In this document: positions 1 to 64,000 of the stretch, in pieces
How the letters are laid out: the number at the start of each line of letters is the position of its first letter
Position numbering within the stretch: position 1 is the stretch's first letter
Virus record (IMG/VR): IMGVR_UViG_3300028490_000394
Source of the DNA: an uncultured virus (IMG/VR IMGVR_UViG_3300028490_000394)
Lineage: Duplodnaviria > Heunggongvirae > Uroviricota > Caudoviricetes
Reading direction: 5' to 3' (one strand)
DNA: 64,000 nucleotides
The notes under the pieces: model-generated
The model's input: the letters and a program-made list of their open reading frames with translations, nothing else
Databases searched by the model: none
Told to the model about the DNA's origin: nothing
Program-made: the position numbers and the translations under genes

Positions 1-182
1 ACAATCTCTACTTTTTCTATTTTATAGTTCTTTTTATTGTATCCGTATGGATATGGATCAATTTTAACTACTGGGCTTAAGTTATCGCCTTTTATTTGAT
101 CTACATTCATTACATTGTGATTTAAATTCTGGGCCATTACTATTGTACTTAACATTGCGACTGTTGTGATTATCTTTTTCAT
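1..182 (-). CDS. Partial secreted hypothetical protein (runs off window start)
   Basis: ATG at 182 after AAGGA RBS; MKKIITTVAMLSTIVMA signal-peptide-like N-terminus; not in ORF track. Confidence 0.6.
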   Translation of the reverse strand, partial: MKKIITTVAMLSTIVMAQNLNHNVMNVDQIKGDNLSPVVKIDPYPYGYNKKNYKIEKVEI

Positions 183-531
183 TTTTATTCCTTATTTTTG
201 ATATGTTATCATGTTTTATTTTGATATCTTATCATATTTTAGCTGGAAGTAAAAGGTTTTTGAGGTATTCATATTCCTTTATGGAATATAAACGTTGTTA
301 AGCAGTTAGTTCGAATTGATCTTTGCCATAAATTGCTGACATTCTTTTATATGCTTCTTTTTTTGATTCTGCTGTTAAGATTGCTCTACCACCAGAAAAT
401 AATTTAAATATAAAATTCATATTTTTCTCCTTTTGTTTTATTTAATATTGGTATTATACCATTTTTTTACTTAAAAATCAAGGTTCTTCTCTTTGTATCG
501 TCGCTATATAGGGGAGTCTTTTGTTTTTGAG

Positions 532-610
532 TGGGGGCAGATACTGGATTTGAACCAGTGGAATTTCTTGGGAATGAACCAAGCGAGCGACCTGACTGCT
601 CTAATCTGCT
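532..610 (-). tRNA. tRNA-Met(CAT), initiator-like, divergent
   Basis: Cloverleaf; AC stem CTTGG/CCAAG, loop TTCATTC; 1:72 mismatch; CCA encoded. Confidence 0.75.
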
Positions 611-619
611 ACATTTTTT

Positions 620-696
620 TGGGTGCGGAGGTTGGACTCGAACCAACGACCTCTGGGCCATGAACCCAACAAGCTAACCAACTGCTCTACTCCGCG
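620..696 (-). tRNA. tRNA-fMet(CAT)
   Basis: CGCGGAGTAGAGCAG start, C1:A72 mismatch, GGG/CCC in AC stem, loop TTCATGG, CCA. Confidence 0.88.
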
Positions 697-706
697 TTAT
701 ATTTTT

Positions 707-784
707 TGGTTGCAGGTGTTGGATTTGAACCAACGACCTCTGGGTTATGAACCCAACGAGCTGACCGGACTGCTCTAACCTGCG
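707..784 (-). tRNA. tRNA-fMet(CAT)
   Basis: CGCAGGTTAGAGCAG...TTGGGTTCATAACCCAG...TTCAAAT...ACCA. Confidence 0.92.
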
Positions 785-801
785 TTAAATTTACTCTTTT
801 A

Positions 802-878
802 TGGTTGCGGATATTGGATTCGAACCAATGACCTCTAGGGTATGAGCCTAGCAAGCTACCAAACTGCTCTAATCCGCG
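802..878 (-). tRNA. tRNA-Met(CAT), initiator-like
   Basis: CGCGGATTAGAGCAG...CTAGGCTCATACCCTAG...TTCGAAT...ACCA. Confidence 0.88.
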
Positions 879-891
879 TTATATGTTTTTG

Positions 892-968
892 TGGTCGGAG
901 AGAAGGGATTCGAACCCTCGTGTTCTTCTTTGTAAGAGAAGTGAATAACCATTCTTCGTCACTCGCCG
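892..968 (-). tRNA. tRNA-Val(TAC)
   Basis: AC stem CTTCT/AGAAG, loop CTTACAA; T-loop TTCGAAT; ACCA. Confidence 0.8.
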
Positions 969-1041
969 ATCGTTTGTTCATTACTACTGTAATCAACTTT
1001 AAACAGCTCACTATTTTATGAACTGTTTAAAACTGACATAT

Positions 1042-1119
1042 TGGCAGGCGCCCAGGGACTCGAACCCTGATCCTTGGGATTTGGAATCCCCTGCTCTATC
1101 CAATTGGAGCTAGACACCT
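1042..1119 (-). tRNA. tRNA-Trp(CCA)
   Basis: AGGTGTCTAGCTC...GGGGATTCCAAATCCCA...TTCGAGT...GCCA. Confidence 0.92.
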
Positions 1120-1132
1120 AAAAATTTGACAT

Positions 1133-1176
1133 AAAAAAAGGGGGAACCGGGTACTTAAGACCCGATCCCCCCTTTT
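1133..1176 (-). terminator. Intrinsic terminator (putative attenuator) upstream of tRNA operon
   Basis: GC-rich hairpin GGGGGATCGGGT/ACCCGGTTCCCCC followed by T7 on minus strand. Confidence 0.75.
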
Positions 1177-1192
1177 GTACATATATTACCTT

Positions 1193-1276
1193 TTAGATAA
1201 TTTGTACTCCAGAAAAAGAGCCATAAGAATTAGTTACCACAAATGTCTGCCAAGAATTTACTTTTTTCAAAACCAT
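1193..1276 (-). CDS. Putative 27-aa leader peptide MVLKKVNSWQTFVVTNSYGSFSGVQII
   Basis: AAGGAG RBS; ends 17 nt before terminator; below ORF-track cutoff. Confidence 0.6.
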   Translation of the reverse strand: MVLKKVNSWQTFVVTNSYGSFSGVQII

Positions 1277-1387
1277 GTCTCCTTTATTTTCTGTATTTTA
1301 GAAAGTATATACCAACTAACCTTAAAGTAAGCTTAAATATACTTCCAATGTCTATTTTTTTGTTAAAATATATGAATATATCATATT

Positions 1388-1831
1388 TTATGAGGTTATA
1401 AACGAAACCTCTTCAATTCTACCACCTGTACATTTTTTGTATTCGACACCTCTTTCAACGTTCTTGTATTTCGGATTACTAACACCTATACGATATCCTT
1501 TTCCTCCACCCTGAAGTGGTGTACAGTTAAAAGTATTTATTGAAAGATTGTTTCCTTTTGATATTGCTGTTTTAAATCCTGTTTTTTCACATATCCCATT
1601 TGTATCGTCGACACCTTCTTTACAGTTTATCTTTACATAATTCCCTGTCTTAGATATAAATTGTTGTTGTGCTAGAATTGCATTTCTTGCGTCACTTTTC
1701 ATTGAAGTTAAAATTGCTACTTCTGTTGAATCATTTAGATTTGCAATTGCAAATCCTGCTAATATTGAGATTATTGCCATTACGAATAATAGCTCTACTA
1801 GGGTAAAACCCTTTTTGATTGTTTGTTTCAT
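1388..1831 (-). CDS. Type IV pilin-like protein
   Basis: Class III signal KKG|FTLVE plus hydrophobic helix; 4 Cys. Confidence 0.9.
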   Translation of the reverse strand: MKQTIKKGFTLVELLFVMAIISILAGFAIANLNDSTEVAILTSMKSDARNAILAQQQFISKTGNYVKINCKEGVDDTNGICEKTGFKTAISKGNNLSINTFNCTPLQGGGKGYRIGVSNPKYKNVERGVEYKKCTGGRIEEVSFITS

Positions 1832-1946
1832 TGAAAACTCCTGTTATTTATTTATCTATATATACTATAAAATAAAAATTTCGGAGGTTAACCTAGCTCT
1901 AAGTACAGTTTTGGTATAATATATTATATAAATTAAAGGAGACTTC

Positions 1947-2261
1947 GTGTCTAAAAAACTTATTCTACAAGCATTCAAATTAGGTAATGCTACGTCACAC
2001 ACATATATTGCTCAAATAAAGGTAGGTGAACTCAAAGAGATTCATGCTGAAAAACTTTGTAAAGTTATTCCTGGTTTTGTTGCTGCACTAGAAGTTACTA
2101 AGGCTCATGAAATTAAATGGACTGAAGTTGAAATGAAATTTAAAAGAAAAAATTTCTCGGGGTATGGTTTTCTTGAGATTGATATTGCTGAAGACATGAA
2201 TCTAACTCTTCCTAATGAAGATCCTGACACTATTGTTGAATTTATTATTACTTTAGTATAA
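1947..2261 (+). CDS. Hypothetical protein
   Basis: TGGTATAAT promoter, AAGGAG RBS, GTG start. Confidence 0.75.
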   Translation: MSKKLILQAFKLGNATSHTYIAQIKVGELKEIHAEKLCKVIPGFVAALEVTKAHEIKWTEVEMKFKRKNFSGYGFLEIDIAEDMNLTLPNEDPDTIVEFIITLV

Positions 2262-2371
2262 GTAGATTTTTGATTATTTTTAAGAATTTATGGATTGAAG
2301 TATGAATTGAAGGATTGAACCTGATTCTTCAATATGAAGAACCAAATTCAATGGGTTAGTTTAGCAAAACA

Positions 2372-2809
2372 TTATGGGTTTGCTGCAGCTACACCTGATT
2401 GAACAGAACCGTCTAGACAGCTGTCAAATGTTACAGTGTTTGAACTATAAGTACCATTTGCAATTGCAACTGAATAACCAGCTGAACCGTCAGTACATGT
2501 TTGAGTTGTTACTGTAATTGTATTCCCTTTAGAGAATGCTGTTCTTACATTACCTGTTGTACATAGACCATTATTTTTGGTGTCTGTTCCAGTTTCTCCA
2601 CAAGAAATTGCAGCATATGCTTGTGCATTTGCAAATTCAGTTTGTTGTGCAATGATTGCACCTCTAGCGTCACTCTTCATTGAGTTTACTGTTGCTACTT
2701 TTGTTGAATCATTAAGGTTTGCAATTGCAAATCCTGCTAAGATCGAGATAATTGCCATTACGAATAGTAATTCTACTAGGGTAAACCCTTTTTTCATTGT
2801 TGATTTCAT
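2372..2809 (-). CDS. Type IV pilin-like protein (near-duplicate of 2883..3305)
   Basis: KKG|FTLVE motif; two Cys pairs. Confidence 0.92.
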   Translation of the reverse strand: MKSTMKKGFTLVELLFVMAIISILAGFAIANLNDSTKVATVNSMKSDARGAIIAQQTEFANAQAYAAISCGETGTDTKNNGLCTTGNVRTAFSKGNTITVTTQTCTDGSAGYSVAIANGTYSSNTVTFDSCLDGSVQSGVAAANP

Positions 2810-2882
2810 TTTATTTCCTTGTTTTTGTTTTTTTGTTGTACACTAATTTCTTAATGTACAGTTTGTGAACGACTAATCGCTC

Positions 2883-3305
2883 TTAGCTTGATTGAACAGA
2901 ACCGTCAAGACAGCTGTCAAATGATACTGCATTTCCAGAATATGTAGCATTTGCTATTGCAACTGCATAACCAGCTGAACCGTCAGTACATGTTTGAGTA
3001 GTTACTGTAATAGTATTACCTTTAGAGAACGCTGTTCTTACACTTCCGTCTGTACATAGACCATTGTTTACTGTACCTGATTGACCAGTTGCTGCACAAG
3101 TTAAAGCTTGGTATGCTTGAGCATTTGCAAATTCAGTTTGTTGTGCAATGATTGCACCTCTAGCGTCACTCTTCATTGAGTTTACTGTTGCTACTTTTGT
3201 TGAATCATTAAGATTTGCAATTGCAAACCCAGCTAAGATTGAGATAATTGCCATTACGAATAATAGTTCTACTAGGGTAAACCCTTTTTTGATTGTTGAT
3301 TTCAT
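2883..3305 (-). CDS. Type IV pilin-like protein
   Basis: KKG|FTLVE motif; AAGGAGG RBS; two Cys pairs. Confidence 0.92.
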   Translation of the reverse strand: MKSTIKKGFTLVELLFVMAIISILAGFAIANLNDSTKVATVNSMKSDARGAIIAQQTEFANAQAYQALTCAATGQSGTVNNGLCTDGSVRTAFSKGNTITVTTQTCTDGSAGYAVAIANATYSGNAVSFDSCLDGSVQSS

Positions 3306-3407
3306 TTATGAAACCTCCTATAATTTATTTTTTTAAAGTTCGCACTAAATTTTTAAACTTTGTCCCTATATATATTTACCTCCCTTTAAAATCGGAGGTT
3401 TTCTTTT

Positions 3408-3842
3408 TTATTCTTCTATAATACTTATATTGCTTCCTTCACAATTATCTAGATATGCTATCTTTTCTGTAAATTTGTTTGATACTCTTATTTCATATCC
3501 TTTTCTATTATCACAATCGATCTCATTCACTTCTAATGTATTATCTTTTGATACTACGAATTTATGATCATTGTCTGAATAGCATATCCCATTTTCGTCG
3601 TCTTCTCCTTCTTTACAGTAAACAACGTCATATGTCTGAGCACTAATAAAAATTGATTCTTGTTTTATTTTTGCATTTCTTGCGTCATTCTTTAGTGATA
3701 GTAGGCTTGCTCCATTCTTATTGTCTTTTAAACTATTATTGAGTCCATTACCTGCTCCTCTCATTGAAAAGTATGTTAGTGCCCCCATTACTACAATCCC
3801 TATTAATAGAGATATCATTGTATTTCCTTTTCTGTTTTCCAT
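3408..3842 (-). CDS. Divergent pilin-like protein lacking Glu5
   Basis: RKG|NTMISLLIG; C-terminal part aligns with 1388..1831 (KNDARNA, CKEGxDDxNGIC, SKxN); start moved to RBS-supported ATG. Confidence 0.75.
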   Translation of the reverse strand: MENRKGNTMISLLIGIVVMGALTYFSMRGAGNGLNNSLKDNKNGASLLSLKNDARNAKIKQESIFISAQTYDVVYCKEGEDDENGICYSDNDHKFVVSKDNTLEVNEIDCDNRKGYEIRVSNKFTEKIAYLDNCEGSNISIIEE

Positions 3843-3901
3843 TTTTTTTCCTTTGTTTTTATGATATACTCGCATTATATCAAAAAAAGGAGAAATCAAA
3901 C

Positions 3902-4093
3902 ATGGGTTTCACATTTATTATGTCCACTTTTATTATTGGATTGTTATTTGCTTTTATAAAAAGCTATCAGGTTAAGGTATGGGTTATACTAGGGGCTGTT
4001 GCTCTTGTTATTGTTTACTATACTTTTATTTCTTACGCAGGACAAGAGTCTATTGATTCTTTTTTTCAAACTACTTTAGATTTTAGGAGATAA
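3902..4093 (+). CDS. Small membrane protein
   Basis: AAGGAG RBS; two hydrophobic segments. Confidence 0.7.
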   Translation: MGFTFIMSTFIIGLLFAFIKSYQVKVWVILGAVALVIVYYTFISYAGQESIDSFFQTTLDFRR

Positions 4094-4094
4094 C

Positions 4095-4400
4095 ATGGGT
4101 TTTATTGCATTTTTAATTACTTTACTTACAGGTATCTTTGTTTCATTACTTTTACCTAGAAAAGCTGTTTTTGCTTTAATCCTTATTGGAGCAACTCTTA
4201 TATCTATGAATCATTTGAATTTAATAGATAAAAATCTTATAGATCTTGAGGAATTCGCTATTTCTATTAATGGTGGTGTTGATAGTGATATTTATAATGA
4301 ACTTAGTAAGTTTAAGGAGGCTTTTGTTGAGATAAATAGTGCTACTGATAAGGCTATTAATCTTGAAGCTAGCGATTTTGAGAAGAATCCTCCTAAATAA
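4095..4400 (+). CDS. Membrane protein
   Basis: AGGAG RBS; N-terminal TM hairpin resembling preceding gene. Confidence 0.75.
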   Translation: MGFIAFLITLLTGIFVSLLLPRKAVFALILIGATLISMNHLNLIDKNLIDLEEFAISINGGVDSDIYNELSKFKEAFVEINSATDKAINLEASDFEKNPPK

Positions 4401-4458
4401 CTCACTTTTACTTTCTTTTTGTGGTATACTTTCCTATATCACATAAAGGATTTTATAC

Positions 4459-4932
4459 ATGCTATTACGCAACCCTATCATTGATTTTAAATTAATCAAA
4501 ACACAAATACAAATTATTTCTTCTGAACGAACTACCTCGGAACTATTCTATGAACTCTCTACTAGTATCGCTAAAACTGAAGCTTTTATATTAGAAGACA
4601 CTTTATCTATTGAATTCTCTGAATCTTTTTCTAAAATTATTGTTGAAACTATTGCACTAATGTGTTCTATTTATGGTATTGAAGATTATTTTGATTATAT
4701 TGAACATACTTCTCACTATGGTAACGTTAAGCCTGAAGACGACTTTGAAGATCATTACAAGTCTTTAGTTGTTCCTTTTTATAAGTTACGTAGTGATATC
4801 TCTATGGTTATGCTACATGAGTCTAAAGGTATCTCAATTAAACCTCTATATCAATTAGCTAAGTTCCTTAATTATATGGAAGCTGAGTCTATTGAACTTA
4901 ACTATTCTATTTTACGCGAGTTAGGACTGTAG
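4459..4932 (+). CDS. Hypothetical protein
   Basis: ORF with TGGTATACT promoter and AAGGA RBS. Confidence 0.75.
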   Translation: MLLRNPIIDFKLIKTQIQIISSERTTSELFYELSTSIAKTEAFILEDTLSIEFSESFSKIIVETIALMCSIYGIEDYFDYIEHTSHYGNVKPEDDFEDHYKSLVVPFYKLRSDISMVMLHESKGISIKPLYQLAKFLNYMEAESIELNYSILRELGL

Positions 4933-4958
4933 TCTGCTCTTTCTATTCAGAGTTCGGA

Positions 4959-5285
4959 TTATAGTCCTGCTCTGAATTTTAAGTATCCATTTAATAAAGA
5001 TCTTATTTTCTCTGCTCCAACTGGATTTGCTGAATGCACATTGAATTTAAATCCCTCTGGAATTACTATCTCTCCGTCTAATTCTGAATCTACAATCCAT
5101 TTTGCAAAATCAAACCCTGACTTTCTTTCTTTACCGTCTACCATACCTAGGTCATGATCAAATGATATGAAGTCTGGCATTCCATGCTCTCTTACATATG
5201 CTTGCCCTTCCTCACATGTTCTTACTATTACTGTAAACTCTGTTTTTGGAGTTCTTATGTCGTCTATATATAAAGTTCTTTTCAT
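4959..5285 (-). CDS. Cyclic-phosphate processing receiver-like domain protein
   Basis: LYIDDIR, ISFDHDLG, GFD and VHSANP motifs. Confidence 0.8.
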   Translation of the reverse strand: MKRTLYIDDIRTPKTEFTVIVRTCEEGQAYVREHGMPDFISFDHDLGMVDGKERKSGFDFAKWIVDSELDGEIVIPEGFKFNVHSANPVGAEKIRSLLNGYLKFRAGL

Positions 5286-5385
5286 TTTAAACTCCTTCTT
5301 TTTTATTTATTATACCATATCACTCATTAAAGTATACTTGTTTTTTCTTCTTTTTTACGGTATAATCTATATAAAAAGGAATTTT

Positions 5386-5757
5386 ATGTATTTATTTGTA
5401 TATGGCACATTAAAAAATTATCACCGTAATAACTACCTCTTGGCCCAATCTATACGTATTGGAGAAGCTGTTACTGTAAAAAAGTACAGTTTATATCCAT
5501 TCCCTGAATATGATTTTCCTTATCTCACTAAAGAAAAAAACTATCAAATTATTGGTGAATTGTATAAAATTAATGAAAGTACTTTAAAAAATGTTGATCA
5601 TTTAGAAAGTTATCCGGAACTTTATGATAGAGAAGATATTGCAGTTACTGTAAATGGTTTTAACTATATTGCTATTTGTTACTTCATTAAAGAAGCACCT
5701 GAAGGACAGTCTGTCCAGGCGTCTAACCATTGGGGTTTAGATATCCCAACTCCTTAA
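5386..5757 (+). CDS. Gamma-glutamylcyclotransferase family protein
   Basis: LFVYGTLK, IIGELY, DHLESYP-LY-R; start moved to RBS-supported ATG. Confidence 0.88.
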   Translation: MYLFVYGTLKNYHRNNYLLAQSIRIGEAVTVKKYSLYPFPEYDFPYLTKEKNYQIIGELYKINESTLKNVDHLESYPELYDREDIAVTVNGFNYIAICYFIKEAPEGQSVQASNHWGLDIPTP

Positions 5758-5801
5758 TCCGATTTATATGAGAACTCTTATATCTATGTAAAGGAGTTCT
5801 T

Positions 5802-6251
5802 ATGAAAACTAAAAATGGATTCACCCTTGTAGAATTATTATTTGTTATGGCAATTGTATCAATTATGGCTGGAGTTGCTATCGCACAAATGAATGGGTCT
5901 ACTGATAAGGCACATGAATTAGATCTTATTAATGAGGCTAGACTTATTAATACACAACTTTTGGAGCAGCTTAGTCAAAACTCTTCACACCGTTTTACTA
6001 CTAGCATAAGTACTCCTTTAACTCCGGGACCTATTATTAATACTAAGCTTAGAGAACTTCCCATATCTAGTACTGGACTTACTTTGCGTACTCCATATGA
6101 TATTGCTTATGTTATTTCCCCTCTTGGTGGTAATTGTTATAAAATTAGAGTTTTTTCAAAATATTTTTATGAACTTGAATATAAATGGGATACCTATGTT
6201 GACACTGGTAACTGTTTGTTAAACAACGAAACAGTTTTAGTCAGACCCTAA
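5802..6251 (+). CDS. Type IV pilin-like protein
   Basis: KNG|FTLVELLFVMAI. Confidence 0.88.
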   Translation: MKTKNGFTLVELLFVMAIVSIMAGVAIAQMNGSTDKAHELDLINEARLINTQLLEQLSQNSSHRFTTSISTPLTPGPIINTKLRELPISSTGLTLRTPYDIAYVISPLGGNCYKIRVFSKYFYELEYKWDTYVDTGNCLLNNETVLVRP

Positions 6252-7285
6252 TCGTCTAAACTTCCTTCAAAGAAGTTCAATCTCTTCGCTGCTCTATATT
6301 TAATGATCGTTCCTTCCACTATACAGTCCCCTGGACTTGGCAGGAATACAAACTCTTGACCTACATACTTATAGCCCTCTGGTACCGCTCCTGCTGCCAC
6401 AAACAATAGAACCATGTCAATCCATTTCTGTTCTTTACCTTTATATTCTATGTTATACTGAGTTCCCTCTACGTCATTACTAAATATTGCCTTTTCAAAC
6501 TCTATCGCACCCGGGTCAAGTACTTCTTGAGCTAATAGTTGAGGTGTTGATATATTTGCTATCACACTTGCTCCACTTGATTCAAAAAGGATCCCGTCTT
6601 CTCTTACTTTTTCAGAGATAATACGTAGTTTACTATTTAGTCTATACATTACTGCTACCGCAGAAGAAGAAAAGTCGTCTGATTCTATTTTTAGAGGATC
6701 TATTGCTAGTACAACTACTGTGTCTGTATTTTTAATTCCTGCACGTTCTAATATTTCTATTTCTGAAGCCAAACCTTTAATGAAAGTAATATTATAATCA
6801 CTGAACCATTCCGGGGCTTCTTCTAGACTATTTGATATAACTACAATATTACCTTTTTCATATGTTTCGTCCATACGTACTTCTTCTATGATTGTTTTTA
6901 CTTTGCTTTCACTTGGATATCCTACTATTAATAGTTTTACTTCATTTCTCATTTTTGATAAACCTTTTCTTTTTCTTGCTATGTTGTTCATTACTAATTC
7001 TCCAATTAGACCTAATATAATACCCAGTACTGATATCGATATTACCATGTATATTGGTGTTATTAATTTTCCAATTGTTGTACTTGGTGACAAATCTCCA
7101 TATCCTACTGTTGTTGCTGTTGTTAGTATAAAGTAGTATGTATTTATTAATGAAAAGTTTTCAATTGTGTACATAAATAAACCAAAGATTAACGATACTA
7201 TCATAAAAATTGATAATACTAGTCTTATGTTTCTGGTTTTACTTGAAAAAAATATTTTTTTACTTCTTTTTAGCCAAAATATCAT
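6248..7285 (-). CDS. Potassium channel protein with RCK/TrkA-N-like domain
   Basis: TTVGYGD selectivity filter, 2 TM, C-terminal Rossmann-like domain. Confidence 0.9.
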   Translation of the reverse strand: MIFWLKRSKKIFFSSKTRNIRLVLSIFMIVSLIFGLFMYTIENFSLINTYYFILTTATTVGYGDLSPSTTIGKLITPIYMVISISVLGIILGLIGELVMNNIARKRKGLSKMRNEVKLLIVGYPSESKVKTIIEEVRMDETYEKGNIVVISNSLEEAPEWFSDYNITFIKGLASEIEILERAGIKNTDTVVVLAIDPLKIESDDFSSSAVAVMYRLNSKLRIISEKVREDGILFESSGASVIANISTPQLLAQEVLDPGAIEFEKAIFSNDVEGTQYNIEYKGKEQKWIDMVLLFVAAGAVPEGYKYVGQEFVFLPSPGDCIVEGTIIKYRAAKRLNFFEGSLDD

Positions 7286-7361
7286 TTTTGTCCTTTTTTT
7301 TTGTATAATTCTTAGATATTATATCTAAACAATGCTTAAATGCAGTTAAGGAGTTATTCAT

Positions 7362-7988
7362 ATGGAACGTAGAAATTTTTTAAAACAGGCAGCTATTATT
7401 GTTAGTTCTGTTACACCAGTGGTGAGTAGTGCAGTCTCTCGAGACGAAGCTTTCTTACTTAATTATATAGGGGAGCCTATTCCTAAAGTTAAAAGAAAGA
7501 AGATTATCACTTCTTCTAAAGGTCATTTTGATACAAGTGGTACAAAAAAACTACACCTTGTTAATGTTCATACTGAAGAAGAGATTCATATTACCTTTAG
7601 AAAAAATGGTCAATTGGTTGCTAGTGCTACTAAAGAATTTAATCATTTTATGAGAGATTTTAGAACTGGTGAAGTTATTAAAATTGATCCTCATGTTCTT
7701 GATATGCTTTATGCTGTCTCTGATCGTTTAGATACTGACCGTGCTATTCATGTTCTTTCTGGATACAGATCCAAAGCAACTAATGATAAATTACGTAGAC
7801 GTATGCATGGTGTTGCTCAAAACAGTCTTCATACTAATGGTAGAGCTATTGATATTGCTATTTCTAATAGAAGTGTTAAGAAGGTTGCTAAAGTAGGTAG
7901 ATTGCTTAAATATGGTGGTGTAGGACAATATAATAAGTCCCACTTTGTTCATTTAGATACTGGACGTGTTCGTCATTGGTATGGTTAA
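7362..7988 (+). CDS. YcbK/DUF882 peptidase M15 family protein, Tat-exported
   Basis: RRNFLK Tat signal; SGYRS, SLH..GRAID, FVHLDTG motifs. Confidence 0.9.
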   Translation: MERRNFLKQAAIIVSSVTPVVSSAVSRDEAFLLNYIGEPIPKVKRKKIITSSKGHFDTSGTKKLHLVNVHTEEEIHITFRKNGQLVASATKEFNHFMRDFRTGEVIKIDPHVLDMLYAVSDRLDTDRAIHVLSGYRSKATNDKLRRRMHGVAQNSLHTNGRAIDIAISNRSVKKVAKVGRLLKYGGVGQYNKSHFVHLDTGRVRHWYG

Positions 7989-8360
7989 TTTATTTTGAGA
8001 CCTTTTTTGGTCTCTCTTACTATAAAAATTTTTTATCCCTAACTTCTCTCTTAGTTTAAAGTAATCATTTTTTGATATCTCAAAATCAAAAAACTCTGAT
8101 TCATATAGACTTATACTATATTTCACTTGCTTATCTCTAAAATTAGAACTGTTGTATGCATTCTTATTCCATATCTTTCTAAAATGCTCTTTATATCTCT
8201 GTTCTGAGACCGCCTTTATATTCCCTATATGTACATGTTCTATTGTTACCGAAGATCTACTACCATGAATGATCTTTATAAAATCACTATTTGGTATTAT
8301 CTCTATCTCTGCACCTATACTTAGTACTGTTAATAGTACCACCATTATTATCTTCTTCAT
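7953..8360 (-). CDS. Secreted hypothetical protein
   Basis: MKK plus hydrophobic signal peptide. Confidence 0.65.
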   Translation of the reverse strand: MKKIIMVVLLTVLSIGAEIEIIPNSDFIKIIHGSRSSVTIEHVHIGNIKAVSEQRYKEHFRKIWNKNAYNSSNFRDKQVKYSISLYESEFFDFEISKNDYFKLREKLGIKNFYSKRDQKRSQNKLTIPMTNTSSI

Positions 8361-8369
8361 TTTTTTCCT

Positions 8370-10019
8370 TTAATATGTCTTCCAACTATCTTTTATGTAT
8401 CTTTGTAATAAAACTGGTCTCATTAACGTATTGATATCTGTATACTTACTTGTTAACTCTCCTCTTCCAAAGAAAAAATTACTTCTAAATTTTGATTCTG
8501 TTAAATAGTTTGTATCTGTTTCAAATTCTATATTCTCTATTTTAGCAAAAACTTCTGCTTTTGTCATATCATTCTTATTCCATGCTACCCACCAACCCCA
8601 ATCTCCAAAGGCTGGTACGTTGTCATGATATGGTAGTGTGTCAAACCCTGCAGCTTCTATTGTTCTTCCTATCGTTAAGAATGATTCTTTCGCATGATAT
8701 GGACTCGTTGATTGTACTACAAACATTCCACCCTTTTTTAATACCATTTTCACTTTTAAGTAAAACTCTTTTGAATATAATTTTGCTAAGTCTACATTTG
8801 AAGGATCCGGGAAGTCTATAATTATGATATCCCACTTCTTTCCTTTCCCTATGATTGAATGAAGAAACTTATCTGCGTCAATATTCACTACATTTACAGT
8901 TCCTATCTCTTCACCTTTTCTAAATAGTGTCTTTGTATCATTTGTATCTATTACAAACTCTGGTTTTATAAAATTTACATTTTCAAATGCATTTTCATTT
9001 AAATCAGTTAATACTTTTTCTGTTTTGAATAGCTTTATCATACCCTCGTCTAGATCTATCAATGAAATATCTTTTATCATTGGATTTTTCTTTAGGTCTC
9101 TTACTGCCATTCCGTCTCCTCCTCCGAAGACCAAGGCGCTCTTTTCTCCCTTTACTAAGGCCATGATAGGACTAACCAGATTATCGTGGTACCTATGCTC
9201 GTCTCGTGACGCAAATTGGGTATTTCCATTGATATACAATCTTATTTCACTCATATCTTTATCTTGTGTAACTGTAAGTTTCTGATATTTTGTTTTTTGT
9301 GAGTAAATGATCTTATCTGGATATAGTTTTTGTTCTAGAGCTACCGACCAGTCTTTTACTTGTGTATAACCCATTAACATTATTGCTGTTACTATTACTG
9401 CAGGTACAACTGTTCTTGTAGAGCGTTCTATTACTAGGATTGTCATTACTGCTATCATTAGGTTTAAACCACTTAATATAAAACTTATCTCTACTAAGTG
9501 CACATATGGTAATAGTAAGTATACCCATACATATGCCCCTACTAAACTACCTAAATAGTCTGCCGCTAGTATTAGTGATACATTCCCTTTTAAAGAGTCT
9601 GAAAAGTTTTCATTTATTCTTATTAAGAAAGGTATTTCAAAACCAATCAAGAGACCTATACTTATAATAAAGAAATATTGAATTAGTGCGAAGTGTACTG
9701 GTAAATAACCAAAGGCTGCATACATTACAATTGGAGCAAACCCACCAAGTAATGCTAATGTTAGTTCTAGTTTTAAAAACTTGTATACAAGATCCTCGTC
9801 ATTAAAATACTTTTGTATCCAACCACCAGCTCCCATTGCACCTAGCATTAATGCTATTGTTACACTAAATTGTTCAATTGTATTCCCTAGGATATAACTT
9901 GATACAGTTGATAATACATATTCGTTAACTAGTCCTGCTGCTCCTGTAAAGAACATAGATAGTGCAAACATTATTCTTATTCGTGTTGTATTTAGTTTTT
10001 TTAAATTTGAGTCTTGCAT
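8370..10019 (-). CDS. speE: Membrane-fused polyamine aminopropyltransferase (spermidine synthase-like)
   Basis: N-terminal multi-TM region; GGGDG SAM motif, IIIDFPDP, LYSKEFY. Confidence 0.88.
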   Translation of the reverse strand: MQDSNLKKLNTTRIRIMFALSMFFTGAAGLVNEYVLSTVSSYILGNTIEQFSVTIALMLGAMGAGGWIQKYFNDEDLVYKFLKLELTLALLGGFAPIVMYAAFGYLPVHFALIQYFFIISIGLLIGFEIPFLIRINENFSDSLKGNVSLILAADYLGSLVGAYVWVYLLLPYVHLVEISFILSGLNLMIAVMTILVIERSTRTVVPAVIVTAIMLMGYTQVKDWSVALEQKLYPDKIIYSQKTKYQKLTVTQDKDMSEIRLYINGNTQFASRDEHRYHDNLVSPIMALVKGEKSALVFGGGDGMAVRDLKKNPMIKDISLIDLDEGMIKLFKTEKVLTDLNENAFENVNFIKPEFVIDTNDTKTLFRKGEEIGTVNVVNIDADKFLHSIIGKGKKWDIIIIDFPDPSNVDLAKLYSKEFYLKVKMVLKKGGMFVVQSTSPYHAKESFLTIGRTIEAAGFDTLPYHDNVPAFGDWGWWVAWNKNDMTKAEVFAKIENIEFETDTNYLTESKFRSNFFFGRGELTSKYTDINTLMRPVLLQRYIKDSWKTY

Positions 10020-10110
10020 TTTTAGCCTTTCATTTATAGGCCTGTAGTATAACTTAACTTTCCTTAAGTCTTGGTTATTTAAAGGCCAAGTGGCCTTTAA
10101 CTTTCACTAA

Positions 10111-11346
10111 TTATGGATCAAACGCTTGTATCTTTTTTACTGATTTTTCTGCATTTATTTTACCATATGCATATGTATCATTCCAACCAGTATTATCATA
10201 ACTTACTTCACCTATCTTTTCTGCTCCTGATCTCAGTGCATTGTATACTGTATCTGGGTTAGCATAATGCCCTGTACTTCTCATTAAACCAACTATCCCT
10301 GCTGCTACAGGTGTTGCTGCTGACGTTCCTGCAAAGAATGTATAGTCTTTATTTTTAAGTGTATTTAATTGATCTTTATTAAACCCGTCGTCTCCTATAT
10401 CGTCTATTGTTATTAAACCATATTCTCCTGCTGGTGCTAAAAAGTCTACATTTTTTCCATAGTTTCCATAACTTGTTATTTTATTCTTTTCTGAACTTGA
10501 AGATATTCCTATTACTGAGGTGTCTTCACATTCGTCATTGATTCCTGGTTGGTCCAAACTTGCGCCGTCATTTCCACATGCAAATAGGGTTACTATATCT
10601 GCGTCTTTCATTTCTTTTAGAATGTTTTTTGTTACGTCTGTTATATTTTTTGTTCCCCAACTACAAGAGATAACTTTTGCGCCATGTTCTTTTGCATATC
10701 TAAATGCATTAATTATTGCTTGTTGATTTGGTGCTAACTTTATAAGTATTAGTCTTGCATTCGGTGCTGAACCCATTACTCCAAATCCATTATCTGAACC
10801 TGCTATTAAACCTGCTACTTGTGTACCATGTCTTTGATCACCTGCTTCTAGAGATACGTCTTTTGAACCATTCCCTGCATTATATGTATCGTAAACATTA
10901 TCTACTAAATCTTCATGATATTGGTCAAATCCTGAATCTATTACTGCTATAATAATTCCATTCCCTTTGTTTGACGCTTTCCATGCTTGATCTACATATG
11001 AACCAGCGTCATTATCTGCCCAGCTTGCTGAATGTCTAGAATGTAGGTGCCATTGGTATGGATAGTAATTATTATTTGTATGTCCTGGTGTTGGTCCTGG
11101 ATCTGGTGTTGGTTCTTCCAAATCAGGATCTTCTTCGACAGGGTCTTCTGGACTTGGTGTTGGTGTTGGACACCCTACACATGGTGCTTCTGTATCTCCG
11201 TCTCCTGTACCAGTGTCTGGAGCAGTTGGCTTACCTGGTGCTTCAACTGGATTATCCGGATTTTCTGCTGGTTTATCTGTTCCACTTCCACAAGCACTTA
11301 ACATTAACATTGCCATTATACTTACTATTAAATATTTTAATTTCAT
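10111..11346 (-). CDS. S8 subtilisin-like serine protease, lipoprotein
   Basis: Lipobox LSAC; Pro/acidic linker; IDSG, HGT, GTSAATP triad. Confidence 0.92.
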   Translation of the reverse strand: MKLKYLIVSIMAMLMLSACGSGTDKPAENPDNPVEAPGKPTAPDTGTGDGDTEAPCVGCPTPTPSPEDPVEEDPDLEEPTPDPGPTPGHTNNNYYPYQWHLHSRHSASWADNDAGSYVDQAWKASNKGNGIIIAVIDSGFDQYHEDLVDNVYDTYNAGNGSKDVSLEAGDQRHGTQVAGLIAGSDNGFGVMGSAPNARLILIKLAPNQQAIINAFRYAKEHGAKVISCSWGTKNITDVTKNILKEMKDADIVTLFACGNDGASLDQPGINDECEDTSVIGISSSSEKNKITSYGNYGKNVDFLAPAGEYGLITIDDIGDDGFNKDQLNTLKNKDYTFFAGTSAATPVAAGIVGLMRSTGHYANPDTVYNALRSGAEKIGEVSYDNTGWNDTYAYGKINAEKSVKKIQAFDP

Positions 11347-11350
11347 TATA

Positions 11351-11749
11351 TTATCTCCAACTCATTTTTTGTTCTATATCTGGTTGTGCAAACTCTGTTT
11401 GATTTGATTCATACAATCTATTTGCTACACTGAGAGCCTCTTCTTCTGAAGATACTGTTATTTTGTACATTTCACCCATGACATGTTCTGTCTTTAGGCC
11501 CTTTAGAATACTTTTATCTGCCCCTTCTTTCATTTTGAAGAAAACTCTATTGTTTACTACAGTCTTTGTCACTCTTTCTGATTTATATGCTCTAGTGGTC
11601 CCAGATTCTTGTTTCTCTACTTTTAATGGGGTTAGATATACTTTCTTACCATTGTTGTAATAATAACGTTCATTTGATTCTGCTAATGCAGCGGTTGATA
11701 GTAGAGCTAGTGTTGCACAGCCTAATATCGTTAGTTTTAGTTTCTTCAT
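11351..11749 (-). CDS. Secreted protein, possible stand-alone protease propeptide
   Basis: Signal peptide; directly upstream of S8 gene, which lacks an evident propeptide. Confidence 0.6.
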   Translation of the reverse strand: MKKLKLTILGCATLALLSTAALAESNERYYYNNGKKVYLTPLKVEKQESGTTRAYKSERVTKTVVNNRVFFKMKEGADKSILKGLKTEHVMGEMYKITVSSEEEALSVANRLYESNQTEFAQPDIEQKMSWR

Positions 11750-11831
11750 TAAATATTCCTTATTTTTTTTTGATAGTGTCATTATACACTTTTTTATATT
11801 CAATAAAGCTTATTTTTGATTTAATTTTTTT

Positions 11832-11871
11832 ACGTACGATAATATCGTCGTACGACAGAGTTATCGTACGT
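11832..11871. repeat. Inverted repeat with three CGTACG palindromes at 16-bp period
   Basis: ACGTACGATAA...GTCGTACGAC...TTATCGTACGT. Confidence 0.8.
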
Positions 11872-11907
11872 TGGTAAATCTATACTCCCGAGAGGGAGAT
11901 AGTTTGC

Positions 11908-12951
11908 TTAAGCAATAAGACCTTTTACGTGATTAAACGCTTCTTCTGCTGTAAGTTTATTTCTTCTTGTATCAATGTCTGCTAGAAAGCCACCTGACGC
12001 ACAAGGGTGTCCTCCACCATTAAAGAATTTTTGACACATTTTATCAACATGCGTTTCTTCTTTTAATGCTCTTAGACTTACTGTTGCTCTATCTGATACA
12101 TTCATTACAAATTCTGTACCATGTTTCTTCATATACATATGAGAGAATTCTTGAAACTGTCCGTCAATACCAAAAAATAAAACACCTTTTACTCCATTGA
12201 TTGTGATTTCTGTATAAAGATCTTCTCTTTTTTCAATGATCGGTAGTAGATATTTTGTAATCGCAATGTGTAGTGGCATATTTCTATCATTATCAAAAAG
12301 ATTTCTTTTGATTACATATATTTGTTCTTCTACGTCGTAAATGAACTTATACTGTACAAATTTTTTACCAACTTCAAACATAAGGTTTAACATATATAGG
12401 TTTTCTTCTGCAGCCAGTGCTTTTGGAAAGATACCTTTATTGTCAAACAATGATTGAGAGAATGCGCGTGCTTTATCAAAGTGTTCGTCTTCTTCAATCC
12501 ACATGTCATTAACATTAATCAAATGTACAATATCTTTAAGATCACTGTTCATTGTTTTAAAGTATTCTAGTGTTAGCATTGTTGCACATTTGGTTGTATC
12601 TAGATTATACCATTCAAACTTTTCAGCTGCTGGTTTACCTGTACCATGGTGATCAATTAAAAGTAGAGTGAATCCAATTTCTTTTGATTTTGTGTCAACT
12701 GCTGTTGCTTGTTCCATGGTTAAGTTTAGATCTGTGATCAGTAGCATATCGTCTTTTGTAATATCTTTGTAAATTAATTCAAAGTTTTCGTCAATCTTTT
12801 TCCCATAATTTGAGTTAAAGAATCTCATACAATTTTCTCCAAATGTTTTTAGTGTCACAATCTGTGCACCGTAACCGTCTAGGTCTGTATGACTTAGGTG
12901 GAACATGTTATTGAATTGTTTTGTATCTTGGTTGAATATGTCTTTTTGCAT
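11908..12951 (-). CDS. DHH family phosphoesterase
   Basis: HTDLDG, ITDL, IDHH, GGGH motifs. Confidence 0.9.
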   Translation of the reverse strand: MQKDIFNQDTKQFNNMFHLSHTDLDGYGAQIVTLKTFGENCMRFFNSNYGKKIDENFELIYKDITKDDMLLITDLNLTMEQATAVDTKSKEIGFTLLLIDHHGTGKPAAEKFEWYNLDTTKCATMLTLEYFKTMNSDLKDIVHLINVNDMWIEEDEHFDKARAFSQSLFDNKGIFPKALAAEENLYMLNLMFEVGKKFVQYKFIYDVEEQIYVIKRNLFDNDRNMPLHIAITKYLLPIIEKREDLYTEITINGVKGVLFFGIDGQFQEFSHMYMKKHGTEFVMNVSDRATVSLRALKEETHVDKMCQKFFNGGGHPCASGGFLADIDTRRNKLTAEEAFNHVKGLIA

Positions 12952-13070
12952 ATTATCTCCTGTATTTTTAATGAATTTTCACTTTTTCAAGTAATCTACT
13001 GTTATATTACTCTTTTTTTGCTTTATTCCTTCTTATAACAGAGCTGTAAATTTTATACAAAGGTTTTATC

Positions 13071-13235
13071 ATGTTTTACCCTTACATTTTAGTTGCTGTA
13101 CTTCTTGTACTTGCGTTCTTTAAACTTCGTGCTGCGTCTAAAAGACTCGGTCACGCTGTTCCAGCTGCTCGCTCTAAAGCTACGACTTCTAAGTCTAGCT
13201 CTCGTGCCAAAAATTCTATTGTCTACGGACACTAG
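13071..13235 (+). CDS. Small membrane-anchored protein (54 aa)
   Basis: AAAGG RBS; MFYPYILVAVLLVLAFF then basic tail; not in ORF track. Confidence 0.6.
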   Translation: MFYPYILVAVLLVLAFFKLRAASKRLGHAVPAARSKATTSKSSSRAKNSIVYGH

Positions 13236-13339
13236 GATTACCTATTCCCCCTCTCCACCCGGGAATAAGTCTACACTACCCTATTTCTCTCTTTTTCACA
13301 CTTATAACACTATTCCAAATTTTATTCAAAGGAATCTCC

Positions 13340-13582
13340 ATGAACCAACACAAAACTCTAGTTTTAAGACTAGTAGCATTCATGCTCGCGTTTTCAGCGC
13401 TTAAGAACCACGTATCAACGATCAATGATTTAATTGATATAGTTGGTCTTCTGATCGCTTTTGTTATTTTACAAGAGCAGGTTAGAGTTTCTCGTCGACC
13501 TCAACCAGGTGACATGACCTTTTTGCAAGCTATGCAGAAGGTTTATGCTAATCTTACAAGAAAGGGTACGTCATGTCAGTAG
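13340..13582 (+). CDS. Small membrane protein
   Basis: AAGGA RBS; two hydrophobic segments. Confidence 0.65.
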   Translation: MNQHKTLVLRLVAFMLAFSALKNHVSTINDLIDIVGLLIAFVILQEQVRVSRRPQPGDMTFLQAMQKVYANLTRKGTSCQ

Positions 13583-14004
13583 TAGTTCAGATAGGCCTAC
13601 TTACAGGCTTAATCGCTTGCTCTTGCGCACTTGTTGCGTATGGGGCTGTTCTATATATGGAACACCAGACTTTAAAAAGAACTATGCAAAAGCACGGTCT
13701 CTCTTTCTAAACCGCTATGTCCCTCCTGGGACCAACCTTCTTTTCAATCCTATAACAGTTTTTACATAAAATTTTAAAGGATACATTATGACACTTCTCA
13801 TTCTTACTAGCTCGTCACTTTTTGTTGCTGCAGCTGTAACTATTGGTGCTATCAGTGCTAAGATTCTAGAATCTATGGCCTGTTAAGCTTCAAACCTCAA
13901 CCCTCTCGTCCCCTTCAGGGACTAATTTCTTTTCTTAAACTAACCTTTCTCTCAGCTTACCTATGCTAGTATTCGATTATATCAAAAAATAAAAGGATCT
14001 ATTT

Positions 14005-14325
14005 ATGGCTAAGCTCGTTATCAAAATAAACATTCAATCTAAAAAAATTAATATGAAGGCGTCAGCTGGTATACAGAGATCTTTTTCTGATTTCTTAAAT
14101 AGATTCCCTGATATTCCTAATACTATTCTTATTGACTATCTGTCTTACACCCTTGTTAAAGTCGTTGAAAATTCTGAGATCTCAAAAGAGACCAAAATTC
14201 ATTCTGCTAATGATTGGGTACTTATTGTTAAAATTAAAGCTGCAATTGGTGAATTTGATAGTGGATTATCTGAACTTGCTGAAGATATTGAAAATGGCAT
14301 TCTTAATAGTAAAGTTGGTAAATAA
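14005..14325 (+). CDS. Hypothetical protein
   Basis: AAGGA RBS. Confidence 0.7.
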   Translation: MAKLVIKINIQSKKINMKASAGIQRSFSDFLNRFPDIPNTILIDYLSYTLVKVVENSEISKETKIHSANDWVLIVKIKAAIGEFDSGLSELAEDIENGILNSKVGK

Positions 14326-14326
14326 T

Positions 14327-14833
14327 ATGATCTCTGTTATTACTAAAGATAATTTTCAGGAAAGACTTCCTGTTCTTGTTCAATGCTACTTGAGCATGTT
14401 TGCTGAACCTCCATTTAACAATACTTCTATCACTGAAGAATATGCTCGTGAATTTTTTCGTAAAACATTTGAACATGGACTTATCTTTATTGACACTATG
14501 AGTGACTTTGGTAAAATTTATGGTTTTAGAACTGTTATTTCAATTGAACATTTTAAAGACCGGGAGAAATTTCATATGGTCCCTGGCTCTTACTATTTAT
14601 CAGCTCTTTGGATCAAACCTAGTATCCGGGGCCGTAATCTTGGTTCTGACCTTATGAGGGAATCTCTTCGAATTATTCGTAAGACATTTAAACCGACTAA
14701 GCTTTATGTTCGAACAAGAGAAGAAAATCTTCCTATTCAAGGTATTCTAAAAAAATACAAATTTACTAAGCTTGATACATATGAGACCATTATCAACAAT
14801 GAGCCCCTTAATCTTATTGTCTGGGAGAGGTAG
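14327..14833 (+). CDS. GNAT family acetyltransferase
   Basis: LSALWIKPSIRGRNLGSDL acetyl-CoA motif; N..Q..KYKF. Confidence 0.85.
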   Translation: MISVITKDNFQERLPVLVQCYLSMFAEPPFNNTSITEEYAREFFRKTFEHGLIFIDTMSDFGKIYGFRTVISIEHFKDREKFHMVPGSYYLSALWIKPSIRGRNLGSDLMRESLRIIRKTFKPTKLYVRTREENLPIQGILKKYKFTKLDTYETIINNEPLNLIVWER

Positions 14834-14888
14834 TTTGTCCGAGTTAATTTTATTCTTATATATTTAGTTAAATAAAAAAGGAAAATTT

Positions 14889-15374
14889 ATGAAATTAATA
14901 AATAAAAAAGGGTTCACCCTTGTGGAGCTATTATTTGTAATGGCAATTATCTCAATCTTAGCTGGTTTTGCAATTGCAAATCTTAATGATTCAACCCTAG
15001 TTGCTGAAGAAGCTTCTAACAAATCCATGTTACGTAGTAATATACCTGTAGTCAATGGTGTTCATAATAAACTATCTGAATTGGGTTATGGTTATGGTGG
15101 TGGAGGGGATTCTTTCTCTTGTACTGGTCCTAAATACATTTCTTTACATGCTGACGCACAACTCGCTTCAAATGGGCTATGTACCTTTACTGTAGGTGGT
15201 GAAAAAATTAAAATAGCTGTAAATAAACATGGTATTCTTTATTTTGATATTAATCCTGTTGGATTTATTATTCAGACTTTACCAGGCTCTGCTGTTGGTA
15301 AGGAAGCTGTTAATTATAAGCGATTTATATATTATTCTAATCAGCATGGTGCTATTGAAGTTGTTCAGAAGTAG
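14889..15374 (+). CDS. Type IV pilin-like protein
   Basis: KKG|FTLVELLFVMAIISILAGFAIANLNDST. Confidence 0.9.
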   Translation: MKLINKKGFTLVELLFVMAIISILAGFAIANLNDSTLVAEEASNKSMLRSNIPVVNGVHNKLSELGYGYGGGGDSFSCTGPKYISLHADAQLASNGLCTFTVGGEKIKIAVNKHGILYFDINPVGFIIQTLPGSAVGKEAVNYKRFIYYSNQHGAIEVVQK

Positions 15375-15969
15375 GCACTATTTCTCTTATCCCTGTAACA
15401 AAGAATACTTCGCAGGCGCCTCCGCCTGTATCATTTCTTGTTAATGAACTATTCCACTTAAAATTATTTCTTCCCTGTATATAAACCAGGTAACCTTCCA
15501 TATGGACCATGGTCCCTGCTTTTATATCTAGAGCTATATCTTCTATTTTATCATTTGCAGGAATAATATGTGTATTTGCACTTTCTTTTGCTATTATACT
15601 TTTACTTATACCTATCAACTCTGTATTCCAACGATATGTATACCAACGACTACCCTGGCTTATGCTTAATTGCTCTAAATTACGTTCGTCTGACATTCTG
15701 TTCCAACCTAGGGCAAAATCTACTGGAGATAGTTCTGACGACGCGTCTCTGTAATATCTTTCTTTACGTAGTATTTTTGCTTCAATAATATATTGTGCTT
15801 TTGGTGTTACTTGATAATCTTTGAATAGAAAAGGATCCATACTTACTTTCTTTTGAAAAGGTATGGTTTTTAATGATACACCCGGGCCGTATTCTTTTTC
15901 ACTACCAAACTGGTTATATACTGTGAACAGTATAATTATTGTTATTAGTGCTATTATTTGTTTTGGCAT
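15352..15969 (-). CDS. Membrane-anchored/exported conserved hypothetical protein
   Basis: N-terminal TM; SPVDFALGW, ANTHIIPA, SSLTRNDTGGGACE. Confidence 0.75.
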   Translation of the reverse strand: MPKQIIALITIIILFTVYNQFGSEKEYGPGVSLKTIPFQKKVSMDPFLFKDYQVTPKAQYIIEAKILRKERYYRDASSELSPVDFALGWNRMSDERNLEQLSISQGSRWYTYRWNTELIGISKSIIAKESANTHIIPANDKIEDIALDIKAGTMVHMEGYLVYIQGRNNFKWNSSLTRNDTGGGACEVFFVTGIREIVPTSEQLQ

Positions 15970-16198
15970 ATGTCAGTTCCTTTATTTTTCTATATATAGC
16001 TTTGTTTTCTTTAGCTCGGAGATTCTTGAAGAAATTGGCTAAACAGCTTCCATGCACGGAAGTTAACATGGAAGTACTCTACAAGGCGTAGATAAGCTTT
16101 TTGCCAATTGAATGTAATAGTATATCATAAATCTATTCTACTTTTAACTTATCCTTTCTTATAACAAGTTATCAACATATTAATACAAAGGATTCAAC

Positions 16199-16387
16199 AT
16201 GATTGAACATATCGAAACTCAAAGTCAATGTATTTACCTTAAAAAAGGTGAATCAGAAGCAGCTGCTGTCGTATTTAAAGAAAATGGTATTGCTAATGCA
16301 ATGATATTCTCTTTAAAAGTTGAAGAAGATCGTAAAGATTTTTCTTCTTACTTAACTAAACTAGGGTATAACGTAATTCGTTCGTAA
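16199..16387 (+). CDS. Hypothetical protein
   Basis: AAGGA RBS. Confidence 0.7.
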   Translation: MIEHIETQSQCIYLKKGESEAAAVVFKENGIANAMIFSLKVEEDRKDFSSYLTKLGYNVIRS

Positions 16388-16480
16388 TTACCCTCCTCTC
16401 CTTTCCATGGAGTTTGGTTCTTCTTTTTAACCTCGTTCTTAGCCACCCCATGGTATAATATTACATATAAAGGAACACAC

Positions 16481-16804
16481 ATGACTCACACTTTTTTTCA
16501 TACTACTTTAGCCTGTAACAAAGATTCTATTTTAACAAATGGACTTGTACCTGCTATTGGTGAACGTTCCGCTGAGCTTGGTGAACCTATTGAAAGGGTT
16601 TATCTCTTCAATTCCGAGGAAGATCTTGACAGTGCACTTGGTTCTTGGTTAGGGGATTGTTTTGAGGAGGACGATATTCTCGCTACTTTTAAAGTGATTC
16701 TTGATTTGGATACTCCAGGGTTAAAGTACGACCCTGAATTCTACGAAAGCTATTCTGACTTAGTTGTTAAGCCTGAATGCATTTCTTACTTCAAAGAAGA
16801 TTGA
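16481..16804 (+). CDS. Putative ADP-ribosyltransferase/Tpt1-like fold protein
   Basis: FHTT...SILTNGLVP...RVYL pattern. Confidence 0.5.
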   Translation: MTHTFFHTTLACNKDSILTNGLVPAIGERSAELGEPIERVYLFNSEEDLDSALGSWLGDCFEEDDILATFKVILDLDTPGLKYDPEFYESYSDLVVKPECISYFKED

Positions 16805-17017
16805 GTTTATAAATCTTAATTTTTTCTTAATTTTTTGTTTTCTGCACGTTTGTGCATGATTACATTGACTCCACTTTTGCTTCTAGCTTTAAAAATGAAT
16901 CTCGGGCGTCTAATATGCTTTTTGCATACATAGTCTCTGCAATATACGTATAATTCAAACTATCATTGAACTAGTATATATTACATAATCCTGTTATACT
17001 AAACAAAAAGGATCCCT

Positions 17018-17314
17018 TTGAATACACAACTTAAACAAATTACTTATGAACAACTTCTTATCGTCGGAGTTGGACTTAGCCTCATTATATTTTATATTGG
17101 GGCATACTTTTTCTTTTCTAATGAGGCTTATGATCGTAATTTTACTCGTGATATGGCTGTTATTGGAATAGTCAGTACTTTTGCTATAGTTCTATCTGCA
17201 AAAAAGTATAAACTTATTTGGGGTATTGGTGGTATTATTACCACTATCTTCACTACTAGCACACTTTATTATTCTACTGCCTTTATGAATACTGGTCCAG
17301 CTGTTATATTTTAG
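17018..17314 (+). CDS. Small 3-TM membrane protein
   Basis: AAGGA RBS, TTG start, hydrophobic segments. Confidence 0.7.
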   Translation: MNTQLKQITYEQLLIVGVGLSLIIFYIGAYFFFSNEAYDRNFTRDMAVIGIVSTFAIVLSAKKYKLIWGIGGIITTIFTTSTLYYSTAFMNTGPAVIF

Positions 17315-17528
17315 GGAGTTTAGGGAGGCCCAGGCCTTGGTATTGACCTGGAACTAAAAATGATAAAAATCATAGGATTACTTTTTGTGATACTATGCCT
17401 TGCAGTGCATTTAAATCGTATCACTTCTTATTATACTAAAATAAAATATAAATGTCCAGCCCCTGGCAACTTAAGCTGCTCTTCACCTTTTCTTTGCTAT
17501 AATAATACTATCAAACAAAGGATTTACA

Positions 17529-17804
17529 ATGGCTATATCAGATACACTTAAAACACAACTTCAAAATATTATTAATGAACTTGGAGGTACTTCTATTGAA
17601 TGTATAGTTGATACTGGGGCAAGTGTCTCTGTTCAACTTAGAAGTCTTGAAATGTCTCCAGGACTTGGTGGTGAACATGACCCTGATATGGAAGAGTACT
17701 TCTGTGATAAAGTTACTGCTTTATTTGAAGAATCTGAACTCACTCTGAATCACACTGTTACTGGTGGTGAAAAAGGTTATTGGGACCTTATTATTAAAAA
17801 CTAA
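17529..17804 (+). CDS. Hypothetical protein
   Basis: TGCTATAAT promoter, AAGGA RBS. Confidence 0.75.
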   Translation: MAISDTLKTQLQNIINELGGTSIECIVDTGASVSVQLRSLEMSPGLGGEHDPDMEEYFCDKVTALFEESELTLNHTVTGGEKGYWDLIIKN

Positions 17805-17833
17805 GCTTACTCTAAGCTAATCTATCTTATAAT

Positions 17834-18040
17834 ACTCCTATGCGAAAGAGATTTATCGTCCTCTTTCTTTAGGAGTAGGCACCTTACGGCTTTACAACTT
17901 CGTTGTACGAGGGTTTAGACCTTAGATAATGACTTAGCTCACATGTAGAGCACCTCATGCTTCTAGGATTTATTCTGAGGAAGTTGAGAAGATCTTACCC
18001 TCGAAAGTAAGAGTTCACACGTATGGTACACATACTACCC
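17834..18040 (+). ncRNA. Putative structured ncRNA with possible pseudoknot
   Basis: After TATAAT; several nested stems; CGAGGGT/ACCCTCG complementarity; no ORF. Confidence 0.5.
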
Positions 18041-18178
18041 CCTTACAATTTCAAATTATTATTATCCTCCAAGAATTAAGATTTAGAATCTAACGGAATT
18101 ACTTTGAGTTGTGCCTTTGGCACTTCTCAATCTATTAACTAACTTTAAGATTTATTATGTTATAATAATCTTTCATTT

Positions 18179-18250
18179 GAGTTCTTCGTCTAGCGGCCAA
18201 GGGCAACCCTATTCCAAGGGGAAACACGGGTTCAAATCCCGTAGAACTCA
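18179..18250 (+). ncRNA. tRNA-Glu-like RNA with aberrant anticodon arm
   Basis: 7-bp acceptor, GTCTAGCGG D-arm, TTCAAAT T-loop; AC arm CCCT-ATTCCA-AGGG. Confidence 0.7.
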
Positions 18251-18299
18251 ACCAATTCATTATCTGACTTTAAGGTTTGATATGGTATAATAATTTTAT

Positions 18300-18371
18300 G
18301 GTATCTTCGTCTAGTGGCCAAGGACAGACCCCGCTGGGGGGAAAACGTAGGTTCGAATCCTATAGATATCA
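18300..18371 (+). ncRNA. tRNA-Glu-like RNA with 4-nt anticodon loop
   Basis: GTCTAGTGGCCAAGGAC D-arm; CCCC-GCTG-GGGG; TTCGAAT. Confidence 0.7.
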
Positions 18372-18546
18372 ATTACATTTAATAAGTAAGGCTTTCATAA
18401 CATTGGTAGAGCCCTTGGCAATAAGCGAAATCAGAAGGTTATGTATCTGAGACGACGGTCAGGAGAACGTGAGGTTCAAAACCCACTATTTTGAGAAATG
18501 TAGAACTTTAGAGCTAAATAGTTGCAACTGTTTGGTTTTAATCTTT

Positions 18547-18686
18547 GTTGAATTAGCTCAGTTTGGAAGAGTATGTCATAAATAAGGTCACTGGTTCGAA
18601 TCCAGTATTATCCTACGGGGTACTTAGCTCAGTGGTAGAGCGTATTGCAGACAAGGTCAGAGGTTCGATTCCTTTATTTGACACCA
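18547..18686 (+). ncRNA. Double-elbow tRNA fusion RNA, copy 1
   Basis: Acceptor-D-T-(UACG-capped acceptor)-D-T-acceptor-ACCA; no anticodon loop. Confidence 0.8.
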
Positions 18687-18691
18687 TTTAA

Positions 18692-18760
18692 CGAAGTGTT
18701 GCACGAGAGAAGTGCTTGTCCTTTTTTAGGATATGGGTTAAGTCCCCATTACTTCGACCA
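18692..18760 (+). ncRNA. Minimal tRNA-like RNA, oligo-U loop, no variable loop
   Basis: CGAAGTG/TACTTCG+ACCA; three hairpins. Confidence 0.6.
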
Positions 18761-18761
18761 T

Positions 18762-18826
18762 AGAGTATCGCACGAGAGAAGTGCTTGTCCTTTTTTAGGA
18801 TACGGGTTAAATCCCCGTTACTCGTT
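18762..18826 (+). ncRNA. Tandem copy of minimal tRNA-like RNA
   Basis: GCACGAGAGAAGTGCTTGTCCTTTTTTAGGATA identical to previous unit; compensatory T-stem change. Confidence 0.55.
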
Positions 18827-18835
18827 ACAATTTAT

Positions 18836-18961
18836 GTCGACTTAGCTCAGTGGTAGAGCGCGGTGTGGTCACTGGTTCGAATCCAGTAATATCTAACGGG
18901 TATTTAGCTCAGCGGTAGAGCACGAAGAGGGTCATTGGTTCGAATCCAATAGTTGGCACCA
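18836..18961 (+). ncRNA. Double-elbow tRNA fusion RNA, copy 2
   Basis: Same order of arms as 18547..18686; ends ACCA. Confidence 0.8.
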
Positions 18962-19119
18962 TTTTAACAGCAACCTGTAAGGTTTGTTTTGTTATAATAA
19001 AACTTCAAATGGAATTGATTATTCTATTTGTAAAAATGATTAATTTTTGTAACTTTTTGATCATTGACTAAGCTTTCTGAAAGGACTGTTTAGTTATAAT
19101 ATTAAAGTTCAAAACATAT

Positions 19120-19195
19120 GTACGTTTAGCTCAGTCGGTAGAGCATATCCTATTTAAGGATAAGGCCCGTGGTTCGAATCCTCGAGGGTACACCA
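19120..19195 (+). tRNA. Atypical tRNA (nominal Lys-TTT, A at position 33)
   Basis: 76 nt; loop TATTTAA; mismatches in acceptor and T stems; exact duplicate at 19995. Confidence 0.6.
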
Positions 19196-19201
19196 ATTTA
19201 T

Positions 19202-19273
19202 GTGAATGTAGTGGAGTCTGGTAACACACTTCCTGTAAGGGAGAGATCGGAGGTTCGAATCCTTCTGTTCGCA
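19202..19273 (+). ncRNA. tRNA-like RNA with shortened anticodon loop
   Basis: CTTCC-TGTAA-GGGAG; TTCGAAT. Confidence 0.65.
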
Positions 19274-19393
19274 CAAAAAGTTTTTTACTTTTTTGTAGTA
19301 ACTAAGTATTGTTTATTTATCACTCGGGAGGCAAAGTGCCTTTTAGTTTTATTTATTTAATCTTGCAAGTTTTTACTTATGTTATTACTTTTT

Positions 19394-19463
19394 GTTAATT
19401 TAGCTGAGTTGGATTAGCTGGCCCACTATGGGTTGTACATTGGTTCGAGTCCAATAGTTAGCA
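19394..19463 (+). ncRNA. tRNA-like RNA with shortened anticodon loop
   Basis: GTTAATT/AGTTAGC acceptor; GGCCCACTATGGGTT; TTCGAGT. Confidence 0.6.
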
Positions 19464-19500
19464 CTTGCTGCAAGATCTTAATTGATCTTCAGCCACCTAT

Positions 19501-19621
19501 AGACAATTAGCTCAGTTGGTAGAGTACTTTGACTCTCAGTAGCAAGTTTTGGCCTTTAAACGCCTTAACCCTACTGATTAAGTCTTAGAGGCCAGTGGTT
19601 CAAATCCACTATTGTCTGCCA
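19501..19621 (+). ncRNA. tRNA-like RNA with ~45-nt insertion in anticodon arm
   Basis: Perfect acceptor AGACAAT/ATTGTCT+GCCA, canonical D and T arms; extended stem TCAGTAG/CTACTGA. Confidence 0.75.
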
Positions 19622-19624
19622 CTA

Positions 19625-19940
19625 ATGTTTCAATTGAGGAGATCTTGTCTCTTGAATTGGGCCATTATGGTTCCAAAACAGTTAGTGTCCAAGCGGGTAA
19701 CCTTATATCAATTGTCCTTCAGTAAAGACTTTTGTTGGTTATATGGGATTAGTGACCCAGAATACACATAATAGAGCGGTGCACACTGAATGTACAGAGG
19801 TTCTCTTACTGTTCCGAACGGGATACCAAAGTAGGAAAAATAGATATAAATGGTGACTTTTAGATTTGGGTCATTAGAAACCGTAGGTAAAACTTGTAGG
19901 TTTACATTTTTATCAAACCTGTCTGTTTCCACACAACAGG
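19625..19940 (+). ncRNA. Putative large structured ncRNA
   Basis: Follows tRNA-like RNA; long-range stems such as TAGTGACCCAGA/TTTGGGTCATTA; higher GC than spacers. Confidence 0.4.
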
Positions 19941-19994
19941 CTTTAAGGTTAGTTATGTTATAATCTTATTATGAAGACGAAAGTTCTTCTTTAT

Positions 19995-20070
19995 GTACGT
20001 TTAGCTCAGTCGGTAGAGCATATCCTATTTAAGGATAAGGCCCGTGGTTCGAATCCTCGAGGGTACACCA
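19995..20070 (+). tRNA. Exact duplicate of 19120..19195
   Basis: Identical 76 nt; own TGTTATAAT promoter. Confidence 0.6.
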
Positions 20071-20075
20071 ATTTT

Positions 20076-20190
20076 GTTTATCATTTACTTATGAGAGGCC
20101 ATTTAGCAGAGCAGTCTACACTATGACTAGCTTAGCATTATCGGCGCTAATAAAAGAATTGTAGAGGTTAGAATCCTTGGATAAGCACCA
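20076..20190 (+). ncRNA. Acceptor/T-arm RNA family (115 nt)
   Basis: GTTTATC/GATAAGC+ACCA; TTGTAGAGGTTAGAATCCTT; no D or AC arm consensus. Confidence 0.65.
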
Positions 20191-20196
20191 TACTAT

Positions 20197-20312
20197 GTTG
20201 ACTACGTTCTACTATCGCATTTGCATTATAAATTGAGTATTCCACTAGATACTTTTCTTTTGCAGGCTTTCTTACTAGAGTTGTAGAGGTTGAAATCCTT
20301 GAGTCAGCACCA
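20197..20312 (+). ncRNA. Acceptor/T-arm RNA family (116 nt)
   Basis: GTTGACT/AGTCAGC+ACCA; TTGTAGAGGTTGAAATCCTT. Confidence 0.65.
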
Positions 20313-20318
20313 TTTTAT

Positions 20319-20389
20319 GTTTTTGTAGCTCAGTCCGGCAGAGCGGGCCCTTTAGGGCTGCGTCAATGGTTCGAATCCATTCAAAATCA
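20319..20389 (+). ncRNA. tRNA-like RNA with 4-nt anticodon loop
   Basis: TAGCTCAG D-arm; GGCCC-TTTA-GGGCT; TTCGAAT. Confidence 0.7.
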
Positions 20390-20579
20390 ATTAGACTAAT
20401 ATCCTTGAAGCGCTACCTCGGTAGAAATGCACTATTCGGATAAAAACTTTTGTTTTGTCAATTATAGTTATTAGTCTTTTCTCTATGTCGAAGTAGATTA
20501 CCACGATATCCGGGTTGCTCGATCTAATCGTTCTATCGGTGAGTGTTAAGTTTTGATACTTTTTTCGTCTACCTTTTAT

Positions 20580-20729
20580 GCGGGAGTAGCTCAGTTCGGT
20601 AGAGCGCTAAGATACTTACTTTCTTTTTTATGTCCTACGAATTCTAGGGTCGCATGTAAATCTTAGTAAGAAATGGTTTGATTCCGTTTTCTTAGAGGTC
20701 ACTGGTTCAAATCCAGTCTCCAGGCTCCA
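20580..20729 (+). ncRNA. tRNA-like RNA with ~75-nt insertion in anticodon arm
   Basis: Canonical D and T arms; CTAAGA/TCTTAG stem encloses hairpins including a second T-like arm. Confidence 0.7.
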
Positions 20730-20813
20730 AATATCCCCTTTCATTCTTATAACAATTTTAACAACATTTTCATTTATTTGCTTATGTTTAAAACTTATTA
20801 AAAGGATCCACCT

Positions 20814-21200
20814 ATGTCAAAAAAAATTCTATTAACTAAATACTATTATGTTATTTCATATATAGTTTCAAAAACAATCTTCAACAAATGTAACATGAAA
20901 TATGAGGTTTTTATTTCTTGTGATCAGCCTATCTCTAAGAAAAACTTAAAGATCATTGAAGATAATATTTCTGAAATGTTTGACTATCCTAGCAAGGTTC
21001 TTCTTACTCCAGACCTATCTAAACCTGAAGTAACTCATTTGAACGACGCTACAGACTTCATGTCTGATTTTGTTGAGGTTCGTATATCAATTTCAAAATC
21101 CTCTTCTGAAGTACCTGCTGATTACTTTAATCATGCAGTAGTTATTGAAGATAAAAATTATTTTGTTCTTTGTCCTGAAGCTTTTCAAGACGAAGATTAA
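20814..21200 (+). CDS. Hypothetical protein
   Basis: AAGGA RBS. Confidence 0.7.
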   Translation: MSKKILLTKYYYVISYIVSKTIFNKCNMKYEVFISCDQPISKKNLKIIEDNISEMFDYPSKVLLTPDLSKPEVTHLNDATDFMSDFVEVRISISKSSSEVPADYFNHAVVIEDKNYFVLCPEAFQDED

Positions 21201-21310
21201 ATATACTATACCCTTTCGAGGGTAAAGTTTCTACAATTAAAACATAGAAACCATAATTTTTAAATCTCCGATATTTTATAAAACATATATATTTATTTAA
21301 GGAGATTATT

Positions 21311-21790
21311 ATGCAAAAAAATACTAAAAAAGGGTTTACCCTTGTGGAGCTGTTATTCGTAATGGCAATTATTTCTGTCCTAGGAGCCTTTGCTATTACT
21401 CAATTTAGTAATAGTAGAACTGCTGCTTTAAAAGCACAACTTATGAATTCAGCTAAAGCTAGAATTGCTTATTTATCTTCTTTCTCTTTATCACATGAGT
21501 TTAGAGTTAAATCTTCCATTCTTGACATTCAAGCGTCTCATACTAAAAATTCTGATACTACTTACTCTTGGAGAGGTATGAAAATCTTTTCTAAACAACA
21601 TGAAGTTGGAAAGATTGGTTATGTTGGTACTTATGCATTACCTGGTACGTCAATATCAAGCTGTGTCGGGTTTTATCTTACAAGTACTGAATTACCTAAC
21701 TATTTCTTATCTGGAGGTACTTGTGCTAATAGTACGGTTATTACAGAATCCAAGATTGCTCCTTCTTATCCATATGTTTTTAAATATTAA
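21311..21790 (+). CDS. Type IV pilin-like protein
   Basis: KKG|FTLVELLFVMAI. Confidence 0.9.
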   Translation: MQKNTKKGFTLVELLFVMAIISVLGAFAITQFSNSRTAALKAQLMNSAKARIAYLSSFSLSHEFRVKSSILDIQASHTKNSDTTYSWRGMKIFSKQHEVGKIGYVGTYALPGTSISSCVGFYLTSTELPNYFLSGGTCANSTVITESKIAPSYPYVFKY

Positions 21791-21856
21791 CTTTTATATC
21801 CGAATTTTAGTTTAATCTATTATATATAAATCTAATATTAAAAATAAGGAAAACAA

Positions 21857-22279
21857 ATGAAACAAACAATTAAAAAAGGGTTCACCCTTGTGGAGCTGTT
21901 ATTCGTAATGGCAATTATCTCGATCTTAGCAGGATTTGCAATAGCAAATCTTAATGACTCAACAAAAGTAGCAACATTGAATTCAATGAAAAGTGACGCA
22001 AGAAATGCAATGAGTGCAGAGCAACTTCTATTCTCTAGTACACATAGTTATCAAACTCTTTCTTGTACAGAAGGTGTCGACGATAATAATGGTTTATGTA
22101 CAAGTGGTGCACTTAAACTAAGTGTTAGTAAAGGTAATAGAGTTGTAACTGTTAAAAGAGCTTCTGGTAATAGTTATCAAGTTTATGTAACTAACCCAGT
22201 ATTCGCTAACCAAGAATTAGTATTTGATAGTAGATATAATGGTACTTTTATATTACGTGATATAGTACATTCTCTCTAA
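21857..22279 (+). CDS. Type IV pilin-like protein
   Basis: KKG|FTLVE; SMKSDARNA; CTEGVDDNNGLC. Confidence 0.92.
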   Translation: MKQTIKKGFTLVELLFVMAIISILAGFAIANLNDSTKVATLNSMKSDARNAMSAEQLLFSSTHSYQTLSCTEGVDDNNGLCTSGALKLSVSKGNRVVTVKRASGNSYQVYVTNPVFANQELVFDSRYNGTFILRDIVHSL

Positions 22280-22356
22280 ATTATCATTCCTTTATATAGA
22301 CATAAAAATTTTAAAGGAAACTTTAAGTTTTCTTTAGCTATAATCTATTTATCGAT

Positions 22357-22433
22357 ACGGGGTTAATTCAGTCTGGTAGAAAGCTTGGAATTAAATTTCT
22401 TGGCAGTCATAGGTTCAAATCCTATATCCCGTT
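22357..22433 (+). ncRNA. Degenerate tRNA-like RNA
   Basis: ACGGGGT/ATCCCGT acceptor, TTCAAAT T-loop; irregular AC arm. Confidence 0.55.
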
Positions 22434-22443
22434 CCCGATATGT

Positions 22444-22522
22444 ATGCCTTTAGCTCAGTGGTCAGAGTGCTACCAACGTAGTTGGTGGAAGTTCATTGGT
22501 TCGAATCCTTTAAGGCATGCCA
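22444..22522 (+). ncRNA. tRNA-like RNA with 8-bp AC stem and 3-nt loop
   Basis: ATGCCTT/AAGGCAT+GCCA; CTACCAAC-GTA-GTTGGTGG. Confidence 0.7.
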
Positions 22523-22527
22523 TTTAT

Positions 22528-22644
22528 GTTTACTAATTATCTTTTGAAACAGATCTTGCACCGTTCCAAGTTCCGTTATCCTACACAGTTCTAGGAAGCT
22601 CAAATTATTTATTTGTAAAGGTGAAAATCCTTAAGTAGACACCA
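22528..22644 (+). ncRNA. Acceptor/T-arm RNA family (117 nt)
   Basis: GTTTACT/AGTAGAC+ACCA; TTGTAAAGGTGAAAATCCTT. Confidence 0.65.
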
Positions 22645-22669
22645 TTTTTATTGGCAATTATCTTCTTTT

Positions 22670-22855
22670 ATAAAGTTGATAATACACCTGCAGAGTTGAG
22701 AATGCTTGAATAAACCTAAAAGTATGAAACAGTCTAGGTCCGTAGGGCTACTAGAGTATGTGAGGAAAGTGACTACGGAACAAGCGTATGCTGTATGAAA
22801 CAAAGCAGGTTGTCCTTCGCATTTCAATTGATAGTGTAATATATATCAGCTCTAG
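22670..22855 (+). ncRNA. Putative structured ncRNA
   Basis: Nested stems ACCTGC/GCAGGT, TGCTTG/CAAGCG, CCGTAG/CTACGG; GTATGAAACA twice. Confidence 0.45.
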
Positions 22856-22896
22856 TTATATACTTTTACCCCTTTAACACTTAAATAGGAGTACTT

Positions 22897-23271
22897 TTGC
22901 TCAACAAAAATCATTTAAAATCTTATCATTGGAATGTTATCGAGTTAGATACTATAGAACTCTCAACTTATGGAATTCATATATTTTCTGAGCAAATGCT
23001 TACTTTAGAACAAATATCTAATATCTATGCTCTTATTCAAGATAAAAAAATCTCTGTTCCTTTTGTTTCTTTGAAAAATAAAGATTATGTTTCTAGCTAT
23101 GGTGTTATACCTTTTTCTTCTTTAGATATTTCTAACATATTGAAAGTAAAGTATATAACTAACCCTCGAAAAATAAGAGCTTCTTTACTTAATAGCGCTT
23201 ATCGTGATCATAGAATATTTAATTTTGTTACATTTGATAAGGATCTTAACCCTTCTCTAACTTTACTTTAA
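22897..23271 (+). CDS. Hypothetical protein, paralog of 24473 and 24911
   Basis: Y-WN-I start and FN-VTFD-DL end shared. Confidence 0.7.
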   Translation: MLNKNHLKSYHWNVIELDTIELSTYGIHIFSEQMLTLEQISNIYALIQDKKISVPFVSLKNKDYVSSYGVIPFSSLDISNILKVKYITNPRKIRASLLNSAYRDHRIFNFVTFDKDLNPSLTLL

Positions 23272-23316
23272 TCCTGGAGTGGAAATTTTTGCAACCTTAG
23301 GTTGGTCTTCTTCTTT

Positions 23317-23871
23317 CTAAATAAACTTATCTCTCACATTATATTCTTTAAATAGTTCGTCAAAATATTTATATGCGTTACCTACAAAAACCAGGTCCGC
23401 TCTTTTTGTTGTGCTATCTTCTATATATGATATCGCTCTATTATAGATTTCATTCTTTGTATCATTATCTATCTCAAGTGATTTTATCCCCACTAAAATA
23501 AAATATAGCCTATATGTAGATATTTGTGCAGTTACTGCTTTTAATGTTTCTACCTCTGTCAGATCCTCTAGGTTCACATTTTCACTATATACACCTAACA
23601 TATCCTCTATCACTGTGTATTGCTCTGGATACTCTTCCTGGTACGTTCTACGGTATATCTCTGCAGGCGTTACAGTTACTGATTCTATTTTTATTTTCTT
23701 TATCTCTTTTTCTTTACTTTTTACTATTTCTAGATCTTGATTATTCTCTATAACCTTCTCTATTTTAATTTCTTTTTTTAAAAGGGACTCTTTACTTTCC
23801 TCTTCAGTTAATGAAATATATCCTAGTGTTAAAGTAACTGCGCATGCTATTGCTATTATTTTATTTGTCAT
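23317..23871 (-). CDS. Exported/membrane-anchored hypothetical protein
   Basis: N-terminal hydrophobic segment. Confidence 0.7.
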   Translation of the reverse strand: MTNKIIAIACAVTLTLGYISLTEEESKESLLKKEIKIEKVIENNQDLEIVKSKEKEIKKIKIESVTVTPAEIYRRTYQEEYPEQYTVIEDMLGVYSENVNLEDLTEVETLKAVTAQISTYRLYFILVGIKSLEIDNDTKNEIYNRAISYIEDSTTKRADLVFVGNAYKYFDELFKEYNVRDKFI

Positions 23872-23986
23872 ATTCTTTTCTTTTCTCCTATTATAATAGA
23901 AGTGAGTTAAAAGTATGCTTAAGTTAATTTACCGATATTTTTCTATTCTGTTTATATATATAAAAATATAACAAAAGGAATTACTT

Positions 23987-24409
23987 ATGAAACAATTAAA
24001 TAAAAAAGGGTTCACCCTTGTCGAACTATTATTCGTAATGGCAATAATATCAATCTTAGCAGGTTTTGCAATCGCAAATCTTAATGATAGTACTCGGGTA
24101 GCAACTGTTACCTCTATGAAGAGTGACGTTAAAAATGCTATTACTCAGATAGAACAAGAATATGCTGCCACCGGTGTTTATAGCGATCATTCTACAACTG
24201 ATATTTGTGTTCAAGGTACTTCTGATACTAATGGTATGTGTACTTTTGGTACAAAGAAAATTCCTATTTCAAAAGGAAATAAAATGTATATCAATTATGT
24301 TCAGTTTGTAGGACAGCCTCCAGGGTATACTGTTCTTTTAAGAAATAGTACGTATTCAGACCAGGTCAGATTTATTAAACACGTTGACGGTGCTATTTAT
24401 ACATTCTAA
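23987..24409 (+). CDS. Type IV pilin-like protein
   Basis: KKG|FTLVE; SMKSD; C..G..DTNGMC. Confidence 0.92.
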   Translation: MKQLNKKGFTLVELLFVMAIISILAGFAIANLNDSTRVATVTSMKSDVKNAITQIEQEYAATGVYSDHSTTDICVQGTSDTNGMCTFGTKKIPISKGNKMYINYVQFVGQPPGYTVLLRNSTYSDQVRFIKHVDGAIYTF

Positions 24410-24472
24410 TATCGTCTTATAACAAACCCACTACTATTTTTAAATAGTAAATTTTCTACAACGGAGTCTATT

Positions 24473-24901
24473 ATGACTATTCAACCTGAACTTATATACT
24501 TTTGGAATGCTATTCGCTTCCATAGTATTGGACCACACGGATACAAGTATTACAAGCTTAATATCCTTACTCAAGAACACTGTTCTCCTACTCAACTGCA
24601 AACACTTGCAGATTCTATCATTGCTGGTAAGCAAGACGTCCCTAATGTTATGTTACTAGACGTTAATGACTCAAGTGCTATCTATCATGGACCTCAACTC
24701 TATACTGTTTTAGATCAAACTAAAACTTTTATAGATTCTGGTGTGACTGAAATTCTTGGATCTTTACTGCATGAACTTTACGTAGAATGTACTTATCCGG
24801 ATTCTTATCCTGGTACACGTCTGCCTCTTAAAAAGCAAACTTTCAATGAAGCTATCTTCAGTAAAGAACTTGACAGATTTGTCATTCAACCAATTAATTA
24901 A
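24473..24901 (+). CDS. Hypothetical protein (paralog family)
   Basis: Aligns with 24911..25336 (NILT, LAD-II-GK, QTFN). Confidence 0.75.
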   Translation: MTIQPELIYFWNAIRFHSIGPHGYKYYKLNILTQEHCSPTQLQTLADSIIAGKQDVPNVMLLDVNDSSAIYHGPQLYTVLDQTKTFIDSGVTEILGSLLHELYVECTYPDSYPGTRLPLKKQTFNEAIFSKELDRFVIQPIN

Positions 24902-24910
24902 GGATATATT

Positions 24911-25336
24911 ATGTTTAAACCGTATTACTGGAATAGTATTTCAATTACTATTTCTAGACCACGCACGCGCTGCAAAGCTATTCATGTTAAGATTAATATC
25001 TTAACTGAAACACATATTACTCAGAATAGACTTCTTCAGCTAGCTGATATGATTATTCAAGGTAAAGAACGTCCTGAAAATGTCCTTAGTATTAAAAAAT
25101 TCACTAAGAATGATATTCATTCTATTTTTGAAGGTAATTTTAATGATAAAATTTATGAGTTTAAAGAGATTAAGACTAAAACCAGTGTAACTACTGGCAT
25201 TCTTACTTTTGACCGTGATTTATTAGAAGGTACTTACAATTACGATAATATGCCTGATCATATTCAGCGCCAAACATTTAACGTTGCTACTTTCGACGAA
25301 GATCTTGATCGTTATACATTTACTCAAGAAGATTAA
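24911..25336 (+). CDS. Hypothetical protein (paralog family)
   Basis: As above. Confidence 0.75.
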   Translation: MFKPYYWNSISITISRPRTRCKAIHVKINILTETHITQNRLLQLADMIIQGKERPENVLSIKKFTKNDIHSIFEGNFNDKIYEFKEIKTKTSVTTGILTFDRDLLEGTYNYDNMPDHIQRQTFNVATFDEDLDRYTFTQED

Positions 25337-25370
25337 GTTCTTCTCTAGACCCTTTCCAGGGCCCTAGATA

Positions 25371-25679
25371 CTAATAATCGTAACTTGCTCCATTATCTTC
25401 ATTATCTATAACGTCCATAATATTGAATGCTCCATAGTTCTTTCCAAATAGTTTTTCTACTACAGCTATCTCTTCTTGATTAGTTGATATTACTTCATAA
25501 TCACTCTTATCAATTGTTCCCATAAGATCTGAATGCTTTCCTGCTATCTCACCCGGGTTAATTTCTCTTTCTTCTTCAGCTGCTACTTCTAATCTTTTAA
25601 ACTCTTCTTCTGTTAAAACTGCAGTTACTTTTCCAAATGCAAATGGGATTCTAAAATCCAATCTTACTAAATACTTCAT
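25371..25679 (-). CDS. Phage-type hypothetical protein
   Basis: GEIxGKHS motif; tandem paralog of 25681..25971. Confidence 0.78.
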   Translation of the reverse strand: MKYLVRLDFRIPFAFGKVTAVLTEEEFKRLEVAAEEEREINPGEIAGKHSDLMGTIDKSDYEVISTNQEEIAVVEKLFGKNYGAFNIMDVIDNEDNGASYDY

Positions 25680-25680
25680 T

Positions 25681-25971
25681 TTACTTTCCTTCTATCGCGT
25701 CCATAATATTGAACGCCCCATAATTTTTACCTAGTAGTTTTCTGACTACTTCAATTTCAGCTGTATCTGTTGAAAGTATTTTAAAATCAGCTAGCTCAAT
25801 TGGGCCTGCTACGTTGGAATGCTTCCCTTCTATTTCACCAAGACATATTTGTTGTTTATTTGTTGCAGCTTCTCTTAATTTTTGATACTCTTCTTCTGTT
25901 AGAATTGAGAGTGCTTTTCCAAATGCGTCTCTTAATCCAAAATCTACTTCTACTAAATATGTCTTTGCCAT
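25681..25971 (-). CDS. Phage-type hypothetical protein
   Basis: GEIEGKHS; GKNYGAFNIMD shared with neighbour. Confidence 0.78.
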   Translation of the reverse strand: MAKTYLVEVDFGLRDAFGKALSILTEEEYQKLREAATNKQQICLGEIEGKHSNVAGPIELADFKILSTDTAEIEVVRKLLGKNYGAFNIMDAIEGK

Positions 25972-26050
25972 ACTTTTTCCTTTATTTTATATATTATAGT
26001 ATACCTATATACTACTTTATATATCCTTAAAGGTAGAACCCAAGTGGGTT

Positions 26051-26386
26051 CTAGAACTGTTCGTTCGCTTTTTCTTTTTGTTTGATTTTTAGTTCTACAG
26101 TTAACTCTTTTAACATTTTACAGGCAACGTCTTCTGAGATTCCTTCAAACATTCGATCTTCTTCTCTTAATCCTGATATTCTAATAACTGGTAGGTCATA
26201 TAGATATATAAAAATCTGCTTACCACCCATTACTGAAATTTTTAATGGTCCAGAGATATAATCTCCCATAGAAAAAAATCTTTTGAAAACACCGTTATTA
26301 AAGGCATTCATAGCCACTCCTGAAAATACAGATACTAATCTTTCAAATTCTACTGTTGTTGTTACTGGTTGTTCATTTTTGTTCAT
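26051..26386 (-). CDS. Hypothetical protein
   Basis: GAAAGG RBS. Confidence 0.7.
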   Translation of the reverse strand: MNKNEQPVTTTVEFERLVSVFSGVAMNAFNNGVFKRFFSMGDYISGPLKISVMGGKQIFIYLYDLPVIRISGLREEDRMFEGISEDVACKMLKELTVELKIKQKEKANEQF

Positions 26387-26492
26387 AATTGAACCTTTCT
26401 AATAAGTTTTAAACATAAAAAATATATGTTGTTAATATTGTTATAGTAGAGTTTAGACTAATATAGTATTGGTAGATAGGAAAAGTTCCTAT

Positions 26493-26816
26493 CTAGAATG
26501 AAATATCTATCCTTGAGTCTTTCCACCCAATTAAGAATAGAATAGACGCGATAGAAAAAGCTGTTATGCATGTATACAATAAGAACTCTAGTTCTTTTCC
26601 ATTTATAGTTGCTGATTCTATAAATAGAATTCCAACTACAATACTGAATAACATTAATATTGCACCTAGCAACATATTTTCTATTGAATTTGTAATCGTT
26701 TCTGATACTAATACAAATGTCATTGCTATTAAAAGCCCTACTAATAGAACCTTTAAGCTTACTACTGATAATAACATTACTGCTATTATTAACATTGTTA
26801 ATCTTTTTTTACTCAT
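26493..26816 (-). CDS. Membrane protein
   Basis: Three hydrophobic segments; AAGGA RBS. Confidence 0.7.
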   Translation of the reverse strand: MSKKRLTMLIIAVMLLSVVSLKVLLVGLLIAMTFVLVSETITNSIENMLLGAILMLFSIVVGILFIESATINGKELEFLLYTCITAFSIASILFLIGWKDSRIDISF

Positions 26817-26985
26817 TTTTTTTCCTTTAAAATAGTGTTAACACTGTTATATGAACTAAATTTCTACAAATTTATACTTTTTTTCTATTTTTAATTGAAC
26901 TTTAAGCATAACTCGTATATAATACTAACATACAAAGAGGGAACACACCTTCTTTAGAGTGCAAGTCTCTATGTTCTTTTAAAAT

Positions 26986-27062
26986 GGGTCATTAACTCAG
27001 TTGGTTAGAGTGCTCCGCTCATAACGGAGTTGTCGCTGGTTCGAGTCCAGCATGACCCACCA
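26986..27062 (+). tRNA. tRNA(CAT): elongator Met or Ile2
   Basis: Perfect cloverleaf; CTCCG-CTCATAA-CGGAG; G1:C72; ACCA. Confidence 0.92.
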
Positions 27063-27070
27063 CATTTTAT

Positions 27071-27133
27071 GTTCTCGATTGGGTCAGCTGCCATGAATTT
27101 GGCTTGCCATGGGTTCAACTCCCATAGAGTACA
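27071..27133 (+). ncRNA. Truncated tRNA-like element
   Basis: T arm ATGGG-TTCAACT-CCCAT; weak acceptor; reduced D arm. Confidence 0.35.
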
Positions 27134-27461
27134 CTAGTGTTTTTAACTTTTCACAGAAAAGCTAAAAGATATTAAAAATAAGTCTATGATAAGACTGTGA
27201 TCTTATTTGTGTTGCATAAAAAGTGTGCGGCTTATGGTATCTTTGTTAACATTTCTATTTTGTCCAGTCTTCTAAACATTTTAATCTTGACTTTTTTACA
27301 GAGAAGTTAGAAGTATCAATGAGTCTGTAAACTTGTTGCGGTTGCATATGGGGTTTTACCGCGTGTGCGATTCGTAAGAGAATATCTTCGAAAGTTTATT
27401 ATGGAAGCGTATAGTAAAGTACTGTATCTAGGAGTTAAATCTCTTAGTGGGCACCCTTTAT

Positions 27462-27560
27462 GATAAGTAGCGGATCTATTAGCCGGTTGAGGCGAAATAG
27501 ACATACATTCCATAACTTCATTTGTTATGGCTATAGGTGAGAATCCTATCCTTGTCACCA
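27462..27560 (+). ncRNA. tRNA-like RNA with enlarged D-arm region
   Basis: GATAAG/CTTGTC+ACCA; T arm ATAGG-TGAGAAT-CCTAT; stems TCTATT/AATAGA and CCATAAC/GTTATGG. Confidence 0.6.
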
Positions 27561-27567
27561 ATATTGT

Positions 27568-27645
27568 CGCGGAGTAGAGCAGTTCGGTCAGCTCGCTGGG
27601 TTCATAATCCAGAGGTCATTGGTTCAAATCCAATCTCCGCAACCA
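27568..27645 (+). tRNA. tRNA-fMet(CAT)
   Basis: CGCGGAGTAGAGCAG; CTGGG-TTCATAA-TCCAG; ACCA. Confidence 0.9.
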
Positions 27646-27810
27646 AACTTTAAGGTTATATTCGCTATAATCTATTTAGAAGCTTTCATAATGTGTACAG
27701 ATTGTATGTATTCTGAAGACTTTAAATTTATATAATCCCTAGAAAGGTAATGAGACCTGAGTTTCAGGTTAATGGCTCGCTTGTCATTTTATATTCTTTT
27801 ATTTCTTTTT

Positions 27811-27882
27811 AAATAACGATCAAACGGATCGGCTCAACCCATTTATTGAGCAAGCTAAGGGAAAATCCCATAGCAGTTATTT
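27811..27882 (+). ncRNA. Four-way-junction RNA motif, copy 1
   Basis: AATAAC/GTTATT closing; GATC/GATC, GCTCAA/TTGAGC, GGGA/TCCC hairpins. Confidence 0.5.
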
Positions 27883-27901
27883 AAATTGTGTCTTTACACT
27901 T

Positions 27902-27973
27902 GGTTGTGTAGTTTAGTTGGTTAGAGTGCTCCATTATGGAGAGATAGAGGTTCGAATCCTTTTGCAATCGCCA
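27902..27973 (+). ncRNA. tRNA-like RNA with 3-nt anticodon loop
   Basis: CTCCA-TTA-TGGAG; TTCGAAT; GCCA. Confidence 0.72.
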
Positions 27974-27981
27974 AAATTTAT

Positions 27982-28054
27982 GATTGTGTAGCTTAATTGG
28001 TCAGAATGCTCCCCCGAGGGAGTGACGGAGGTTCGAACCCTTCTGCAACCGCCA
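27982..28054 (+). ncRNA. tRNA-like RNA with 4-nt anticodon loop
   Basis: CTCCC-CCGA-GGGAG; TTCGAAC; GCCA; paralog of previous. Confidence 0.72.
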
Positions 28055-28101
28055 GAAATTTTCATAATGTATATATATTGTATATATTATGAAGGTTTCT
28101 T

Positions 28102-28184
28102 TTTTATAATGAAAGATCATTCGGATCGGTTCAACTTTACTGTTGGGCTACGTAAGGGAGCAACGCCTTAATATATTATGAAAA
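28102..28184 (+). ncRNA. Four-way-junction RNA motif, copy 2
   Basis: GATC-N3-CGGATCGGYTCAAC...TTGRGC...TAAGGGA shared with copy 1. Confidence 0.5.
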
Positions 28185-28262
28185 TTTAGCCTTCTGTAAT
28201 CCTTGTTTGAATGCTTCGATTACACAGATAACACTCTTGTTTGAATGTTATCTGTACTATAT

Positions 28263-28339
28263 GCCTTTATAGCTCAGTTGGTAGAGCAGGGGATTCTAAA
28301 TCCCTTTGTCGCGAGTTCGAGTCTCGTTAAAGTGCACCA
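28263..28339 (+). tRNA. Amber suppressor tRNA(CTA), Phe-like body
   Basis: GGGGA-TTCTAAA-TCCCT (CTA at 28296-28298); canonical D/T arms; bulge in acceptor; ACCA. Confidence 0.82.
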
Positions 28340-28505
28340 TTTATTATTTGGCTCTAAGGATTTTCTGAAATCTTTAAAGGCAAGTAAGCTACTTGCACTT
28401 GATAGTCATTATGTCGAATAGACTTAGCTATCATTATACGTATGCCCTCTGTTATAGCTTTTTGGTTCATGTGACCTTAAGCGTTATTACGGTATACTAT
28501 TTCAT

Positions 28506-28592
28506 GTCTTGTTCGTATAGCGGTTAGTACATACAGTTATCGGTCGCCCCTTTAATTGTACAGCGCAGGTTCAAATCCTGTACAGGACACCC
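28506..28592 (+). ncRNA. tRNA-like RNA with enlarged anticodon arm
   Basis: GTCTTGT/ACAGGAC; TACAGTTA/TAATTGTA stem with ~13-nt loop; TTCAAAT. Confidence 0.65.
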
Positions 28593-28750
28593 TTTTAGCT
28601 AAATGAGGATAGTAGGTTTTATAAGCCTTTGGGCTACACTATACCGAAATCGGGAAAACTGCTAAAAGGATCCCCTCGCATGGGGCACTTTTAACTATGA
28701 ATTGCTTTTCATATGAATAATATGTTATACTAAACAAAAAGGAAACTATA

Positions 28751-28783
28751 ATGACTTAGATTAATAACCACTCACCTCCATAA
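28751..28783 (+). CDS. Minigene M-T-(TAG)-I-N-N-H-S-P-P-TAA
   Basis: TGTTATACT promoter and AAGGA RBS at 7-nt spacing. Confidence 0.6.
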
Positions 28784-28852
28784 TTATATATTTAGAACAA
28801 CTACTTTAAACTAGCTCTATTTAACATATATATACATTAAGGAATTAAACAA

Positions 28853-29764
28853 ATGAAACATTTACAAACACTACAATTAAAACTACAAACTACTGCTTCT
28901 GAAATCAGAACACTTAAAAACAACATTAAAGCTCACCAAAGAAAATATGGTAACGCACCTGACGCTTTTACTCGAGAACTTTTAAAATTAACTACATACT
29001 TTATTAATCACCACATTGCATACACTATTCTTAAAAAGAATGCTGGTCAGTTTGAATATGATTATACTTGGACTATGAAACAAGCTATTTCCACTGGGGC
29101 TATTTCTCATGATAAAGAAAATATGCTGCCACCTCTTAATTACACTAAAATAAAAGATATTATCAAATTTGAGTCTGAAGCTGATAAAGCTTGTGATCCT
29201 ATACTTATTACTAGAAATAGATTAAAAGAGCTTCATGAGGATAATAGACAGTTTAAAATGCACTCTAAGCTTCAAGCTAAAGACAAATCTCATAAAGATA
29301 AAGTTTCTTTAAAAAAGTTTGATCCTCAATTTAAAATGAATCATAGTCAGAGTGACGTTCGTTCATTGAATATTGCTCATACTATCTTTAAACGTACTAA
29401 TGGTAATATTCAATTAGATAGAAAATGGATCCAAGAAAAAATAACTGAATATAAAATAGAAACTCTGCCTTTGATTGAGAATAAGGATCGATATGTTCCT
29501 TATGACTTTATTGCTTCTCATTTGGAGCGTATGGCTAGCATGCAGGAACCTACTAGTTCAGAGGGTACTTATATAGCATATACTATATTTGATCGTTCTG
29601 GTGGTAAGGTTATGTTTACTAAAGAATGGATTGGTGAAAAAATTAGAGAATATAGAATTGGTACTACTCCTTATAATAGTGATATTCCTATTGACGCACC
29701 TTTTGAATCTATTGCTTCTCACCTAAAGAATATGGCACAACAAGCTAAAAAAGAGGAGGCGTAA
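28853..29764 (+). CDS. Hypothetical protein with three IA(Y/H)TI repeats
   Basis: HIAYTILKKNAG, NIAHTIFKRTNG, YIAYTIFDRSGG. Confidence 0.8.
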   Translation: MKHLQTLQLKLQTTASEIRTLKNNIKAHQRKYGNAPDAFTRELLKLTTYFINHHIAYTILKKNAGQFEYDYTWTMKQAISTGAISHDKENMLPPLNYTKIKDIIKFESEADKACDPILITRNRLKELHEDNRQFKMHSKLQAKDKSHKDKVSLKKFDPQFKMNHSQSDVRSLNIAHTIFKRTNGNIQLDRKWIQEKITEYKIETLPLIENKDRYVPYDFIASHLERMASMQEPTSSEGTYIAYTIFDRSGGKVMFTKEWIGEKIREYRIGTTPYNSDIPIDAPFESIASHLKNMAQQAKKEEA

Positions 29765-29766
29765 TT

Positions 29767-30063
29767 ATGAGTAGATTATATTGTATTACTAGATCAGATT
29801 TAACACCCGGGCAGAAAACTGCCCAAGCATGTCATGCAGCGGCTCAATATCTTCTTGATAATCCTGATACTGAATGGGATAATGGTTATATTATTTGTCT
29901 TGAGGCAAAGGACCACGACGCATTGCTTACATTACAAGATAGATTAGAATCTAAAGACAAGTTATTCTCTAAATTCTATGAACCTGATATGGACGACGAG
30001 CTTACTGGGATCGCTGCAGTCGACTGTGGTAAGTCTTTTTCTAATTATAAGCTCCTTCGTTAA
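29767..30063 (+). CDS. Peptidyl-tRNA hydrolase Pth2-like protein
   Basis: RSDL-PGQ-AQACHAA, ICL, F-EPD, LT-IA. Confidence 0.8.
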   Translation: MSRLYCITRSDLTPGQKTAQACHAAAQYLLDNPDTEWDNGYIICLEAKDHDALLTLQDRLESKDKLFSKFYEPDMDDELTGIAAVDCGKSFSNYKLLR

Positions 30064-30142
30064 TAATTTTAATAAGTCTTTACCCTTATAACAAGTTACT
30101 GTTCATATCTTTTGAACTTTAAATTTATACAAGGAGTCACTT

Positions 30143-30565
30143 ATGAGTGCACTTATTACAAACAAATCCGGAAAATATTTTAGACATACTGAACTGTCTT
30201 ATTCTAAATTCCCTAAAGCAAAATTCGTTCTTGCTGTTTTCGATCGAGTTATCGATTATTATTTAGACGAATTTCTTGAGTTATATCCTGAGTTTGAAGG
30301 AAAACCTGACGAAATTTCAAACTGGTATTCTGCTGGTATTGGACAAGATTCTCAAAGTACATATTATGTTATGGACTTTAAAATGTTCTATATCAACATT
30401 CAAACCGGTCAAGTACTTTCTGACCATGATTATAACATTCACACTGGTGGAGCTGCTTTCACTGCAAAGCAAGCTTCTGACGTCATGATTATGATTGACT
30501 CTAGTCAACATTCTCACATGGCAAATAAACTATTACCCTCTGCAAAGGAGTTATTATGCAGATAG
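30143..30565 (+). CDS. Hypothetical protein
   Basis: AAGGAG RBS. Confidence 0.72.
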   Translation: MSALITNKSGKYFRHTELSYSKFPKAKFVLAVFDRVIDYYLDEFLELYPEFEGKPDEISNWYSAGIGQDSQSTYYVMDFKMFYINIQTGQVLSDHDYNIHTGGAAFTAKQASDVMIMIDSSQHSHMANKLLPSAKELLCR

Positions 30566-31029
30566 CTATCGTACCATTTTCAACAGTATCACTTTTTGAT
30601 AATTGGAGTGCTGAATTTCAAGTTGGCGGTCGTGAGGCTGTTCAATATGTTGAAGATCTCGCACATGAACTTTCATATGAAAAACTTAAACTTAAACTTA
30701 AAATTAATCTTTGTATTATTGAGTCTAACGTTATCGCGTCTAAGATTGCTCTTCAAAAATGTAAACCTGTTATTAGTGCTGCCATTGGTGGTGTTTCTAA
30801 TCAACCTAATAGAGTTAATCTAGAACTTATTGTTTCATACTTAAAAGCTAGTTTAACACCTGGTAAAGGTAGACTTTATGTTTCATTGGCTGTTTCATTT
30901 ATTTTGATCCATGCTATTAAGAAAAGTGAGGCAGATATTCGTCAGTATATTCAAGAAGAACTTGAAAAAGTTGCTATTCTTGAAGATTCTATCGATAGTA
31001 TTATGCAGCTTCCTGCTTATACCGTTTAA
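30556..31029 (+). CDS. Hypothetical protein
   Basis: AAGGAG RBS, coupled to previous. Confidence 0.72.
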   Translation: MQIAIVPFSTVSLFDNWSAEFQVGGREAVQYVEDLAHELSYEKLKLKLKINLCIIESNVIASKIALQKCKPVISAAIGGVSNQPNRVNLELIVSYLKASLTPGKGRLYVSLAVSFILIHAIKKSEADIRQYIQEELEKVAILEDSIDSIMQLPAYTV

Positions 31030-31057
31030 GACACGAAAGTGTCTTTGGGGTCCTAAT

Positions 31058-31591
31058 CTATTTTAGATCCCCATTATTGAATTTTATATCAAATGATTGA
31101 TCAAATGTTGTACTCGTGTTTAATACTACATGTGCACTATACTCACCCTCTATGATATCCGGCCAATGATATGGATAACATACATTCATTTCCTTGCCAG
31201 GTTTTAACTCATGTGTGAATCCAAAAGAATCAGTACTATAAATTACTGTTTTTAATTTCTCAAAAGATTCCTCTCCTGTTTCTCCCTCTGATAAATATGA
31301 TTTATTTCTTTTTCCTTTTTCACTCTCTATATAAGCCTTTTCTCTAGCTATTGTTACTGGAGTTATGCTTCTCTTACCTACATTTTTTATTCTTAGGTTT
31401 ATACATAGAATTGATATTGACTTTCTTTTTTCTTTTTTTATTGTTTCCATATTGTACTCGTGATATGTAAACCTTGGTGTTGTTACTGATACAGGTGTTA
31501 TCTCTAGGTCTCCTATTTTCATTGTTTTATTGAAGTCCCCTGCTGTTGATAATGTACATACACTTAATAGTGCCAAAATTATGTTTCTCAT
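31058..31591 (-). CDS. Secreted Ig-like (DUF4352-like) protein
   Basis: Signal peptide; INLRIKNVG, ELKPG. Confidence 0.55.
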   Translation of the reverse strand: MRNIILALLSVCTLSTAGDFNKTMKIGDLEITPVSVTTPRFTYHEYNMETIKKEKRKSISILCINLRIKNVGKRSITPVTIAREKAYIESEKGKRNKSYLSEGETGEESFEKLKTVIYSTDSFGFTHELKPGKEMNVCYPYHWPDIIEGEYSAHVVLNTSTTFDQSFDIKFNNGDLK

Positions 31592-31593
31592 GA

Positions 31594-32082
31594 TTAATCC
31601 ATTTCCAGTATTTTTTGACCTGCGTCATATAAACTTCTTTTCTGAATATTTATATCGCTGACTATTTCGTCGTACAAACCAATAACCTCTCCAAGATCTT
31701 TTTGATATTCGTCATACATATCACTTTGATCTAAAAATAACTTTAATGGTGTCTCTCCATTTTTGAATAAATTTATTGATTTACCTTGTTTCCCATTTTT
31801 GTTGACTAGATATATTACATAGTCAGAATCTAACATATTTATATAATGGTATGCCGCACTGGGATTAGTTTCTATGATTTTTAATGTATTTGGGTTTAAT
31901 GTTTTTATTTGGATTATTATTTTTGTAGGGGTTTGTAGTCTCATACCACCTTTATTAAATTTTAGACCTTTGTCTTTTTTAAAATAGAGTGCGTATGCAT
32001 ATAGTTCTAGTTTTTTATCTGTAGTATTATCTTCTGCCCATTTTAGTTTATTAATTAGCTCTAAGTATGTCAATGCTGCCAT
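31594..32082 (-). CDS. Hypothetical protein, paralog of 32699 and 33205
   Basis: LYAYAL...P-K...MY--Y pattern. Confidence 0.72.
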   Translation of the reverse strand: MAALTYLELINKLKWAEDNTTDKKLELYAYALYFKKDKGLKFNKGGMRLQTPTKIIIQIKTLNPNTLKIIETNPSAAYHYINMLDSDYVIYLVNKNGKQGKSINLFKNGETPLKLFLDQSDMYDEYQKDLGEVIGLYDEIVSDINIQKRSLYDAGQKILEMD

Positions 32083-32137
32083 AATATATCCTTTTTATTT
32101 GTAATATATTATAGCTAATTAACGCTTAAACGTCCCT

Positions 32138-32605
32138 TTAATAGGTTGTGTCACATATCCCTGGCACTCCCATTGTCATTTCTCTTATTTTCTCTTTCCC
32201 TTCTTTTTCTGGAATTGTATATAGTCCTGCTCCACCTACAAACACTCCCATTCTTACGTATTGTTCTACAAAGTAATTCTTTCCTTCTTCCATATATACG
32301 TCTATGTCATTTGGACTAAACTCTGACTCTGTTGATACCATATGTGTTTGATTTCCGTCAACTGTTGTATGGAAAAAGATTCCCACTTTTGTTTCACCTA
32401 CACATTGTTTATCTACATACATATCTTTTTTCAATAATACACCAAAGTATCCTGGTCTTAATAGATATAAGCCGGCTTTACCTGCTGGTGGTGGATTAAA
32501 TTCTTTTGCTTTCACTTCTTCTATCATTGACACTGTCGGTACTTTTGCACAACCTGTCAAAACTAAAAATACTGCCATAATTGCTAGTGTAAAAAATTTC
32601 TTCAT
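32138..32605 (-). CDS. DUF2846-like lipoprotein
   Basis: Lipobox LTGC; KAGLY, STESEFSPN, GKNYF. Confidence 0.8.
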   Translation of the reverse strand: MKKFFTLAIMAVFLVLTGCAKVPTVSMIEEVKAKEFNPPPAGKAGLYLLRPGYFGVLLKKDMYVDKQCVGETKVGIFFHTTVDGNQTHMVSTESEFSPNDIDVYMEEGKNYFVEQYVRMGVFVGGAGLYTIPEKEGKEKIREMTMGVPGICDTTY

Positions 32606-32698
32606 TTTATTTTTCCTTGTGTTATTTTATATACGTAGTATATCACAAGGTTGCTTAGAGTTAGCTGGATCTACAGGGATAGATATTATTGAATCTTT

Positions 32699-33193
32699 CT
32701 ATTCTAATTCGAGTATTTCTCTTTTTCTTTGGTGTAGTTTTAAAACATTTCTTTTTAAATTGTTCTGGATCTCTTTTTCTATTGAGTCTATCTCTTTTAA
32801 GTCTTTTTCATATGACTTGTATAAATCTTCAACTGTTAGGAATATGTTTAAGTTAAGATTATTTACTCTAAATCTTGACTTTCCTAATTTTAAAACTCCC
32901 TTTGGATTGTATAATTGGAGTTGAAATAATTCCGCTTTATGTTCTTTTACAAAGTTATTTAATGTATAGTTGTTATTAGTTTCTTTTTCGTCACCGTGCG
33001 TGCAGTTTTTTAGAATGTCTTCTTTTGCTTCCTGATCTATCTCTTTTTTAAACTTTACCAGTATTTTATGAGGGGCAAGTTCTATCTGCTTTTCCTTTGA
33101 TATTAGTATTCTTGTTTTTGTTTTTGCTAGTGTATATGCATATATTTGAATTTCACCTTTTTCCACTACCTCTTTAAATATCTTTTCGTACAT
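32699..33193 (-). CDS. Hypothetical protein (paralog family)
   Basis: Aligns with 33205..33699. Confidence 0.75.
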   Translation of the reverse strand: MYEKIFKEVVEKGEIQIYAYTLAKTKTRILISKEKQIELAPHKILVKFKKEIDQEAKEDILKNCTHGDEKETNNNYTLNNFVKEHKAELFQLQLYNPKGVLKLGKSRFRVNNLNLNIFLTVEDLYKSYEKDLKEIDSIEKEIQNNLKRNVLKLHQRKREILELE

Positions 33194-33204
33194 TTTTATA
33201 CTCC

Positions 33205-33699
33205 TTAAATTATATTGCTTATTGAATCTGATTGTTTGTATAATAATAGTCTTTGTTCAGCTATGTACTCTTCTGCTTCTTTGAATAATAACTCAACCTT
33301 TTCAATCGCTTCGTCATAAGCTTTGTGCATTTCATTTGCGTCGAAGAAGAATCTAGTTTTTACATTACCTTTATTCCATGGCATTTTCTTTGCTGAAATA
33401 TCACCATTTGCCTTGAATGTCTTTACTTCAAAACACTCTGCTTTTATTGAAGTTATAAATTCTTCAAAGGTGTAATACTTTTTATAGCTCGACATTCCTT
33501 TACCAAGATTTTTAAATGACTCGTCTATAATCTCATGTTGTATACCTTCTTTTAATACAAACCTTACTTTTTGTGGTGGAATATTTGTCATTCCATTTCT
33601 TGTAGGTTTAAATAAATTAGCTTTATTCGCTGATAAAGAAAATGCAAACAATTCTACAGATTCTTCTGTTTTTAACTTTTCTAATATCTCTGAGTACAC
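33205..33699 (-). CDS. Hypothetical protein (paralog family)
   Basis: As above. Confidence 0.75.
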   Translation of the reverse strand: MYSEILEKLKTEESVELFAFSLSANKANLFKPTRNGMTNIPPQKVRFVLKEGIQHEIIDESFKNLGKGMSSYKKYYTFEEFITSIKAECFEVKTFKANGDISAKKMPWNKGNVKTRFFFDANEMHKAYDEAIEKVELLFKEAEEYIAEQRLLLYKQSDSISNII

Positions 33700-33700
33700 A

Positions 33701-34420
33701 TTAAGCCTTGTATAATTCTGCTTTGATTGCTAAATCAATTGCTTTATCATTTGCTTTTACAAACGCAGGACCTTTTTCTTTTAAAACTTTTGATTTAAAA
33801 TATCCTAACGTTCTATTATCTTCAGTTAGCTCTATACCCTCGAATAGATTCTTTACATAATCTTCTGCTTCAGTTGTTATTTTAAACGCATATAGAGTAT
33901 CCTCATAAGAGTGTACTAGTGCAAATGAATCTGTTACTATCTCTTTTGCCGCTAAGTTTAATTGTTTACCTAGGAGGTTTAACCCATTCCATTGTGTTGG
34001 ATCTTCTGCTCTTACGTCGTTGTAATGTAATCCAACTCCCCAAATCTTATCTACTGGTGAAGCTTCTACAAACGTTCTATCTCCAAAAAAGAGTAGATCA
34101 TTTCTTAGTTCTTTATTCTGACTGAACTTATAAAAAGAACCCAGAAATACAATCTTTTCTCTATGTTCTATCCATAGCTCTTCTGTAAAACCTTTGACGC
34201 CGCGTCCTAGTGCTTTTTGTTTTTTAGGATCAGTTGTTGCCATGATTGCTTTTAGTGATTCCGTGTCATTAAATAAGCGCGCCTTGTGATAGAACATAAA
34301 CTGTTCCGCTGAACTAAATTCTGTTCCGTCACAGTCTTTAAATGTTGCTTTGTGCCACTGTGAGAATATTGAACCCCAGAACATGAAATATTTTGCTGTG
34401 AATCTAAAACCTTTTGTCAT
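33701..34420 (-). CDS. NADAR (YbiA-like) family protein
   Basis: FSQW, SAEQFM, KALGR, KFSQN, EASPVDKIWGVG, GLNLLG. Confidence 0.92.
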   Translation of the reverse strand: MTKGFRFTAKYFMFWGSIFSQWHKATFKDCDGTEFSSAEQFMFYHKARLFNDTESLKAIMATTDPKKQKALGRGVKGFTEELWIEHREKIVFLGSFYKFSQNKELRNDLLFFGDRTFVEASPVDKIWGVGLHYNDVRAEDPTQWNGLNLLGKQLNLAAKEIVTDSFALVHSYEDTLYAFKITTEAEDYVKNLFEGIELTEDNRTLGYFKSKVLKEKGPAFVKANDKAIDLAIKAELYKA

Positions 34421-34430
34421 TATAATTCCT

Positions 34431-34916
34431 TTATCTTGAATATATGTTTTCTTCAGCTCTTGTAGCTGTGTCTTTATGTGCTGACAGTATATCATTATAT
34501 ACCTTAATAACTTGTATCTTATGTGCTTCTAATTCTAATAACTCTTGCTTGTCTTCTATTTCAACTAGAATATTATTCTCTGAACTTAAAGATAAGTACT
34601 CTCTTACATTTTTAAACTCAATTGGATTTTGAGTCATTTGTAAAAATATTGCTAAATACATTATTTCATACATGTTAGTTTCCCATTTATCTTTATCTTG
34701 ATATTCTGGATCCTCTAACTTTTTTTCTACTTTTAATAAGTCTTTTTCTTCAGAACAGGCCCAGGCTAAATCATATGCAGGCAAATTACCTAGTAGTCTT
34801 GCCTTGTGATATAAAGTGAAGTGTCTTGTACTAAAAAATGACATACCTTTCTTATCTTTGAATAATCTATCTTTATTTGGTGAAAGTATTCCTGTTACAA
34901 ATATTGGTTCTAGCAT
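34431..34916 (-). CDS. Degenerate NADAR-like paralog
   Basis: YHKARL, W..EI..QN match neighbour; EASP-D-WG absent. Confidence 0.55.
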   Translation of the reverse strand: MLEPIFVTGILSPNKDRLFKDKKGMSFFSTRHFTLYHKARLLGNLPAYDLAWACSEEKDLLKVEKKLEDPEYQDKDKWETNMYEIMYLAIFLQMTQNPIEFKNVREYLSLSSENNILVEIEDKQELLELEAHKIQVIKVYNDILSAHKDTATRAEENIYSR

Positions 34917-34930
34917 GGCATGCGCTCCTA

Positions 34931-36148
34931 TTAATTTAGTTCTTTCAAGTCAAAATTTACTTGAGTTGATCCTTCTAACCATTTTACCATACATTCTTTT
35001 GTTTCAATCTCTTTATCACCCAAGATTATTACACATTCTGCATTTTCTTTATTTGCATTCTTGATTATTGTACTTGGACCTCTTGATTTGTAATCCAGGA
35101 ATACTCTCGAGTTCTTCATATTTCTATAATACATTGCTAGTTTCATTAACGTTGGTAATGCCGCTTCTGTCATTACTCCTATATAAATCCCTCTTCTTTT
35201 TTCACTTGACTCTAGAGTCATTCTTTCTATCACTCTATCTATTCCAATTGCAAACCCTACTGCAGGTCTTGATTTACCACCCATTTCTTTTACTAGATTA
35301 TCATATCTACCACCACCCGCTATTGCTTGGCCCTTAGATACAACCTCGAAGACTAACCCATTATAATAGTCTAATCCTCTCACTAGTTTATTGTTTACTC
35401 TAAACTTAATTTTTAGTTCATTTAAAATATTTTTTGTACTAGTCAGCATGTCCGAACAACTATCACATAAACATGATTCAATTACTGGGGCCCCTTTTAG
35501 TTGGCTTTGACATGTGTCTCTTTTACAGTCTAGCATTCTTAATACATTTGTTTCTTTTCTAACTTCACAATCTTCACACAATTCTAATTCTTCAGTAAAT
35601 GTTCTTAGTTTTTGCTTATACACTGGTAGACACTCTTTACAACCTAATGAGTTTATCTCTATTCCTACAGGGATATTAAGTCTTTCAAATATCATAGATA
35701 GCATTGTGATCATTTGAACGTCTTCTAGGTATGAGGCCTCACCGAAACTTTCTGCACCGAATTGTCTGAATTCTCTATATCTTCCTTTTTGTGGTTGTTC
35801 ATATCTAAACATTGAACCAAAATAGAATTGTCTTGTAGTGAATGGTTGTCTATCTAGTTTGTTTTGAATATATGAACGAACGACACCTGCAGTGCCCTCT
35901 GGTCTTAGTGCTACTTCTTTTCCACCATTATCTGTAAAATCATACATTTCTTTTGTTACCATATCAGAACTGTCTTCTTGATTTCTATTGAATAGAGCTA
36001 GCTCTTCTAGTATAGGTGTTTGAACTCTTCCAAAATTACACCCAGACATTACTTCTGTTGCAACTTTAATGAAAGTATCAAATTTTGTTGAATTTTCACC
36101 TGTAATATCTTTCATGCCTTTTAAAGTTTGTATTTGTTTCATTTTCAT
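34931..36148 (-). CDS. hisS: Histidine--tRNA ligase
   Basis: KEMY, LRPEGTA, FRYEQPQKGRYREF, LVRGLDYY, GGGRYD. Confidence 0.96.
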   Translation of the reverse strand: MKMKQIQTLKGMKDITGENSTKFDTFIKVATEVMSGCNFGRVQTPILEELALFNRNQEDSSDMVTKEMYDFTDNGGKEVALRPEGTAGVVRSYIQNKLDRQPFTTRQFYFGSMFRYEQPQKGRYREFRQFGAESFGEASYLEDVQMITMLSMIFERLNIPVGIEINSLGCKECLPVYKQKLRTFTEELELCEDCEVRKETNVLRMLDCKRDTCQSQLKGAPVIESCLCDSCSDMLTSTKNILNELKIKFRVNNKLVRGLDYYNGLVFEVVSKGQAIAGGGRYDNLVKEMGGKSRPAVGFAIGIDRVIERMTLESSEKRRGIYIGVMTEAALPTLMKLAMYYRNMKNSRVFLDYKSRGPSTIIKNANKENAECVIILGDKEIETKECMVKWLEGSTQVNFDLKELN

Positions 36149-36259
36149 GCCTTTTTCTTTTATTTTACCATTATAATAGTTATATCATGCTTAAACATTA
36201 TCCGATTTTTTCTTTTATATATTATATATATAAAATTGTTTTACTATAAGGAGGTTAAC

Positions 36260-36757
36260 ATGAAAAAAGGATTTACGGTTGTCGAGTTACTGTTTGTTAT
36301 GGCTATAATCGCTGTTCTTGCTGGTTTTGCAATTACAAGAATTCAATCTACTCAAAAAGAAACTACAAAAATAGCAATGATAAATGACGCGTTGCTTTTA
36401 GAAAAAATCGTTGCTGAAAATTATGCAAGGTATGGTTTTTATTTAGATAATGGTAATACTGGTGAGACCATATCATTTAATGGTATTCTTGGGCCAGGTC
36501 TTGGAGTTGGTTTGTCTTATGAGGAGAGGCGTTCTAAATTTAAATCTTGGAGTTCTAGCAGTACTAACTCTAACAACTATACTATTTTTCTTAGCCCTGA
36601 TAGAACTCGTTACTTTGGTAGAATTATGAATTTAGAATATCATGACCTTGAAGTTGATTTTGGTAATTACCAATTTTATAGTACTTTTGGACGTAAAAAA
36701 GGTCCTAGAGGTTCTGGGACTACTATTGTTCCAACTAATGGAGCTAGAGTTTGGTAG
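36260..36757 (+). CDS. Type IV pilin-like protein
   Basis: MKKG|FTVVE; AAGGAGG RBS fixes start. Confidence 0.88.
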   Translation: MKKGFTVVELLFVMAIIAVLAGFAITRIQSTQKETTKIAMINDALLLEKIVAENYARYGFYLDNGNTGETISFNGILGPGLGVGLSYEERRSKFKSWSSSSTNSNNYTIFLSPDRTRYFGRIMNLEYHDLEVDFGNYQFYSTFGRKKGPRGSGTTIVPTNGARVW

Positions 36758-36808
36758 TTTATTTTTTTTTAGATATCTGGATATAATGTTAACAAAAAAG
36801 GTTACACC

Positions 36809-37612
36809 ATGAATACTTCTTTCTATTATGCTCCTGCACTCCTAGTTTATCAATATACTGCTTTCTTTTTTGGAGTGTTTTTATTATTTTCTATACTTTA
36901 TTATTATTTAAAACAGCAAATACAAGATAATTCAAAAGCTGCAGTTCTTTTTAAGGAAATTGATTTACAACTTCAAGATTACTTAACCTCTGTTTCTGAG
37001 ACATTACAGGTTCATTATGCTGACAGCGTGCGTTGTGTAACAACATTTTCTCCTCAAGATAGTGGTAATGAACAGACTTTTATTAAAACTACTCAACTAT
37101 TGATTTCTGATATTAAAAACGTTGAGTCTAATAATAACATGGCTTCTTTATTTAGATCTTTATCTATTTTGTATACTAGTAATCGTGACTTAGCTTTCTC
37201 TACAGAGAACTTCTCTAGAGAAACATTATTCAATATTCGTAAGCTTCGTAGAGACTTTTTTGACAATCCTCCATTACTTAAAGGTGAACTATTCAGAAGG
37301 TTCTCTGATAATACTGGTCTCTCTAAGGAATCTCTTTCTAAAAATATTTCTTTTTTTCAAGAAAATATTGATAGATTAGTTTTTACTCTTGAAATTGAAA
37401 ACTATATTATGTCAGAGGAACTTATTTCTGAATACAATAATTTAATTAATCTTCTTGAGAATTATTTATATTTCTTTGAATTATTCGAAATCTCTACAGA
37501 AAACGACTTTGTTAATGATCTTTTATTCTATTCTTCTTGTATATATTTCCTTGAAACAAATCTTAGTGCATATAGTGAAGATTCAATATCTAGGTTAAGT
37601 TATGGAATCTAA
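36809..37612 (+). CDS. Membrane-anchored paralog family member 1
   Basis: N-terminal TM; C-terminal Y..LI..L and D.LFYS...FL. Confidence 0.75.
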   Translation: MNTSFYYAPALLVYQYTAFFFGVFLLFSILYYYLKQQIQDNSKAAVLFKEIDLQLQDYLTSVSETLQVHYADSVRCVTTFSPQDSGNEQTFIKTTQLLISDIKNVESNNNMASLFRSLSILYTSNRDLAFSTENFSRETLFNIRKLRRDFFDNPPLLKGELFRRFSDNTGLSKESLSKNISFFQENIDRLVFTLEIENYIMSEELISEYNNLINLLENYLYFFELFEISTENDFVNDLLFYSSCIYFLETNLSAYSEDSISRLSYGI

Positions 37613-38411
37613 TCTTAATCCTGTTTATAACCATACAGGGTTACTGACAGCCTTTATTATTTGCATATTCTTAGTTTATCTTATCTATGACACTTTTTTA
37701 CTTTATATCAATACTAAAAAAAAGGCTATTATTGTAAAAAAGTCTATTCCTTTTCAAGAAACTTTTGATCGTGAAGCTACTTTTTTTTCATTACAAATTT
37801 CTTCTTTAATAGAAACTATCGATACTGAACTTACTCTTTTATCTCGTATTTTTAAAAAATTTAATAGAGACGATTATCTTGATACTAAAAAAGTTTTTAA
37901 TAATATCTCTCGTGGACTTTTACCTTCTATTGGTATTATTCCCTCTACTAACTATATTCACCCTTTCTCTGATATATTTTATTCTCTTAATTTTCTTTAT
38001 AAAAGTCCCTCAGAAGTTACTTTGGATAATGATATCCCTTTCGAATTCTTGACTGATATACAAATACTTAGAAATGTATTACCTCGTACTCACCCTGTTA
38101 ATATACAACGTGTTGCACAGGCTGATCTTATTGACTTCTATCAACTTTTTAAGGATTCTATTGAGGACCTGGTACCTTTACTCGAATTCTCTATTGAAAC
38201 TTTAAAACTTGAGTTTGAAAATGAATATAATCGGTTTGAATTATGTGAAAATGAAGACCTTTCTTTTCAGTATAAAATGCTTATCCAAGATCTTGAAAAT
38301 GTTGTTTTCTTGTATAAAAAATTTGAAATTACTAGTATTGATTTTATTGCTGAAGATATTCTTTTTCTTGCCTCTTCTTTATATTTCTTATCTCGCTCAC
38401 TCTCCGACTAA
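37602..38411 (+). CDS. Membrane-anchored paralog family member 2
   Basis: Same architecture. Confidence 0.75.
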   Translation: MESNLNPVYNHTGLLTAFIICIFLVYLIYDTFLLYINTKKKAIIVKKSIPFQETFDREATFFSLQISSLIETIDTELTLLSRIFKKFNRDDYLDTKKVFNNISRGLLPSIGIIPSTNYIHPFSDIFYSLNFLYKSPSEVTLDNDIPFEFLTDIQILRNVLPRTHPVNIQRVAQADLIDFYQLFKDSIEDLVPLLEFSIETLKLEFENEYNRFELCENEDLSFQYKMLIQDLENVVFLYKKFEITSIDFIAEDILFLASSLYFLSRSLSD

Positions 38412-38469
38412 GTCTATCTAAAGTCTTTTTAGTGTATACTTGTTTTAACTAATCACTTAAGGACTACTT

Positions 38470-39240
38470 ATGTTTGAAATCTTACCATGTGTTGCTATCT
38501 TAACCATTCTTATCTCTATAGCTATTGCTATGAATTATTATAAAAAACAAAAATCTAGAAATACTCTTGAGAATTTTGATAAAGAAAATAGAGAGATCTT
38601 AAATAACTCTTCTACTAAACTTTGTGTATTCTTTAGAGATATTCAAGGTACTTCTGATATACAGGTTGGTCTCTTGCGTGATTTTGTTGCTTCTTACTCC
38701 ACTAGCCCTAAATTTGACGCTTCAGAATTATTCTCAGAACTTGCTCGTGAGACTATTGAACTCCTTGATATGAGAGGTAACCGTATTGTTAATACTCGTC
38801 TTCTTGAGGAACCTCTTGACGCTTTCAATATATTCTATTATACAGGTAAATTTAACTCTGAATTACGTGAAAAGTTTAAAACTCTTAAGGATTCTTTTTC
38901 TTACTCTGATAATGAAGTCTTTTATAAATATCAAGCTGACTTTAATATTTTCTTGGGCCGTTATATTTCTGATATTGAATCTGAATTAAAAACTTTAACT
39001 GCACAAGTTTCTGACTCTAATGTTAATGGATATATGCATACTAGAGATCCTGAACTTTATAGAACTTATTGTTTTCTAATTGATAATCTTCGTAATTTAA
39101 TCACATTGAATTCTACTCATTTTGTTTTTAGAAAAGAAAGTTTACTTGCTGATATTTTATATTATGCATGTGCTGTTAACTTCATTATGGAATCTCTTTA
39201 TAATTACAATATTAATGTATGTAAAAAAACTCATGCTTAA
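38470..39240 (+). CDS. Membrane-anchored paralog family member 3
   Basis: Same architecture. Confidence 0.75.
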   Translation: MFEILPCVAILTILISIAIAMNYYKKQKSRNTLENFDKENREILNNSSTKLCVFFRDIQGTSDIQVGLLRDFVASYSTSPKFDASELFSELARETIELLDMRGNRIVNTRLLEEPLDAFNIFYYTGKFNSELREKFKTLKDSFSYSDNEVFYKYQADFNIFLGRYISDIESELKTLTAQVSDSNVNGYMHTRDPELYRTYCFLIDNLRNLITLNSTHFVFRKESLLADILYYACAVNFIMESLYNYNINVCKKTHA

Positions 39241-39436
39241 CCAATTCACTACACTCGTAGAATCTAATTCTGAGCCTCTTGGTACTCTTGCTATAGTTAT
39301 TACCGTTTCTCTTATTGCTGTTGGTTTATACCTGCAATACGCCTTAATAAAAGGCTTTAAAGAATAGTTACTACTAAGCCTTCTTGAAGTTATTCTCTGT
39401 TATAATAATATTAATTAACTAACTAAGGAATTTAAC

Positions 39437-40162
39437 ATGACTCACGAGTTTGGAACTATTTTTATTATTATCGCTTTTATTGCTATCTTTGGAGCTTTCT
39501 TTTTTATTGTACGTATGTACTTAGATATGAAAGATAAAATGCTGGTGCAACATAACCTTACTTTCTTTAAAAATTCTTGTGCTAGCATTAAGCCCTCTTT
39601 AGTTATTCTTGAAGATAAAATTGCTGTTGCTCTTTTAAAATTTGATACTATTGTTGATAGCTATTCTAATTATAAACCTAAACATATAGACTCTATTCGT
39701 AAAGAAGTCCTTTATTCTGCAGGTGTTGTACCTAACTCCTACTTACAGTTCTCTACACTTGATATTGCTCTTGTTAGTCTTGAGTCTGCTGATCTGTCTT
39801 TTTTTGAATCTGACGTCTTTGAACCCTCTTCTGAACTCAGTACTATTCTTCAAGATCTTCATTCAGAACTTCATGAAAACTTAGAACTTAAAATTGAACG
39901 ACTCAATTCTGTTTTCATTGAACTATCTGGAGAGAAAAGTTTAGCTAACTCTGAATATCAGAACGTGGAACTTTATCGATCTTATGTGGCATTGCTTAGT
40001 AATATTGATAGCCTCAAAACATTCCAATCTACTGAGTTCTGTTTTGAAAAAGACTCTATCTTGACTGATATTATATATTACTCTTCAGTTTTACTTTTTT
40101 TGAGAGACTCTCTTGCTATTCAAAATTCATTTATTGAATCATTTACTTTTGACATACTGTAA
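39437..40162 (+). CDS. Membrane-anchored paralog family member 4
   Basis: Same architecture. Confidence 0.75.
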   Translation: MTHEFGTIFIIIAFIAIFGAFFFIVRMYLDMKDKMLVQHNLTFFKNSCASIKPSLVILEDKIAVALLKFDTIVDSYSNYKPKHIDSIRKEVLYSAGVVPNSYLQFSTLDIALVSLESADLSFFESDVFEPSSELSTILQDLHSELHENLELKIERLNSVFIELSGEKSLANSEYQNVELYRSYVALLSNIDSLKTFQSTEFCFEKDSILTDIIYYSSVLLFLRDSLAIQNSFIESFTFDIL

Positions 40163-40370
40163 AAACATACAATAACACTATATATTTTTTTAAAGGTCTC
40201 GTGTTTTAGACCTTTTTTACTTAAAATTTGGGATCTGTTTTTTTTCTAAAAAGATAACCCTATTTATCTGGATCCTATATATTATATATACTATGTCTAG
40301 ATTTGAACCCTCTTCCTATTGCCTTTTTTTGCTTTTTATCGTATAATAAATAAAAAAATAAGGAACTATT

Positions 40371-41147
40371 ATGAACGAAAACTTTCCAATTCTAATACTT
40401 ATTGTTTTGCTTTATCTATTATTTACTTTTTATCTAGAAAACAAAAAATTAAAAGTTGAAAATAAAACATTACGAGAGAATAAATATTTGAACTCTTTAG
40501 CTTATCAAGCTCTTCATGTTGTCAATCACTCTATCCCTTCTTTATCAAATAAGTTCTCTGCAATTAATACTCACCTAACGACTCTTCTACAAACTTCTCT
40601 TTCTACTAAGTCTATTACTGAAATATCTGACATGGTTTTAAATAAGGTTTCCTTTATTGAAGATAAGTATAAGGCGCGCTTAAAAGAAAATCCTGGTTTC
40701 CTTGGCTCTGAATCTGAGTTAAATAGTTTCTTTGCTTCTAGCTCTGAGTACTTGTATTTCTTTGATAGTGAAGCAGTTACTTCTGATAAACACCTTTTAA
40801 ACATATCTGCTGGTGCTCTTGAAGTTCTTGCTGCTGAGTTCCATTCTTTCGAAAAGAAATTCCGGGAGGATCTTGAAACTCAAATTGGTGAATTAAGAGA
40901 CTCTGGTAGTGTTATCAATAAGGAACTTTCTTTATTTGTCATGAATAAAGATATTTCTAAAGAAAGTGTTTCTATGTTCTCTAGATATTCTAAAGCTGTC
41001 CTTTTAATTCGATCTATTGAATCGTTCCAAGAAGAAATTGAATTGCGTTCTAGTGATAGTCTCTTTCTAGATATCATTAATTTCTCTATTTCTACTCGTA
41101 TTATTTATAGAAATTTAGAACGTTACAATGAATCTTTAAATGATTAG
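40371..41147 (+). CDS. Membrane-anchored paralog family member 5
   Basis: Same architecture. Confidence 0.75.
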   Translation: MNENFPILILIVLLYLLFTFYLENKKLKVENKTLRENKYLNSLAYQALHVVNHSIPSLSNKFSAINTHLTTLLQTSLSTKSITEISDMVLNKVSFIEDKYKARLKENPGFLGSESELNSFFASSSEYLYFFDSEAVTSDKHLLNISAGALEVLAAEFHSFEKKFREDLETQIGELRDSGSVINKELSLFVMNKDISKESVSMFSRYSKAVLLIRSIESFQEEIELRSSDSLFLDIINFSISTRIIYRNLERYNESLND

Positions 41148-41219
41148 TCTTTTGGGGCACTCTTAATAAACTCATTTTAAGGTGTCTTTTGCTATAATAA
41201 ATAAAAAAAGGTATCCATT

Positions 41220-42014
41220 ATGTCCCCTGAATCTACAAATATTATTCTCTTTGTTCTTACCGCTATTATTTCTACAATAGGTATTTTTGCTTATTATGAT
41301 AATAAGACTGAAACTGCTTTAGCTGTTCGAAAAGAAAAAGAAAGACAGATATGTGTTTTTTGTTCTCCTTTCAGAGAAGTATTCTCTATTGAGTCTTATC
41401 ATATCAATCATTACCTTTCTATATTTTCAAACTTTTTCTATAAAATGAATTTAAATACATATAATTTTATTCGAAATAAACTTGGTGAAAATTCTTCTTC
41501 CTCTTTTATTGCTGCTTATACTGGTATTATCCGCGATCACAACTTGCTTCTGGAATCAGAATATTTTGATATTAAACGTGTTTTTGAATCAGTGTCTTAT
41601 CTTTATACAGACGTAGCTTCTTTTTCTCATGAGACACAATTAGCTATTAATCAAATGAAAGAAGATTTTGAAAAACTTTCTACAGAAGATAAAGTTTCTT
41701 TTTATTTAGATTTTAAATCTAGAAAAGTTGCGTTTATGGACAATATTGTTAAAGAGGTTGAAGCTTTAAACTACTCTTATTCAATTATTGAAGCAAAACT
41801 TTTGACTGACTCTGAATTAATACTTGTAGAATATGATCTTGAACTTTCTTTGCGATACATAAAAACCATGTTGTTGCTTCGAAATATTAAAATATTTAAT
41901 GATCATGATTTCATTAATAATAGTGAACATGTAATTGAAGACATTTTAGCCTTTTCAGTTTCTACTCATTATATTCTTAAAGGTATCGAAAGCTACTATA
42001 TGAGGAGTCTATAA
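41220..42014 (+). CDS. Membrane-anchored paralog family member 6
   Basis: Same architecture. Confidence 0.75.
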   Translation: MSPESTNIILFVLTAIISTIGIFAYYDNKTETALAVRKEKERQICVFCSPFREVFSIESYHINHYLSIFSNFFYKMNLNTYNFIRNKLGENSSSSFIAAYTGIIRDHNLLLESEYFDIKRVFESVSYLYTDVASFSHETQLAINQMKEDFEKLSTEDKVSFYLDFKSRKVAFMDNIVKEVEALNYSYSIIEAKLLTDSELILVEYDLELSLRYIKTMLLLRNIKIFNDHDFINNSEHVIEDILAFSVSTHYILKGIESYYMRSL

Positions 42015-42319
42015 TGTTTAGTTTAGAATCTGCAGCAAACATTTATATCTATATGGAATATATTATTCCTTTATTCTTAGTCCTTTTACTTATCGCTTAT
42101 ATGTATTATGATTCTTTTGTTGATAAAAGAGCTTACGTTAAAGAAGCTAAAGCTCATATGAATAGTTGCGCCTCTTGTAGAAAAAAAGGCTTTCACCAGT
42201 ATCATGCTACTAGTGCTTTTGACGGACATTCTTATTATCAGACTCGTTGCCAAGCAGGTGGATCTATTATTTCTCTCAAATGGTATGGAAACGGTAAACA
42301 GTATATATCTAAAAAATAG
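42014..42319 (+). CDS. Membrane-anchored protein with CxxC
   Basis: TM then CASC...C. Confidence 0.6.
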   Translation: MFSLESAANIYIYMEYIIPLFLVLLLIAYMYYDSFVDKRAYVKEAKAHMNSCASCRKKGFHQYHATSAFDGHSYYQTRCQAGGSIISLKWYGNGKQYISKK

Positions 42320-42432
42320 ATTTAATTACTTTCTATGGTATAATGTAATAAAAAGGATATCCCATGAAAATTAATCATGTTAATCATTTAAAAAGTATAG
42401 TAGACACTTCGACTACTCAAAAGGTGTAATCC

Positions 42433-42687
42433 ATGGACTTCTTAGTTATTTGTGTTCTCATTCTATTTATTGCTGTTTTGTCTAGACTCTTCTTTAAGAC
42501 TTTTCTATTCGCTTCTATTATTGGTATTGTCGGGTACATTGCTGTCCCTCAAGATATGAAAAATACTTTAGATAGTTATGTTTCTATTAAAAAGGTTGAA
42601 GGTCTTCTTTCTTCTGGTTTAAGTAGTCTCATGGGTGTATCTAAATCTGCTGCAGTTAAAATTAAAACTGAAACAGATAAACTATAA
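42433..42687 (+). CDS. Small membrane protein
   Basis: Two hydrophobic segments. Confidence 0.65.
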   Translation: MDFLVICVLILFIAVLSRLFFKTFLFASIIGIVGYIAVPQDMKNTLDSYVSIKKVEGLLSSGLSSLMGVSKSAAVKIKTETDKL

Positions 42688-42862
42688 GGAGGTCACATGT
42701 TTAAACAAAATATTCCATTTATCATTGCAATGCTAGTTATAGTTTTTATTATAAGTGTTGTTGGTTTTTTTAGTACTTTGATTCTAGTTGTTATCTTTGG
42801 ACTTTATTCTAAGTTCATTGATTCTTCTCTTTTGAAAAAAATTAGATTTAAGTCTTAATATT

Positions 42863-43057
42863 ATGTTAGTTAATGGACAACCTCTCGAAGACGTTGTAAC
42901 CCCACCTTATGATTTATTCTTTTTATTACTGGGTCTCATGATTAGTTTTATCTTATCTTTTTTTCTTTGGAAATACCAAAATAATAAACGTTTAGAGGCT
43001 GAACGTGAAGAAAAAGTTAAAAAATATTATGAAGATCTCGAAATTATTGACTCTTGA
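42863..43057 (+). CDS. Small membrane protein
   Basis: Single TM plus charged tail. Confidence 0.6.
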   Translation: MLVNGQPLEDVVTPPYDLFFLLLGLMISFILSFFLWKYQNNKRLEAEREEKVKKYYEDLEIIDS

Positions 43058-43263
43058 CAAAATTATTTTTGTCTAACTTTTTGACAAATTATTTTTTGTT
43101 AAACTACTCTAAAGCTTCTTTTTGCTATACTCTAGCAACTTGAGGCTTCTAACTCCCTATTTAATCTTCTTTAAATACACTTATTACCCTCTTTATTGCT
43201 CTTTATGTGTTCTGATTCCTCTTTTCACTTATTGACGCTTATTTCAATACCTAAAGGATCCTT

Positions 43264-44556
43264 ATGGAACACGTCTTTCTTGAAATTGCCTTTCTTACTA
43301 TGATTGGTATCTTTCTCATTTCTTCTCTTATTCAAAAGTATACTCGTATACCTCTGCCGCACTCTATGATTGTCTTGGCATTTGTTATGCATAACAATTT
43401 CCCTGAACTACTTCAACTTGACGCTAAAGAGAACTTCGATCACATTATGTTCTTCTTGATCCCTTTGATTCTTATGTATGACGCTATGCATTTAAAATGG
43501 ATCGACGTTAAAGCATATAAATGGTCCATTGCTTATCTTGCTATCTTTTCTGTGTCCCTCTCTATTTTAGTTGGTAGTTCACTCTACTTCTTTAATATCT
43601 TTGGGACCACTATGACACTTGCTGCATATGTAGTTCTCTTTTCTATGAATATGGCCACTGACGCTATTAGTGTTGGTAATATCTTTTCTCAATTTAAAGG
43701 TATCCCTCATAACATTAAAGTGCTCGTTGAAGGTGAATCTCTCGGGAATGACGCTACTGCCATGATTGCCTTTTACTTTATTGGGTTACCGTGGTTACTT
43801 GCTGGTTCATTTGACCTGACTTCTATTCCATGGATTGCTATTAAGGTTTTCGCTATCTCAACTGTTATTGGTTTAGCTGTGGCTTATGCAGGTTACTTCT
43901 TTTTGAAAATATTTGATTTCATTAAGGAGGAGATTGTTATTATCCTTGCTGTTGCGTACGGTTCTTTTGTCGGGGCTGAACTTATTCATGTCTCTGGTAT
44001 ATTTTCTTTGATTGTTGCTATGATTGCTATTACTGCTCTCATTGATAAAAGCTTAACTATCCCTCTTGATCAAAAGATTAAGGCTAATGATCATAAAGCT
44101 CTTCGTAAGTTCCTTAAGAAAGAAGTCTCTAGTAAGGCTAATCAAGATACTATACACCATACCTTGGATATCTTTAGTTTCTTTGCTGTATTATTAGTCT
44201 TTACCAGTATGGCTGCCCTTATTAATTTTGATAACCTCTTTTCTTACTGGAAAGAGATCTTGATTATGTTTGCAGTTACCACTTTAATCCGTGCTACTGT
44301 TATGGCTAAATTTGTTCTCGTAGGTAAAAAGACAAAGGCTATTGACTATGTCGGGTTTAATGGTTGGGTTATTCTTACTCTAGCTGGTATAAAAGGATCC
44401 CTTTCTATTATTATGCTGCATGCTCTACCTAAGACCTTTGAATTCTATGAACTCTTTGAGTCTGTCACTATTGGTGTAATACTTCTATCTACTTTTGTTT
44501 ATGGATTTGTATTATTGGGATACATGGTTATTCAAGAAAAAAGGAGTGCTGAATGA
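43264..44556 (+). CDS. Na+/H+ antiporter, CPA1/NhaP family
   Basis: ATDAISV, EGESLGNDA, GIKG; many TM helices. Confidence 0.92.
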   Translation: MEHVFLEIAFLTMIGIFLISSLIQKYTRIPLPHSMIVLAFVMHNNFPELLQLDAKENFDHIMFFLIPLILMYDAMHLKWIDVKAYKWSIAYLAIFSVSLSILVGSSLYFFNIFGTTMTLAAYVVLFSMNMATDAISVGNIFSQFKGIPHNIKVLVEGESLGNDATAMIAFYFIGLPWLLAGSFDLTSIPWIAIKVFAISTVIGLAVAYAGYFFLKIFDFIKEEIVIILAVAYGSFVGAELIHVSGIFSLIVAMIAITALIDKSLTIPLDQKIKANDHKALRKFLKKEVSSKANQDTIHHTLDIFSFFAVLLVFTSMAALINFDNLFSYWKEILIMFAVTTLIRATVMAKFVLVGKKTKAIDYVGFNGWVILTLAGIKGSLSIIMLHALPKTFEFYELFESVTIGVILLSTFVYGFVLLGYMVIQEKRSAE

Positions 44557-44972
44557 AATATACTAATGAAGAAGTGAAAAGTGGGAAATTGTTTGGGAAG
44601 GAAGTTTTTATTACTGCTTTCTATGCAGAACCATTTCAAATACCTAAATTTGAACTTGAACCTATCGTCGCTATTGTACAATCTGTGGCCCCTGTCCCTT
44701 CTGGTTTTGCTAATTTAAGTTATTGTAACTATGAGTTTAAAGTTCTTCAAAACCAGACTGCTGTTCCTTTTTATGCAAATAGACGTGTAGTTCATGTATT
44801 CAGCGAACTATCTGAGGCTATAGAATATTATCATAATATCAGAACTACACATTTGGAAAACATGAAAACTCTTCTTCATGCTAATAAAGATAAATTTTCT
44901 TGTCATGAGGATTATATCTCTGATTTTGAAAGCTCTTTGAATAAGTTCCATTCTTTGTACTTTAAGAAATAA
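44553..44972 (+). CDS. Hypothetical protein, paralog of 45428 and 47643
   Basis: G..V(F/Y)..AFYA.PF..P...P shared. Confidence 0.72.
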   Translation: MKYTNEEVKSGKLFGKEVFITAFYAEPFQIPKFELEPIVAIVQSVAPVPSGFANLSYCNYEFKVLQNQTAVPFYANRRVVHVFSELSEAIEYYHNIRTTHLENMKTLLHANKDKFSCHEDYISDFESSLNKFHSLYFKK

Positions 44973-45027
44973 TCTCTTTGTAAGCTCTTTTTGGCTATAA
45001 TATATTATAAATAAAAAGGATTTACCT

Positions 45028-45423
45028 ATGAAATATAGACTTATTAAAACTTCAAACAATATTATTGTTATCACCGCAGACGGTGGTATTGCTGATATCC
45101 ATTTTGCTGAAGAACTTGACGCTGGTGACGGTCGTCAATCTACCACTGAATATTACCAAACTAGATTTACAGAAGAAGATCTTCATACTGACGAAAGTGT
45201 TTGGGAAGCTGTTGCTGAAGGAAAAGCTTATTACAACTTCTGGAAGACTCCTTTCGACGCTAAAAGTGAGCTTAATGGAATTGACCCTTTTGCTTGGGCA
45301 CTACCTGCTATTACACATACTCCTTATCACGAGCTTGAACACGTTCAAGACGCATTGGTTTGGTTATCTGACGATATTGAATTTGAGCTAGACGAATCTA
45401 TCTGGCCAAACTTTAAAGGTTAA
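45028..45423 (+). CDS. Hypothetical protein
   Basis: TATAAT promoter, AAGGA RBS. Confidence 0.75.
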   Translation: MKYRLIKTSNNIIVITADGGIADIHFAEELDAGDGRQSTTEYYQTRFTEEDLHTDESVWEAVAEGKAYYNFWKTPFDAKSELNGIDPFAWALPAITHTPYHELEHVQDALVWLSDDIEFELDESIWPNFKG

Positions 45424-45427
45424 TGAA

Positions 45428-45808
45428 ATGAAATACAATATTAAAGATATCTTATCTGGAATTGTTGAAGGTAGAACTGTTTATGTCTCTGCTTTTTATG
45501 CTAAACCCTTTCATGTGCCTACTCGTAATATTAGACCTGTTGCTGTAACTATTTTAAAAAATAACTTTATAGAAGGCTCTTGTGAAGGTCACTTTTTCCC
45601 ATTCTACTTTAAACCTGTTGAAGGCACCGTAGATATTCATATGTTCTCTTTCCCTGAAAGACTTGAACTTGGTGTATTTAGTAATATGAAAGACGCTACT
45701 TCTTTTTATACTAACTCTAAGTACTTGGTACAAAAAGCAATGGAAGATAGTATTAAACTTGATACAAATCTTCTTGAGGAATTTAAAGCAGGAGATTTTT
45801 GTGGATAA
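45428..45808 (+). CDS. Hypothetical protein (paralog family)
   Basis: As 44553. Confidence 0.72.
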   Translation: MKYNIKDILSGIVEGRTVYVSAFYAKPFHVPTRNIRPVAVTILKNNFIEGSCEGHFFPFYFKPVEGTVDIHMFSFPERLELGVFSNMKDATSFYTNSKYLVQKAMEDSIKLDTNLLEEFKAGDFCG

Positions 45809-46055
45809 TTTACATAAAAAAATCTCTCAAACAAAAGAACGACTCTATTTTATTGAAAACCTTTTTGTCTTTTTAATTCTATTTTGGTTTTTACTTATTG
45901 CTATGACTGTTCTAAGAGAACACCCTTTTGACTTTTATCTCTTAGCTGTTTTTATTTTTGGTGGTCTTATTAATGTCGCTTACCTTTTTATTACTCGTCG
46001 TACAAAGAAACATATTACAGGATTGCTAAAGGAACTTGTTTCTCATGCAAACTGA
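45759..46055 (+). CDS. Small membrane protein (true start probably GTG near 45801)
   Basis: Two TM; AGGAG before GTG. Confidence 0.6.
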   Translation: MIQIFLRNLKQEIFVDNLHKKISQTKERLYFIENLFVFLILFWFLLIAMTVLREHPFDFYLLAVFIFGGLINVAYLFITRRTKKHITGLLKELVSHAN

Positions 46056-46190
46056 CCCCTCTCCTAATCATATTGGTAAGTATGAGCTAGAGGCTGTTTT
46101 GACTTTTTCTCAAGTTAAAGATAAATTTCCTACTTCTTTTAAACGGAAATTTTTGTAACTTATTTAGCTATAATAAGAAAAAGGATCCCT

Positions 46191-46475
46191 ATGAATAATA
46201 TTGACGTACTACTATTACCAAAGAACTTAATGACTGACTTAAGGTCGTATCTCCCCTTCTCTCAAACACTACAAGCATACCTTCTTCAAGAAAGGTTCTC
46301 TGCAGTTAATGGTTTGATTGAAACGTTTAGATTTTACCCTTATCATAAATTTTTTATTACTGAAATATTGAAACAGACTTTTCCATATAGAGATTCTTTA
46401 CCTTCTTGGGATAAAGCATATGCTTCTGCTAGGGATATTCTAGAAATTAATGAAATTGTAGAATTTTCTAATTAA
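46191..46475 (+). CDS. Hypothetical protein
   Basis: TATAAT, AAGGA. Confidence 0.7.
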   Translation: MNNIDVLLLPKNLMTDLRSYLPFSQTLQAYLLQERFSAVNGLIETFRFYPYHKFFITEILKQTFPYRDSLPSWDKAYASARDILEINEIVEFSN

Positions 46476-46526
46476 GCTTAAGTTTAGTTCTCTACGGTAT
46501 AATATTATATAAAATAAAGGTTTATT

Positions 46527-46808
46527 ATGAATAACTTATCTCTATCTACTCTTGTAAAGCTTAATGCTTTTTCTTTCTTTATTGCTTTCTTACTTATCGT
46601 CTGGGGTCTATTTGGTCTTTATTCTAAAGTTGGAGCTGATTTTCTAAGTCTTTCTAATGAAAACATGTTGGCCTTTATTGTTGGCATTCTTTCTCTTGTT
46701 TTTGTTCCTCTTTTATTTCTTAAAGCTCATTCTACACTTAGAGAGCAAGCTGCTGACGAAGAAAAGAGTAAGGCTGATTATAAGGCTCGCATGTCTGCTA
46801 GACATTAG
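46527..46808 (+). CDS. Small membrane protein
   Basis: Two TM. Confidence 0.7.
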   Translation: MNNLSLSTLVKLNAFSFFIAFLLIVWGLFGLYSKVGADFLSLSNENMLAFIVGILSLVFVPLLFLKAHSTLREQAADEEKSKADYKARMSARH

Positions 46809-46884
46809 TTAGCACCTTTAGGTAGGTATTGCAAATTATTCTTTATAAGAATGTTATACTCTTTTTAAAAGGAGCTATACCCAC

Positions 46885-47631
46885 ATGTATATACCATTCT
46901 TATCTAACTTATTTAAATCTAAAATAGAACCTAAATTCTCTTTTCAAAAAACTCTTGATAATATCAATAAAAGAGCTATCCCTTATAAAAAACTTATTCG
47001 TTCTGAAACTAATAAAAATTCTCCAATCTTTCAAGAAATTTCTGAGTCCATTGAAGATACTTTAAATTCCCTTTCTGAGAAAATAACTTCTTCTTATGAC
47101 GGACTTAATATTAAGACTCACTACTCTGTTCTTTACTGTAATTCTTTGTCTCGTTTAGGTTTACACCCTGTTTCTCTGTACTCTGCACCCTCTTTTAGTA
47201 GTGTTGTTGCTACCCTTGAGCTTATTCATGACTCTGATACTTTACCTCAAAGCATTCAATCCATTTTAGAGCCCCTGGCTTCTTTAAAGATTGAGCGTAA
47301 CCCTAATACTTTTGCTGCTGAAGTCTTGGCCTTGAAAACTAGTATCCTTCCTCATTTACCACTTTTAAAAGAATCCTTAGAGGTTTTAACTGCACAGGTC
47401 CGAATAGAAAATAAAGAGTTTGACATGCAAGACATTCCTGCGTTATATCATAGATACAGATCTCTTATTACTAATCTTAATTCTATTGTCTATTTTTGTG
47501 AAAATGACTCATTTAGATTTGATAGTGATACTCTTTTTAAAGATATTATTATTTTTAGTGCTGCTATCAACTTTTTAAAGAAGTCTTTAGATAATTATCG
47601 CTATTATATACCTAAAGAATATCAAATTTAA
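46885..47631 (+). CDS. Paralog family member 7 (no TM anchor)
   Basis: LYHRYRSLITNL, DTLFKDIIIFSAAINFLKKSL match 38470/39437. Confidence 0.75.
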   Translation: MYIPFLSNLFKSKIEPKFSFQKTLDNINKRAIPYKKLIRSETNKNSPIFQEISESIEDTLNSLSEKITSSYDGLNIKTHYSVLYCNSLSRLGLHPVSLYSAPSFSSVVATLELIHDSDTLPQSIQSILEPLASLKIERNPNTFAAEVLALKTSILPHLPLLKESLEVLTAQVRIENKEFDMQDIPALYHRYRSLITNLNSIVYFCENDSFRFDSDTLFKDIIIFSAAINFLKKSLDNYRYYIPKEYQI

Positions 47632-47642
47632 AGGATTTCTAT

Positions 47643-48035
47643 ATGAAATACACAACCCTTAACCTCAACAATGCTAGAGTTACTCATGTTTTAGGAGATA
47701 CTGTATTCATTTGCGTATTTCAATGTAACCCATTCGAAGATCCAATCAGAGATATTAAACCTATGCAAGCTGTTATCTGCGAAGATTTTGACGCTCAAGT
47801 TGGTACATTCACTGCTTTTGAACCTATTTCCGTTGAGGTCCCTGTCAATGCTCTTTCGACTAATACTGTTCCATTATATGATATTGTAAAGGGTTCTTAC
47901 ACCTTTACTAAACCTATGGCTGCATTTAGTACTATTGAAGAAGCTGAGGCTTTTTACCAATCGGAAAAAGAAGTAGTTCTTTCTGAAATGAAAAATACTA
48001 TTTCTACATATGAAACTTTCATTGAAAACTTTTAA
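47643..48035 (+). CDS. Hypothetical protein (paralog family)
   Basis: As 44553. Confidence 0.72.
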   Translation: MKYTTLNLNNARVTHVLGDTVFICVFQCNPFEDPIRDIKPMQAVICEDFDAQVGTFTAFEPISVEVPVNALSTNTVPLYDIVKGSYTFTKPMAAFSTIEEAEAFYQSEKEVVLSEMKNTISTYETFIENF

Positions 48036-48104
48036 CTACTGAATCTCCTATAACAGCATAAGACATTTCACTCTTGATTTGTTATTTTTTAGAAAGGTTC
48101 CAAT

Positions 48105-48806
48105 ATGTCATACTTTACACAACCATTCAACGATATTGAACCATTTAATATTATTGAAGATTTTCTCACCACTATCGGTGAAGTTAATCATTTTTTAGAC
48201 AACAAATTCGTTCTACCTATGGGCACTCTTATTAGTAATGGCAATTATACTGCTGTTATTGAATTAAACCCTGAACATGTTCCTGATTATATTAAATTAG
48301 ATAACCCTGTTCTTATTGTTTCAATTGAACAAAATAAGTTTCTTCTTATGAAGGAACTTTATCCAGACAAGGTTATTGATATTGATATTGAAGTAGATTC
48401 TACTTTAGATTTTAAACTATGGAATACACAATTTAAAGTCTATTCTTTTTTCATGGAAAAAGGTTCTTCTGTTAATAATCCAGAGATTACCTTGGCTTGT
48501 TCTATTTTCTCTGATTTTTTTGAGGGTTCAGATTTTAACGTCTGTTCTCCTTACGATTTCTTAGATATCACATTTATGGAACACGTCTCTATTGACTCTA
48601 TTGAGAAAACTATTATTAGTAGTTGTTCACATAAAAGTGACTCCTCTTTAGTTTACAAATATTTATCTGTTATTGAAAGAGATATATTTAAAATAGCTAC
48701 TCTCCTATGTCAATCAGATTCTGGTGCATTAGATTTAGATATCCATAATGAACAGTTTTTAGATATTGACGGAGAAGTCTGTTTAATAGATCCTTTTATT
48801 ATGTAA
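48105..48806 (+). CDS. Protein kinase-like protein
   Basis: LISNGNYTAV loop; LDIHNEQF...CLIDP. Confidence 0.55.
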   Translation: MSYFTQPFNDIEPFNIIEDFLTTIGEVNHFLDNKFVLPMGTLISNGNYTAVIELNPEHVPDYIKLDNPVLIVSIEQNKFLLMKELYPDKVIDIDIEVDSTLDFKLWNTQFKVYSFFMEKGSSVNNPEITLACSIFSDFFEGSDFNVCSPYDFLDITFMEHVSIDSIEKTIISSCSHKSDSSLVYKYLSVIERDIFKIATLLCQSDSGALDLDIHNEQFLDIDGEVCLIDPFIM

Positions 48807-48904
48807 TACTTTCCCCTTTTATGGGGAAGTCATGTCTCCTTATTTTTCAGCACACTCTTATATCCTTTTTGCTATAATATATTATAAATAAAAAAGGATC
48901 TATC

Positions 48905-49279
48905 ATGGCCTCTGCATATAAACCAGATATTGAAAAACACATTTTAAAACAAATTAAAGACCAAGCTACTGAACTTGCACAAAGTGACCCTGCCGCATAT
49001 TGGGCTCAAATTGAAGAATTTGATTGCATGGTTATGTCTTTTGACCCTGATATGCTTTGGGCTCGAGTTAAAACTCTAGGCTCTTATAGAGATAAAGATA
49101 ATAAGCTTGTTCAACCAGTTGTTTATCGAGTTGGTTATGTTCAAACTATCCACTTGTCTACTGGTAAAGTTAGAGTTGCTTGTTCTCTTGGTGGTTGTTT
49201 TGACACGACTAAGTTTGAACTACTAAATCCTGAAGCTTTGTCTTCTGTTCTTGAACGATCCATGTCTGAGGAGGCATAA
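48905..49279 (+). CDS. Hypothetical protein (domain X)
   Basis: Aligns with N-half of 49282. Confidence 0.72.
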   Translation: MASAYKPDIEKHILKQIKDQATELAQSDPAAYWAQIEEFDCMVMSFDPDMLWARVKTLGSYRDKDNKLVQPVVYRVGYVQTIHLSTGKVRVACSLGGCFDTTKFELLNPEALSSVLERSMSEEA

Positions 49280-49281
49280 TC

Positions 49282-49920
49282 ATGCCTATATCTAGAACAC
49301 TTATTGAAGCTGCTCGTGAAGAAATGAATTCATTAGATAATATTGATCCTGCTAATTTTGACGCTTATTGGGCAAATGTACTTGGTATTGAAAAAAGACT
49401 TATGGCAGAAGATCCTACTCTTCTTTGGGCTACTTATAAATTCCCTGTATTAACAGGAATAAACAATCCTGGTGGATTAAGATACGTAGAAAGAATTGGG
49501 TATATTAAAACTATTCATTTCTTTTCTAAGAAAGCTCTTATCAAAGGTGTCTTGAATAGCGAAAATATTACTTCTCATGAATACAAGCTCTTGAACCCTG
49601 AAGTTTTACCTTTTGCTGAGCCTGGTTCTAATTTTTACTTAGATACTATCGAACAAGATACTGAGTTCTTTGAAAAAGAACTTATTGCTTCTGAATATAA
49701 TCTGCATGCTCCTGTTACTAAGCAGGTAATCTACGAAGAGTTCTTTATTCTTTTTGAACCAAAAAATGGTAAAGAAATCGTATTTGCCAAACCTGTAGAT
49801 AATAATAAATCTATTGTTTTAACTACTCATTTCTTTTCAGATACATTGGGTATGCGTGAGTTTATTAAATCTCGAACTGCTACAGATTGGAACATTATTT
49901 GTAATCATGAATTATCATAG
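49282..49920 (+). CDS. Hypothetical protein (domain X + domain Y)
   Basis: YWA..DP.LLWA plus FEPKNG. Confidence 0.75.
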   Translation: MPISRTLIEAAREEMNSLDNIDPANFDAYWANVLGIEKRLMAEDPTLLWATYKFPVLTGINNPGGLRYVERIGYIKTIHFFSKKALIKGVLNSENITSHEYKLLNPEVLPFAEPGSNFYLDTIEQDTEFFEKELIASEYNLHAPVTKQVIYEEFFILFEPKNGKEIVFAKPVDNNKSIVLTTHFFSDTLGMREFIKSRTATDWNIICNHELS

Positions 49921-49923
49921 GAA

Positions 49924-50244
49924 TTGAGCATGCATAATAATACTAAAGCCGTTGAAGGTAGACGGCCTATCCCTCTAACTATCCTTGAGCCCGGTAATCA
50001 TTTCTTCAATAGTGATATTGTTGCTTCTGACTCTGACTCTGTGTCCCCTGTTACTACTCAAACTATCTATGAAGATATTTTTATATCATTTGAACCTGAA
50101 AATGGTTTAACTCTTGTTATTGCTAAGCCTATTGAGCATGGTAAACAACAAGTATTGAATGTTTTTACTTTTTCAAACACTCTTCAATTAAGTCAATTTA
50201 TTCGTAGTAAAAATCTCTTGAATATTGCAAAATCTAAGTCTTAA
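49924..50244 (+). CDS. Hypothetical protein (domain Y)
   Basis: IYE..FI.FEPENG. Confidence 0.7.
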   Translation: MSMHNNTKAVEGRRPIPLTILEPGNHFFNSDIVASDSDSVSPVTTQTIYEDIFISFEPENGLTLVIAKPIEHGKQQVLNVFTFSNTLQLSQFIRSKNLLNIAKSKS

Positions 50245-50329
50245 GTCTTTTTATTTTTGCCCACTTTTTAAGTCTAAATTCAGCCCTTTTTCGCTATAAT
50301 ATAACATATCAAAACTAAAGGATTACACT

Positions 50330-50668
50330 ATGTCTGCCAACATAAACAACTTACCATTTATCCCTCTCGCTGAACTTACAGTCGGCCAATCTTTTCTAGA
50401 CCCTCAACTTGTGGAATCAGACTCTTCTGACAACCAGGTTGTTCTTGCTATTGTTGAAGACCATGTTTATATTGCTTATCAGCCTGAGAATGGCCGTATC
50501 GTTATTATCTCGTCTGACGAAGGCAATGGGAACGGTACTGTTATTCAGAAGCTAGAATTTGATTCTCATGAAGAAATGGTTTCTTTCTTGGATAAGGAAC
50601 CTGACGATTGGAATGCATATTGTAAAGAGCAAGTTTTTGAAACTTACAATGGTATGATTAAGTTCTAA
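50330..50668 (+). CDS. Hypothetical protein (domain Y)
   Basis: YIAYQPENG. Confidence 0.72.
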   Translation: MSANINNLPFIPLAELTVGQSFLDPQLVESDSSDNQVVLAIVEDHVYIAYQPENGRIVIISSDEGNGNGTVIQKLEFDSHEEMVSFLDKEPDDWNAYCKEQVFETYNGMIKF

Positions 50669-50814
50669 CCAGGGGCCCTGGTACGGAAAAGGGGGTTAAA
50701 TCCCTTTTAACGTCACTATTTATCAAATACCAGCTCCCTATTCTGCGTTCATTTAAGTAAACAGAACTACCTCATTTTCTAAATTTCATTCACCTGCCAT
50801 AAAGACATGTTGAG

Positions 50815-51642
50815 CTATTTTCTTAGATATGTTATTATCGTTTCTATCTCTATATTATCTTTACTATTTAAATTTCTATACTCTATTACATTCACCATGA
50901 TCTCTTTAAAGAATCTTTTATCTATATCCGCCAATTCTGTGTATGTTTTACCTTCTATTTGAATCTTGTCTTCATAGAATGCTATTATCGCCTTTAAACG
51001 TTCTCTACCGTCCATTATTCCATACATATAGTTTTCTGTTAGACTGTTTTTCTCTAAACAAAAAGTTCCTGTTGGATACCCTTTTATTATTGCTGTCATA
51101 TAACTCACTCTTTTTTCCAATGACCATTTATTCTCGGCGTATCTATTCTCTGACATATCTACACCTCTTTCATAATATCTTTCTATCAAGTATGTAAGAC
51201 TTATTCTTACTGGTTCTTCTCTCACATTTATTTCTTTTACAATTCTTGAACTTTCTTTTTTAGGATATAAGTTTTTCATGAAGTGTAATCTATGCCATGG
51301 TACATACATGCTTAATTTTTCATTCTCTATTAATAGGATCTTGCCACCTTCTTCTATCTCAGATACGTATAATCCTTGATTTTCCATTATTGACTCTGTT
51401 CCTACATAGTCACCTATTTTAAATTTTCTAACTGGTTCATTAATCAAGGACAAGTTGTTCATTAGTTCTTTTTTCTGAAAATTTAAATACATTACTCTAT
51501 CTATGTCTATATAAGTAGACACTTCTTTTACCTGGATCCACTCTGGTCTTTTTGAGCCTGTACAATACTCCATTAGCTGTGTGACTGAACTTGCTCTATA
51601 TACTTTCTCTTCATTTTCTTTTTTATAAAATTTATATGCCAT
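50815..51642 (-). CDS. DUF262 (ParB-like) domain protein
   Basis: W...K...I..GYP.G, IMDGRERL. Confidence 0.75.
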   Translation of the reverse strand: MAYKFYKKENEEKVYRASSVTQLMEYCTGSKRPEWIQVKEVSTYIDIDRVMYLNFQKKELMNNLSLINEPVRKFKIGDYVGTESIMENQGLYVSEIEEGGKILLIENEKLSMYVPWHRLHFMKNLYPKKESSRIVKEINVREEPVRISLTYLIERYYERGVDMSENRYAENKWSLEKRVSYMTAIIKGYPTGTFCLEKNSLTENYMYGIMDGRERLKAIIAFYEDKIQIEGKTYTELADIDKRFFKEIMVNVIEYRNLNSKDNIEIETIITYLRK

Positions 51643-51763
51643 TAAATGTATCCTTTATTTTACTTATCTTAACATACTTTATATATAATTTGGCTTAGTT
51701 TAAATTCAGCTACCTGTAATGCAAAATTAGCTATAATATATTATAAATAAATAAGGATATTAC

Positions 51764-52321
51764 ATGCCAAGCATAAAACTTTTTACAACTCTCTCTAGTG
51801 AAGAACTTCACTCTATTAAATCTTTAAACTCTTTTACTGCTGCCATGGTTGAATACAATGGTGATTATGATTTTAGTCATTCTACATTAAAAGACCTAGT
51901 AAAGTTATTGCTTGCTGACATTGTCTCTCTTGGTCATGCTGTTGATATTTTTGACGTTAAAGCTTTTATTGAAGATAATTGGGCAGCTACTGAATCAGAA
52001 ATGCTTTTTGATATTATTGAAGTTGACCAAACTGGTGAATCTATTTCTGAACAACGTTGGTTCACTGTAAATAATGATATGATTGAGAATTCTGAGTATC
52101 CTATTGTTGAAGATTGGTTAGAATCTGAAGACCTTAATTCTTTCAGCACTAGCTATCTAGCTAGACCCTCTCAACAGTTTGAATTTTGTTTTGTTCATAA
52201 TATTTCTGCACCCGCTGTAATTATTGGTATTGTTGTCGGTTATATCCCTGGAGACGCTTATGATACATTAAACTCTGATATTCCGTTCTCTGAAGTTTCT
52301 ATTTACTCGAAAGGGGTTTAA
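51764..52321 (+). CDS. Hypothetical protein, paralog of 52323
   Basis: V.N.MIEN.EYP.VE.WL shared. Confidence 0.75.
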   Translation: MPSIKLFTTLSSEELHSIKSLNSFTAAMVEYNGDYDFSHSTLKDLVKLLLADIVSLGHAVDIFDVKAFIEDNWAATESEMLFDIIEVDQTGESISEQRWFTVNNDMIENSEYPIVEDWLESEDLNSFSTSYLARPSQQFEFCFVHNISAPAVIIGIVVGYIPGDAYDTLNSDIPFSEVSIYSKGV

Positions 52322-52322
52322 T

Positions 52323-52916
52323 GTGTTAAACCCTTTAAACCTTATCCATGAATTTGGACTTGTTGAAGCAGATCTTGTCAAAATTGAACATTTGAAATCT
52401 TTTGCCGCTGCTATCAAAGAATATGACGTTAACCCTAATTTCAAATCTAATGCTCTTAAAGCAGATACCACAGAACTTTCTTATGATATCAAAACTTTAA
52501 AACTTGAGCTTTCTTCTACTAATATTGAAGAACTTCTTGAAAGTGTGCACGCGTTTGCTACTTCTAACATTATGTTTGATATCTTTTTAGAGGAACAAGG
52601 TGGTAAATATTTCTATCAGAAGAAAAATTTTGAAGTTACTAATGAAATGATTGAAAACAATGAGTATCCGGCTGTTGAGGAATGGTTGAACGCACAAGAT
52701 CTTGATTATTCTAAAAGTTTTTCTTTTAAACCTTCTACTTTGTATCAATATTGCTTCTTGAATTTAAATGATAACTCTTTGATTGGCGTTGCAGTAGGAT
52801 ATCTTTCTACTGTTGCTTTTAAATCAATTAATACTGAGGTTAAACAAGCTGAGACTCTTGTTTTTAAAAGAGAAATCTCTTTTGAATTCAACTTTGTACC
52901 TCGAGAGATTTCTTAG
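52323..52916 (+). CDS. Hypothetical protein, paralog of 51764
   Basis: As above. Confidence 0.75.
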   Translation: MLNPLNLIHEFGLVEADLVKIEHLKSFAAAIKEYDVNPNFKSNALKADTTELSYDIKTLKLELSSTNIEELLESVHAFATSNIMFDIFLEEQGGKYFYQKKNFEVTNEMIENNEYPAVEEWLNAQDLDYSKSFSFKPSTLYQYCFLNLNDNSLIGVAVGYLSTVAFKSINTEVKQAETLVFKREISFEFNFVPREIS

Positions 52917-53019
52917 AGGTCTTTTCTTTCATACACGTCCTTAAATCTATTAAATAAATATTTTTGTCTATAACATGTGTATATATCACGTTCGTGAAAT
53001 AATTTTAAAGGAGCTTACT

Positions 53020-53700
53020 ATGAGTAAGTGGACACAAGAGTTTAACGAAACAGTTTTTCAAGAACCAAAAAACTTCTTCACTAGAAACACAGAATCTAGA
53101 TATGGCATTTCTCTTACAATAATTGGAGAGGGTTGTTCTACTAGTGTCTGTACAATGAATGGGATCCCAAAAGATATGGTGCTTATCGTAACACGCGAAA
53201 AGTCAAAACAAAAATATGCTAAGCAACTTAGCAAAACGTATAAAGGGTTTAAATATAAAAAAGCTTCAAAATACTTAAAGACGAAAAAACAAAAAGAGTT
53301 CATTAAGAAATTAAAAGGCTATAATGAAGTCTGTTACTTTGTTTCTAGATTGAAGCCTTTTAGACCGCATGCAGATTCATTTATGTATAAGGTTTTACAA
53401 CGTTTTAAATATTTTACTGAAGGTGAACCTTTCATATCTAAGAATTTCCCTGAAACAGAATTCACCAAACTCGCTATGAAAGTTATTCATGAGGAGTTTG
53501 AACTGTTTGAAGGTGAAATTAGAAAAACAAATATTATTGTTAAGAAAAAACTAAAGAAAAGTTTCATTAAATTTTTAAAGACGATTACGTCGGCAAAGAT
53601 TACTGAAGAATTTCAATTAGACATTCATTCTGAACAATTTTGTCAAATCGGTGAAGAGATTATCTGTATCGATCCAATATGGTTTGAATTCGACTACTAG
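53020..53700 (+). CDS. Protein kinase-like protein
   Basis: IIGEGCSTSV loop; LDIHSEQF...CIDP; AAGGAG RBS fixes start. Confidence 0.55.
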   Translation: MSKWTQEFNETVFQEPKNFFTRNTESRYGISLTIIGEGCSTSVCTMNGIPKDMVLIVTREKSKQKYAKQLSKTYKGFKYKKASKYLKTKKQKEFIKKLKGYNEVCYFVSRLKPFRPHADSFMYKVLQRFKYFTEGEPFISKNFPETEFTKLAMKVIHEEFELFEGEIRKTNIIVKKKLKKSFIKFLKTITSAKITEEFQLDIHSEQFCQIGEEIICIDPIWFEFDY

Positions 53701-53820
53701 CTATGCCCCTCCAGGGGCTAATCCTTTTCCATTTAAATCAAGAGTAGTTGTTTTTTATTCATTTTGATATAATATACAAAAGATTTTAAGTCTTTTTAAA
53801 TATAAATCAAAAGGATTCAC

Positions 53821-54297
53821 ATGGAATTATTATCATATGAAGTACCCAGCTATATAAAACAAAAATTTTGGAAAGAAAAGAGATCGGATCTTACTTCTGT
53901 ACAAGTTGATTTAGTTTTTGATACATTATTAGAGTATCTAATGTTAGCTTCTAAAGAAAAAGAAGGTCTATATTTGTCTTCATTTATACTTGACGAAGCC
54001 TGGCATACATTTATTCTTTTCACTAAGGACTATGCTACGTTCTGTAATGATTATGTAGGTAAGTTTATTCACCACATGCCTTCTGTTGGAGAAGGTGGTT
54101 ATTTAAATGACCTTTCACTTATTGAAAATTCTTATAAGTCTATTATGAAGTCGAGTCCAAAAAGTCTTATTTATAGTATCGATACTCTTTTAAAGGAAGA
54201 AGGCACTTCTATTAAAGGTATTATTACTATCTCTAGTGAGGTCAATAAAAGATCTATCAAGTTGAATGGTCATATCATAGGAGAGTTCCATGTCTGA
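53821..54297 (+). CDS. Glycine-rich-domain-associated (DUF1399/TIGR04222-type) protein
   Basis: LDEAWHTFILFTKDY..FC...GKFIHH.P. Confidence 0.7.
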   Translation: MELLSYEVPSYIKQKFWKEKRSDLTSVQVDLVFDTLLEYLMLASKEKEGLYLSSFILDEAWHTFILFTKDYATFCNDYVGKFIHHMPSVGEGGYLNDLSLIENSYKSIMKSSPKSLIYSIDTLLKEEGTSIKGIITISSEVNKRSIKLNGHIIGEFHV

Positions 54298-54664
54298 TTT
54301 AATTCTTAGCATTTTAAATGCCCCTGATCTTATATATTGGGCATATGGTATTGTTGGTGGTCTTATATTGTCAGCTGTTGTTTATGAAGTTTTTATTAAA
54401 AGTGCGTTTAGACATATTGAAAATAAAAAATTTAAAGAACTTCATTCAGAAAACCCTTTTAAGGCATTTCGTGATAAACAAGATATACCTATCTCTAAAG
54501 ACGTTAAAAAGTTTGGATATGGTGTTGATAACGTATCTATATTTGCTGCTGGAGTTGCTTCTTCTAATATCTTTATACCCACTAAAAGAGGTGGTTGTGG
54601 AGGAGGAGTAGGTTGTTCTAGTGGTTGTTCAGGTGGAGGTTGTGGTGGCTGTGGTGGTGGATAA
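54290..54664 (+). CDS. Membrane protein with Gly/Cys-rich tail
   Basis: TM; ends GGCGGGVGCSSGCSGGGCGGCGGG. Confidence 0.75.
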   Translation: MSDLILSILNAPDLIYWAYGIVGGLILSAVVYEVFIKSAFRHIENKKFKELHSENPFKAFRDKQDIPISKDVKKFGYGVDNVSIFAAGVASSNIFIPTKRGGCGGGVGCSSGCSGGGCGGCGGG

Positions 54665-54671
54665 GCCTTAA

Positions 54672-54902
54672 AGGTCCATTCCTTATTTAGATAAAAATCC
54701 TGACGGCTCTGTTGATATTTATTTCGGTCCCACTGCTCCTCATGGGCATGCTAATAATTGGATACAAACTGTACCTGGAAAAGGTTGGTTCCAGATTATT
54801 CGAATTTATGGACCATTAGATCCTTGGTTTGATAATGAGTGGAAGCCTGGAGAAGTTGAACTTATTGATAAACCTGTTCATACCGGTCGATTTATTAACT
54901 AA
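54672..54902 (+). pseudogene. C-terminal fragment of DUF1214/DUF1254-type protein
   Basis: Frame reads NPDGSVDIYFGPTAP..NNWIQTVPGKGWF..RIYGP..WF..WKPGE; no ATG/GTG/TTG start. Confidence 0.75.
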
Positions 54903-54927
54903 TATATGAGCCCTATACTTTAGGGCT

Positions 54928-56118
54928 CTATAAATTTAGATTCTTGTGAGTGTTTTTTATTTCTTCTGATTTACTATTTCTTATACTCTCTTGAAATTCT
55001 TCAACTGATATTCTATGATTTAAAAATGCTTGCTTATTTTCGTAAGATAATTCAGAAAACAATCTATTATCACACTTAAACATGTCATTCATATACTCTA
55101 TAATAGCTATTAATCTTTCTTTACCGTCAATTATTTGATAATTACTTTCTGTTAAAGTGAATTCTTTATCTAATAATGCTATCTGTCCTATTGAATATCT
55201 ATTTATTATCGATTTTATCAAATTCTTTTTTTGAATTTCATTCCATTTTAATTTATTTTTATAGTATTCTGGATCCATATCGATACCACTTCTATAATAT
55301 CTTTGTACTAATTCTTTTATAGTGATCTTATATGTATCACTTCTTAAGTTATTATTTACCAGGACTAATCCTGGCTTAAATAGATTATCAAATGGATATA
55401 CTTCATATGCCTGTCTATATAGTGATATATTTTCATTCTCAAGTTTTAAAATTCGACCCTCTTTTATTAACTCTGTTACATACAAAGCCTCTTCTCTTTT
55501 ACGTGTAGTTATTATTCCTACTTTATCACCTATTTTAAACTGTTTAAATTCTCCAGTTAATACTGTTAAACTATTTATAGCACTTACTCTTGATTTATTA
55601 TCTTCCTCTTTTCTTTTTTTACTGATTTCACTTATTCTTGGTCTTAAATCTATAAAGTTCTTCTCTTTCTCCATAAGTTCTACTGCAAATTCTTTTATGG
55701 TAATATCGTCTCCTTTACACATAGCTACCTCTAAAATCAACTCTTTACCTACTCCTAGATATAGAGCAACGTCTTCCTTTACATATGATAAATAAAGTGT
55801 CTTTTTATTTAGCCTTTTATATACATATAGGTCTCCAACACCTAAATCTTCTTTTGATAAATCTATTATGTCTTTTTTATTTACGTTTAATTCTTTCACA
55901 TAATCTTCATACGTTTTTAGTTCTACTTTTGAATTTACTACCCTGTTGACTATATTTTTTTCTGTTAATTTTATTACAAACAATTTTTCTTCTACTAATT
56001 TACCATGTTTTTCTTTTAGGTATTTTAATACTGCTCTTTTTGTATATGCTATATAGATATTATTATTTTGCTCTGTAACACTTGTGAATGCTTTTAATGC
56101 TCTTGTTATTATTTTCAT
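54928..56118 (-). CDS. DUF262 domain protein, paralog of 50815
   Basis: FKIGD.VG, GIDM, W...K..LI.SI, IIDGKERL. Confidence 0.78.
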   Translation of the reverse strand: MKIITRALKAFTSVTEQNNNIYIAYTKRAVLKYLKEKHGKLVEEKLFVIKLTEKNIVNRVVNSKVELKTYEDYVKELNVNKKDIIDLSKEDLGVGDLYVYKRLNKKTLYLSYVKEDVALYLGVGKELILEVAMCKGDDITIKEFAVELMEKEKNFIDLRPRISEISKKRKEEDNKSRVSAINSLTVLTGEFKQFKIGDKVGIITTRKREEALYVTELIKEGRILKLENENISLYRQAYEVYPFDNLFKPGLVLVNNNLRSDTYKITIKELVQRYYRSGIDMDPEYYKNKLKWNEIQKKNLIKSIINRYSIGQIALLDKEFTLTESNYQIIDGKERLIAIIEYMNDMFKCDNRLFSELSYENKQAFLNHRISVEEFQESIRNSKSEEIKNTHKNLNL

Positions 56119-56120
56119 AA

Positions 56121-56774
56121 CTACCTTTCTCTTATAATTCTAGCTCTGACTCCCAAGTACAAAAAATATAATGAGATCACACTCATAAATATTGCTATTG
56201 GTAGTGTCAGTAGTTCTAATCCTAGGTGTCTAGCAAGCAATCCTGCGTCGGTTTCTGAAGGAATCGACCAAAGATATGTCTTTACGTCTTCTAATGCTGC
56301 AATTGACATAAACAAACCAAACATAAATGAAATGTCTTTCACATACTTACTTCTTAGTACAAAATATATTATCAATCCAACCCATGGTACTAATATAAAA
56401 AACTTTAATGAGAATTCTAGATATAGTGCGCTAACTAATAATAGGTATCCCAGTAAAATTATTATAATTACTTTTAGAAAGCCTTCATTTACTTTTGTTC
56501 CTATTAACCAGGCACCTAGTGCTGCCGTACCTATATATCCACTTACTGATATTACAGGATACAACCCACCATATGTGCTTATTTTACCCGATAGACCTGA
56601 TAATGTTATCTCTCCTATTCTACCACCTGTTATTAAAGCTGCCAGCCCATGGAACGATTCATGTATCATTGTTATTAATATTTGTATTGGATACAGAAAG
56701 ATCGTATCCCATAAAAATACTACTGAGATTAGTACTATTAAAAATTCTATTTTATATTTGTTATTCAATGTCAT
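56121..56774 (-). CDS. Peptidase M50B-like membrane metalloprotease
   Basis: HESFH, GY.G, TDA motifs; multi-TM. Confidence 0.85.
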   Translation of the reverse strand: MTLNNKYKIEFLIVLISVVFLWDTIFLYPIQILITMIHESFHGLAALITGGRIGEITLSGLSGKISTYGGLYPVISVSGYIGTAALGAWLIGTKVNEGFLKVIIIILLGYLLLVSALYLEFSLKFFILVPWVGLIIYFVLRSKYVKDISFMFGLFMSIAALEDVKTYLWSIPSETDAGLLARHLGLELLTLPIAIFMSVISLYFLYLGVRARIIRER

Positions 56775-56809
56775 TTCCTTTCATGGATATGGATAAGAGC
56801 CCGGGGCCC

Positions 56810-57073
56810 TTATACTAAGTCTACTTTTAATGTTGGGCCTAGGCCTGTAATTAGTAGATTTCTATTTTCAGCTTTGATTTGATTTAAGCATTTTGGATTT
56901 TGCATTGATAGTGCCCATGATAAGTGTTCTAGAAATTTAAAAGTTTGAATTTCTTTTTTACCGTACATAAACATATCTACTTGTAGTGACTCCAGTGGTG
57001 TTTTACCTACTGGTTTTGTTTTATCAGTAAGTATTCGTCTTTCTTTCGCTGATAGTGGATTTCTTTGACTCAT
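56810..57073 (-). CDS. Hypothetical protein
   Basis: AAGGAG RBS. Confidence 0.7.
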   Translation of the reverse strand: MSQRNPLSAKERRILTDKTKPVGKTPLESLQVDMFMYGKKEIQTFKFLEHLSWALSMQNPKCLNQIKAENRNLLITGLGPTLKVDLV

Positions 57074-57163
57074 AGTAACTCCTTTGTAGTATTAAAGTTC
57101 ATTAAATGAACAATAACTTGTTATAGAGTTATTATATCTTATATTATATTAGAGCTTGCTTTC

Positions 57164-57619
57164 TTATTGTCTTATGACTTCGAATACTCTTTTACCTACT
57201 ATACTGTCACAGGTGTTAAAATAGACTTGACTATTTATATCGTCCCTTCTTATTAATATTTGTGGACGTATTATTGTCGCTGAACATTGTAATGCCGCTA
57301 CATACATTTTATTTCCTTTCGAGACTGATAATGTTATGTCTTTAAATGGGGCTACATTTGACGTTCTTGTACATTTACCATTTATATCTGTTTTTGAAGT
57401 ATCTGGATCGTCTGAATAACAAAATGCTCCATTTGCATATGCTCCATATTTACTATTATATAATTCTTGTGCATTATATGCTGCTCTTGCGTCTGACAAC
57501 ATACTTACTTCTAAGGCTACTCTATTTGACTCATTAATATTTGTAATTGCAAATCCTGCTAAGATTGATATTATTGCCATTACAAATAGCAGTTCTACCA
57601 GGGTGAATGCTTTTTTCAT
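57164..57619 (-). CDS. Type IV pilin-like protein
   Basis: KKA|FTLVE; SDAR; 4 Cys. Confidence 0.9.
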   Translation of the reverse strand: MKKAFTLVELLFVMAIISILAGFAITNINESNRVALEVSMLSDARAAYNAQELYNSKYGAYANGAFCYSDDPDTSKTDINGKCTRTSNVAPFKDITLSVSKGNKMYVAALQCSATIIRPQILIRRDDINSQVYFNTCDSIVGKRVFEVIRQ

Positions 57620-57733
57620 TTTCTTTTCCTTTTTTTCTATTATTATACATTAGAATCTCTTTTCTGTTCTTTTTTTCACTTTTAAGCTAACGTTTATCTT
57701 ACTTGTGTTAAAATAAAATAAAAAGGCCTATTT

Positions 57734-57997
57734 ATGACTGTTCTTCTTACCACTTCTAATAATAAATCTTTAACTGTTATTACTACTCTGGAATTCACTG
57801 TTATCCCTGGAGATCTTGTTCACCTTGAATTTGATAAATGTCAAAACAATTTTAAAGTTGAATCTATTGATCCTACTACTCAAGAAGTTACTCTTGTTGA
57901 ATTTGGATACTTCGCTGATAAAATTGGTGCTGATAATAGAGATCTTTCTGAATCTGACTTTACTAATCTTGTTTCTGCAAAGCTTTTGGAATCTTAA
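57734..57997 (+). CDS. Hypothetical protein
   Basis: AAAGG RBS. Confidence 0.68.
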   Translation: MTVLLTTSNNKSLTVITTLEFTVIPGDLVHLEFDKCQNNFKVESIDPTTQEVTLVEFGYFADKIGADNRDLSESDFTNLVSAKLLES

Positions 57998-58000
57998 TTT

Positions 58001-58438
58001 ATGCTTAAATACATTGAAGGTAATATCTTTGACTCCACTTGTCAAACAATTGTTAACCCTGTAAATTGTATTGGCGTTATGGGCGGAGGCCTTGCTTATC
58101 AGTTTAAAGTCAGGTTTCCTGAAATGAATAAAACTTATGTTGCTGCATGCAAGTCTAATCTTTTGCGACCTGGTATGCTTTCTTTACATAAAGAATCTAC
58201 TTCTCGCTGGATTTTAAACTTTCCTACTAAAGACCACTATAAAGATCCTTCTCTTATGTCATATGTTGAGAATGGACTTCTTAAGTTTGTTGATACTTAT
58301 GAAGCTCGAGGTATTACTTCTATTGCTTTCCCTGGCCTAGGTGCCGGGTTAGGTGGTTTAGACCGAGACGACGTGCACGTACTTTTTGAAAAGTACTTAT
58401 CTAATTTACCCATAAAGGTTGAAATCTATGTTGCTTAA
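58001..58438 (+). CDS. Macrodomain protein (DarG/TARG1-like)
   Basis: GNIF, IVNPVNC.GVMG.GLA.QFK, NFPTK.H, SIAFP.LG.G.GGL. Confidence 0.9.
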   Translation: MLKYIEGNIFDSTCQTIVNPVNCIGVMGGGLAYQFKVRFPEMNKTYVAACKSNLLRPGMLSLHKESTSRWILNFPTKDHYKDPSLMSYVENGLLKFVDTYEARGITSIAFPGLGAGLGGLDRDDVHVLFEKYLSNLPIKVEIYVA

Positions 58439-58537
58439 TAAACTTATTAAATTTAATGACAAACACTTTGGAGCTATTATTATAACTATGAACGTTGCTC
58501 TTATTCTTTCTCTATTTATTTCTGAGGTGTTTAAATA

Positions 58538-59110
58538 ATGAAAAAATATGAAATATTACTGACTATTATTTGCATTGGTTTTCTTATATATATCGGTATA
58601 GTTTATTCTAATTTTCACCCAGATACAGAATATTCTAAAAGAACTATTTACCCTGTTGTTAAAAACAAAGGCTTACCCTCTCAAGCTATATCTTATGAAT
58701 ACAGCCGTTATGGTTTCTTTGGTGATAAAGCTGAAGCACCTTATACTGGTGAATGTGAAAAAGAACTCTTTAATCGTTATGCTGATATCAATAACTCTAC
58801 TCTTTGTATGAATACTTTCATTTCTCAGATCTCTGACACTAATCAGACTTACCAGCAGTTATTCAATCATAGAAAAGAACTTCTGAGTTGTGTTGAAATT
58901 GGTGATACTAATTTTGAAAAGGCTTTAGATTTTAATTACTTTGGTATTGATATACCTATATATACTTTACCTGGGCGTGGTATTCTTTGTCATGAAAATA
59001 AGGAATTACTTTCTGCTAAATTACTCCCTTTTAAAGTTGTGTTTGGGCTTCTATTCCTATTTCCTGTTTTCTTACTTATTATCTCAAAAAAAGGACCAAA
59101 AAATGACTAA
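58538..59110 (+). CDS. Membrane protein, paralog of 59103
   Basis: APYTGECEKELFNRYA identical in both; TM at each end. Confidence 0.78.
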   Translation: MKKYEILLTIICIGFLIYIGIVYSNFHPDTEYSKRTIYPVVKNKGLPSQAISYEYSRYGFFGDKAEAPYTGECEKELFNRYADINNSTLCMNTFISQISDTNQTYQQLFNHRKELLSCVEIGDTNFEKALDFNYFGIDIPIYTLPGRGILCHENKELLSAKLLPFKVVFGLLFLFPVFLLIISKKGPKND

Positions 59111-59684
59111 AAACAAATTAACTTCTGAACAAACTCTTGGTATTATACTTCTTATCGGTGTTATTCTTGTTTCTATAATTACATACTCTATTTATCCAGA
59201 CCATGAATATAAAGATCGGATCGTCTATCCGGTTGTAAAAAATACAAACCTACCTGCACAATATATATCAAGTGAGCTTCAGTATGCATTTGATAAGAAT
59301 GAAACTATCTCTGCACCTTATACTGGTGAATGCGAGAAGGAGCTTTTTAACCGTTATGCAGAGTCAAATAACTCATTTGCTTGTATGGATACTTTCCTTT
59401 TAGATATTAACCAGTCTAAAACTTATGGGCAATTATTTGATAACCGCAAATCTCTTTTAAGTTGTATTACCCGTAAAGACGTTATTTATAGACCTTTAAA
59501 AATTAACTTTATGGGTATTGATATTCCTTTGTTTGAACTCCCTACTGTAGGTATTCTTTGTAAAGAAAACAAGACTATGCTTAAAGACGGTGTATTTCCT
59601 TTTATGGTTATATTATCTATTGCTGGATTATTAATTATCTTATCTGTATTCAGAACACTTCGAGCTAAATTTGAACAGGAATAA
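59103..59684 (+). CDS. Membrane protein, paralog of 58538
   Basis: As above; start at RBS-supported ATG. Confidence 0.78.
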   Translation: MTKNKLTSEQTLGIILLIGVILVSIITYSIYPDHEYKDRIVYPVVKNTNLPAQYISSELQYAFDKNETISAPYTGECEKELFNRYAESNNSFACMDTFLLDINQSKTYGQLFDNRKSLLSCITRKDVIYRPLKINFMGIDIPLFELPTVGILCKENKTMLKDGVFPFMVILSIAGLLIILSVFRTLRAKFEQE

Positions 59685-59746
59685 CTTCTTATAACATTTT
59701 ATCGTTCATATTATTTGAACATAATTTTTAGAAAGGAGTTTCTCTT

Positions 59747-60325
59747 ATGAAAACTCAACAATTTTACACGAAAAATGCTGCTAGTTATATCGAAGACTCT
59801 ATGTCTTTTGATATGACTAAGTTCTATAAAATCCTCGATACATTTATCGATCGACTTAATCACCCCTCTCATACACTTGATATTGGATTTGGTTCCGCTA
59901 GAGAAATGCTCTATTTAGAGTTCAAATCTCATAATGTTATCGGTATAGACTCTTGCCCTGAATTCATTCAGAATGCTAGAGATCAAAAGCTGACAGTGTA
60001 TCCGGGTGTTTTACCTGACATGACTAGTTTACCTTATCATATCAAATATGACCTGGTTTACTCTGTTGGTCTTATTTTCCATTTGAATAAAGAGGATCGT
60101 ATCCAGTTATTTGAAAATACAATTAAACGTATGAAGCCAGGCGCTGTTTTAGTTTTGTCTTATAATACACTTGATCGTTCTTCTGATACTGATCGTGAGT
60201 TCTTTACTCTTGATCAAGACGAAGTTAATGCTGAGGTTGGTTTATTAGTTATTAAAGAAGAAGTCATGAAAGATTCTAAACGGGATTTTGATTGGATTAC
60301 TGTTGCTTACATGAAAGGTTGTTAA
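59747..60325 (+). CDS. Class I SAM-dependent methyltransferase
   Basis: LDIGFGS, GID, YDLV, KPGA. Confidence 0.88.
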   Translation: MKTQQFYTKNAASYIEDSMSFDMTKFYKILDTFIDRLNHPSHTLDIGFGSAREMLYLEFKSHNVIGIDSCPEFIQNARDQKLTVYPGVLPDMTSLPYHIKYDLVYSVGLIFHLNKEDRIQLFENTIKRMKPGAVLVLSYNTLDRSSDTDREFFTLDQDEVNAEVGLLVIKEEVMKDSKRDFDWITVAYMKGC

Positions 60326-60497
60326 TATGATTTCTTTTCTTGAGGCGCACTTGACTGCGATTTTTACAGTTGGTACCATTGCTTTTTCTTATGGTATCTA
60401 TCAATCTCTATATCCCTTTTATCTGTATTTAACAGTTACTTGGGGTATTACACTTTAGGTAAAGGCTTATGCCTTTCCTACCTAGTTTCCGAAGAAA

Positions 60498-60695
60498 CTA
60501 TGAATATTGTTTTATTTTTTTTAGTTTTAGATCCATTAATGCTTTGAAAATTGTGTCTTCTTTTACGTCTGCATATTTGCCCATTGAACCTTGTCCAATT
60601 ACTTCTTTTATTTCTTTAGCCTCTATCAGGGTATCTAAAACTTTTGTTTGATTAGTAGTTAGTGTTATACCTTCTATCTTTTTATGTTCTGCCAT
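60498..60695 (-). CDS. Hypothetical protein
   Basis: AAGGA RBS, TGATATAAT. Confidence 0.65.
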   Translation of the reverse strand: MAEHKKIEGITLTTNQTKVLDTLIEAKEIKEVIGQGSMGKYADVKEDTIFKALMDLKLKKIKQYS

Positions 60696-60766
60696 TTATA
60701 ATCCTTTTTTATTTATTATATCAAATATAACCTTTAAGCCTACTTGAGTTTATTTAGAGAGAACCC

Positions 60767-61264
60767 TTACCATTGTTTATTTAAGTAAAATCTATTCTTT
60801 TTATTATAAATATAAAACACTTTACTAGGGTCTTTCCCAAATAATGGAAAACAAGTTTTATTTGGTTTAGACTCTATGTCTTCGTCTAACATTAAATACC
60901 TATCTGTTTCAAAATAAGATTTTCCTGCTTTTAATTCACCAAACTCTTGCATTCTACCTATTCTTCCTAAACCAGTATGTCTATCATGCATATATCTATG
61001 AGCTTCGTCACACACTAAAATATGTCCGTCACAATGATTTCCTCCTGTGATCATATTCTTAATATAATCCGCATGCCCTGGACAGTCCATGATCAATATA
61101 GGTTGAGTAAAGGAATTTTCCTCTGTAATAGACTTTACAAAGTCGTCTTCTCCAAATGAAATCCCAGTATGAAAACAAGGTACTCCTGCTCTTGTGCTTG
61201 CTGCTGCTATAGATACCGCAACTTTTTCTCCTATATTCATAATTAATCCTTCTTTAGTTTTCAT
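60767..61264 (-). CDS. Small protein carrying an EF-Tu switch II segment
   Basis: [15 protein letters not shown]...DG.ILV; rest not EF-Tu-like. Confidence 0.7.
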
Positions 61265-61349
61265 AGTATATCCAATATAACCTTTAAACCTAGTTATCTT
61301 TTAAGTTTTTTTTGATATACTTATCATACTTAAACATAAGGAACATAAC

Positions 61350-61889
61350 ATGACTATTTCTGATCAAGAAAAAATTTACCTATTAGACAGTATTAACACT
61401 ATTAAGGACTTCCCTAAACCAGGTATCGATTTTAAAGATATCTCTAGCCTATTGGCCAATCCTGAGGCTTTAACAGTGTTAATGGACATTCTTGAAAAAG
61501 AATTTAAAGACTCTGGAACAAATTATATTGCTGGTTTAGAATCTCGTGGTTTTATTTTTGGTGCTATGCTTGCTGATAGACTTAAGATACCTTTCGTACT
61601 TGTACGTAAAGCTGGGAAACTTCCTGGAGAAACAATCTCTCTTTCTTATGAACTTGAATATGGCTCTGATACTATTGAAATTCAAGCTGGTGCTTTTGAT
61701 AAATACTCTCATGTACTTGTTATTGACGATCTTCTTGCTACTGGTGGTACCGCTGCAGCTGCTATTGAACTTATCAAAAAAGCTACTGACGATAAAGTTG
61801 CTATTCATACATGTTTTGTTATGGAACTTATGGACCTCAAGGGACGAGATAAAATCTCAGAAGAAATTTCTACTGTTCTAGAAATCTAG
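61350..61889 (+). CDS. apt: Adenine phosphoribosyltransferase
   Basis: DFPKPGI.FKDI, ESRGF, RK.GKLPG, YELEYG, IDDLLATGGT. Confidence 0.96.
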   Translation: MTISDQEKIYLLDSINTIKDFPKPGIDFKDISSLLANPEALTVLMDILEKEFKDSGTNYIAGLESRGFIFGAMLADRLKIPFVLVRKAGKLPGETISLSYELEYGSDTIEIQAGAFDKYSHVLVIDDLLATGGTAAAAIELIKKATDDKVAIHTCFVMELMDLKGRDKISEEISTVLEI

Positions 61890-61891
61890 AA

Positions 61892-62173
61892 CTACTTTAT
61901 AAATTTCTTTACATACGCATATGCTGCTAAGAATAATTCATATTCTTTCAGCGTTATCTTAAACTCATTCTCGTGAGCTATATGGTTTCTTATTTTCACT
62001 ATTGTCCATAATGAATCTTTTAAAAATTGATTTGTGATTTTTTCTGAGAGTGCTTTTAGTTTTCCACCAAAAGTTAATGTTTTGTCTAATTTTTTGTACT
62101 TACGTTGCAAAAGGGTTTCTATTTCTTTTGCCTTTGTCATTATATCCGCTTGCTTCTGTTGTGCTAGTGCCAT
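61892..62173 (-). CDS. HEPN/DUF4145-like protein
   Basis: RNHIAH (Rx4H) motif. Confidence 0.6.
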   Translation of the reverse strand: MALAQQKQADIMTKAKEIETLLQRKYKKLDKTLTFGGKLKALSEKITNQFLKDSLWTIVKIRNHIAHENEFKITLKEYELFLAAYAYVKKFIK

Positions 62174-62239
62174 GGTATTAATCCTTTTTCATAGATTATA
62201 CCACTTTCTTTAATATTTTTTGTACTTCTGCTGCTGAGT

Positions 62240-62494
62240 TTACTGTTCCACTTCGATATTGTATAGAAACTTATTTAGATCCGCATATAATGGTCTTTCT
62301 TCACCGCTTACCATTTCCATATATTCTAAAACGTCCATTAATAAATTCCGTGCATACGTATCATAAGTGTTGGGTTCATTTTCACTTGTCATTTTACCTT
62401 CAACATATGTTAACTTATTATACAGGTCCCTGTCGTCACCATTTGTCATTTCCATGAATCTTATTGATTCTTTAACTAATTCTAATAAATCCAT
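62240..62494 (-). CDS. Hypothetical protein with internal repeat
   Basis: MEM..G..R.LY..L occurs twice. Confidence 0.68.
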   Translation of the reverse strand: MDLLELVKESIRFMEMTNGDDRDLYNKLTYVEGKMTSENEPNTYDTYARNLLMDVLEYMEMVSGEERPLYADLNKFLYNIEVEQ

Positions 62495-62496
62495 AC

Positions 62497-62760
62497 TTAT
62501 ACCTTCCCTTCTTTTCTAAGTCTTTTTACTGCGCCTGGTTTAAGTAACTTATATTGCCTTAAAAGTTCCCTTTGAATAGTTGCGTCAGTTGCTGTTTCTT
62601 TTAACGTTAAAAGAACTGCATTTGATTCGAATGCATATACTGATATTTTATTATCTTCAGCTGCACCAATTGACACATACGTATAGAAGTTACTTTTTTC
62701 TACTTCAGTTGTTAAAATCTCTTGTGTTTTTCTGTTTTGAATTCCTATTTCTACTAGCAT
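62497..62760 (-). CDS. Hypothetical protein
   Basis: ORF in operon-like run. Confidence 0.68.
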   Translation of the reverse strand: MLVEIGIQNRKTQEILTTEVEKSNFYTYVSIGAAEDNKISVYAFESNAVLLTLKETATDATIQRELLRQYKLLKPGAVKRLRKEGKV

Positions 62761-62761
62761 A

Positions 62762-63274
62762 TTAAATTCTTTCTATTGGAAAAATATATTTTTTATTTTT
62801 TAGTTCTCTCACAACTCTTGTTTTTCCTCTTTTTGAAAATAGTTTTGTAAAGTACTTTAGCGAGTCTACTTCTGATTTATCTAAATCTTCTTCTTTTACT
62901 GATACCCCTGTTACAGTTTGTACTTCACCAGGATCTGTAATCATATCTCTCATTAAATATAACCCAACTTCTTTTGCATTTTCTTCTATATTTTGAAATC
63001 TATTATCTTTCTCTATTAGACTAAATCTAGTATCTATCCCCTCGTTAAACACTTCTATATTCATTACTGAACTAATTGTTTTATCTTTTATATTATAAAT
63101 AAAAACCCTCTTTCTATTTGCTACTACTGGATCTTTACTTGTAACTGATTTTTTATTTATTTTTATTTTTGTTATCTTGCAAAAAAACTCTCCTAAAAAT
63201 ATAAATTGTTCTGCTATCGTTTCTGGATCAATTGTTGTGAATGTATCACCTGGTTTTACTATTAATTTTGGCAT
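62762..63274 (-). CDS. Hypothetical protein, paralog of 63368
   Basis: KPGDTF, LG.FFC, NIEENA shared. Confidence 0.75.
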   Translation of the reverse strand: MPKLIVKPGDTFTTIDPETIAEQFIFLGEFFCKITKIKINKKSVTSKDPVVANRKRVFIYNIKDKTISSVMNIEVFNEGIDTRFSLIEKDNRFQNIEENAKEVGLYLMRDMITDPGEVQTVTGVSVKEEDLDKSEVDSLKYFTKLFSKRGKTRVVRELKNKKYIFPIERI

Positions 63275-63367
63275 TTTATGTTCCTTTTGTTTATACCTGT
63301 ATTATAGCATTATTGAGCTGTTTATAACCTTAGGAGCAATGTTGCTCCAGGAAGACGTTTGAATGTC

Positions 63368-63883
63368 TTATGTTCTTACTAATGGGTAAGTACCTTTGTT
63401 TTCTTTTAGTTCTTTTAGGAATTTTGTTTTTCCTTTTTTGAGTAATAGTTCAGTGAAGTAGTTCATATTACTTACCTCTTTTTCTTTTAGATCGTCTTCA
63501 GTTACTGATACCGCTGTTACAGCTCTAGAAAACTGCTGTTTAATCAACATATCTCTAATGTGATCAAGTGCAATTTCTATCGCATTTTCTTCTATATTTG
63601 AAAACGCAGGATTATTTTCATTATATGCATATCCAAAGTCAAGTGCTGCTGCAAAGTCTTTGAAGCTACGATATGATTGAATGTATCCTTTTTTTACGTC
63701 ATAGTAAAATGTTAACTCTATAGTATAGTCAACTTCTTTTTTGACAGTTACTGATTTTATGTTTGCTCTTGCTTTTGCTATTCTACAAAAGAATGTTCCT
63801 AAGTAAATAACTTTTTGTGTTGGATCCTCTGTTACGAAGGTATCACCTGGTTTGATCTCTGTAAAATCTATATGTTTTAACAT
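63368..63883 (-). CDS. Hypothetical protein, paralog of 62762
   Basis: As above. Confidence 0.75.
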   Translation of the reverse strand: MLKHIDFTEIKPGDTFVTEDPTQKVIYLGTFFCRIAKARANIKSVTVKKEVDYTIELTFYYDVKKGYIQSYRSFKDFAAALDFGYAYNENNPAFSNIEENAIEIALDHIRDMLIKQQFSRAVTAVSVTEDDLKEKEVSNMNYFTELLLKKGKTKFLKELKENKGTYPLVRT

Positions 63884-64000
63884 AATTTTATCCTTTTAAA
63901 ATGGGTTTACAGTTAAATAATAACTGATTCTTTTGTTTTAAGAGTCAATCTTAAAGAATAACTGTTGTTTATTTGGCATAATAAAATAAAAAGGATTATA

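Follow-up and report, generated by a model that had tools for sequence, protein, structure and literature searches.

A candidate leader-peptide attenuator ahead of tRNA genes in a very large phage-like element, and related modules in huge phages

We analyzed a stretch of 64,000 nucleotides (hereafter, the window) of the uncultured-virus record IMGVR_UViG_3300028490_000394 in IMG/VR. The source is a very large phage-like element, with a contig of 431,381 bp. The window has a G+C content of 28-38%, uses the standard stop codons and contains 17-24 tRNA genes. Its proteins include many small prepilin-type proteins, a receiver-like domain, a potassium channel and a peptidase, and are mostly unknown. 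The locus described here is a compact cassette on the minus strand, read from 1330 down to 500, in which a promoter and a short ORF are followed by an intrinsic terminator and an array of tRNA genes (Table 1). An earlier note, made from the letters of this DNA, had listed a 27-codon ORF (1276-1193), the terminator and six tRNA genes, all on the minus strand, and each of these parts was borne out. The parts are closely spaced: the terminator follows the leader stop codon after 20 nt, and 13 nt separate its T run from tRNA-Trp, which is followed by tRNA-Val and then by four tRNA(CAT) genes. A pilin-like gene stands upstream of the cassette.

Table 1. Features of the minus-strand cassette, in the order of transcription
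Feature	Position	Strand	Remarks
Promoter, recurrent type of the element	1326-1304	minus	nine-base box 1326-1318, eight-base spacer, -10 hexamer 1309-1304
Shine-Dalgarno-like hexamer of leader ORF	1284-1279	minus	read directly from the sequence
Leader ORF	1276 (ATG) or 1270 (TTG) to 1193	minus	27 or 25 codons; stop codon 1195-1193
Val codons of leader	1261-1259, 1240-1238, 1237-1235, 1207-1205	minus	also 1273-1271 if ATG is the start
Trp codon of leader	1252-1250	minus	single Trp codon
Predicted antiterminator, 5' strand	1222-1211	minus	last third of leader ORF; 16-26 nt before stop codon
Small hairpin enclosing the stop codon	1207-1177	minus	adjoins terminator; seen in every predicted fold
Intrinsic terminator	1176-1133	minus	G+C-rich stem 1172-1160 with 1152-1140; A-U pairs extend to 1176-1136; T run 1139-1133
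tRNA-Trp (anticodon CCA)	1119-1042	minus	ARAGORN; Rfam tRNA, 48.3 bits
tRNA-Val (anticodon TAC)	968-892	minus	ARAGORN, Rfam, cloverleaf
Four tRNA(CAT) genes	878-802, 784-707, 696-620, 610-532	minus	cloverleaves; Rfam tRNA scores for three of the four

The leader promoter differs at a single position from a motif that recurs in the window. At up to three mismatches, this motif was found 34 times, compared with 16.2 +/- 3.8 occurrences expected, and none of 100 shuffles reached 34. A weight matrix built from 12 sites that did not include this one ranked the leader promoter 20th among all positions on both strands. The arrangement of box, spacer and hexamer was first noticed approximately 11 nt before the 5' ends of several tRNA genes in plus-strand tRNA clusters. 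Elsewhere in the window, the remaining tRNA clusters (18178-28336, plus strand) are served directly by promoters at this distance of about 11 nt from the tRNA, with no leader in between.

A separate promoter after the terminator, which the earlier note had named as an observation that would speak against its proposal, was searched for with both a generic scan and the element-specific matrix, and none was found. The generic sigma-70 scan detected no promoter between the terminator and the tRNA array, and on the minus strand between 1400 and 500 the best matrix score beyond the leader promoter was only -5.1 (rank 329). That score belongs to a candidate at 1005-977, between tRNA-Trp and tRNA-Val, whose -10 hexamer lacks its last base and which was rejected. 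Given that no recognisable promoter is present downstream of the terminator, transcription of the array has to go through the terminator, as far as the sequence tells.

The terminator itself is strong. Its stem (1176-1136) consists of 17 pairs, nine of them G-C, with a loop of 7 nt, and is followed by seven T residues; among 15 candidates in the window that combine a hairpin with a T run, it is the most stable. The leader region as a whole folds with a z-score of -4.0, and none of 200 shuffles folded equally well. The terminator is not a chance hairpin.

The start codon of the leader ORF deserves comment. The ribosome-binding hexamer is separated by 2 nt from the ATG at 1276 and by 8 nt from an in-frame TTG at 1270. 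A core was recognisable in 47 of the 71 window ORFs that are 120 codons or longer; spacing was 4-10 nt in 45 of these 47, and a spacing of 2 nt was not observed in any of them. In addition, when the leader was aligned to that of a module on a related metagenome contig (module A of locus L002, described below), the TTG coincided with the ATG of that module and the next three residues were identical, such that the two leaders have their first four residues in common. Because of the atypical spacing of the ATG and the alignment of the TTG with a related leader, we treated the ORF as one of 25-27 codons; these observations suggest that it may start at TTG and have 25 codons, four of them for Val.

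The codon content described in the earlier note, one Trp and five Val codons, is correct for the ORF that starts at ATG. Codons after the start were matched to the anticodons of the array by standard wobble rules. In the TTG-started leader, the array reads 5 of 24 codons (one Trp and four Val), compared with 5.6% expected (binomial p = 0.0095), and in the ATG-started leader it reads 5 of 26 (p = 0.013). All four Val codons of the TTG frame are of two kinds that the TAC anticodon reads under the same rules. The matched codons are few and scattered, and only two of the four Val codons are adjacent.

Initiator tRNA takes no part in elongation and does not decode internal codons, and a mismatched 1:72 pair is a mark of bacterial initiator tRNA. 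All four CAT tRNAs of the array have a mismatched 1:72 pair, suggesting that they are initiator-like and not elongator Met tRNAs; their anticodon loops differ 3' of the anticodon. The four initiator-like tRNAs would thus have no sensing codon in the leader, since initiator tRNA reads no internal codons. Reading of the leader revealed no internal Met codon, and the suggestion that the leader also senses the function of initiator tRNA, which acts outside elongation, was not supported.

The earlier note had further proposed that a distal segment of the leader can pair with the 5' arm of the terminator to give an antiterminator. In the predicted fold of the nascent transcript, 1222-1211 is paired with 1172-1159, which is the 5' arm of the terminator. 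This pairing overlaps the proposed register but is not identical to it, nor does it rise above chance within the window. By duplex energy, random window segments did at least as well against the 5' arm in 87% of cases. By upstream-pairing probability in the nascent transcript, the 5' arm reached 0.63, compared with 0.65 +/- 0.18 for random window segments and 0.53 +/- 0.20 for shuffles; 62% of the random segments matched or exceeded the leader in this measure, and the comparison with dinucleotide shuffles gave p = 0.14.

The outcome of folding depended on where the ribosome was placed. With a ribosome modelled at the Trp codon, the nascent fold had 1221-1211 paired to 11 of the 13 nucleotides of the terminator 5' arm; a ribosome at the adjacent Val codons abolished the predicted antiterminator or made it require pairs across the ribosome. 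At equilibrium, the terminator won in every fold. Judged on the window alone, attenuation is a doubtful reading.

Comparison with other genomes was more informative. The pilin-like neighbour of the cassette has a 65%-identical relative on a metagenome contig of 48,428 bp (Ga0256824_10000034). At one locus of this contig (L001), an orthologous pilin-like gene is present with no cassette behind it. Another locus (L002) contains two modules, A and B, each with a promoter, a ribosome-served ORF (28 or 25 codons), a hairpin and a strong terminator. In both modules the hairpin is located directly before the terminator, analogous to 1207-1177 in the window, and the promoter of module A is similar to that of the window leader, a second upstream box included.

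The two L002 leaders are rich in codons of a tRNA array. An array in the order Gln, Pro, His, Ser, Pro, Pro, Gln, Tyr, Pro, Pro and Tyr begins 23 nt after the terminator of module B, and the 24 codons after the start of its leader comprise five Tyr, four Gln, three Pro, two His and two Ser codons. Anticodons of its own array read 12 of these 24 codons (p = 1e-6), and Tyr, His, Gln and Pro together account for 14 of them (p = 3e-8). The same eight-residue run of His, Tyr, Gln and Pro is present in module A, where 7 of 27 codons are read (p = 0.016). When leaders and arrays were swapped, the window leader matched the L002 array at 3 of 24 codons (p = 0.49), and the L002 leaders matched the window array at 1 of 24 (module B) and 0 of 27 (module A). 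Across the window, L001 and L002, the three strongest terminators are the three that stand behind such small ORFs with a ribosome-binding site, and two of the three directly precede tRNA arrays.

We also searched for further relatives of these modules. An orthologue of the window leader was not found in IMG/VR, in a public phage collection or on the related contig. Exact stretches of the terminator, tRNA-Trp and tRNA-Val had no matches in IMG/VR, and no confirmed relative of the pilin-like neighbour was found there. The public phage collection matched the window in its tRNA parts only and matched the L002 modules nowhere. When the Tyr/His/Gln/Pro run of L002 was searched for as a degenerate pattern, a single match was returned, which was rejected as a chance match within a coding region with no tRNA, and a pattern for the shared double promoter box returned 26 loci, at none of which a tRNA was found. 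A search of genome contigs returned a sole match, to the N-terminal prepilin motif, in a Clostridia MAG.

Two public records of uncultured huge phages, LR756501.1 and LR745206.1, were chosen solely by best tRNA similarity to the window (66 and 61 tRNA matches, respectively). Modules were called by a rule blind to composition: a terminator at most 160 nt before a tRNA preceded by a gap of at least 60 nt, and, as the leader, the longest ATG-started ORF ending at most 100 nt before the hairpin. This rule found modules at 6 of the 56 tRNA block heads in the two genomes. Inspection of 11 heads by eye added four more, whose terminators the rule had missed, giving at least 10 modules in total. Six of the inspected heads had no convincing module (L030 3730 and 5890; L036 2458; L040 2840, 5287 and 6226), and the head at L032 2710, with a 9-codon Lys-rich ORF and a hairpin lacking a T run, was left uncounted. 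Examples of the modules found include a 38-codon leader in which 78% of residues come from the seven amino acids of its 18-tRNA block, a Gln-rich 16-codon leader ahead of three tRNA-Gln genes, and a Ser/Arg-rich leader ahead of Arg and Ser tRNAs.

The match between leaders and the blocks behind them was assessed by permutation. For eight modules called by composition-blind rules, the own-block match was 0.35, compared with 0.158 after permutation, and 4 of 100,000 permutations were as good; for all 12 modules the values were 0.41 and 0.168, and no permutation in 100,000 was as good. The window is the weakest in this respect, with an own-block match of 0.21, while the highest is 0.78. Against the blocks of the other modules, its own block ranked 4th of 8 and 6th of 12.

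Structural features were compared in a set of 13 modules, i.e., the 12 of the permutation test and module A of L002; these are not fully independent, since modules of the same phage may be paralogues. In all 13, an intrinsic terminator is present 20-44 nt after the leader stop codon. Pairing between the terminator 5' arm and the leader was above the mean of 120 dinucleotide shuffles in 13 of 13 modules (Fisher combined p = 7e-5), and individually at p <= 0.05 in 5 of them. The idea that the arm can pair with the end of the ORF is supported for the family as a whole, but not for the window taken singly, whose own value was the p of 0.14 given above. In 9 of 13 modules, including the window, the partner strand is predicted to fall in the final 35 nt of the ORF, with most of the matched codons upstream of it. 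The predicted partner of another module spans the stop codon, and those of the remaining three are spread out. This placement, as predicted by folding, is the geometry of classical attenuation. The comparative evidence is stronger than that from the window by itself, which is suggestive.

In light of these data, we regard it as probable, with modest confidence, that 1326-1133 is a leader-peptide transcription attenuator that gives feedback control of phage tRNA supply. The arrangement on which the attenuation proposal was built, a promoter, a leader, a terminator and an array that lacks its own promoter, is real and recurs in L002 and in the two huge phages, although the codon match in the window is modest. 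The window looks like a comparatively weak member of a recurrent, apparently unpublished class of modules.

Another explanation, which we consider unlikely, is a plain terminator next to an unrelated small ORF. The terminator would then end a moron-like promoter-ORF unit together with the upstream pilin-like gene, the tRNAs would be made by constitutive leakage or by a late phage factor that overrides the terminator, and translation of the leader would be irrelevant. Phage morons are stand-alone inserts of promoter, gene and terminator, and the cassette resembles them in packing promoter, short ORF and factor-independent terminator into one compact unit between genes; promoter, ORF and terminator would indeed make a complete unit on their own. 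The weakness of both the codon match and the antiterminator in the window is in agreement with this view, as are the other tRNA clusters, whose direct promoters imply that the element can express tRNAs with no leaders. However, a moron would not be expected to place its terminator 13 nt before a promoter-less tRNA array, or to have an ORF written in the amino acids of that array. The leader peptide matched no Pfam or PHROG family, which also counts against this reading. Three observations are also left unexplained by a plain terminator: each of the three strongest terminators has a small ORF with its ribosome-binding site ahead of it, and two of these terminators directly precede arrays; the residues of such ORFs reflect the amino acids of the block that follows; and the terminator arms pair with ORF ends.

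Alternatively, the cassette could be a relic, or an attenuator whose parts were re-assorted: a codon-matched ancestor whose array was reshuffled, such that Trp and Val remain and the four initiator-like genes were added, and whose main role now would be to damp expression to a fixed degree or to sense, in general, whether translation is running. Consistent with this, every other module matches its own block better than the window does, and the window leader fits blocks of other phages as well as its own or better, with scores up to 0.42. Also, the cassette was not kept beside the orthologous pilin-like gene in L001, which implies that such cassettes move or get lost. On the other hand, the enriched codons are exactly those of the first two tRNAs behind the terminator, every Val codon of the TTG frame can be read by the TAC anticodon, and the geometry of the partner strand agrees with the family; we find a relic decidedly improbable. 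Still less credible, and in our view highly improbable, is a switch at the level of RNA in which the ORF stays untranslated and the leader binds tRNA directly, as in a T-box. T-boxes regulate synthetase or amino-acid genes by binding uncharged tRNA, with no translation involved. They likewise join a terminator/antiterminator choice to the read-out of a specific tRNA, but no Rfam family reached threshold on the leader (all non-tRNA matches fell well short of their gathering scores, the best with 19.8 bits where 58.7 are required), and no T-box match was found at gathering score or, on 1000-1400, up to E = 10. What is conserved is instead an open, ribosome-served frame, and an RNA that binds tRNA would have no need of runs of matched codons in one frame with start, stop and ribosome-binding site, as in L002 and the public phages.

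Under leader-peptide attenuation, the speed of translation at the Trp and Val codons would decide between antiterminator and terminator. A ribosome that reads quickly to the stop codon would cover or separate 1222-1211 and the hairpin enclosing the stop codon; the terminator would then fold, and little tRNA would be made. Should usable tRNA-Trp or tRNA-Val be short, a ribosome stalled at the Trp or early Val codons would leave 1222-1211 free to pair with the emerging 5' arm of the terminator, and the polymerase would continue into the tRNA genes. We consider it probable that the element produces these tRNAs chiefly when too few of them are available to ribosomes. Because the leader needs the products of its own array, this would constitute a negative feedback loop on decoding capacity, keeping usable tRNA-Trp and tRNA-Val at a set level, with the four initiator-like tRNAs as co-regulated cargo. 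Candidate causes of a lowered tRNA pool include host tRNA nucleases, host shut-off and the codon demand of an A+T-rich element. The earlier note had suggested defence-mediated cleavage of host tRNAs as a trigger; this is possible, and a mismatch in codon demand or host shut-off would serve equally. Plain feedback on the total usable tRNA pool explains the design equally well as a trigger by defence cleavage.

Leader-peptide attenuators are known from the trp, his, leu, thr, ilv and pheA operons and from pheST. Like those of amino-acid operons, the cassette has an intrinsic terminator ahead of the regulated genes and a short, putatively translated leader in which some codons correspond to the regulated commodity; by prediction, it also has an alternative pairing between the 5' arm and the leader that would be set by the position of the ribosome relative to the stop codon. 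It differs in that the regulated genes are tRNA genes of a phage-like element and not genes for enzymes or synthetases, and in that the product tRNA is the very molecule on which decoding of the leader depends, which would make the loop direct. In addition, the regulatory codons of the window leader are few and scattered, and no Rfam leader family was matched. The modules of LR745206.1, LR756501.1 and Ga0256824_10000034 are the closer parallel in order of parts, distance from stop codon to terminator (20-44 nt) and position of the partner strand, whereas most of them match their own block far better than does the window (up to 0.78 versus 0.21).

Full-text literature searches, as far as their result listings tell, returned no account of leader-peptide control of phage tRNA genes; such papers may exist outside the searched library. 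In the main text of the huge-phage paper (Nature 2020; PMC7162821), words for attenuation, leader and terminator do not occur.

Why and when phages use their tRNA genes is an old open question. A broader proposal appears to us about as likely as not: that large phages carry an unpublished class of attenuators with test peptides spelled in the codons of the gated block, that each block is a self-adjusting sensor of how well the cell decodes those particular codons, and that the cassette in the window senses decoding of Trp and Val. On failure, such as that caused by a host nuclease cutting tRNAs, it would release, in addition, the four variants of initiator-type tRNA whose anticodon loops are altered. 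If this is true, phage tRNA supply would be controlled by demand and not constitutive, and read-through of the terminators would report when host tRNAs limit infection, be it through codon mismatch, shut-off or a tRNA-cleaving defence. Ribosome-mediated attenuation would then extend from amino-acid metabolism to tRNA genes, and the modules would offer compact natural sensors for the decoding of chosen codons.

The closest named relatives of the pilin-like proteins belong to Sulfuricurvum and Poseidonibacter, and these relatives give hints of a host among the Campylobacterota.

The tRNA cassette on the minus strand of the window includes four genes for tRNA(CAT) (see the table), in which the mismatched 1:72 pair is C/A in three cases and A/C in one. 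In two of these genes the anticodon stem also ends, at its foot, in three G-C pairs in a row, and together these features mark the genes as initiator-like. The two positions 3' of the anticodon vary among the four anticodon loops. A run of four diverged initiator-type tRNAs is an unusual arrangement, and it could reflect escape from an anticodon-loop nuclease.

The window also carries an element-specific promoter motif consisting of a box of six to nine bases, a spacer of 8-11 bases and a -10 hexamer, which a TG often directly precedes. The distance between box and hexamer is shorter than that of a normal -35 element. Matches occur twofold more often in the window than in shuffled sequences; several copies are followed by a tRNA 5' end about 11 nt downstream, and others by protein genes.

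Features of the window and of LR745206.1 located in this analysis
Feature	Coordinates	Strand	Basis
tRNA(CAT) genes (four), window	532-878	minus	1:72 pair mismatched in 4/4
Promoter motif copies (examples), window	18144-18166, 18269-18291, 18976-18998, 19942-19964, 27649-27671	plus	motif match
Promoter motif copy (example), window	60715-60737	minus	motif match
Prepilin-type protein genes, window	1388-1831, 2372-2809, 2883-3305	minus	N-terminal methylation motif
Prepilin-type protein genes, window	5802-6251, 14889-15374, 21311-21790	plus	N-terminal methylation motif
16-base pre-start stretch, LR745206.1 modules	L032 1865-1880, L034 1688-1703, L033 1685-1700		

Modules in which a short leader ORF and an intrinsic terminator precede a tRNA block also occur in LR745206.1, a public huge-phage record with tRNA clusters. 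Two modules of this record share the same 16 bases ahead of the start codon of the leader, a third has nearly the same stretch, and several of the leaders open with similar residues, which suggests that a common promoter and start cassette was duplicated ahead of each tRNA block. From the start of the terminator T-run, 12 bases of the window (1139-1128, minus strand) are identical to those of one LR745206.1 module (L031 6298-6309), and module B of L002, a locus of a related metagenome contig, differs from them by one base (4128-4139). These resemblances may be due to chance.

In L002, an ORF of 156 residues (4364-4834) that carries a Cys/His motif of the HNH type separates the first tRNA-Gln from the remaining array. 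A repeat that resembles a tRNA and is about 100 nt long is present in two copies (4240-4330 and 5250-5340), neither of which was called as a tRNA by ARAGORN. About 300 nt (3590-3900) lie between the module A terminator and the module B promoter, and no ORF, tRNA or Rfam match was found within them. Module A either gates an unrecognised product or works in tandem with module B on one array.

At least six small proteins of the window, nearly identical at their N-termini, carry the N-terminal methylation motif of prepilins, and further paralogues occur elsewhere on the 431-kb contig. In L001, which holds the orthologue of the pilin-like gene upstream of the window cassette, the tRNA cassette is absent from the position after that orthologue. 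The pilin-like gene that follows the orthologue (6555-6800) is interrupted by an early in-frame stop within the conserved N-terminus, and the long ORF downstream (6848 onward) looks like an inserted mobile-element gene.

Among other tRNA genes of the window, two on the plus strand (19394-19464 and 28262-28335) have the amber-suppressor-type anticodon CTA, yet of the 52 long ORFs 17 end in TAG and only 2 in TGA. In addition, two plus-strand Rfam tRNA matches span 118 nt (19501-19618) and 146 nt (20580-20725), lengths that suggest inserts or introns in these tRNA genes. Several more tRNA-like Rfam matches, short or partial, fall within 18624-18958.

Follow-up and report, generated by a model that had tools for sequence, protein, structure and literature searches.

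RNAs that look like tRNAs are few (tmRNA, YrlA, viral tRNA-like ends, and mascRNA), and each of them is informative on how the cell recognizes the shape of a tRNA. The tmRNA has a tRNA-like domain made of acceptor and T arm, in which other RNA replaces the anticodon arm. For YrlA, a Y RNA of bacteria and some phages, part of the published text describes a body of T arm, closed acceptor, and D arm that in its crystal structure adopts an L shape held by tertiary contacts of the tRNA type (10.1101/312249), and passages of two reports state that this tRNA-like domain is modified by tRNA enzymes (PMC4201824; 10.1101/312249). According to such passages, the YrlA of M. smegmatis is cleaved by RNase P and then gains CCA (PMC4201824; Chen et al., 2014), the 7-bp length of the acceptor being a determinant for RNase P in YrlA (PMC4201824), and most YrlA RNAs are uncleaved (10.1101/312249).

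A dimeric-tRNA model has been put forward for YrlA (Sim and Wolin, 2018, as cited in a passage of 10.1101/312249), in which the T arm derives from a first tRNA and the D arm from a second one. In the same passage, the closed acceptor arises between the tandem units, and the remaining arms turn into the Ro60 stem.

Here we have analyzed a stretch of 64,000 nucleotides from an uncultured virus of the Caudoviricetes (IMG/VR IMGVR_UViG_3300028490_000394), hereafter the window, which contains two RNA elements with two tRNA-like bodies each. Judging from the sequences, this two-bodied RNA is a real, recurrent, and phage-borne design.

Architecture of the two RNA elements

The two elements can be read directly from the + strand of the window, i.e., copy 1 at 18547–18686 (140 nt) and copy 2 at 18836–18961 (126 nt). 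The original prediction described both as an acceptor 5' strand, D arm, linker X, T arm, closed inner acceptor, D arm, linker X', T arm, and acceptor 3' strand with ACCA, and the sequence parses exactly so. Each copy begins with a 7-nt acceptor 5' strand, TA, a D arm, linker X, a 5-nt variable-loop-like stretch, and a T arm, continues with a 7-nt strand, a 3–4-nt loop, a 7-nt strand, TA, and a second D arm, and finishes with linker X', a variable stretch, a T arm, a 7-nt strand, and ACCA.

In copy 1, the outer acceptor 5' strand GTTGAAT (18547–18553) forms 7/7 pairs with the 3' strand ATTTGAC (18676–18682), which is followed by ACCA up to position 18686, and all seven columns of this helix covary in the family described below. 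The first D arm, GCTC/AGTTTGGAA/GAGT, lies at 18556–18572 (helix 2 of the family alignments), linker X (TGTCATAAATA) provides the strand at the anticodon-stem position at 18574–18584, and the first T arm occupies 18590–18606 (helix 3). The inner acceptor ATTATCC-TACG-GGGTACT is present at 18607–18624 with the C(UACG)G tetraloop that had been predicted; it forms 6/7 pairs, and the inner helix covaries as well. The second D arm (18627–18641; helix 5), linker X' (TATTGCAGACA; 18643–18653), which pairs with X, and the second T arm (18659–18675; helix 6) complete the element.

Copy 2 keeps the same architecture, as anticipated. Its outer acceptor strands GTCGACT (18836–18842) and AGTTGGC (18951–18957, with ACCA up to 18961) form 7/7 pairs, and so does the inner acceptor hairpin AATATCT-AAC-GGGTATT (18888–18904). 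The linker X is short (CGGTG; 18861–18865), X' is CGAAGA (18923–18928), and the T arms are found at 18871–18887 and 18934–18950. The permuted module comprising T arm, loop-closed acceptor, and D arm extends over 18590–18641 in copy 1 and 18871–18921 in copy 2.

When each acceptor 5' strand was paired instead with the 3' strand that follows its own T arm, only 3–4/7 pairs were formed in both copies, and folds forced into this unswapped arrangement were about 20–27 kcal/mol worse. A pattern consisting of T loop, short gap, D arm, short gap, T loop, and NCCA matched the window twice versus 0.00 matches expected from 100 shuffles. The T loops of the two copies read TTCGAAT or TTCGATT, and GG is present in the D loops of both. 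The unconstrained minimum-energy fold of copy 2 already holds the outer and inner acceptors; nevertheless, the single-sequence folding energies of the copies were no better than those of shuffled sequences (z of 0.70 and −0.75), and thus the support for the design comes from the anatomy and the relatives rather than from energy.

No anticodon loop was found in either copy, nor in either body in any permutation, and on this ground circularly permuted tRNA genes of the algal or archaeal type, whose processing yields a canonical tRNA with an anticodon, were discarded. ARAGORN called no tRNA between 18372 and 19120, while it called 17 elsewhere in the window, and no tmRNA in the window. A promoter and terminator scan of 17500–21000 gave counts equal to those of shuffles.

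The region between the two copies contains two 69-nt mini-cloverleaves. In a relative, a DNA contig passes directly from 18539 to 18829, which leaves this relative with copy 2 only.

Search for relatives

The original prediction suggested searching other contigs with a covariance model, and this search, together with pattern scans, yielded seven further RNAs of the same design. The strict pattern, composed of a T loop, 19–24 nt, a D arm, 18–32 nt, a T loop, 11 nt, and CCA, was scanned against genome_contigs, metagenome_contigs, and IMG/VR and gave 12, 12, and 0 matches, respectively. Anchored parsing revealed the swapped-acceptor design in one of the 12 genome matches (L138, from Lentzea sp.) and in four of the 12 metagenome matches (L150, L152, L160, and L161). 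The other genome and metagenome matches were rejected, being a Bacteroidota RNA-like block, tRNAs followed by anticodon-loop-less tRNA-likes, or rRNA–tRNA operons. The block is conserved in several Bacteroidota families, with the order T arm, closed hairpin, D arm, T arm, hairpin, and D arm, and no Rfam family matched it at the gathering score.

A covariance model (R1) was built from seven sequences, i.e., the two window copies, L138, L150, L152, L160, and L161. Six looser patterns on IMG/VR matched at least 124 stretches in one case and 13, 10, 110, 12, and 100 in the others, and a last pattern matched 51; R1 scoring of these matches added two viral contigs, L375 (80.1 bits) and L435 (91.3 bits), bringing the family to nine members. 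Nearly all of the looser matches listed were set aside, being either tRNAs (ordinary tandem ones or initiator tRNAs), single tRNA-likes without anticodon, or Y-RNA-like RNAs. One pattern's matches in IMG/VR included 52 distinct single tRNA-likes that lack the anticodon arm.

The R1 seeds score 115–130 bits (copy 1, which is also a pattern match, 120.6; copy 2, 119.9), and ordinary tandem tRNA pairs at the loci searched reach at most 93.6 bits, a value above those of the later members L435 and L375. A possible divergent member, L172 (46.6 bits), was left out of the counts, and so were L410 and L129, two tandem near-duplicates in which the swapped and unswapped pairings are equally possible. L138 is counted among the nine although an unswapped fold is also possible for it (−55.5 kcal/mol as two separate truncated tRNAs versus −60.7 kcal/mol). 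Both window copies agree with the family in their acceptors, and in their linkers copy 1 agrees and copy 2 does so weakly.

A free NCCA end is encoded in eight of the nine members, L435 ending in TCCT. The GG of the D/T-loop corner is kept in 14 of 18 D loops, being absent from both D loops of L152 and from the second one of L150 and L160.

Members are rare. When the window region, L138, and L152 were compared by BLAST with 50,697 GenBank phage records, no record covered at least 80% of the query, and the matches were pieces of ordinary tRNAs only. A model search across the Lentzea family found the element in 1 of 151 genomes, and four further matches of 80–87 bits turned out to be ordinary tandem tRNAs.

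Covariation of the exchanged acceptors

The helices were fixed by their position relative to the D and T motifs and not by a search for pairing; therefore, choosing members at 6/7 pairs or more cannot create a covariation signal. The D and T arms carry little weight here, since the search patterns already required those motifs. In the MAFFT alignment of the seven sequences, 97.8% of the cells are standard pairs and 20 of the 32 pairs change on both sides, while none of 500 shuffles reached any of these measures. Sliding the 3' partners by 1–3 columns lowered the pairing to 38–50%, and RNAalifold predicted the same 32 pairs from the seven sequences. Another MAFFT alignment (A3; eight sequences) split three inner strands and was excluded from the counts.

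With nine sequences, 97.9% of the pair cells are standard in an alignment that was fitted to the model and hence leans towards it, and both-sided changes occur in 7/7 outer and 7/7 inner acceptor pairs, a result that none of 500 shuffles equalled. The cognate swapped strands form 6–7 of 7 pairs, compared with a mean of 3.1–3.3 for non-cognate strands and 1–6 for the unswapped ones; by our own arithmetic, a single pair of 7-mers reaches at least 6/7 by chance in about 1.3% of cases. For six of the eight members tested, forcing the swapped acceptors on the RNA costs no energy relative to its unconstrained minimum-energy fold, and the unconstrained folds of L152, L160, L375, and L435 contain the complete double cloverleaf including the linker helix.

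These data bear on the possibility that the elements are decaying tandem tRNA genes, i.e., pseudogenes with a chance resemblance to one another. Tandem, nearly identical, anticodon-less units that could pair either way do exist (L410 and L129), the fold of L138 is ambiguous, and the rarity of the members would also suit such an origin. However, nine diverged sequences keep the swapped pairing, with changes on both sides in 14 of 14 acceptor pairs, and their linkers are specific for the cognate partner. Decay would not maintain covariation and cognate linkers, and for this reason we regard the pseudogene explanation as the most improbable of those considered here.

The linker helix

Linkers were taken whole, from the D stem to the T stem, and the RNAduplex energy of every X against every X' was calculated for seven members. 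Cognate duplexes average −10.9 kcal/mol versus −5.75 kcal/mol for non-cognate ones, only 3 of 5040 permutations being as good, and the cognate partner ranks first in both row and column for four of the seven (L138, L152, L160, and L161). The linkers of L152 form 14 contiguous pairs. In copy 1, the pairing of TGTC..AATA with TATT..GACA that had been noticed from the sequence was reproduced by RNAduplex as 4 bp, a 3x3 internal loop, and 4 bp (−4.8 kcal/mol). The linkers of L150 pair weakly, and those of copy 2, for which a weaker pairing had been foreseen, hardly pair at all (−1.2 kcal/mol).

The duplex always begins one nucleotide past the D stem and stops right before the variable stretch, which is the position of an anticodon stem. 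Thus, the two-bodied fold and the family are supported by nine sequences with compensatory changes and by cognate-specific linkers. The claim that two cloverleaves are joined through their anticodon stems, with one CCA end and no anticodon, is supported on these grounds, as is the expectation that homologues should covary in the inner acceptor and linkers: all 7/7 inner pairs covary, and the linkers prefer their cognate partner.

The linker helix measures about 5 to 14 nt per strand across the members. Since its length varies, the two bodies do not keep a constant position with respect to each other, and a fixed two-handed (bivalent) geometry is therefore unlikely. This variable helix speaks for two heads on a loose tether rather than for a rigid ruler.

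Possible opening of the inner hairpin

The inner acceptor measures 7 bp in most members, i.e., the length described as an RNase P determinant in part of PMC4201824. Given that RNase P cuts M. smegmatis YrlA, whose closed acceptor hairpin of 7 bp resembles the inner hairpin of the window RNAs, the latter could be opened too. In the two-piece RNA that would result, an explanation that we consider possible although rather unlikely, RNase P would cut 5' of the inner acceptor, the upstream piece would be trimmed and receive CCA, and the pieces of about 60–75 nt would remain annealed via acceptors and linkers, forming a heterodimer with two CCA ends that might be charged.

Some inner loops are compatible with such an opening: that of L152 (GCCACTT) corresponds to a discriminator, CCA, and 3 nt, and those of L150 (ATTATT) and L161 (ATTTTT) resemble ordinary tRNA spacers. 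In addition, the alanine identity pair, G3:U70, is present in the inner acceptor of each window copy. A third tandem pair of the window, at 27902–28054, has acceptors that pair better when swapped, and this candidate carries GCCA after both 3' strands.

On the other hand, the C(UACG)G loop of copy 1 and the GCAA loop of the divergent candidate L172 are stable tetraloops, at variance with M. smegmatis YrlA, and they suggest a closed hairpin. The 3–4-nt loops (AAC, GGG, and AAA) would give RNase P little leader, and CCA is encoded in the inner loop of only one of the nine members. The uncleaved state of most YrlA RNAs, mentioned above from part of 10.1101/312249, points the same way.

Genomic context

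The elements are linked to phages. L375 and L435 are IMG/VR viral contigs, and L138, at 4230012–4230154 of the record NZ_CP171635.1 of Lentzea sp. JNUCC 0626, belongs to a prophage: it is flanked by a serine recombinase gene at a distance of about 1.3 kb on one side and, within 7 kb, by fibre-like and portal gene matches and a weak terminase-nuclease match on the other, and it adjoins host genes. Neither Pfam nor PHROGs identified structural phage genes in the window, where only accessory-type genes were recognized. The two elements of the window sit in dense same-strand tRNA rows, and the window carries 17 tRNAs, two tRNA(CUA), numerous orphan genes, and a gene for a histidyl-tRNA synthetase. 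Two tRNA bodies of this tRNA island carry grafts of 58 and 79 nt that replace the anticodon loop. No conserved neighbouring protein was seen among the ORFs of the window and those beside L138 and the other members.

L150 is located 3 nt downstream of a tRNA-Lys and L152 10 nt upstream of two tRNA(CUA) genes. These positions, together with the tRNA rows of the window, could indicate that the elements have no role as free RNA and act only as processing punctuation, offering RNase P and 3'-end sites that separate or stabilize neighbouring tRNAs or messages. Nevertheless, a single tRNA-like hairpin would suffice for this purpose, leaving the second body, the swapped acceptors, and the linker helix unexplained, and in Lentzea the element stands alone, without an adjacent tRNA. 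We consider this explanation very improbable.

Sequencing runs matched the window with small shares (0.13 for DNA and 0.06 for RNA). The contigs of four runs were examined, and the RNA run yielded short conserved tRNA pieces of other organisms and neighbouring DNA-like contigs; in this sole RNA run found, with its small share of 0.06, there was no usable cover of the elements themselves.

Proposed function and origin

The reading that we favor, on which we are about evenly poised between acceptance and doubt, is that of a structured, tRNA-derived phage non-coding RNA with two nested bodies and no anticodon, acting most likely as a tRNA look-alike that serves as decoy, sponge, or tether. The RNA would be co-transcribed with neighbouring tRNAs and its outer ends trimmed as in a tRNA. 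The fold itself is shown by the sequences: the outer cloverleaf has a 7-bp acceptor, a D arm, a T arm, and ACCA, and its anticodon stem is formed by the two paired linkers; instead of ending in a loop, this stem opens into a second, circularly permuted cloverleaf with a T arm, a loop-closed 7-bp acceptor, and a D arm. The product consists of two tRNA-shaped bodies set stem to stem, with one free 3' end and no anticodon.

Such an RNA could not decode, and anticodon nucleases would find no anticodon loop in it as a site of cleavage. The acceptor/T-arm helix would still be displayed, as would the D/T-loop corner in most members, and a tRNA look-alike is therefore the most likely identity. During infection, it may occupy or tether tRNA-binding proteins as a decoy, sponge, or tether. 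The possible targets include RNase P, the CCA enzyme, T- and D-loop modifiers, EF-Tu, exonucleases, and tRNA-directed toxins, a list that draws on part of PMC4810234 and on general knowledge. A decoy or tether role is the function that we favor by analogy, and the bivalent elbow decoy or scaffold proposed initially would be a candidate function.

The design might have originated when a tRNA lost its anticodon loop and its stem could no longer close on itself, so that after a tandem duplication the units would pair across. The ambiguous tandem forms L410 and L138 look like an early stage of this putative route.

Taking the argument further, these natural covalent tRNA dimers might constitute a distinct class of phage RNAs that keeps the proposed dimeric stage of Y RNA origin and works as two-headed look-alikes in the conflict between phage and host. 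Some may stay intact, with one CCA and a closed Y-RNA-like head, and tether two tRNA-binding proteins; in others, RNase P may open the hairpin, giving two annealed pieces whose CCA ends could both be charged. We think that this broader scheme is unlikely to be right as a whole.

Nested tRNA bodies without anticodon, kept by compensatory changes in unrelated phages, would represent a new way to build a mimic. The other anticodon-less tRNA-likes of phage tRNA rows hint at an unexplored interference of phages with the host factors that bind tRNA. As L138 resides in the prophage of a cultured Lentzea strain, the size of the RNA, its ends, its partners, and its effect are directly testable.

Comparison with known RNAs

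The original prediction recognized no described RNA class in the two elements and recommended a comparison with the tRNA and YrlA families of Rfam. This comparison returned half-tRNA matches and sub-threshold YrlA matches only, and beyond the borderline half-tRNA matches no Rfam family reached its gathering score for the two-bodied design. A description of a natural two-bodied tRNA-like RNA was not found in literature titles and abstracts, although one might be present among the 10,006 candidate viral RNAs that accompany PMC10690425.

The Rfam tRNA model (RF00005) aligns halves of the elements with the anticodon arm deleted, at 28.8–30.7 bits for a cut-off of 29. The window copies share with tRNAs the 7-bp acceptor, the 3' NCCA, and the D and T arms with conserved loops, but in place of a stem with a 7-nt anticodon loop they have linkers of 5–11 nt that pair mutually. 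The single viral tRNA-likes that lack the anticodon arm are similar in having an acceptor, a D arm, a short linker, a T arm, and CCA, without anticodon loop; however, they form one body with a self-paired acceptor, whereas the window RNAs pair both acceptors and linkers across units. Unlike tmRNA, the window RNAs have neither a tag reading frame nor pseudoknots. The species 1 and 2 of phage T4 (rnaC and rnaD) are annotated as stable RNAs with lengths of 139 and 119 nt and are likewise encoded among clustered phage tRNAs, but they were rejected as the same RNA, since they have at most one T-arm-like 3' end, no double set of D and T arms, and no inner closed acceptor.

The closest known relative is YrlA, which has the same module order as the closed body and, by the sub-threshold matches, some likeness in sequence. 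The likeness in the order of T arm, loop-closed acceptor, and D arm had been pointed out in the original prediction, and passages of PMC4201824 and 10.1101/312249 bear it out. The YrlA model (RF02553; gathering score 69) gives 33.9 bits on copy 2 (18865–18923) and 29.2 bits on copy 1 (18560–18666), both matches including the inner acceptor. The two RNAs have in common the permuted body, a stem at the anticodon-stem position, and the lack of an anticodon loop. Nevertheless, the YrlA body is attached to a long stem that binds Ro60 and lacks a free CCA, whereas in the two-bodied RNA the permuted body is joined to a tRNA body of ordinary order with a 7-bp acceptor and ACCA, and it is this acceptor, not a long stem, that the RNA ends form.

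It could be argued that the elements are relatives of Y RNAs, in which the closed body made of T arm, hairpin, and D arm is an effector module of YrlA type that tethers its protein to the one bound at the CCA body, with or without Ro60. The module order and the sub-threshold matches on both copies are consistent with this idea, and Y-RNA-like RNAs that combine two closed modules with a terminal stem occur on viral contigs too (L131). Yet the scores are far below the gathering score, there is no long terminal stem, and the Ro60-site motif GNCGAAN0-1G, as given in a figure legend of PMC4201824, occurs in none of the eight members tested. Moreover, no TROVE/Ro60 domain was found in the 80 window ORFs of at least 100 aa, in 10 ORFs beside L138, or in 22 beside other members. 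Membership in YrlA itself was thus rejected on the score, on the Ro60 stem and motif, and on linkage to a Ro60 gene among the ORFs examined, and we judge a role as Y RNA relative to be improbable.

The layout of the two-bodied RNAs is identical to that of the dimeric-tRNA model outlined in part of 10.1101/312249, with the first D arm and the second T arm still present. A search of literature titles and abstracts found no description of the intermediate stage proposed in this model. The model is an evolutionary proposal, and the two-bodied RNAs would be living examples of its intermediate stage and would supply a concrete sequence example for the proposed origin of Y RNAs in tandem transcripts of tRNAs.

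tRNA-like RNAs in the window

The window contains tRNA-like elements other than copy 1 (18547-18686) and copy 2 (18836-18961), the two anticodon-less, two-bodied RNAs in which tRNA-shaped bodies are joined at the anticodon-stem position. A tandem pair of tRNA-likes at 27902-28054, both units of which end in GCCA, has anticodon stems capped by loops of 3 and 4 nt. When the acceptor strands are paired across the two units, the swapped acceptors form 7/7 and 7/7 pairs, with pair 2:71 Watson-Crick throughout, while pairing within each unit is poorer, containing G.U and A.C; the swapped arrangement is also the one chosen by the MFE fold. This pair may be a third, looser two-bodied RNA.

In two further tRNA bodies, a structured insert replaces the anticodon loop. 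The body at 19501-19621 (Rfam tRNA, 45.6 bits) has a 58-nt insert and a GCCA end, and its fold is a cloverleaf in which one arm is long (z -2.49); the body at 20580-20729 (36.7 bits) has an insert of 79 nt. Taken with the two-bodied RNAs, these bodies suggest that the tRNA top half serves in the window as a carrier for other RNA.

A 69-nt mini-cloverleaf occurs twice between copies 1 and 2, first at 18692-18760, where it ends in ACCA, and again at about 18763-18829. Its parts are a 7-bp acceptor, a D-like arm (GCAC/GAGAGAA/GTGC), a U-rich loop at the anticodon position and a T-like loop (TTAAGTC); a variable loop is absent. Its MFE fold has a z of -2.82, and neither ARAGORN nor Rfam calls it.

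Amber-suppressor-type tRNA(CUA) genes at 19394-19464 and 28262-28335 are close to the two-bodied RNAs, and two more (241-395) directly follow the two-bodied family member on the metagenome contig L152. There are also two lone T-arm-like hairpins of the GTAGAGGTTaGAATCCTTG type (20160-20190 and 20280-20312), each followed by 5-6 nt and then CACCA, with no recognisable D arm on their 5' side.

Relative lacking copy 1

In sequencing run X1, a low-depth DNA contig from a relative joins 18539 to 18829, skipping 289 bases, and spans copy 2 with 3 differences. Therefore, this relative is devoid of copy 1 and of both mini-cloverleaves.

Protein-coding genes

No phage structural genes were recognised across the 64-kb window. 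At least 11 small ORFs scattered over 1391-57619 bear a type IV pilin N-terminal methylation motif, and NADAR, macro and GmrSD_N domains are encoded within the same limits. The minus strand encodes a histidyl-tRNA synthetase (34934-36148) and, at 4962-5285, a cREC_REC receiver domain, which is associated with RNA repair.

Comparison with other tRNA-like and Y RNA-like RNAs

Among the IMG/VR hits of one pattern (L173-L282) were 52 distinct genes, 60-71 nt long, for single tRNA-like RNAs with a D arm, a T arm, CCA and an acceptor paired with itself, the anticodon arm being absent or replaced by a tetraloop-capped stub. These genes appear to be of a common and so far undescribed type in phages.

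Other viral contigs encode Y-RNA-like RNAs consisting of a tandem of two closed T arm/tetraloop hairpin/D arm modules (L126 2030-2180; L134; L127/L128/L133; L131 2990-3150, minus strand, where a long terminal stem encloses both modules).

A block that starts with GATGAGnGTTTCTGTATAGCnCCATAGTG and is conserved over about 400 nt was found in Bacteroidota genomes (L139, L141, L143, L145-L149) and metagenomes (L154-L156), and is common to Saprospiraceae, Ferruginibacter, Emticicia, Cyclobacteriaceae and Schleiferiaceae. Rfam assigns the block to no family at the gathering score, with only sub-threshold matches (34-43 bits) to YrlA (RF02553), the Y RNA-like family. After GATGAGnGTTTCTGTATAGCnCCATAGTG, the order is T arm, closed hairpin, D arm, short linker, T arm, CCA-containing hairpin, D arm and anticodon-like arm; the tRNA-like module of YrlA has the order T arm, closed acceptor, D arm.

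What the first reader, a model, noticed from the sequence alone, without database searches (positions are those of the whole stretch)
28263..30063. Amber suppressor tRNA + amber-interrupted Pro-Pro-stop minigene + Pth2-like operon
Seen: a tRNA with CUA anticodon (28263-28339). About 400 bp later, an extended -10 (TGTTATACT) and AAGGA RBS drive ATG ACT TAG ATT AAT AAC CAC TCA CCT CCA TAA (28751-28783): Met-Thr-stop, or on read-through M-T-X-I-N-N-H-S-P-P-stop. It is followed by a repeat protein and a Pth2-like hydrolase. Known: very short minigenes cause peptidyl-tRNA drop-off that Pth must recycle (lambda bar), and Pro-Pro before a stop stalls ribosomes. Inference: a leader that senses amber read-through or RF1 status and controls, or makes the substrate for, the Pth2 operon.
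Basis: partly seen in the sequence, partly recalled or inferred. Interest (0 to 1): 0.82.

Follow-up and report, generated by a model that had tools for sequence, protein, structure and literature searches.

The report
Amber-codon leader controlling phage Pth2 operon
A ten-codon leader with an in-frame amber stop and a Pro-Pro-stop ending belongs to a conserved family in big phages that sits before a small helical protein, a mini peptidyl-tRNA hydrolase and an amber suppressor tRNA, and probably switches the operon on only when amber stops are being read through.

Summary
The window holds a tRNA(CUA) at 28263-28339, one of the phage's standard extended -10 promoters with an SD, a uORF at 28751-28783 (Met-Thr-TAG-...-Pro-Pro-TAA), a 303-aa protein and a 98-aa protein with a confident Pth2 fold.

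The pattern ATG..TAG..CCN-CCN-stop lies upstream of Pth2-like genes in 21 of 45 related viral loci (16 of 36 clusters), against 0.10 expected from shuffles and 0 of 45 on the reverse strand. Pro-Pro codons vary synonymously, Ile/Val follows the TAG, and TAG and stop are always at least 5 codons apart.

In the predicted folds, a hairpin starting at the Pro-Pro-stop pairs with the SD of the next gene in 19 of 21 leaders, against 52 of 185 control genes. That gene belongs to a new ~100-aa helical family, here called "HIAY". The window's 303-aa protein is an expanded member. A suppressor is the tRNA nearest the Pth2-like gene in 40 of the 44 such loci that hold any tRNA.

A second clade builds the same dependence differently: 68 of 81 Pth2-like genes start ATG + 0-3 codons + TAG.

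Best reading: an ermC/cat-type translational attenuator whose inducer is amber suppression. The mechanism is inferred, and the window's own hairpin is weak. I found no description of it in four literature searches.

The parts
28263..28339 (+). amber suppressor tRNA (anticodon CUA) with encoded CCA
   Evidence: ARAGORN. Rfam RF00005 58.1 bits. Most similar (75%) to the cassette tRNA of locus L158.
28505..28592 (+). aberrant tRNA-like element: 7-bp anticodon stem, about 13-nt loop, no CCA
   Evidence: Found by ARAGORN only with the intron option. T-arm repeat family D4. Not reported by Rfam at E<=5. Its role in the system is unknown.
28723..28731 (+). extended -10 promoter element TGTTATACT
   Evidence: Member of a window-wide family of 36 sites. 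A 21-nt stretch covering the promoter and SD is identical to the one at 16992 that drives ORF 17018.
28739..28743 (+). Shine-Dalgarno AAGGA of the leader ORF, 7 nt before the ATG
   Evidence: Read. AGGA-N4-9-ATG opens ORFs of 60 codons or more at 71 of 98 sites in the window.
28751..28783 (+). leader ORF: Met-Thr-TAG-Ile-Asn-Asn-His-Ser-Pro-Pro-TAA
   Evidence: It fits the family consensus: TAG at codon 3, Ile after the TAG, 7 codons between TAG and stop (family minimum 5), Pro-Pro-stop, and 69 nt to the next gene (family mostly 43-77).
28757..28759 (+). in-frame amber codon followed by A, the proposed sensing codon
   Evidence: The residue after the last TAG is Ile or Val in 26 of 27 family leaders.
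28775..28783 (+). Pro-Pro-stop (CCT CCA TAA), the proposed stall site
   Evidence: 11 different Pro-Pro codon pairs occur across the family.
28777..28843 (+). predicted hairpin: 5' arm 28777-28796 starts in the Pro-Pro codons, 3' arm 28820-28843 covers the SD AAGGA (28839-28843) of the next gene
   Evidence: ViennaRNA MFE -6.9 kcal/mol, z -0.5, which is weak. Stronger hairpins with the same topology occur in 19 of 21 leaders.
28853..29764 (+). 303-aa 'HIAY'-family protein (N-terminal module plus two extra repeats), function unknown
   Evidence: hhalign against the family profile A8: probability 86.8%, E 4e-6, residues 5-61. No Pfam match. No relatives by word search.
29767..30063 (+). 98-aa mini-Pth2-like protein (predicted peptidyl-tRNA hydrolase fold)

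Best explanation
The window carries one copy of a conserved phage cassette: a leader ORF, a HIAY-family protein, a mini-Pth2 and an amber suppressor tRNA. The leader has the form Met-x-TAG-(Ile/Val)-x(2-9)-Pro-Pro-stop. In the window the tRNA lies about 400 nt upstream of the promoter rather than just after the Pth2 gene.

Proposed mechanism (inferred). The leader is translated from its own SD. Without amber suppression the ribosome terminates at the TAG at codon 3, at least 5 codons short of the hairpin. The hairpin stays closed and hides the SD of the HIAY gene, so HIAY and the translationally coupled Pth2 are not made. When the suppressor tRNA reads the TAG, the ribosome runs on to Pro-Pro-stop. 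Termination there is slow, and the paused ribosome melts the 5' arm of the hairpin, which frees the SD. This is an ermC/cat-type translational attenuator whose inducer is amber-suppression activity.

The Pth2-like enzyme would then be made only while stops are being read through, presumably to recycle tRNAs from peptidyl-tRNA dropped at contested UAG codons. That last step is the weakest inference.
For: 1. The pattern is conserved. It occurs in 21 of 45 clade-A upstream regions against 0.10 expected from shuffles, 0 of 45 on the reverse complement, and in 16 of 36 clusters at 70% identity. Most copies lie 340-451 nt before the Pth2 start.

2. The signals point to a translated frame. There are 11 different Pro-Pro codon pairs. 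The residue after the last TAG is Val in 14, Ile in 12 and Asn in 1 of 27. TAG and stop are 5 to 12 codons apart and never fewer than 5. The first TAG is at codon 3 in 17 of 27. An SD-like purine run lies just upstream of the listed leaders.

3. In the MFE fold, at least 5 of the 12 nt in the SD window of the next gene pair with the 39 nt starting at the first Pro codon in 19 of 21 leaders. The figure for control genes from the same loci is 52 of 185 (Fisher p 3e-8).

4. The next gene is the HIAY family. It overlaps the Pth2 start or is fused to Pth2 in 5 loci (L169, L171, L172, L175, L180).

5. A suppressor tRNA is present in 43 of 49 clade-A loci and is the nearest tRNA in 40 of the 44 loci that hold any tRNA. 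It is usually right after the Pth2 stop. Whole genomes hold few suppressors: 2 of 33 tRNAs in Lak-B7 and 1 of 34 in ScoobyDoobyDoo. In each, a suppressor lies within 600 nt of the Pth2-like gene and far from the main tRNA array.

6. A second clade reaches the same dependence another way. 68 of 81 Pth2-like genes start ATG + 0-3 codons + TAG, and a purine follows the TAG in 68 of 68. This holds in 30 of 40 clusters. The same start occurs in 40 of 1054 other frames.

7. The window's leader sits at a canonical promoter and SD.
Against: - The window's own hairpin is weak and no better than shuffles (-6.9 kcal/mol, z -0.5).
- No gene in the 64 kb visibly needs TAG read-through. 30 of 107 ORFs of 100 aa or more end in TAG. 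The two TAG-joined frame pairs I read (49918 and 36755) are separate genes with their own start signals. No early-TAG gene was found. Whether this phage suppresses TAG at all is therefore not shown.
- The closest relative with upstream sequence, L014 (64% identical Pth2), has a 6-codon uORF with neither an in-frame TAG nor Pro-Pro, in front of a different gene, and no suppressor tRNA in view.
- 24 of 45 clade-A loci lack the exact pattern, and only 3 clear variants were seen among them.
- SD pairing is common in controls too (28%).
- Three leaders lie so close to the next start (gaps of 2, 6 and 14 nt) that a stalled ribosome would cover it.
- There are no expression, toeprint or activity data.
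- The Lys that I recall as catalytic in archaeal Pth2 is not conserved in this family.
Confidence: 0.6

Rival explanations
1. The leader works as a bar-like minigene. With TAG read as a stop, the two-codon ORF (Met-Thr-stop) sheds fMet-Thr-tRNA. This loads or titrates Pth activity, so the leader makes the substrate of the operon's enzyme or regulates through drop-off rather than through read-through.
For: The leader has a strong promoter and SD, and the stop comes at codon 3. The operon encodes a Pth2-fold protein. Clade-B Pth2 genes also carry a TAG at codons 2-5. From recall, very short ORFs are known to favour peptidyl-tRNA drop-off (lambda bar).
Against: The frame behind the TAG is conserved through to Pro-Pro-stop, with synonymous Pro codons and a minimum spacing of 5 codons. 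That conservation is pointless if translation always ends at the TAG. The codon before the TAG is not conserved. A purine follows the TAG in 68 of 68 clade-B starts, and from recall this context favours suppression.
Confidence: 0.12
2. The same leader acts mainly on transcription, or with opposite polarity. Either ribosome position controls a terminator or Rho access, as in trp/tna-type attenuation, or the stalled ribosome blocks the next start rather than opening it.
For: In L004 and L009 the hairpin behind the Pro-Pro-stop is followed by a U-rich run about 35 nt before the Pth2 start. In L073 I saw the uORF but did not read the sequence behind it. In three clade-A leaders the gap to the next start is only 2-14 nt. 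In most relatives the suppressor tRNA lies downstream in the same orientation, so transcriptional control would also set the tRNA level.
Against: In most clade-A loci the 3' arm of the hairpin is the SD, or the SD plus AUG, and has no U-run. In the window the tRNA is upstream of the promoter.
Confidence: 0.15
3. The window's uORF is a chance or vestigial short frame in a 5' leader, for example the stump of an older Pth2 gene start, and has no regulatory role in this phage.
For: - Its first seven codons match the start of several clade-B Pth2-like genes (L113 and L128).
- Stumps of Pth2 5' ends next to endonuclease-like ORFs exist in L128 and L135.
- The local hairpin is weak.
- No TAG read-through is needed elsewhere in the window.
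- The motif ATG(N3)0-3TAGATTAA is expected about 0.9 times in 128 kb by chance.
Against: The uORF meets every family feature at once: its own SD, TAG at codon 3, Ile after the TAG, Pro-Pro-stop, spacing, gap, then a HIAY gene, then Pth2. The full pattern occurs once in the window and in 5 of 2000 shuffles.
Confidence: 0.08
4. The conserved letters mark an RNA or DNA element rather than a translated frame, or the uORF encodes a functional micropeptide.
For: CCUCC is complementary to SD sequences. In 6 of the 23 listed leaders the Pro pair is CCTCCT.
Against: 17 of the 23 listed leaders use other Pro-Pro codon pairs, including CCGCCG, CCACCC and CCCCCA. The frame is kept across lengths of 7-22 codons. 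The interior residues are too variable for a micropeptide. No Rfam family matches at E<=5.
Confidence: 0.05

Closest known systems
Leader-peptide translational attenuators of resistance genes (ermC, cat-86, cmlA leaders; recalled)
   Same: A short ORF with its own SD precedes the regulated gene. A hairpin hides the SD of the downstream gene. A ribosome paused at a fixed place in the leader opens the hairpin.
   Different: In those systems the inducer is an antibiotic bound to the ribosome. Here the proposed inducer is read-through of an in-frame amber codon, and the pause site is Pro-Pro-stop.
prfB (RF2) autoregulatory frameshift and the tnaC leader (recalled)
   Same: Both are natural devices that read out how well a stop codon is terminated. 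prfB uses an in-frame UGA. tnaC stalls at a Pro-stop where release is inhibited.
   Different: prfB uses a +1 frameshift inside the gene and senses the release factor. Here a separate leader would sense a suppressor tRNA, or the tRNA/RF1 balance, and acts through an SD hairpin.
Engineered amber codons in attenuator leaders for control by unnatural amino acids (synthetic biology; the review PMC6412442 was seen only as a search listing and abstract; details recalled)
   Same: An amber codon in a leader peptide makes downstream expression depend on suppression.
   Different: Those are man-made. This would be a natural family found across many phage lineages.
Lambda bar minigenes (recalled)
   Same: A two-codon ORF behind a strong SD, with a link to peptidyl-tRNA hydrolase.
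   Different: bar ORFs really end after two codons and are toxic when Pth is low. Here the frame behind the stop is conserved.
PTH2 genes of jumbo phages and of mycobacteriophage tRNA arrays (PMC7824862 and PMC5966550; passages read)
   Same: A Pth2-type hydrolase encoded by large phages, sometimes inside tRNA arrays, and proposed to help ribosome rescue.
   Different: Neither paper mentions suppressor tRNAs (0 occurrences of 'suppressor' in each). Neither describes an amber-containing leader, early in-frame TAGs or the HIAY partner.
RAPP / SecM-type arrest peptides (recalled)
   Same: The C-terminal motif Arg-x-Pro-Pro or Arg-Pro-Pro. 8 of 27 leaders have Arg directly before Pro-Pro.
   Different: Arrest in those peptides happens during elongation and needs longer nascent chains. 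Here the peptides are mostly 7-12 residues, the Pro-Pro is directly followed by a stop, and the window has Ser-Pro-Pro.

Membership tests
Pth2 peptidyl-tRNA hydrolase (PF01981), for ORF 29767-30063 | Sequence match to the Pfam model above its gathering score | tested here: not met
   20.9 bits against a cut-off of 23, E 4e-4. Among relatives, 49 of 79 match at E<=0.01, best 2e-10. 5 of 6 close relatives carry a precomputed PF01981 hit.
Pth2 peptidyl-tRNA hydrolase (PF01981), for ORF 29767-30063 | Pth2 alpha/beta fold | tested here: met
   Model pLDDT 97.3. 12 of the top 13 Foldseek PDB rows are Pth2-family entries (2zv3, 3erj, 1q7s, 1xty, 1wn2, 1rlk), most with TM 0.7-0.8. The other row is 2gax, of unknown function.
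Pth2 peptidyl-tRNA hydrolase (PF01981), for ORF 29767-30063 | Catalytic Lys and Asp (recalled from archaeal Pth2 studies) | tested here: inconclusive
   The window protein has K17 and D74. Across the family D74, E72, P73, H23, Q20 and T80 are nearly invariant, but the Lys position varies (K/Q/G/R).
Pth2 peptidyl-tRNA hydrolase (PF01981), for ORF 29767-30063 | Hydrolysis of N-blocked aminoacyl-tRNA | not testable with these tools
   Needs an enzyme assay.
Leader-peptide translational attenuator (ermC/cat type) | Short ORF with its own SD directly upstream of the regulated gene | tested here: met
   Window: AAGGA 7 nt before the ATG, 69 nt to the next gene. Family: an SD-like run lies before the listed leaders, and gaps are mostly 43-77 nt.
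Leader-peptide translational attenuator (ermC/cat type) | Hairpin that hides the downstream SD, with its 5' arm within reach of the paused ribosome | tested here: inconclusive
   Family: 19 of 21 leaders against 52 of 185 controls, p 3e-8. The window has the same topology but only -6.9 kcal/mol, z -0.5. These are MFE predictions only, with no covariation test.
Leader-peptide translational attenuator (ermC/cat type) | Programmed ribosome pause in the leader that depends on the inducer | not testable with these tools
   Pro-Pro-stop and the upstream TAG are conserved. Stalling itself needs toeprinting or profiling.
Lambda bar-type minigene | ORF that truly ends after 2-3 codons | tested here: not met
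   The frame behind the TAG is conserved through to Pro-Pro-stop with synonymous changes.
Amber suppressor tRNA | Cloverleaf with a 7-nt anticodon loop, U33 and anticodon CUA | tested here: met
   Rfam 58.1 bits, loop UUCUAAA. ARAGORN. The acceptor stem has one bulged base.
Amber suppressor tRNA | Charged in the host and active in suppression | not testable with these tools
   No gene in the window needs TAG read-through. The rest of the 431-kb contig (length) was not available.
HIAY family (defined here), for ORF 28853-29764 | N-terminal helix followed by the R-H-x-H-I-A-Y motif, placed between the leader and Pth2 | tested here: met
   hhalign against profile A8: probability 86.8%, E 4e-6. 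The position in the operon is the same. The family has no Pfam match. Its model (pLDDT 89.6) has no PDB fold match.

The most novel reading that the evidence does not exclude
Large phages carry a sensor of the state of the genetic code. It is a family of leader peptides in which an in-frame amber codon followed by a Pro-Pro-stop arrest site turns amber-suppression efficiency into expression of a tRNA-linked module (HIAY protein plus mini-Pth2). Where the suppressor tRNA is co-transcribed, the sensor may also set the level of the suppressor itself. Together with the 'TAG at codon 2-5' starts of clade-B Pth2 and HD-like genes, this would be part of the circuitry that switches or stabilises stop-codon recoding during infection.
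Probability: 0.45. Interest if true: 0.92.

Novelty: new variant of a known kind. Interest (0 to 1): 0.86.

Why it matters
How recoded phages time and control the change from the host's code to their own is an open question. Published surveys point to suppressor tRNAs and release factors but give no sensing device. A natural leader peptide that reads out amber suppression would be the first such sensor. It would make the question directly testable with simple reporters, and it offers a compact natural part for genetic-code engineering. It also links a phage Pth2-type enzyme and an unknown helical protein family specifically to suppressor tRNAs. Earlier work noted Pth2 only as a general translation or RNA-repair accessory.

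Tried and rejected
- Whole genome of the window: none is held, so I could not check TAG use in the late genes of the 431-kb contig.
- Close relatives of the 303-aa protein: none in viral contigs, and only the window's own copy in the protein collection.
- Exact match of the tRNA in viral contigs: none.
- DNA search against named phages: only tRNA-level hits.
- Alignment of the window leader with the L014 leader: no meaningful similarity.
With A1 in viral contigs it returned only 1 locus.
- Sequencing runs: no RNA holder was listed.
- Protein atlas for the 303-aa protein: no usable hit.
- Foldseek for the HIAY model: no match with E<=0.001.
- Pfam for HIAY and for the HD-like neighbour family: nothing.
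- Complex prediction of HIAY with Pth2 (L166 pair): no verdict, score 0.08 against a mark of 0.32.
- Earlier findings of the scan: nothing on this genome or topic.
- TAG as a global sense codon in the window: rejected.
- Pro-Pro as a mere anti-SD nucleotide motif: rejected because 11 different codon pairs are used.
- My first SD-pairing control was too loose (120 of 214). I replaced it with a position-matched control.
- Genome-contig scan: only 3 loci, all in MAG bins, one on a 427-kb contig that may be a mis-binned phage.
- Supplements of the papers were not opened.
Full report
**1. The observation**

The window is AT-rich (32% G+C) and is part of a 431,381-bp contig. It has the gene content of a huge phage: HisRS, many pilin-like proteins and two tRNA arrays.

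- The tRNA with anticodon CUA is real. ARAGORN places it at 28262-28335 and Rfam at 28263-28336 with 58.1 bits. The anticodon loop is UUCUAAA, CCA is encoded, and the acceptor stem has one bulged base.
- A second, weaker tRNA(CUA) lies at 19394-19464.
- The short ORF at 28751-28783 reads exactly as the finder wrote it.
- The promoter is one of 36 TGNTAYAMT sites in the window. 19 of them have an SD and a start codon within 60 nt, and 15 of those 19 open ORFs of 65 codons or more. The site at 28723 is the only one that opens a two-codon frame.
- The 21 bases that cover this promoter and SD are identical to those before ORF 17018. The short ORF therefore sits exactly where this phage starts genes.

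**2. TAG in the window**

TAG behaves as an ordinary stop here. 30 of 107 ORFs of 100 aa or more end in TAG. Seven pairs of frames are joined by a TAG. The two I read, at 49918 and 36755, are separate genes with their own SD or promoter. No real gene starts with an early TAG. No whole genome was available, so the late genes could not be checked.

**3. The downstream genes**

The 98-aa ORF scores below the Pfam PTH2 cut-off (20.9 against 23 bits), but the family evidence is good.

- Its close relatives (63-76% identity) mostly carry PF01981.
- A profile search finds 1892 cluster representatives, most of those listed about 95-110 aa long.
- 49 of 79 aligned members match PTH2 at E<=0.01.
- The AlphaFold model (pLDDT 97.3) matches solved Pth2 structures in 12 of the top 13 Foldseek rows.

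Nearly invariant positions are Q20, H23, E72, P73, D74 and T80. The Lys that I recall as catalytic in archaeal Pth2 is present in the window protein (K17) but is not conserved across the family.

The 303-aa protein has no Pfam match and no close relatives.

**4. Link to suppressor tRNAs**

Homologues of the 98-aa protein in named phages and metagenome contigs sit next to suppressor tRNAs. 13 of the first 28 loci have a tRNA with anticodon CUA or UUA on the same strand within 2.6 kb.

Whole-record scans show how specific this is.

- Lak-B7 has 33 tRNAs and 2 suppressors. One of the two lies 585 nt before the Pth2-like gene, about 200 kb from the main array.
- ScoobyDoobyDoo has 34 tRNAs and 1 suppressor. 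It lies 232 nt after the gene annotated as peptidyl tRNA hydrolase, 60 kb from the main array.

In larger samples from IMG/VR:

- Window-like clade: the tRNA nearest the Pth2-like gene is a suppressor in 40 of the 44 loci that hold any tRNA. 43 of 49 loci hold a suppressor, in 31 of 37 clusters.
- Second clade: the nearest tRNA is a suppressor in 41 of 64 loci.

Papers note PTH2 in jumbo phages (PMC7824862, passages) and in tRNA arrays of cluster C mycobacteriophages (PMC5966550, passages). Neither contains the word 'suppressor'.

**5.

I searched for ATG, 0-8 codons, TAG, 0-14 codons, CCN-CCN-stop, with no TAA or TGA inside, upstream of Pth2-like genes.

- In the first set the pattern appeared in 4 of 27 upstream regions: the window, L004, L009 and L025. 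It appeared once in the whole window on both strands and in 5 of 2000 shuffles.
- In 49 window-like loci from IMG/VR it appeared in 21 of the 45 regions with at least 600 nt upstream. Shuffles predict 0.10. The reverse complement gave 0 of 45. The hits fall in 16 of 36 clusters at 70% identity.
- Most hits lie 340-451 nt before the Pth2 start.
- The 7 hits found downstream of Pth2 are all in front of a 106-111-aa gene that by its sequence looks HIAY-like, in two second-clade lineages.

The 27 distinct leader peptides share little beyond these features:

- Met, then a TAG at codon 3 in 17 of 27 (range codon 2 to 9).
- Ile or Val after the last TAG in 26 of 27.
- At least 5 codons between TAG and stop: 5 in 11 leaders, 6 in 8, 7 in 4, more in 4.
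- A basic residue or His before Pro-Pro in 18 of 27.
- Pro-Pro, then the stop.

The Pro-Pro codons come in 11 different pairs and an SD-like run precedes the listed leaders. This is the signature of a translated frame that runs through the TAG. It is not the signature of a nucleotide motif or of an ORF that ends at the TAG. The window's leader fits every point: TAG at codon 3, Ile after it, 7 codons to the stop, and 69 nt to the next gene.

**6. The hairpin**

MFE folds run from the leader's ATG to the next start. In most loci they show a hairpin whose 5' arm begins in or just after the Pro-Pro-stop and whose 3' arm contains the SD, often with the AUG, of the next gene.

Scored blindly, at least 5 of the 12 SD-window bases pair with the 39 nt starting at the first Pro codon in 19 of 21 leaders. 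In position-matched controls from other genes of the same loci the figure is 52 of 185 (Fisher p 3e-8). An earlier, looser control was uninformative.

In the window the same topology is predicted (28777-28796 pairing with 28820-28843, including AAGGA at 28839-28843). It is only -6.9 kcal/mol and no better than shuffles (z -0.5).

In L004 and L009 the hairpin is followed by a U-rich run, so a transcriptional version is possible.

**7. The gene behind the leader**

The next gene is a new family of about 100 aa that I call HIAY after its motif (alignment).

- It has no Pfam match.
- Its model is a confident helical structure with three long helices (pLDDT 89.6) and no PDB fold match.
- It overlaps the Pth2 start, or is fused to Pth2 in 5 loci (L169, L171, L172, L175, L180).
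- The window's 303-aa protein matches the family profile (probability 86.8%, E 4e-6) and adds two extra repeats.
- The 108-aa protein of L014 also matches (95%).

**8. A second implementation**

In the clade of LR7565xx-type huge phages, 68 of 81 Pth2-like genes begin ATG + 0-3 codons + TAG. A purine follows the TAG in 68 of 68, and the next codon is ATT in 38. This holds in 30 of 40 clusters.

Only 40 of 1054 other frames in the same loci have such a start. Several of the sixteen I translated belong to an HD-like family of about 195 aa. By sequence reading, that family is fused to the Pth2 domain in Xoo-sp13 and pT24 (Pfam confirms only the PTH2 domain there).

The window's leader shares its first seven codons with some of these gene starts (L113, L128). 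Two different devices therefore make Pth2 synthesis depend on reading TAG.

**9. Mechanism**

Shown here:
- the conserved cassette;
- the coding signature of the leader;
- the association with suppressor tRNAs;
- the predicted SD hairpin.

Inferred:
- termination at the TAG leaves the hairpin closed;
- suppression carries the ribosome to Pro-Pro-stop, where slow termination (recalled from work on C-terminal prolines) holds it over the 5' arm and opens the SD;
- the Pth2-like enzyme is needed when stops are contested.

This works like an ermC/cat leader with a new inducer. Rivals are a bar-like minigene, a transcriptional or opposite-polarity version, a vestigial stump in this particular phage, and an RNA motif or micropeptide.

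**10. Points against**

- The window's hairpin is weak.
- There is no sign that TAG is read through anywhere in the 64 kb.
- The closest relative with upstream sequence (L014) has a uORF without an in-frame TAG or Pro-Pro and no suppressor tRNA in view.
- 24 of 45 clade-A loci lack the exact pattern.
- There are no experimental data.

**11. Novelty**

Four full-text searches found no natural amber-sensing leader. In the main preprint on phage stop-codon recoding, a term search found 0 occurrences of 'hydrolase' and 'leader'. Only engineered counterparts turned up (PMC6412442, seen as a listing and abstract). Supplements were not opened.

Noticed in passing
window 27902-27973, 27982-28054, 28505-28592; also 20318-20390, 19501-19618, 20580-20725: tRNA-like genes with abnormal anticodon arms. 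Two have a 3-5-nt or CCGA loop in place of the 7-nt anticodon loop and encode CCA. One has a 7-bp stem with a loop of about 13 nt. Two Rfam tRNA hits are 118 and 146 nt long, as if they carried insertions. They cannot decode normally and their role is unknown.
   Followed up: partly
L023 4851-5091, L024 264-337, L026 434-511, L027 158-572, L028 343-421: In high-GC phage contigs the Pth2-like gene is preceded within 100-750 nt by tRNA-like genes. Their anticodon arm ends in a UUCG/UCCG tetraloop or a 6-, 8- or 9-nt loop, and all encode CCA. The mini-Pth2 seems linked to non-standard tRNAs in general, not only to suppressors.
   Followed up: partly
L066-L145 (Pth2-like starts) and neighbouring genes, e.g. 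L069 3960-4544, L091 2394-2990: A start motif of ATG + 0-3 codons + TAG + ATT/GTN also heads an HD-like family of about 195 aa next to Pth2. By sequence reading, that family is fused to the Pth2 domain in Xanthomonas phage Xoo-sp13 (L010) and Tenacibaculum phage pT24 (L002). The family has no Pfam match.
   Followed up: partly
L134 about 2960-3010; L001, L005, L006, L008, L121: Some phages pair the Pth2-like gene with a tRNA(UUA). This holds for the Lak phages, LR745208, L121 and L134. In L134 the gene has an in-frame TAA at codon 5 with the tRNA(UUA) 137 nt upstream, an ochre version of the same arrangement.
   Followed up: no
L007 5094: The Pth2-like gene of LR756501 has a mid-gene in-frame TAG at a position where relatives have Asp/Glu. 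Two tRNA(CUA) genes lie 2.2 kb downstream, far from the main tRNA arrays.
   Followed up: partly
L128 1709-2452; L135 2169-2969: The first 25 or so codons of a Pth2-like gene, including the early TAG, run in frame into a C-terminal region that by eye looks like an HNH-type or zinc-finger endonuclease (not checked against any family library). This lies just upstream of a complete Pth2-like gene and looks like a homing-endonuclease invasion that duplicated the target's 5' end.
   Followed up: no
window 18128-18175, 18253-18300, 18960-19007, 19938-19971, 22318-22351, 27645-27678: Repeated promoter-like units (CTTTAAG, about 12 nt, then TGNTATAAT) lie in front of tRNA genes (repeat families D11 and D13). 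This suggests a distinct upstream element for the tRNA promoters.
   Followed up: no
window 42336-43263: A canonical promoter plus SD opens only a 21-codon ORF. It is followed by about 900 nt with no ORF of 90 aa or more before the Na+/H+ exchanger gene. This could be another leader or an RNA gene.
   Followed up: no
window 19394-19464: The second tRNA(CUA) has a low score (34.1 bits) and A instead of U before the anticodon. It may not be functional.
   Followed up: partly
window 60767-61264 (-), 34931-36148 (-): A 165-aa ORF matches only a 39-residue piece of the EF-Tu GTP-binding domain. A full HisRS gene lies nearby. These are further translation-related cargo.
   Followed up: no
L195 (427-kb contig in a MAG labelled Thermoplasmatota), L196: The few 'cellular' hits for the mini-Pth2 are MAG contigs that carry the phage arrangement, with a tRNA(CUA) 323-340 nt after the Pth2 start. 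L196 also has an early TAG and a TAG/Pro-Pro leader downstream. These are probably mis-binned phage contigs.
   Followed up: partly
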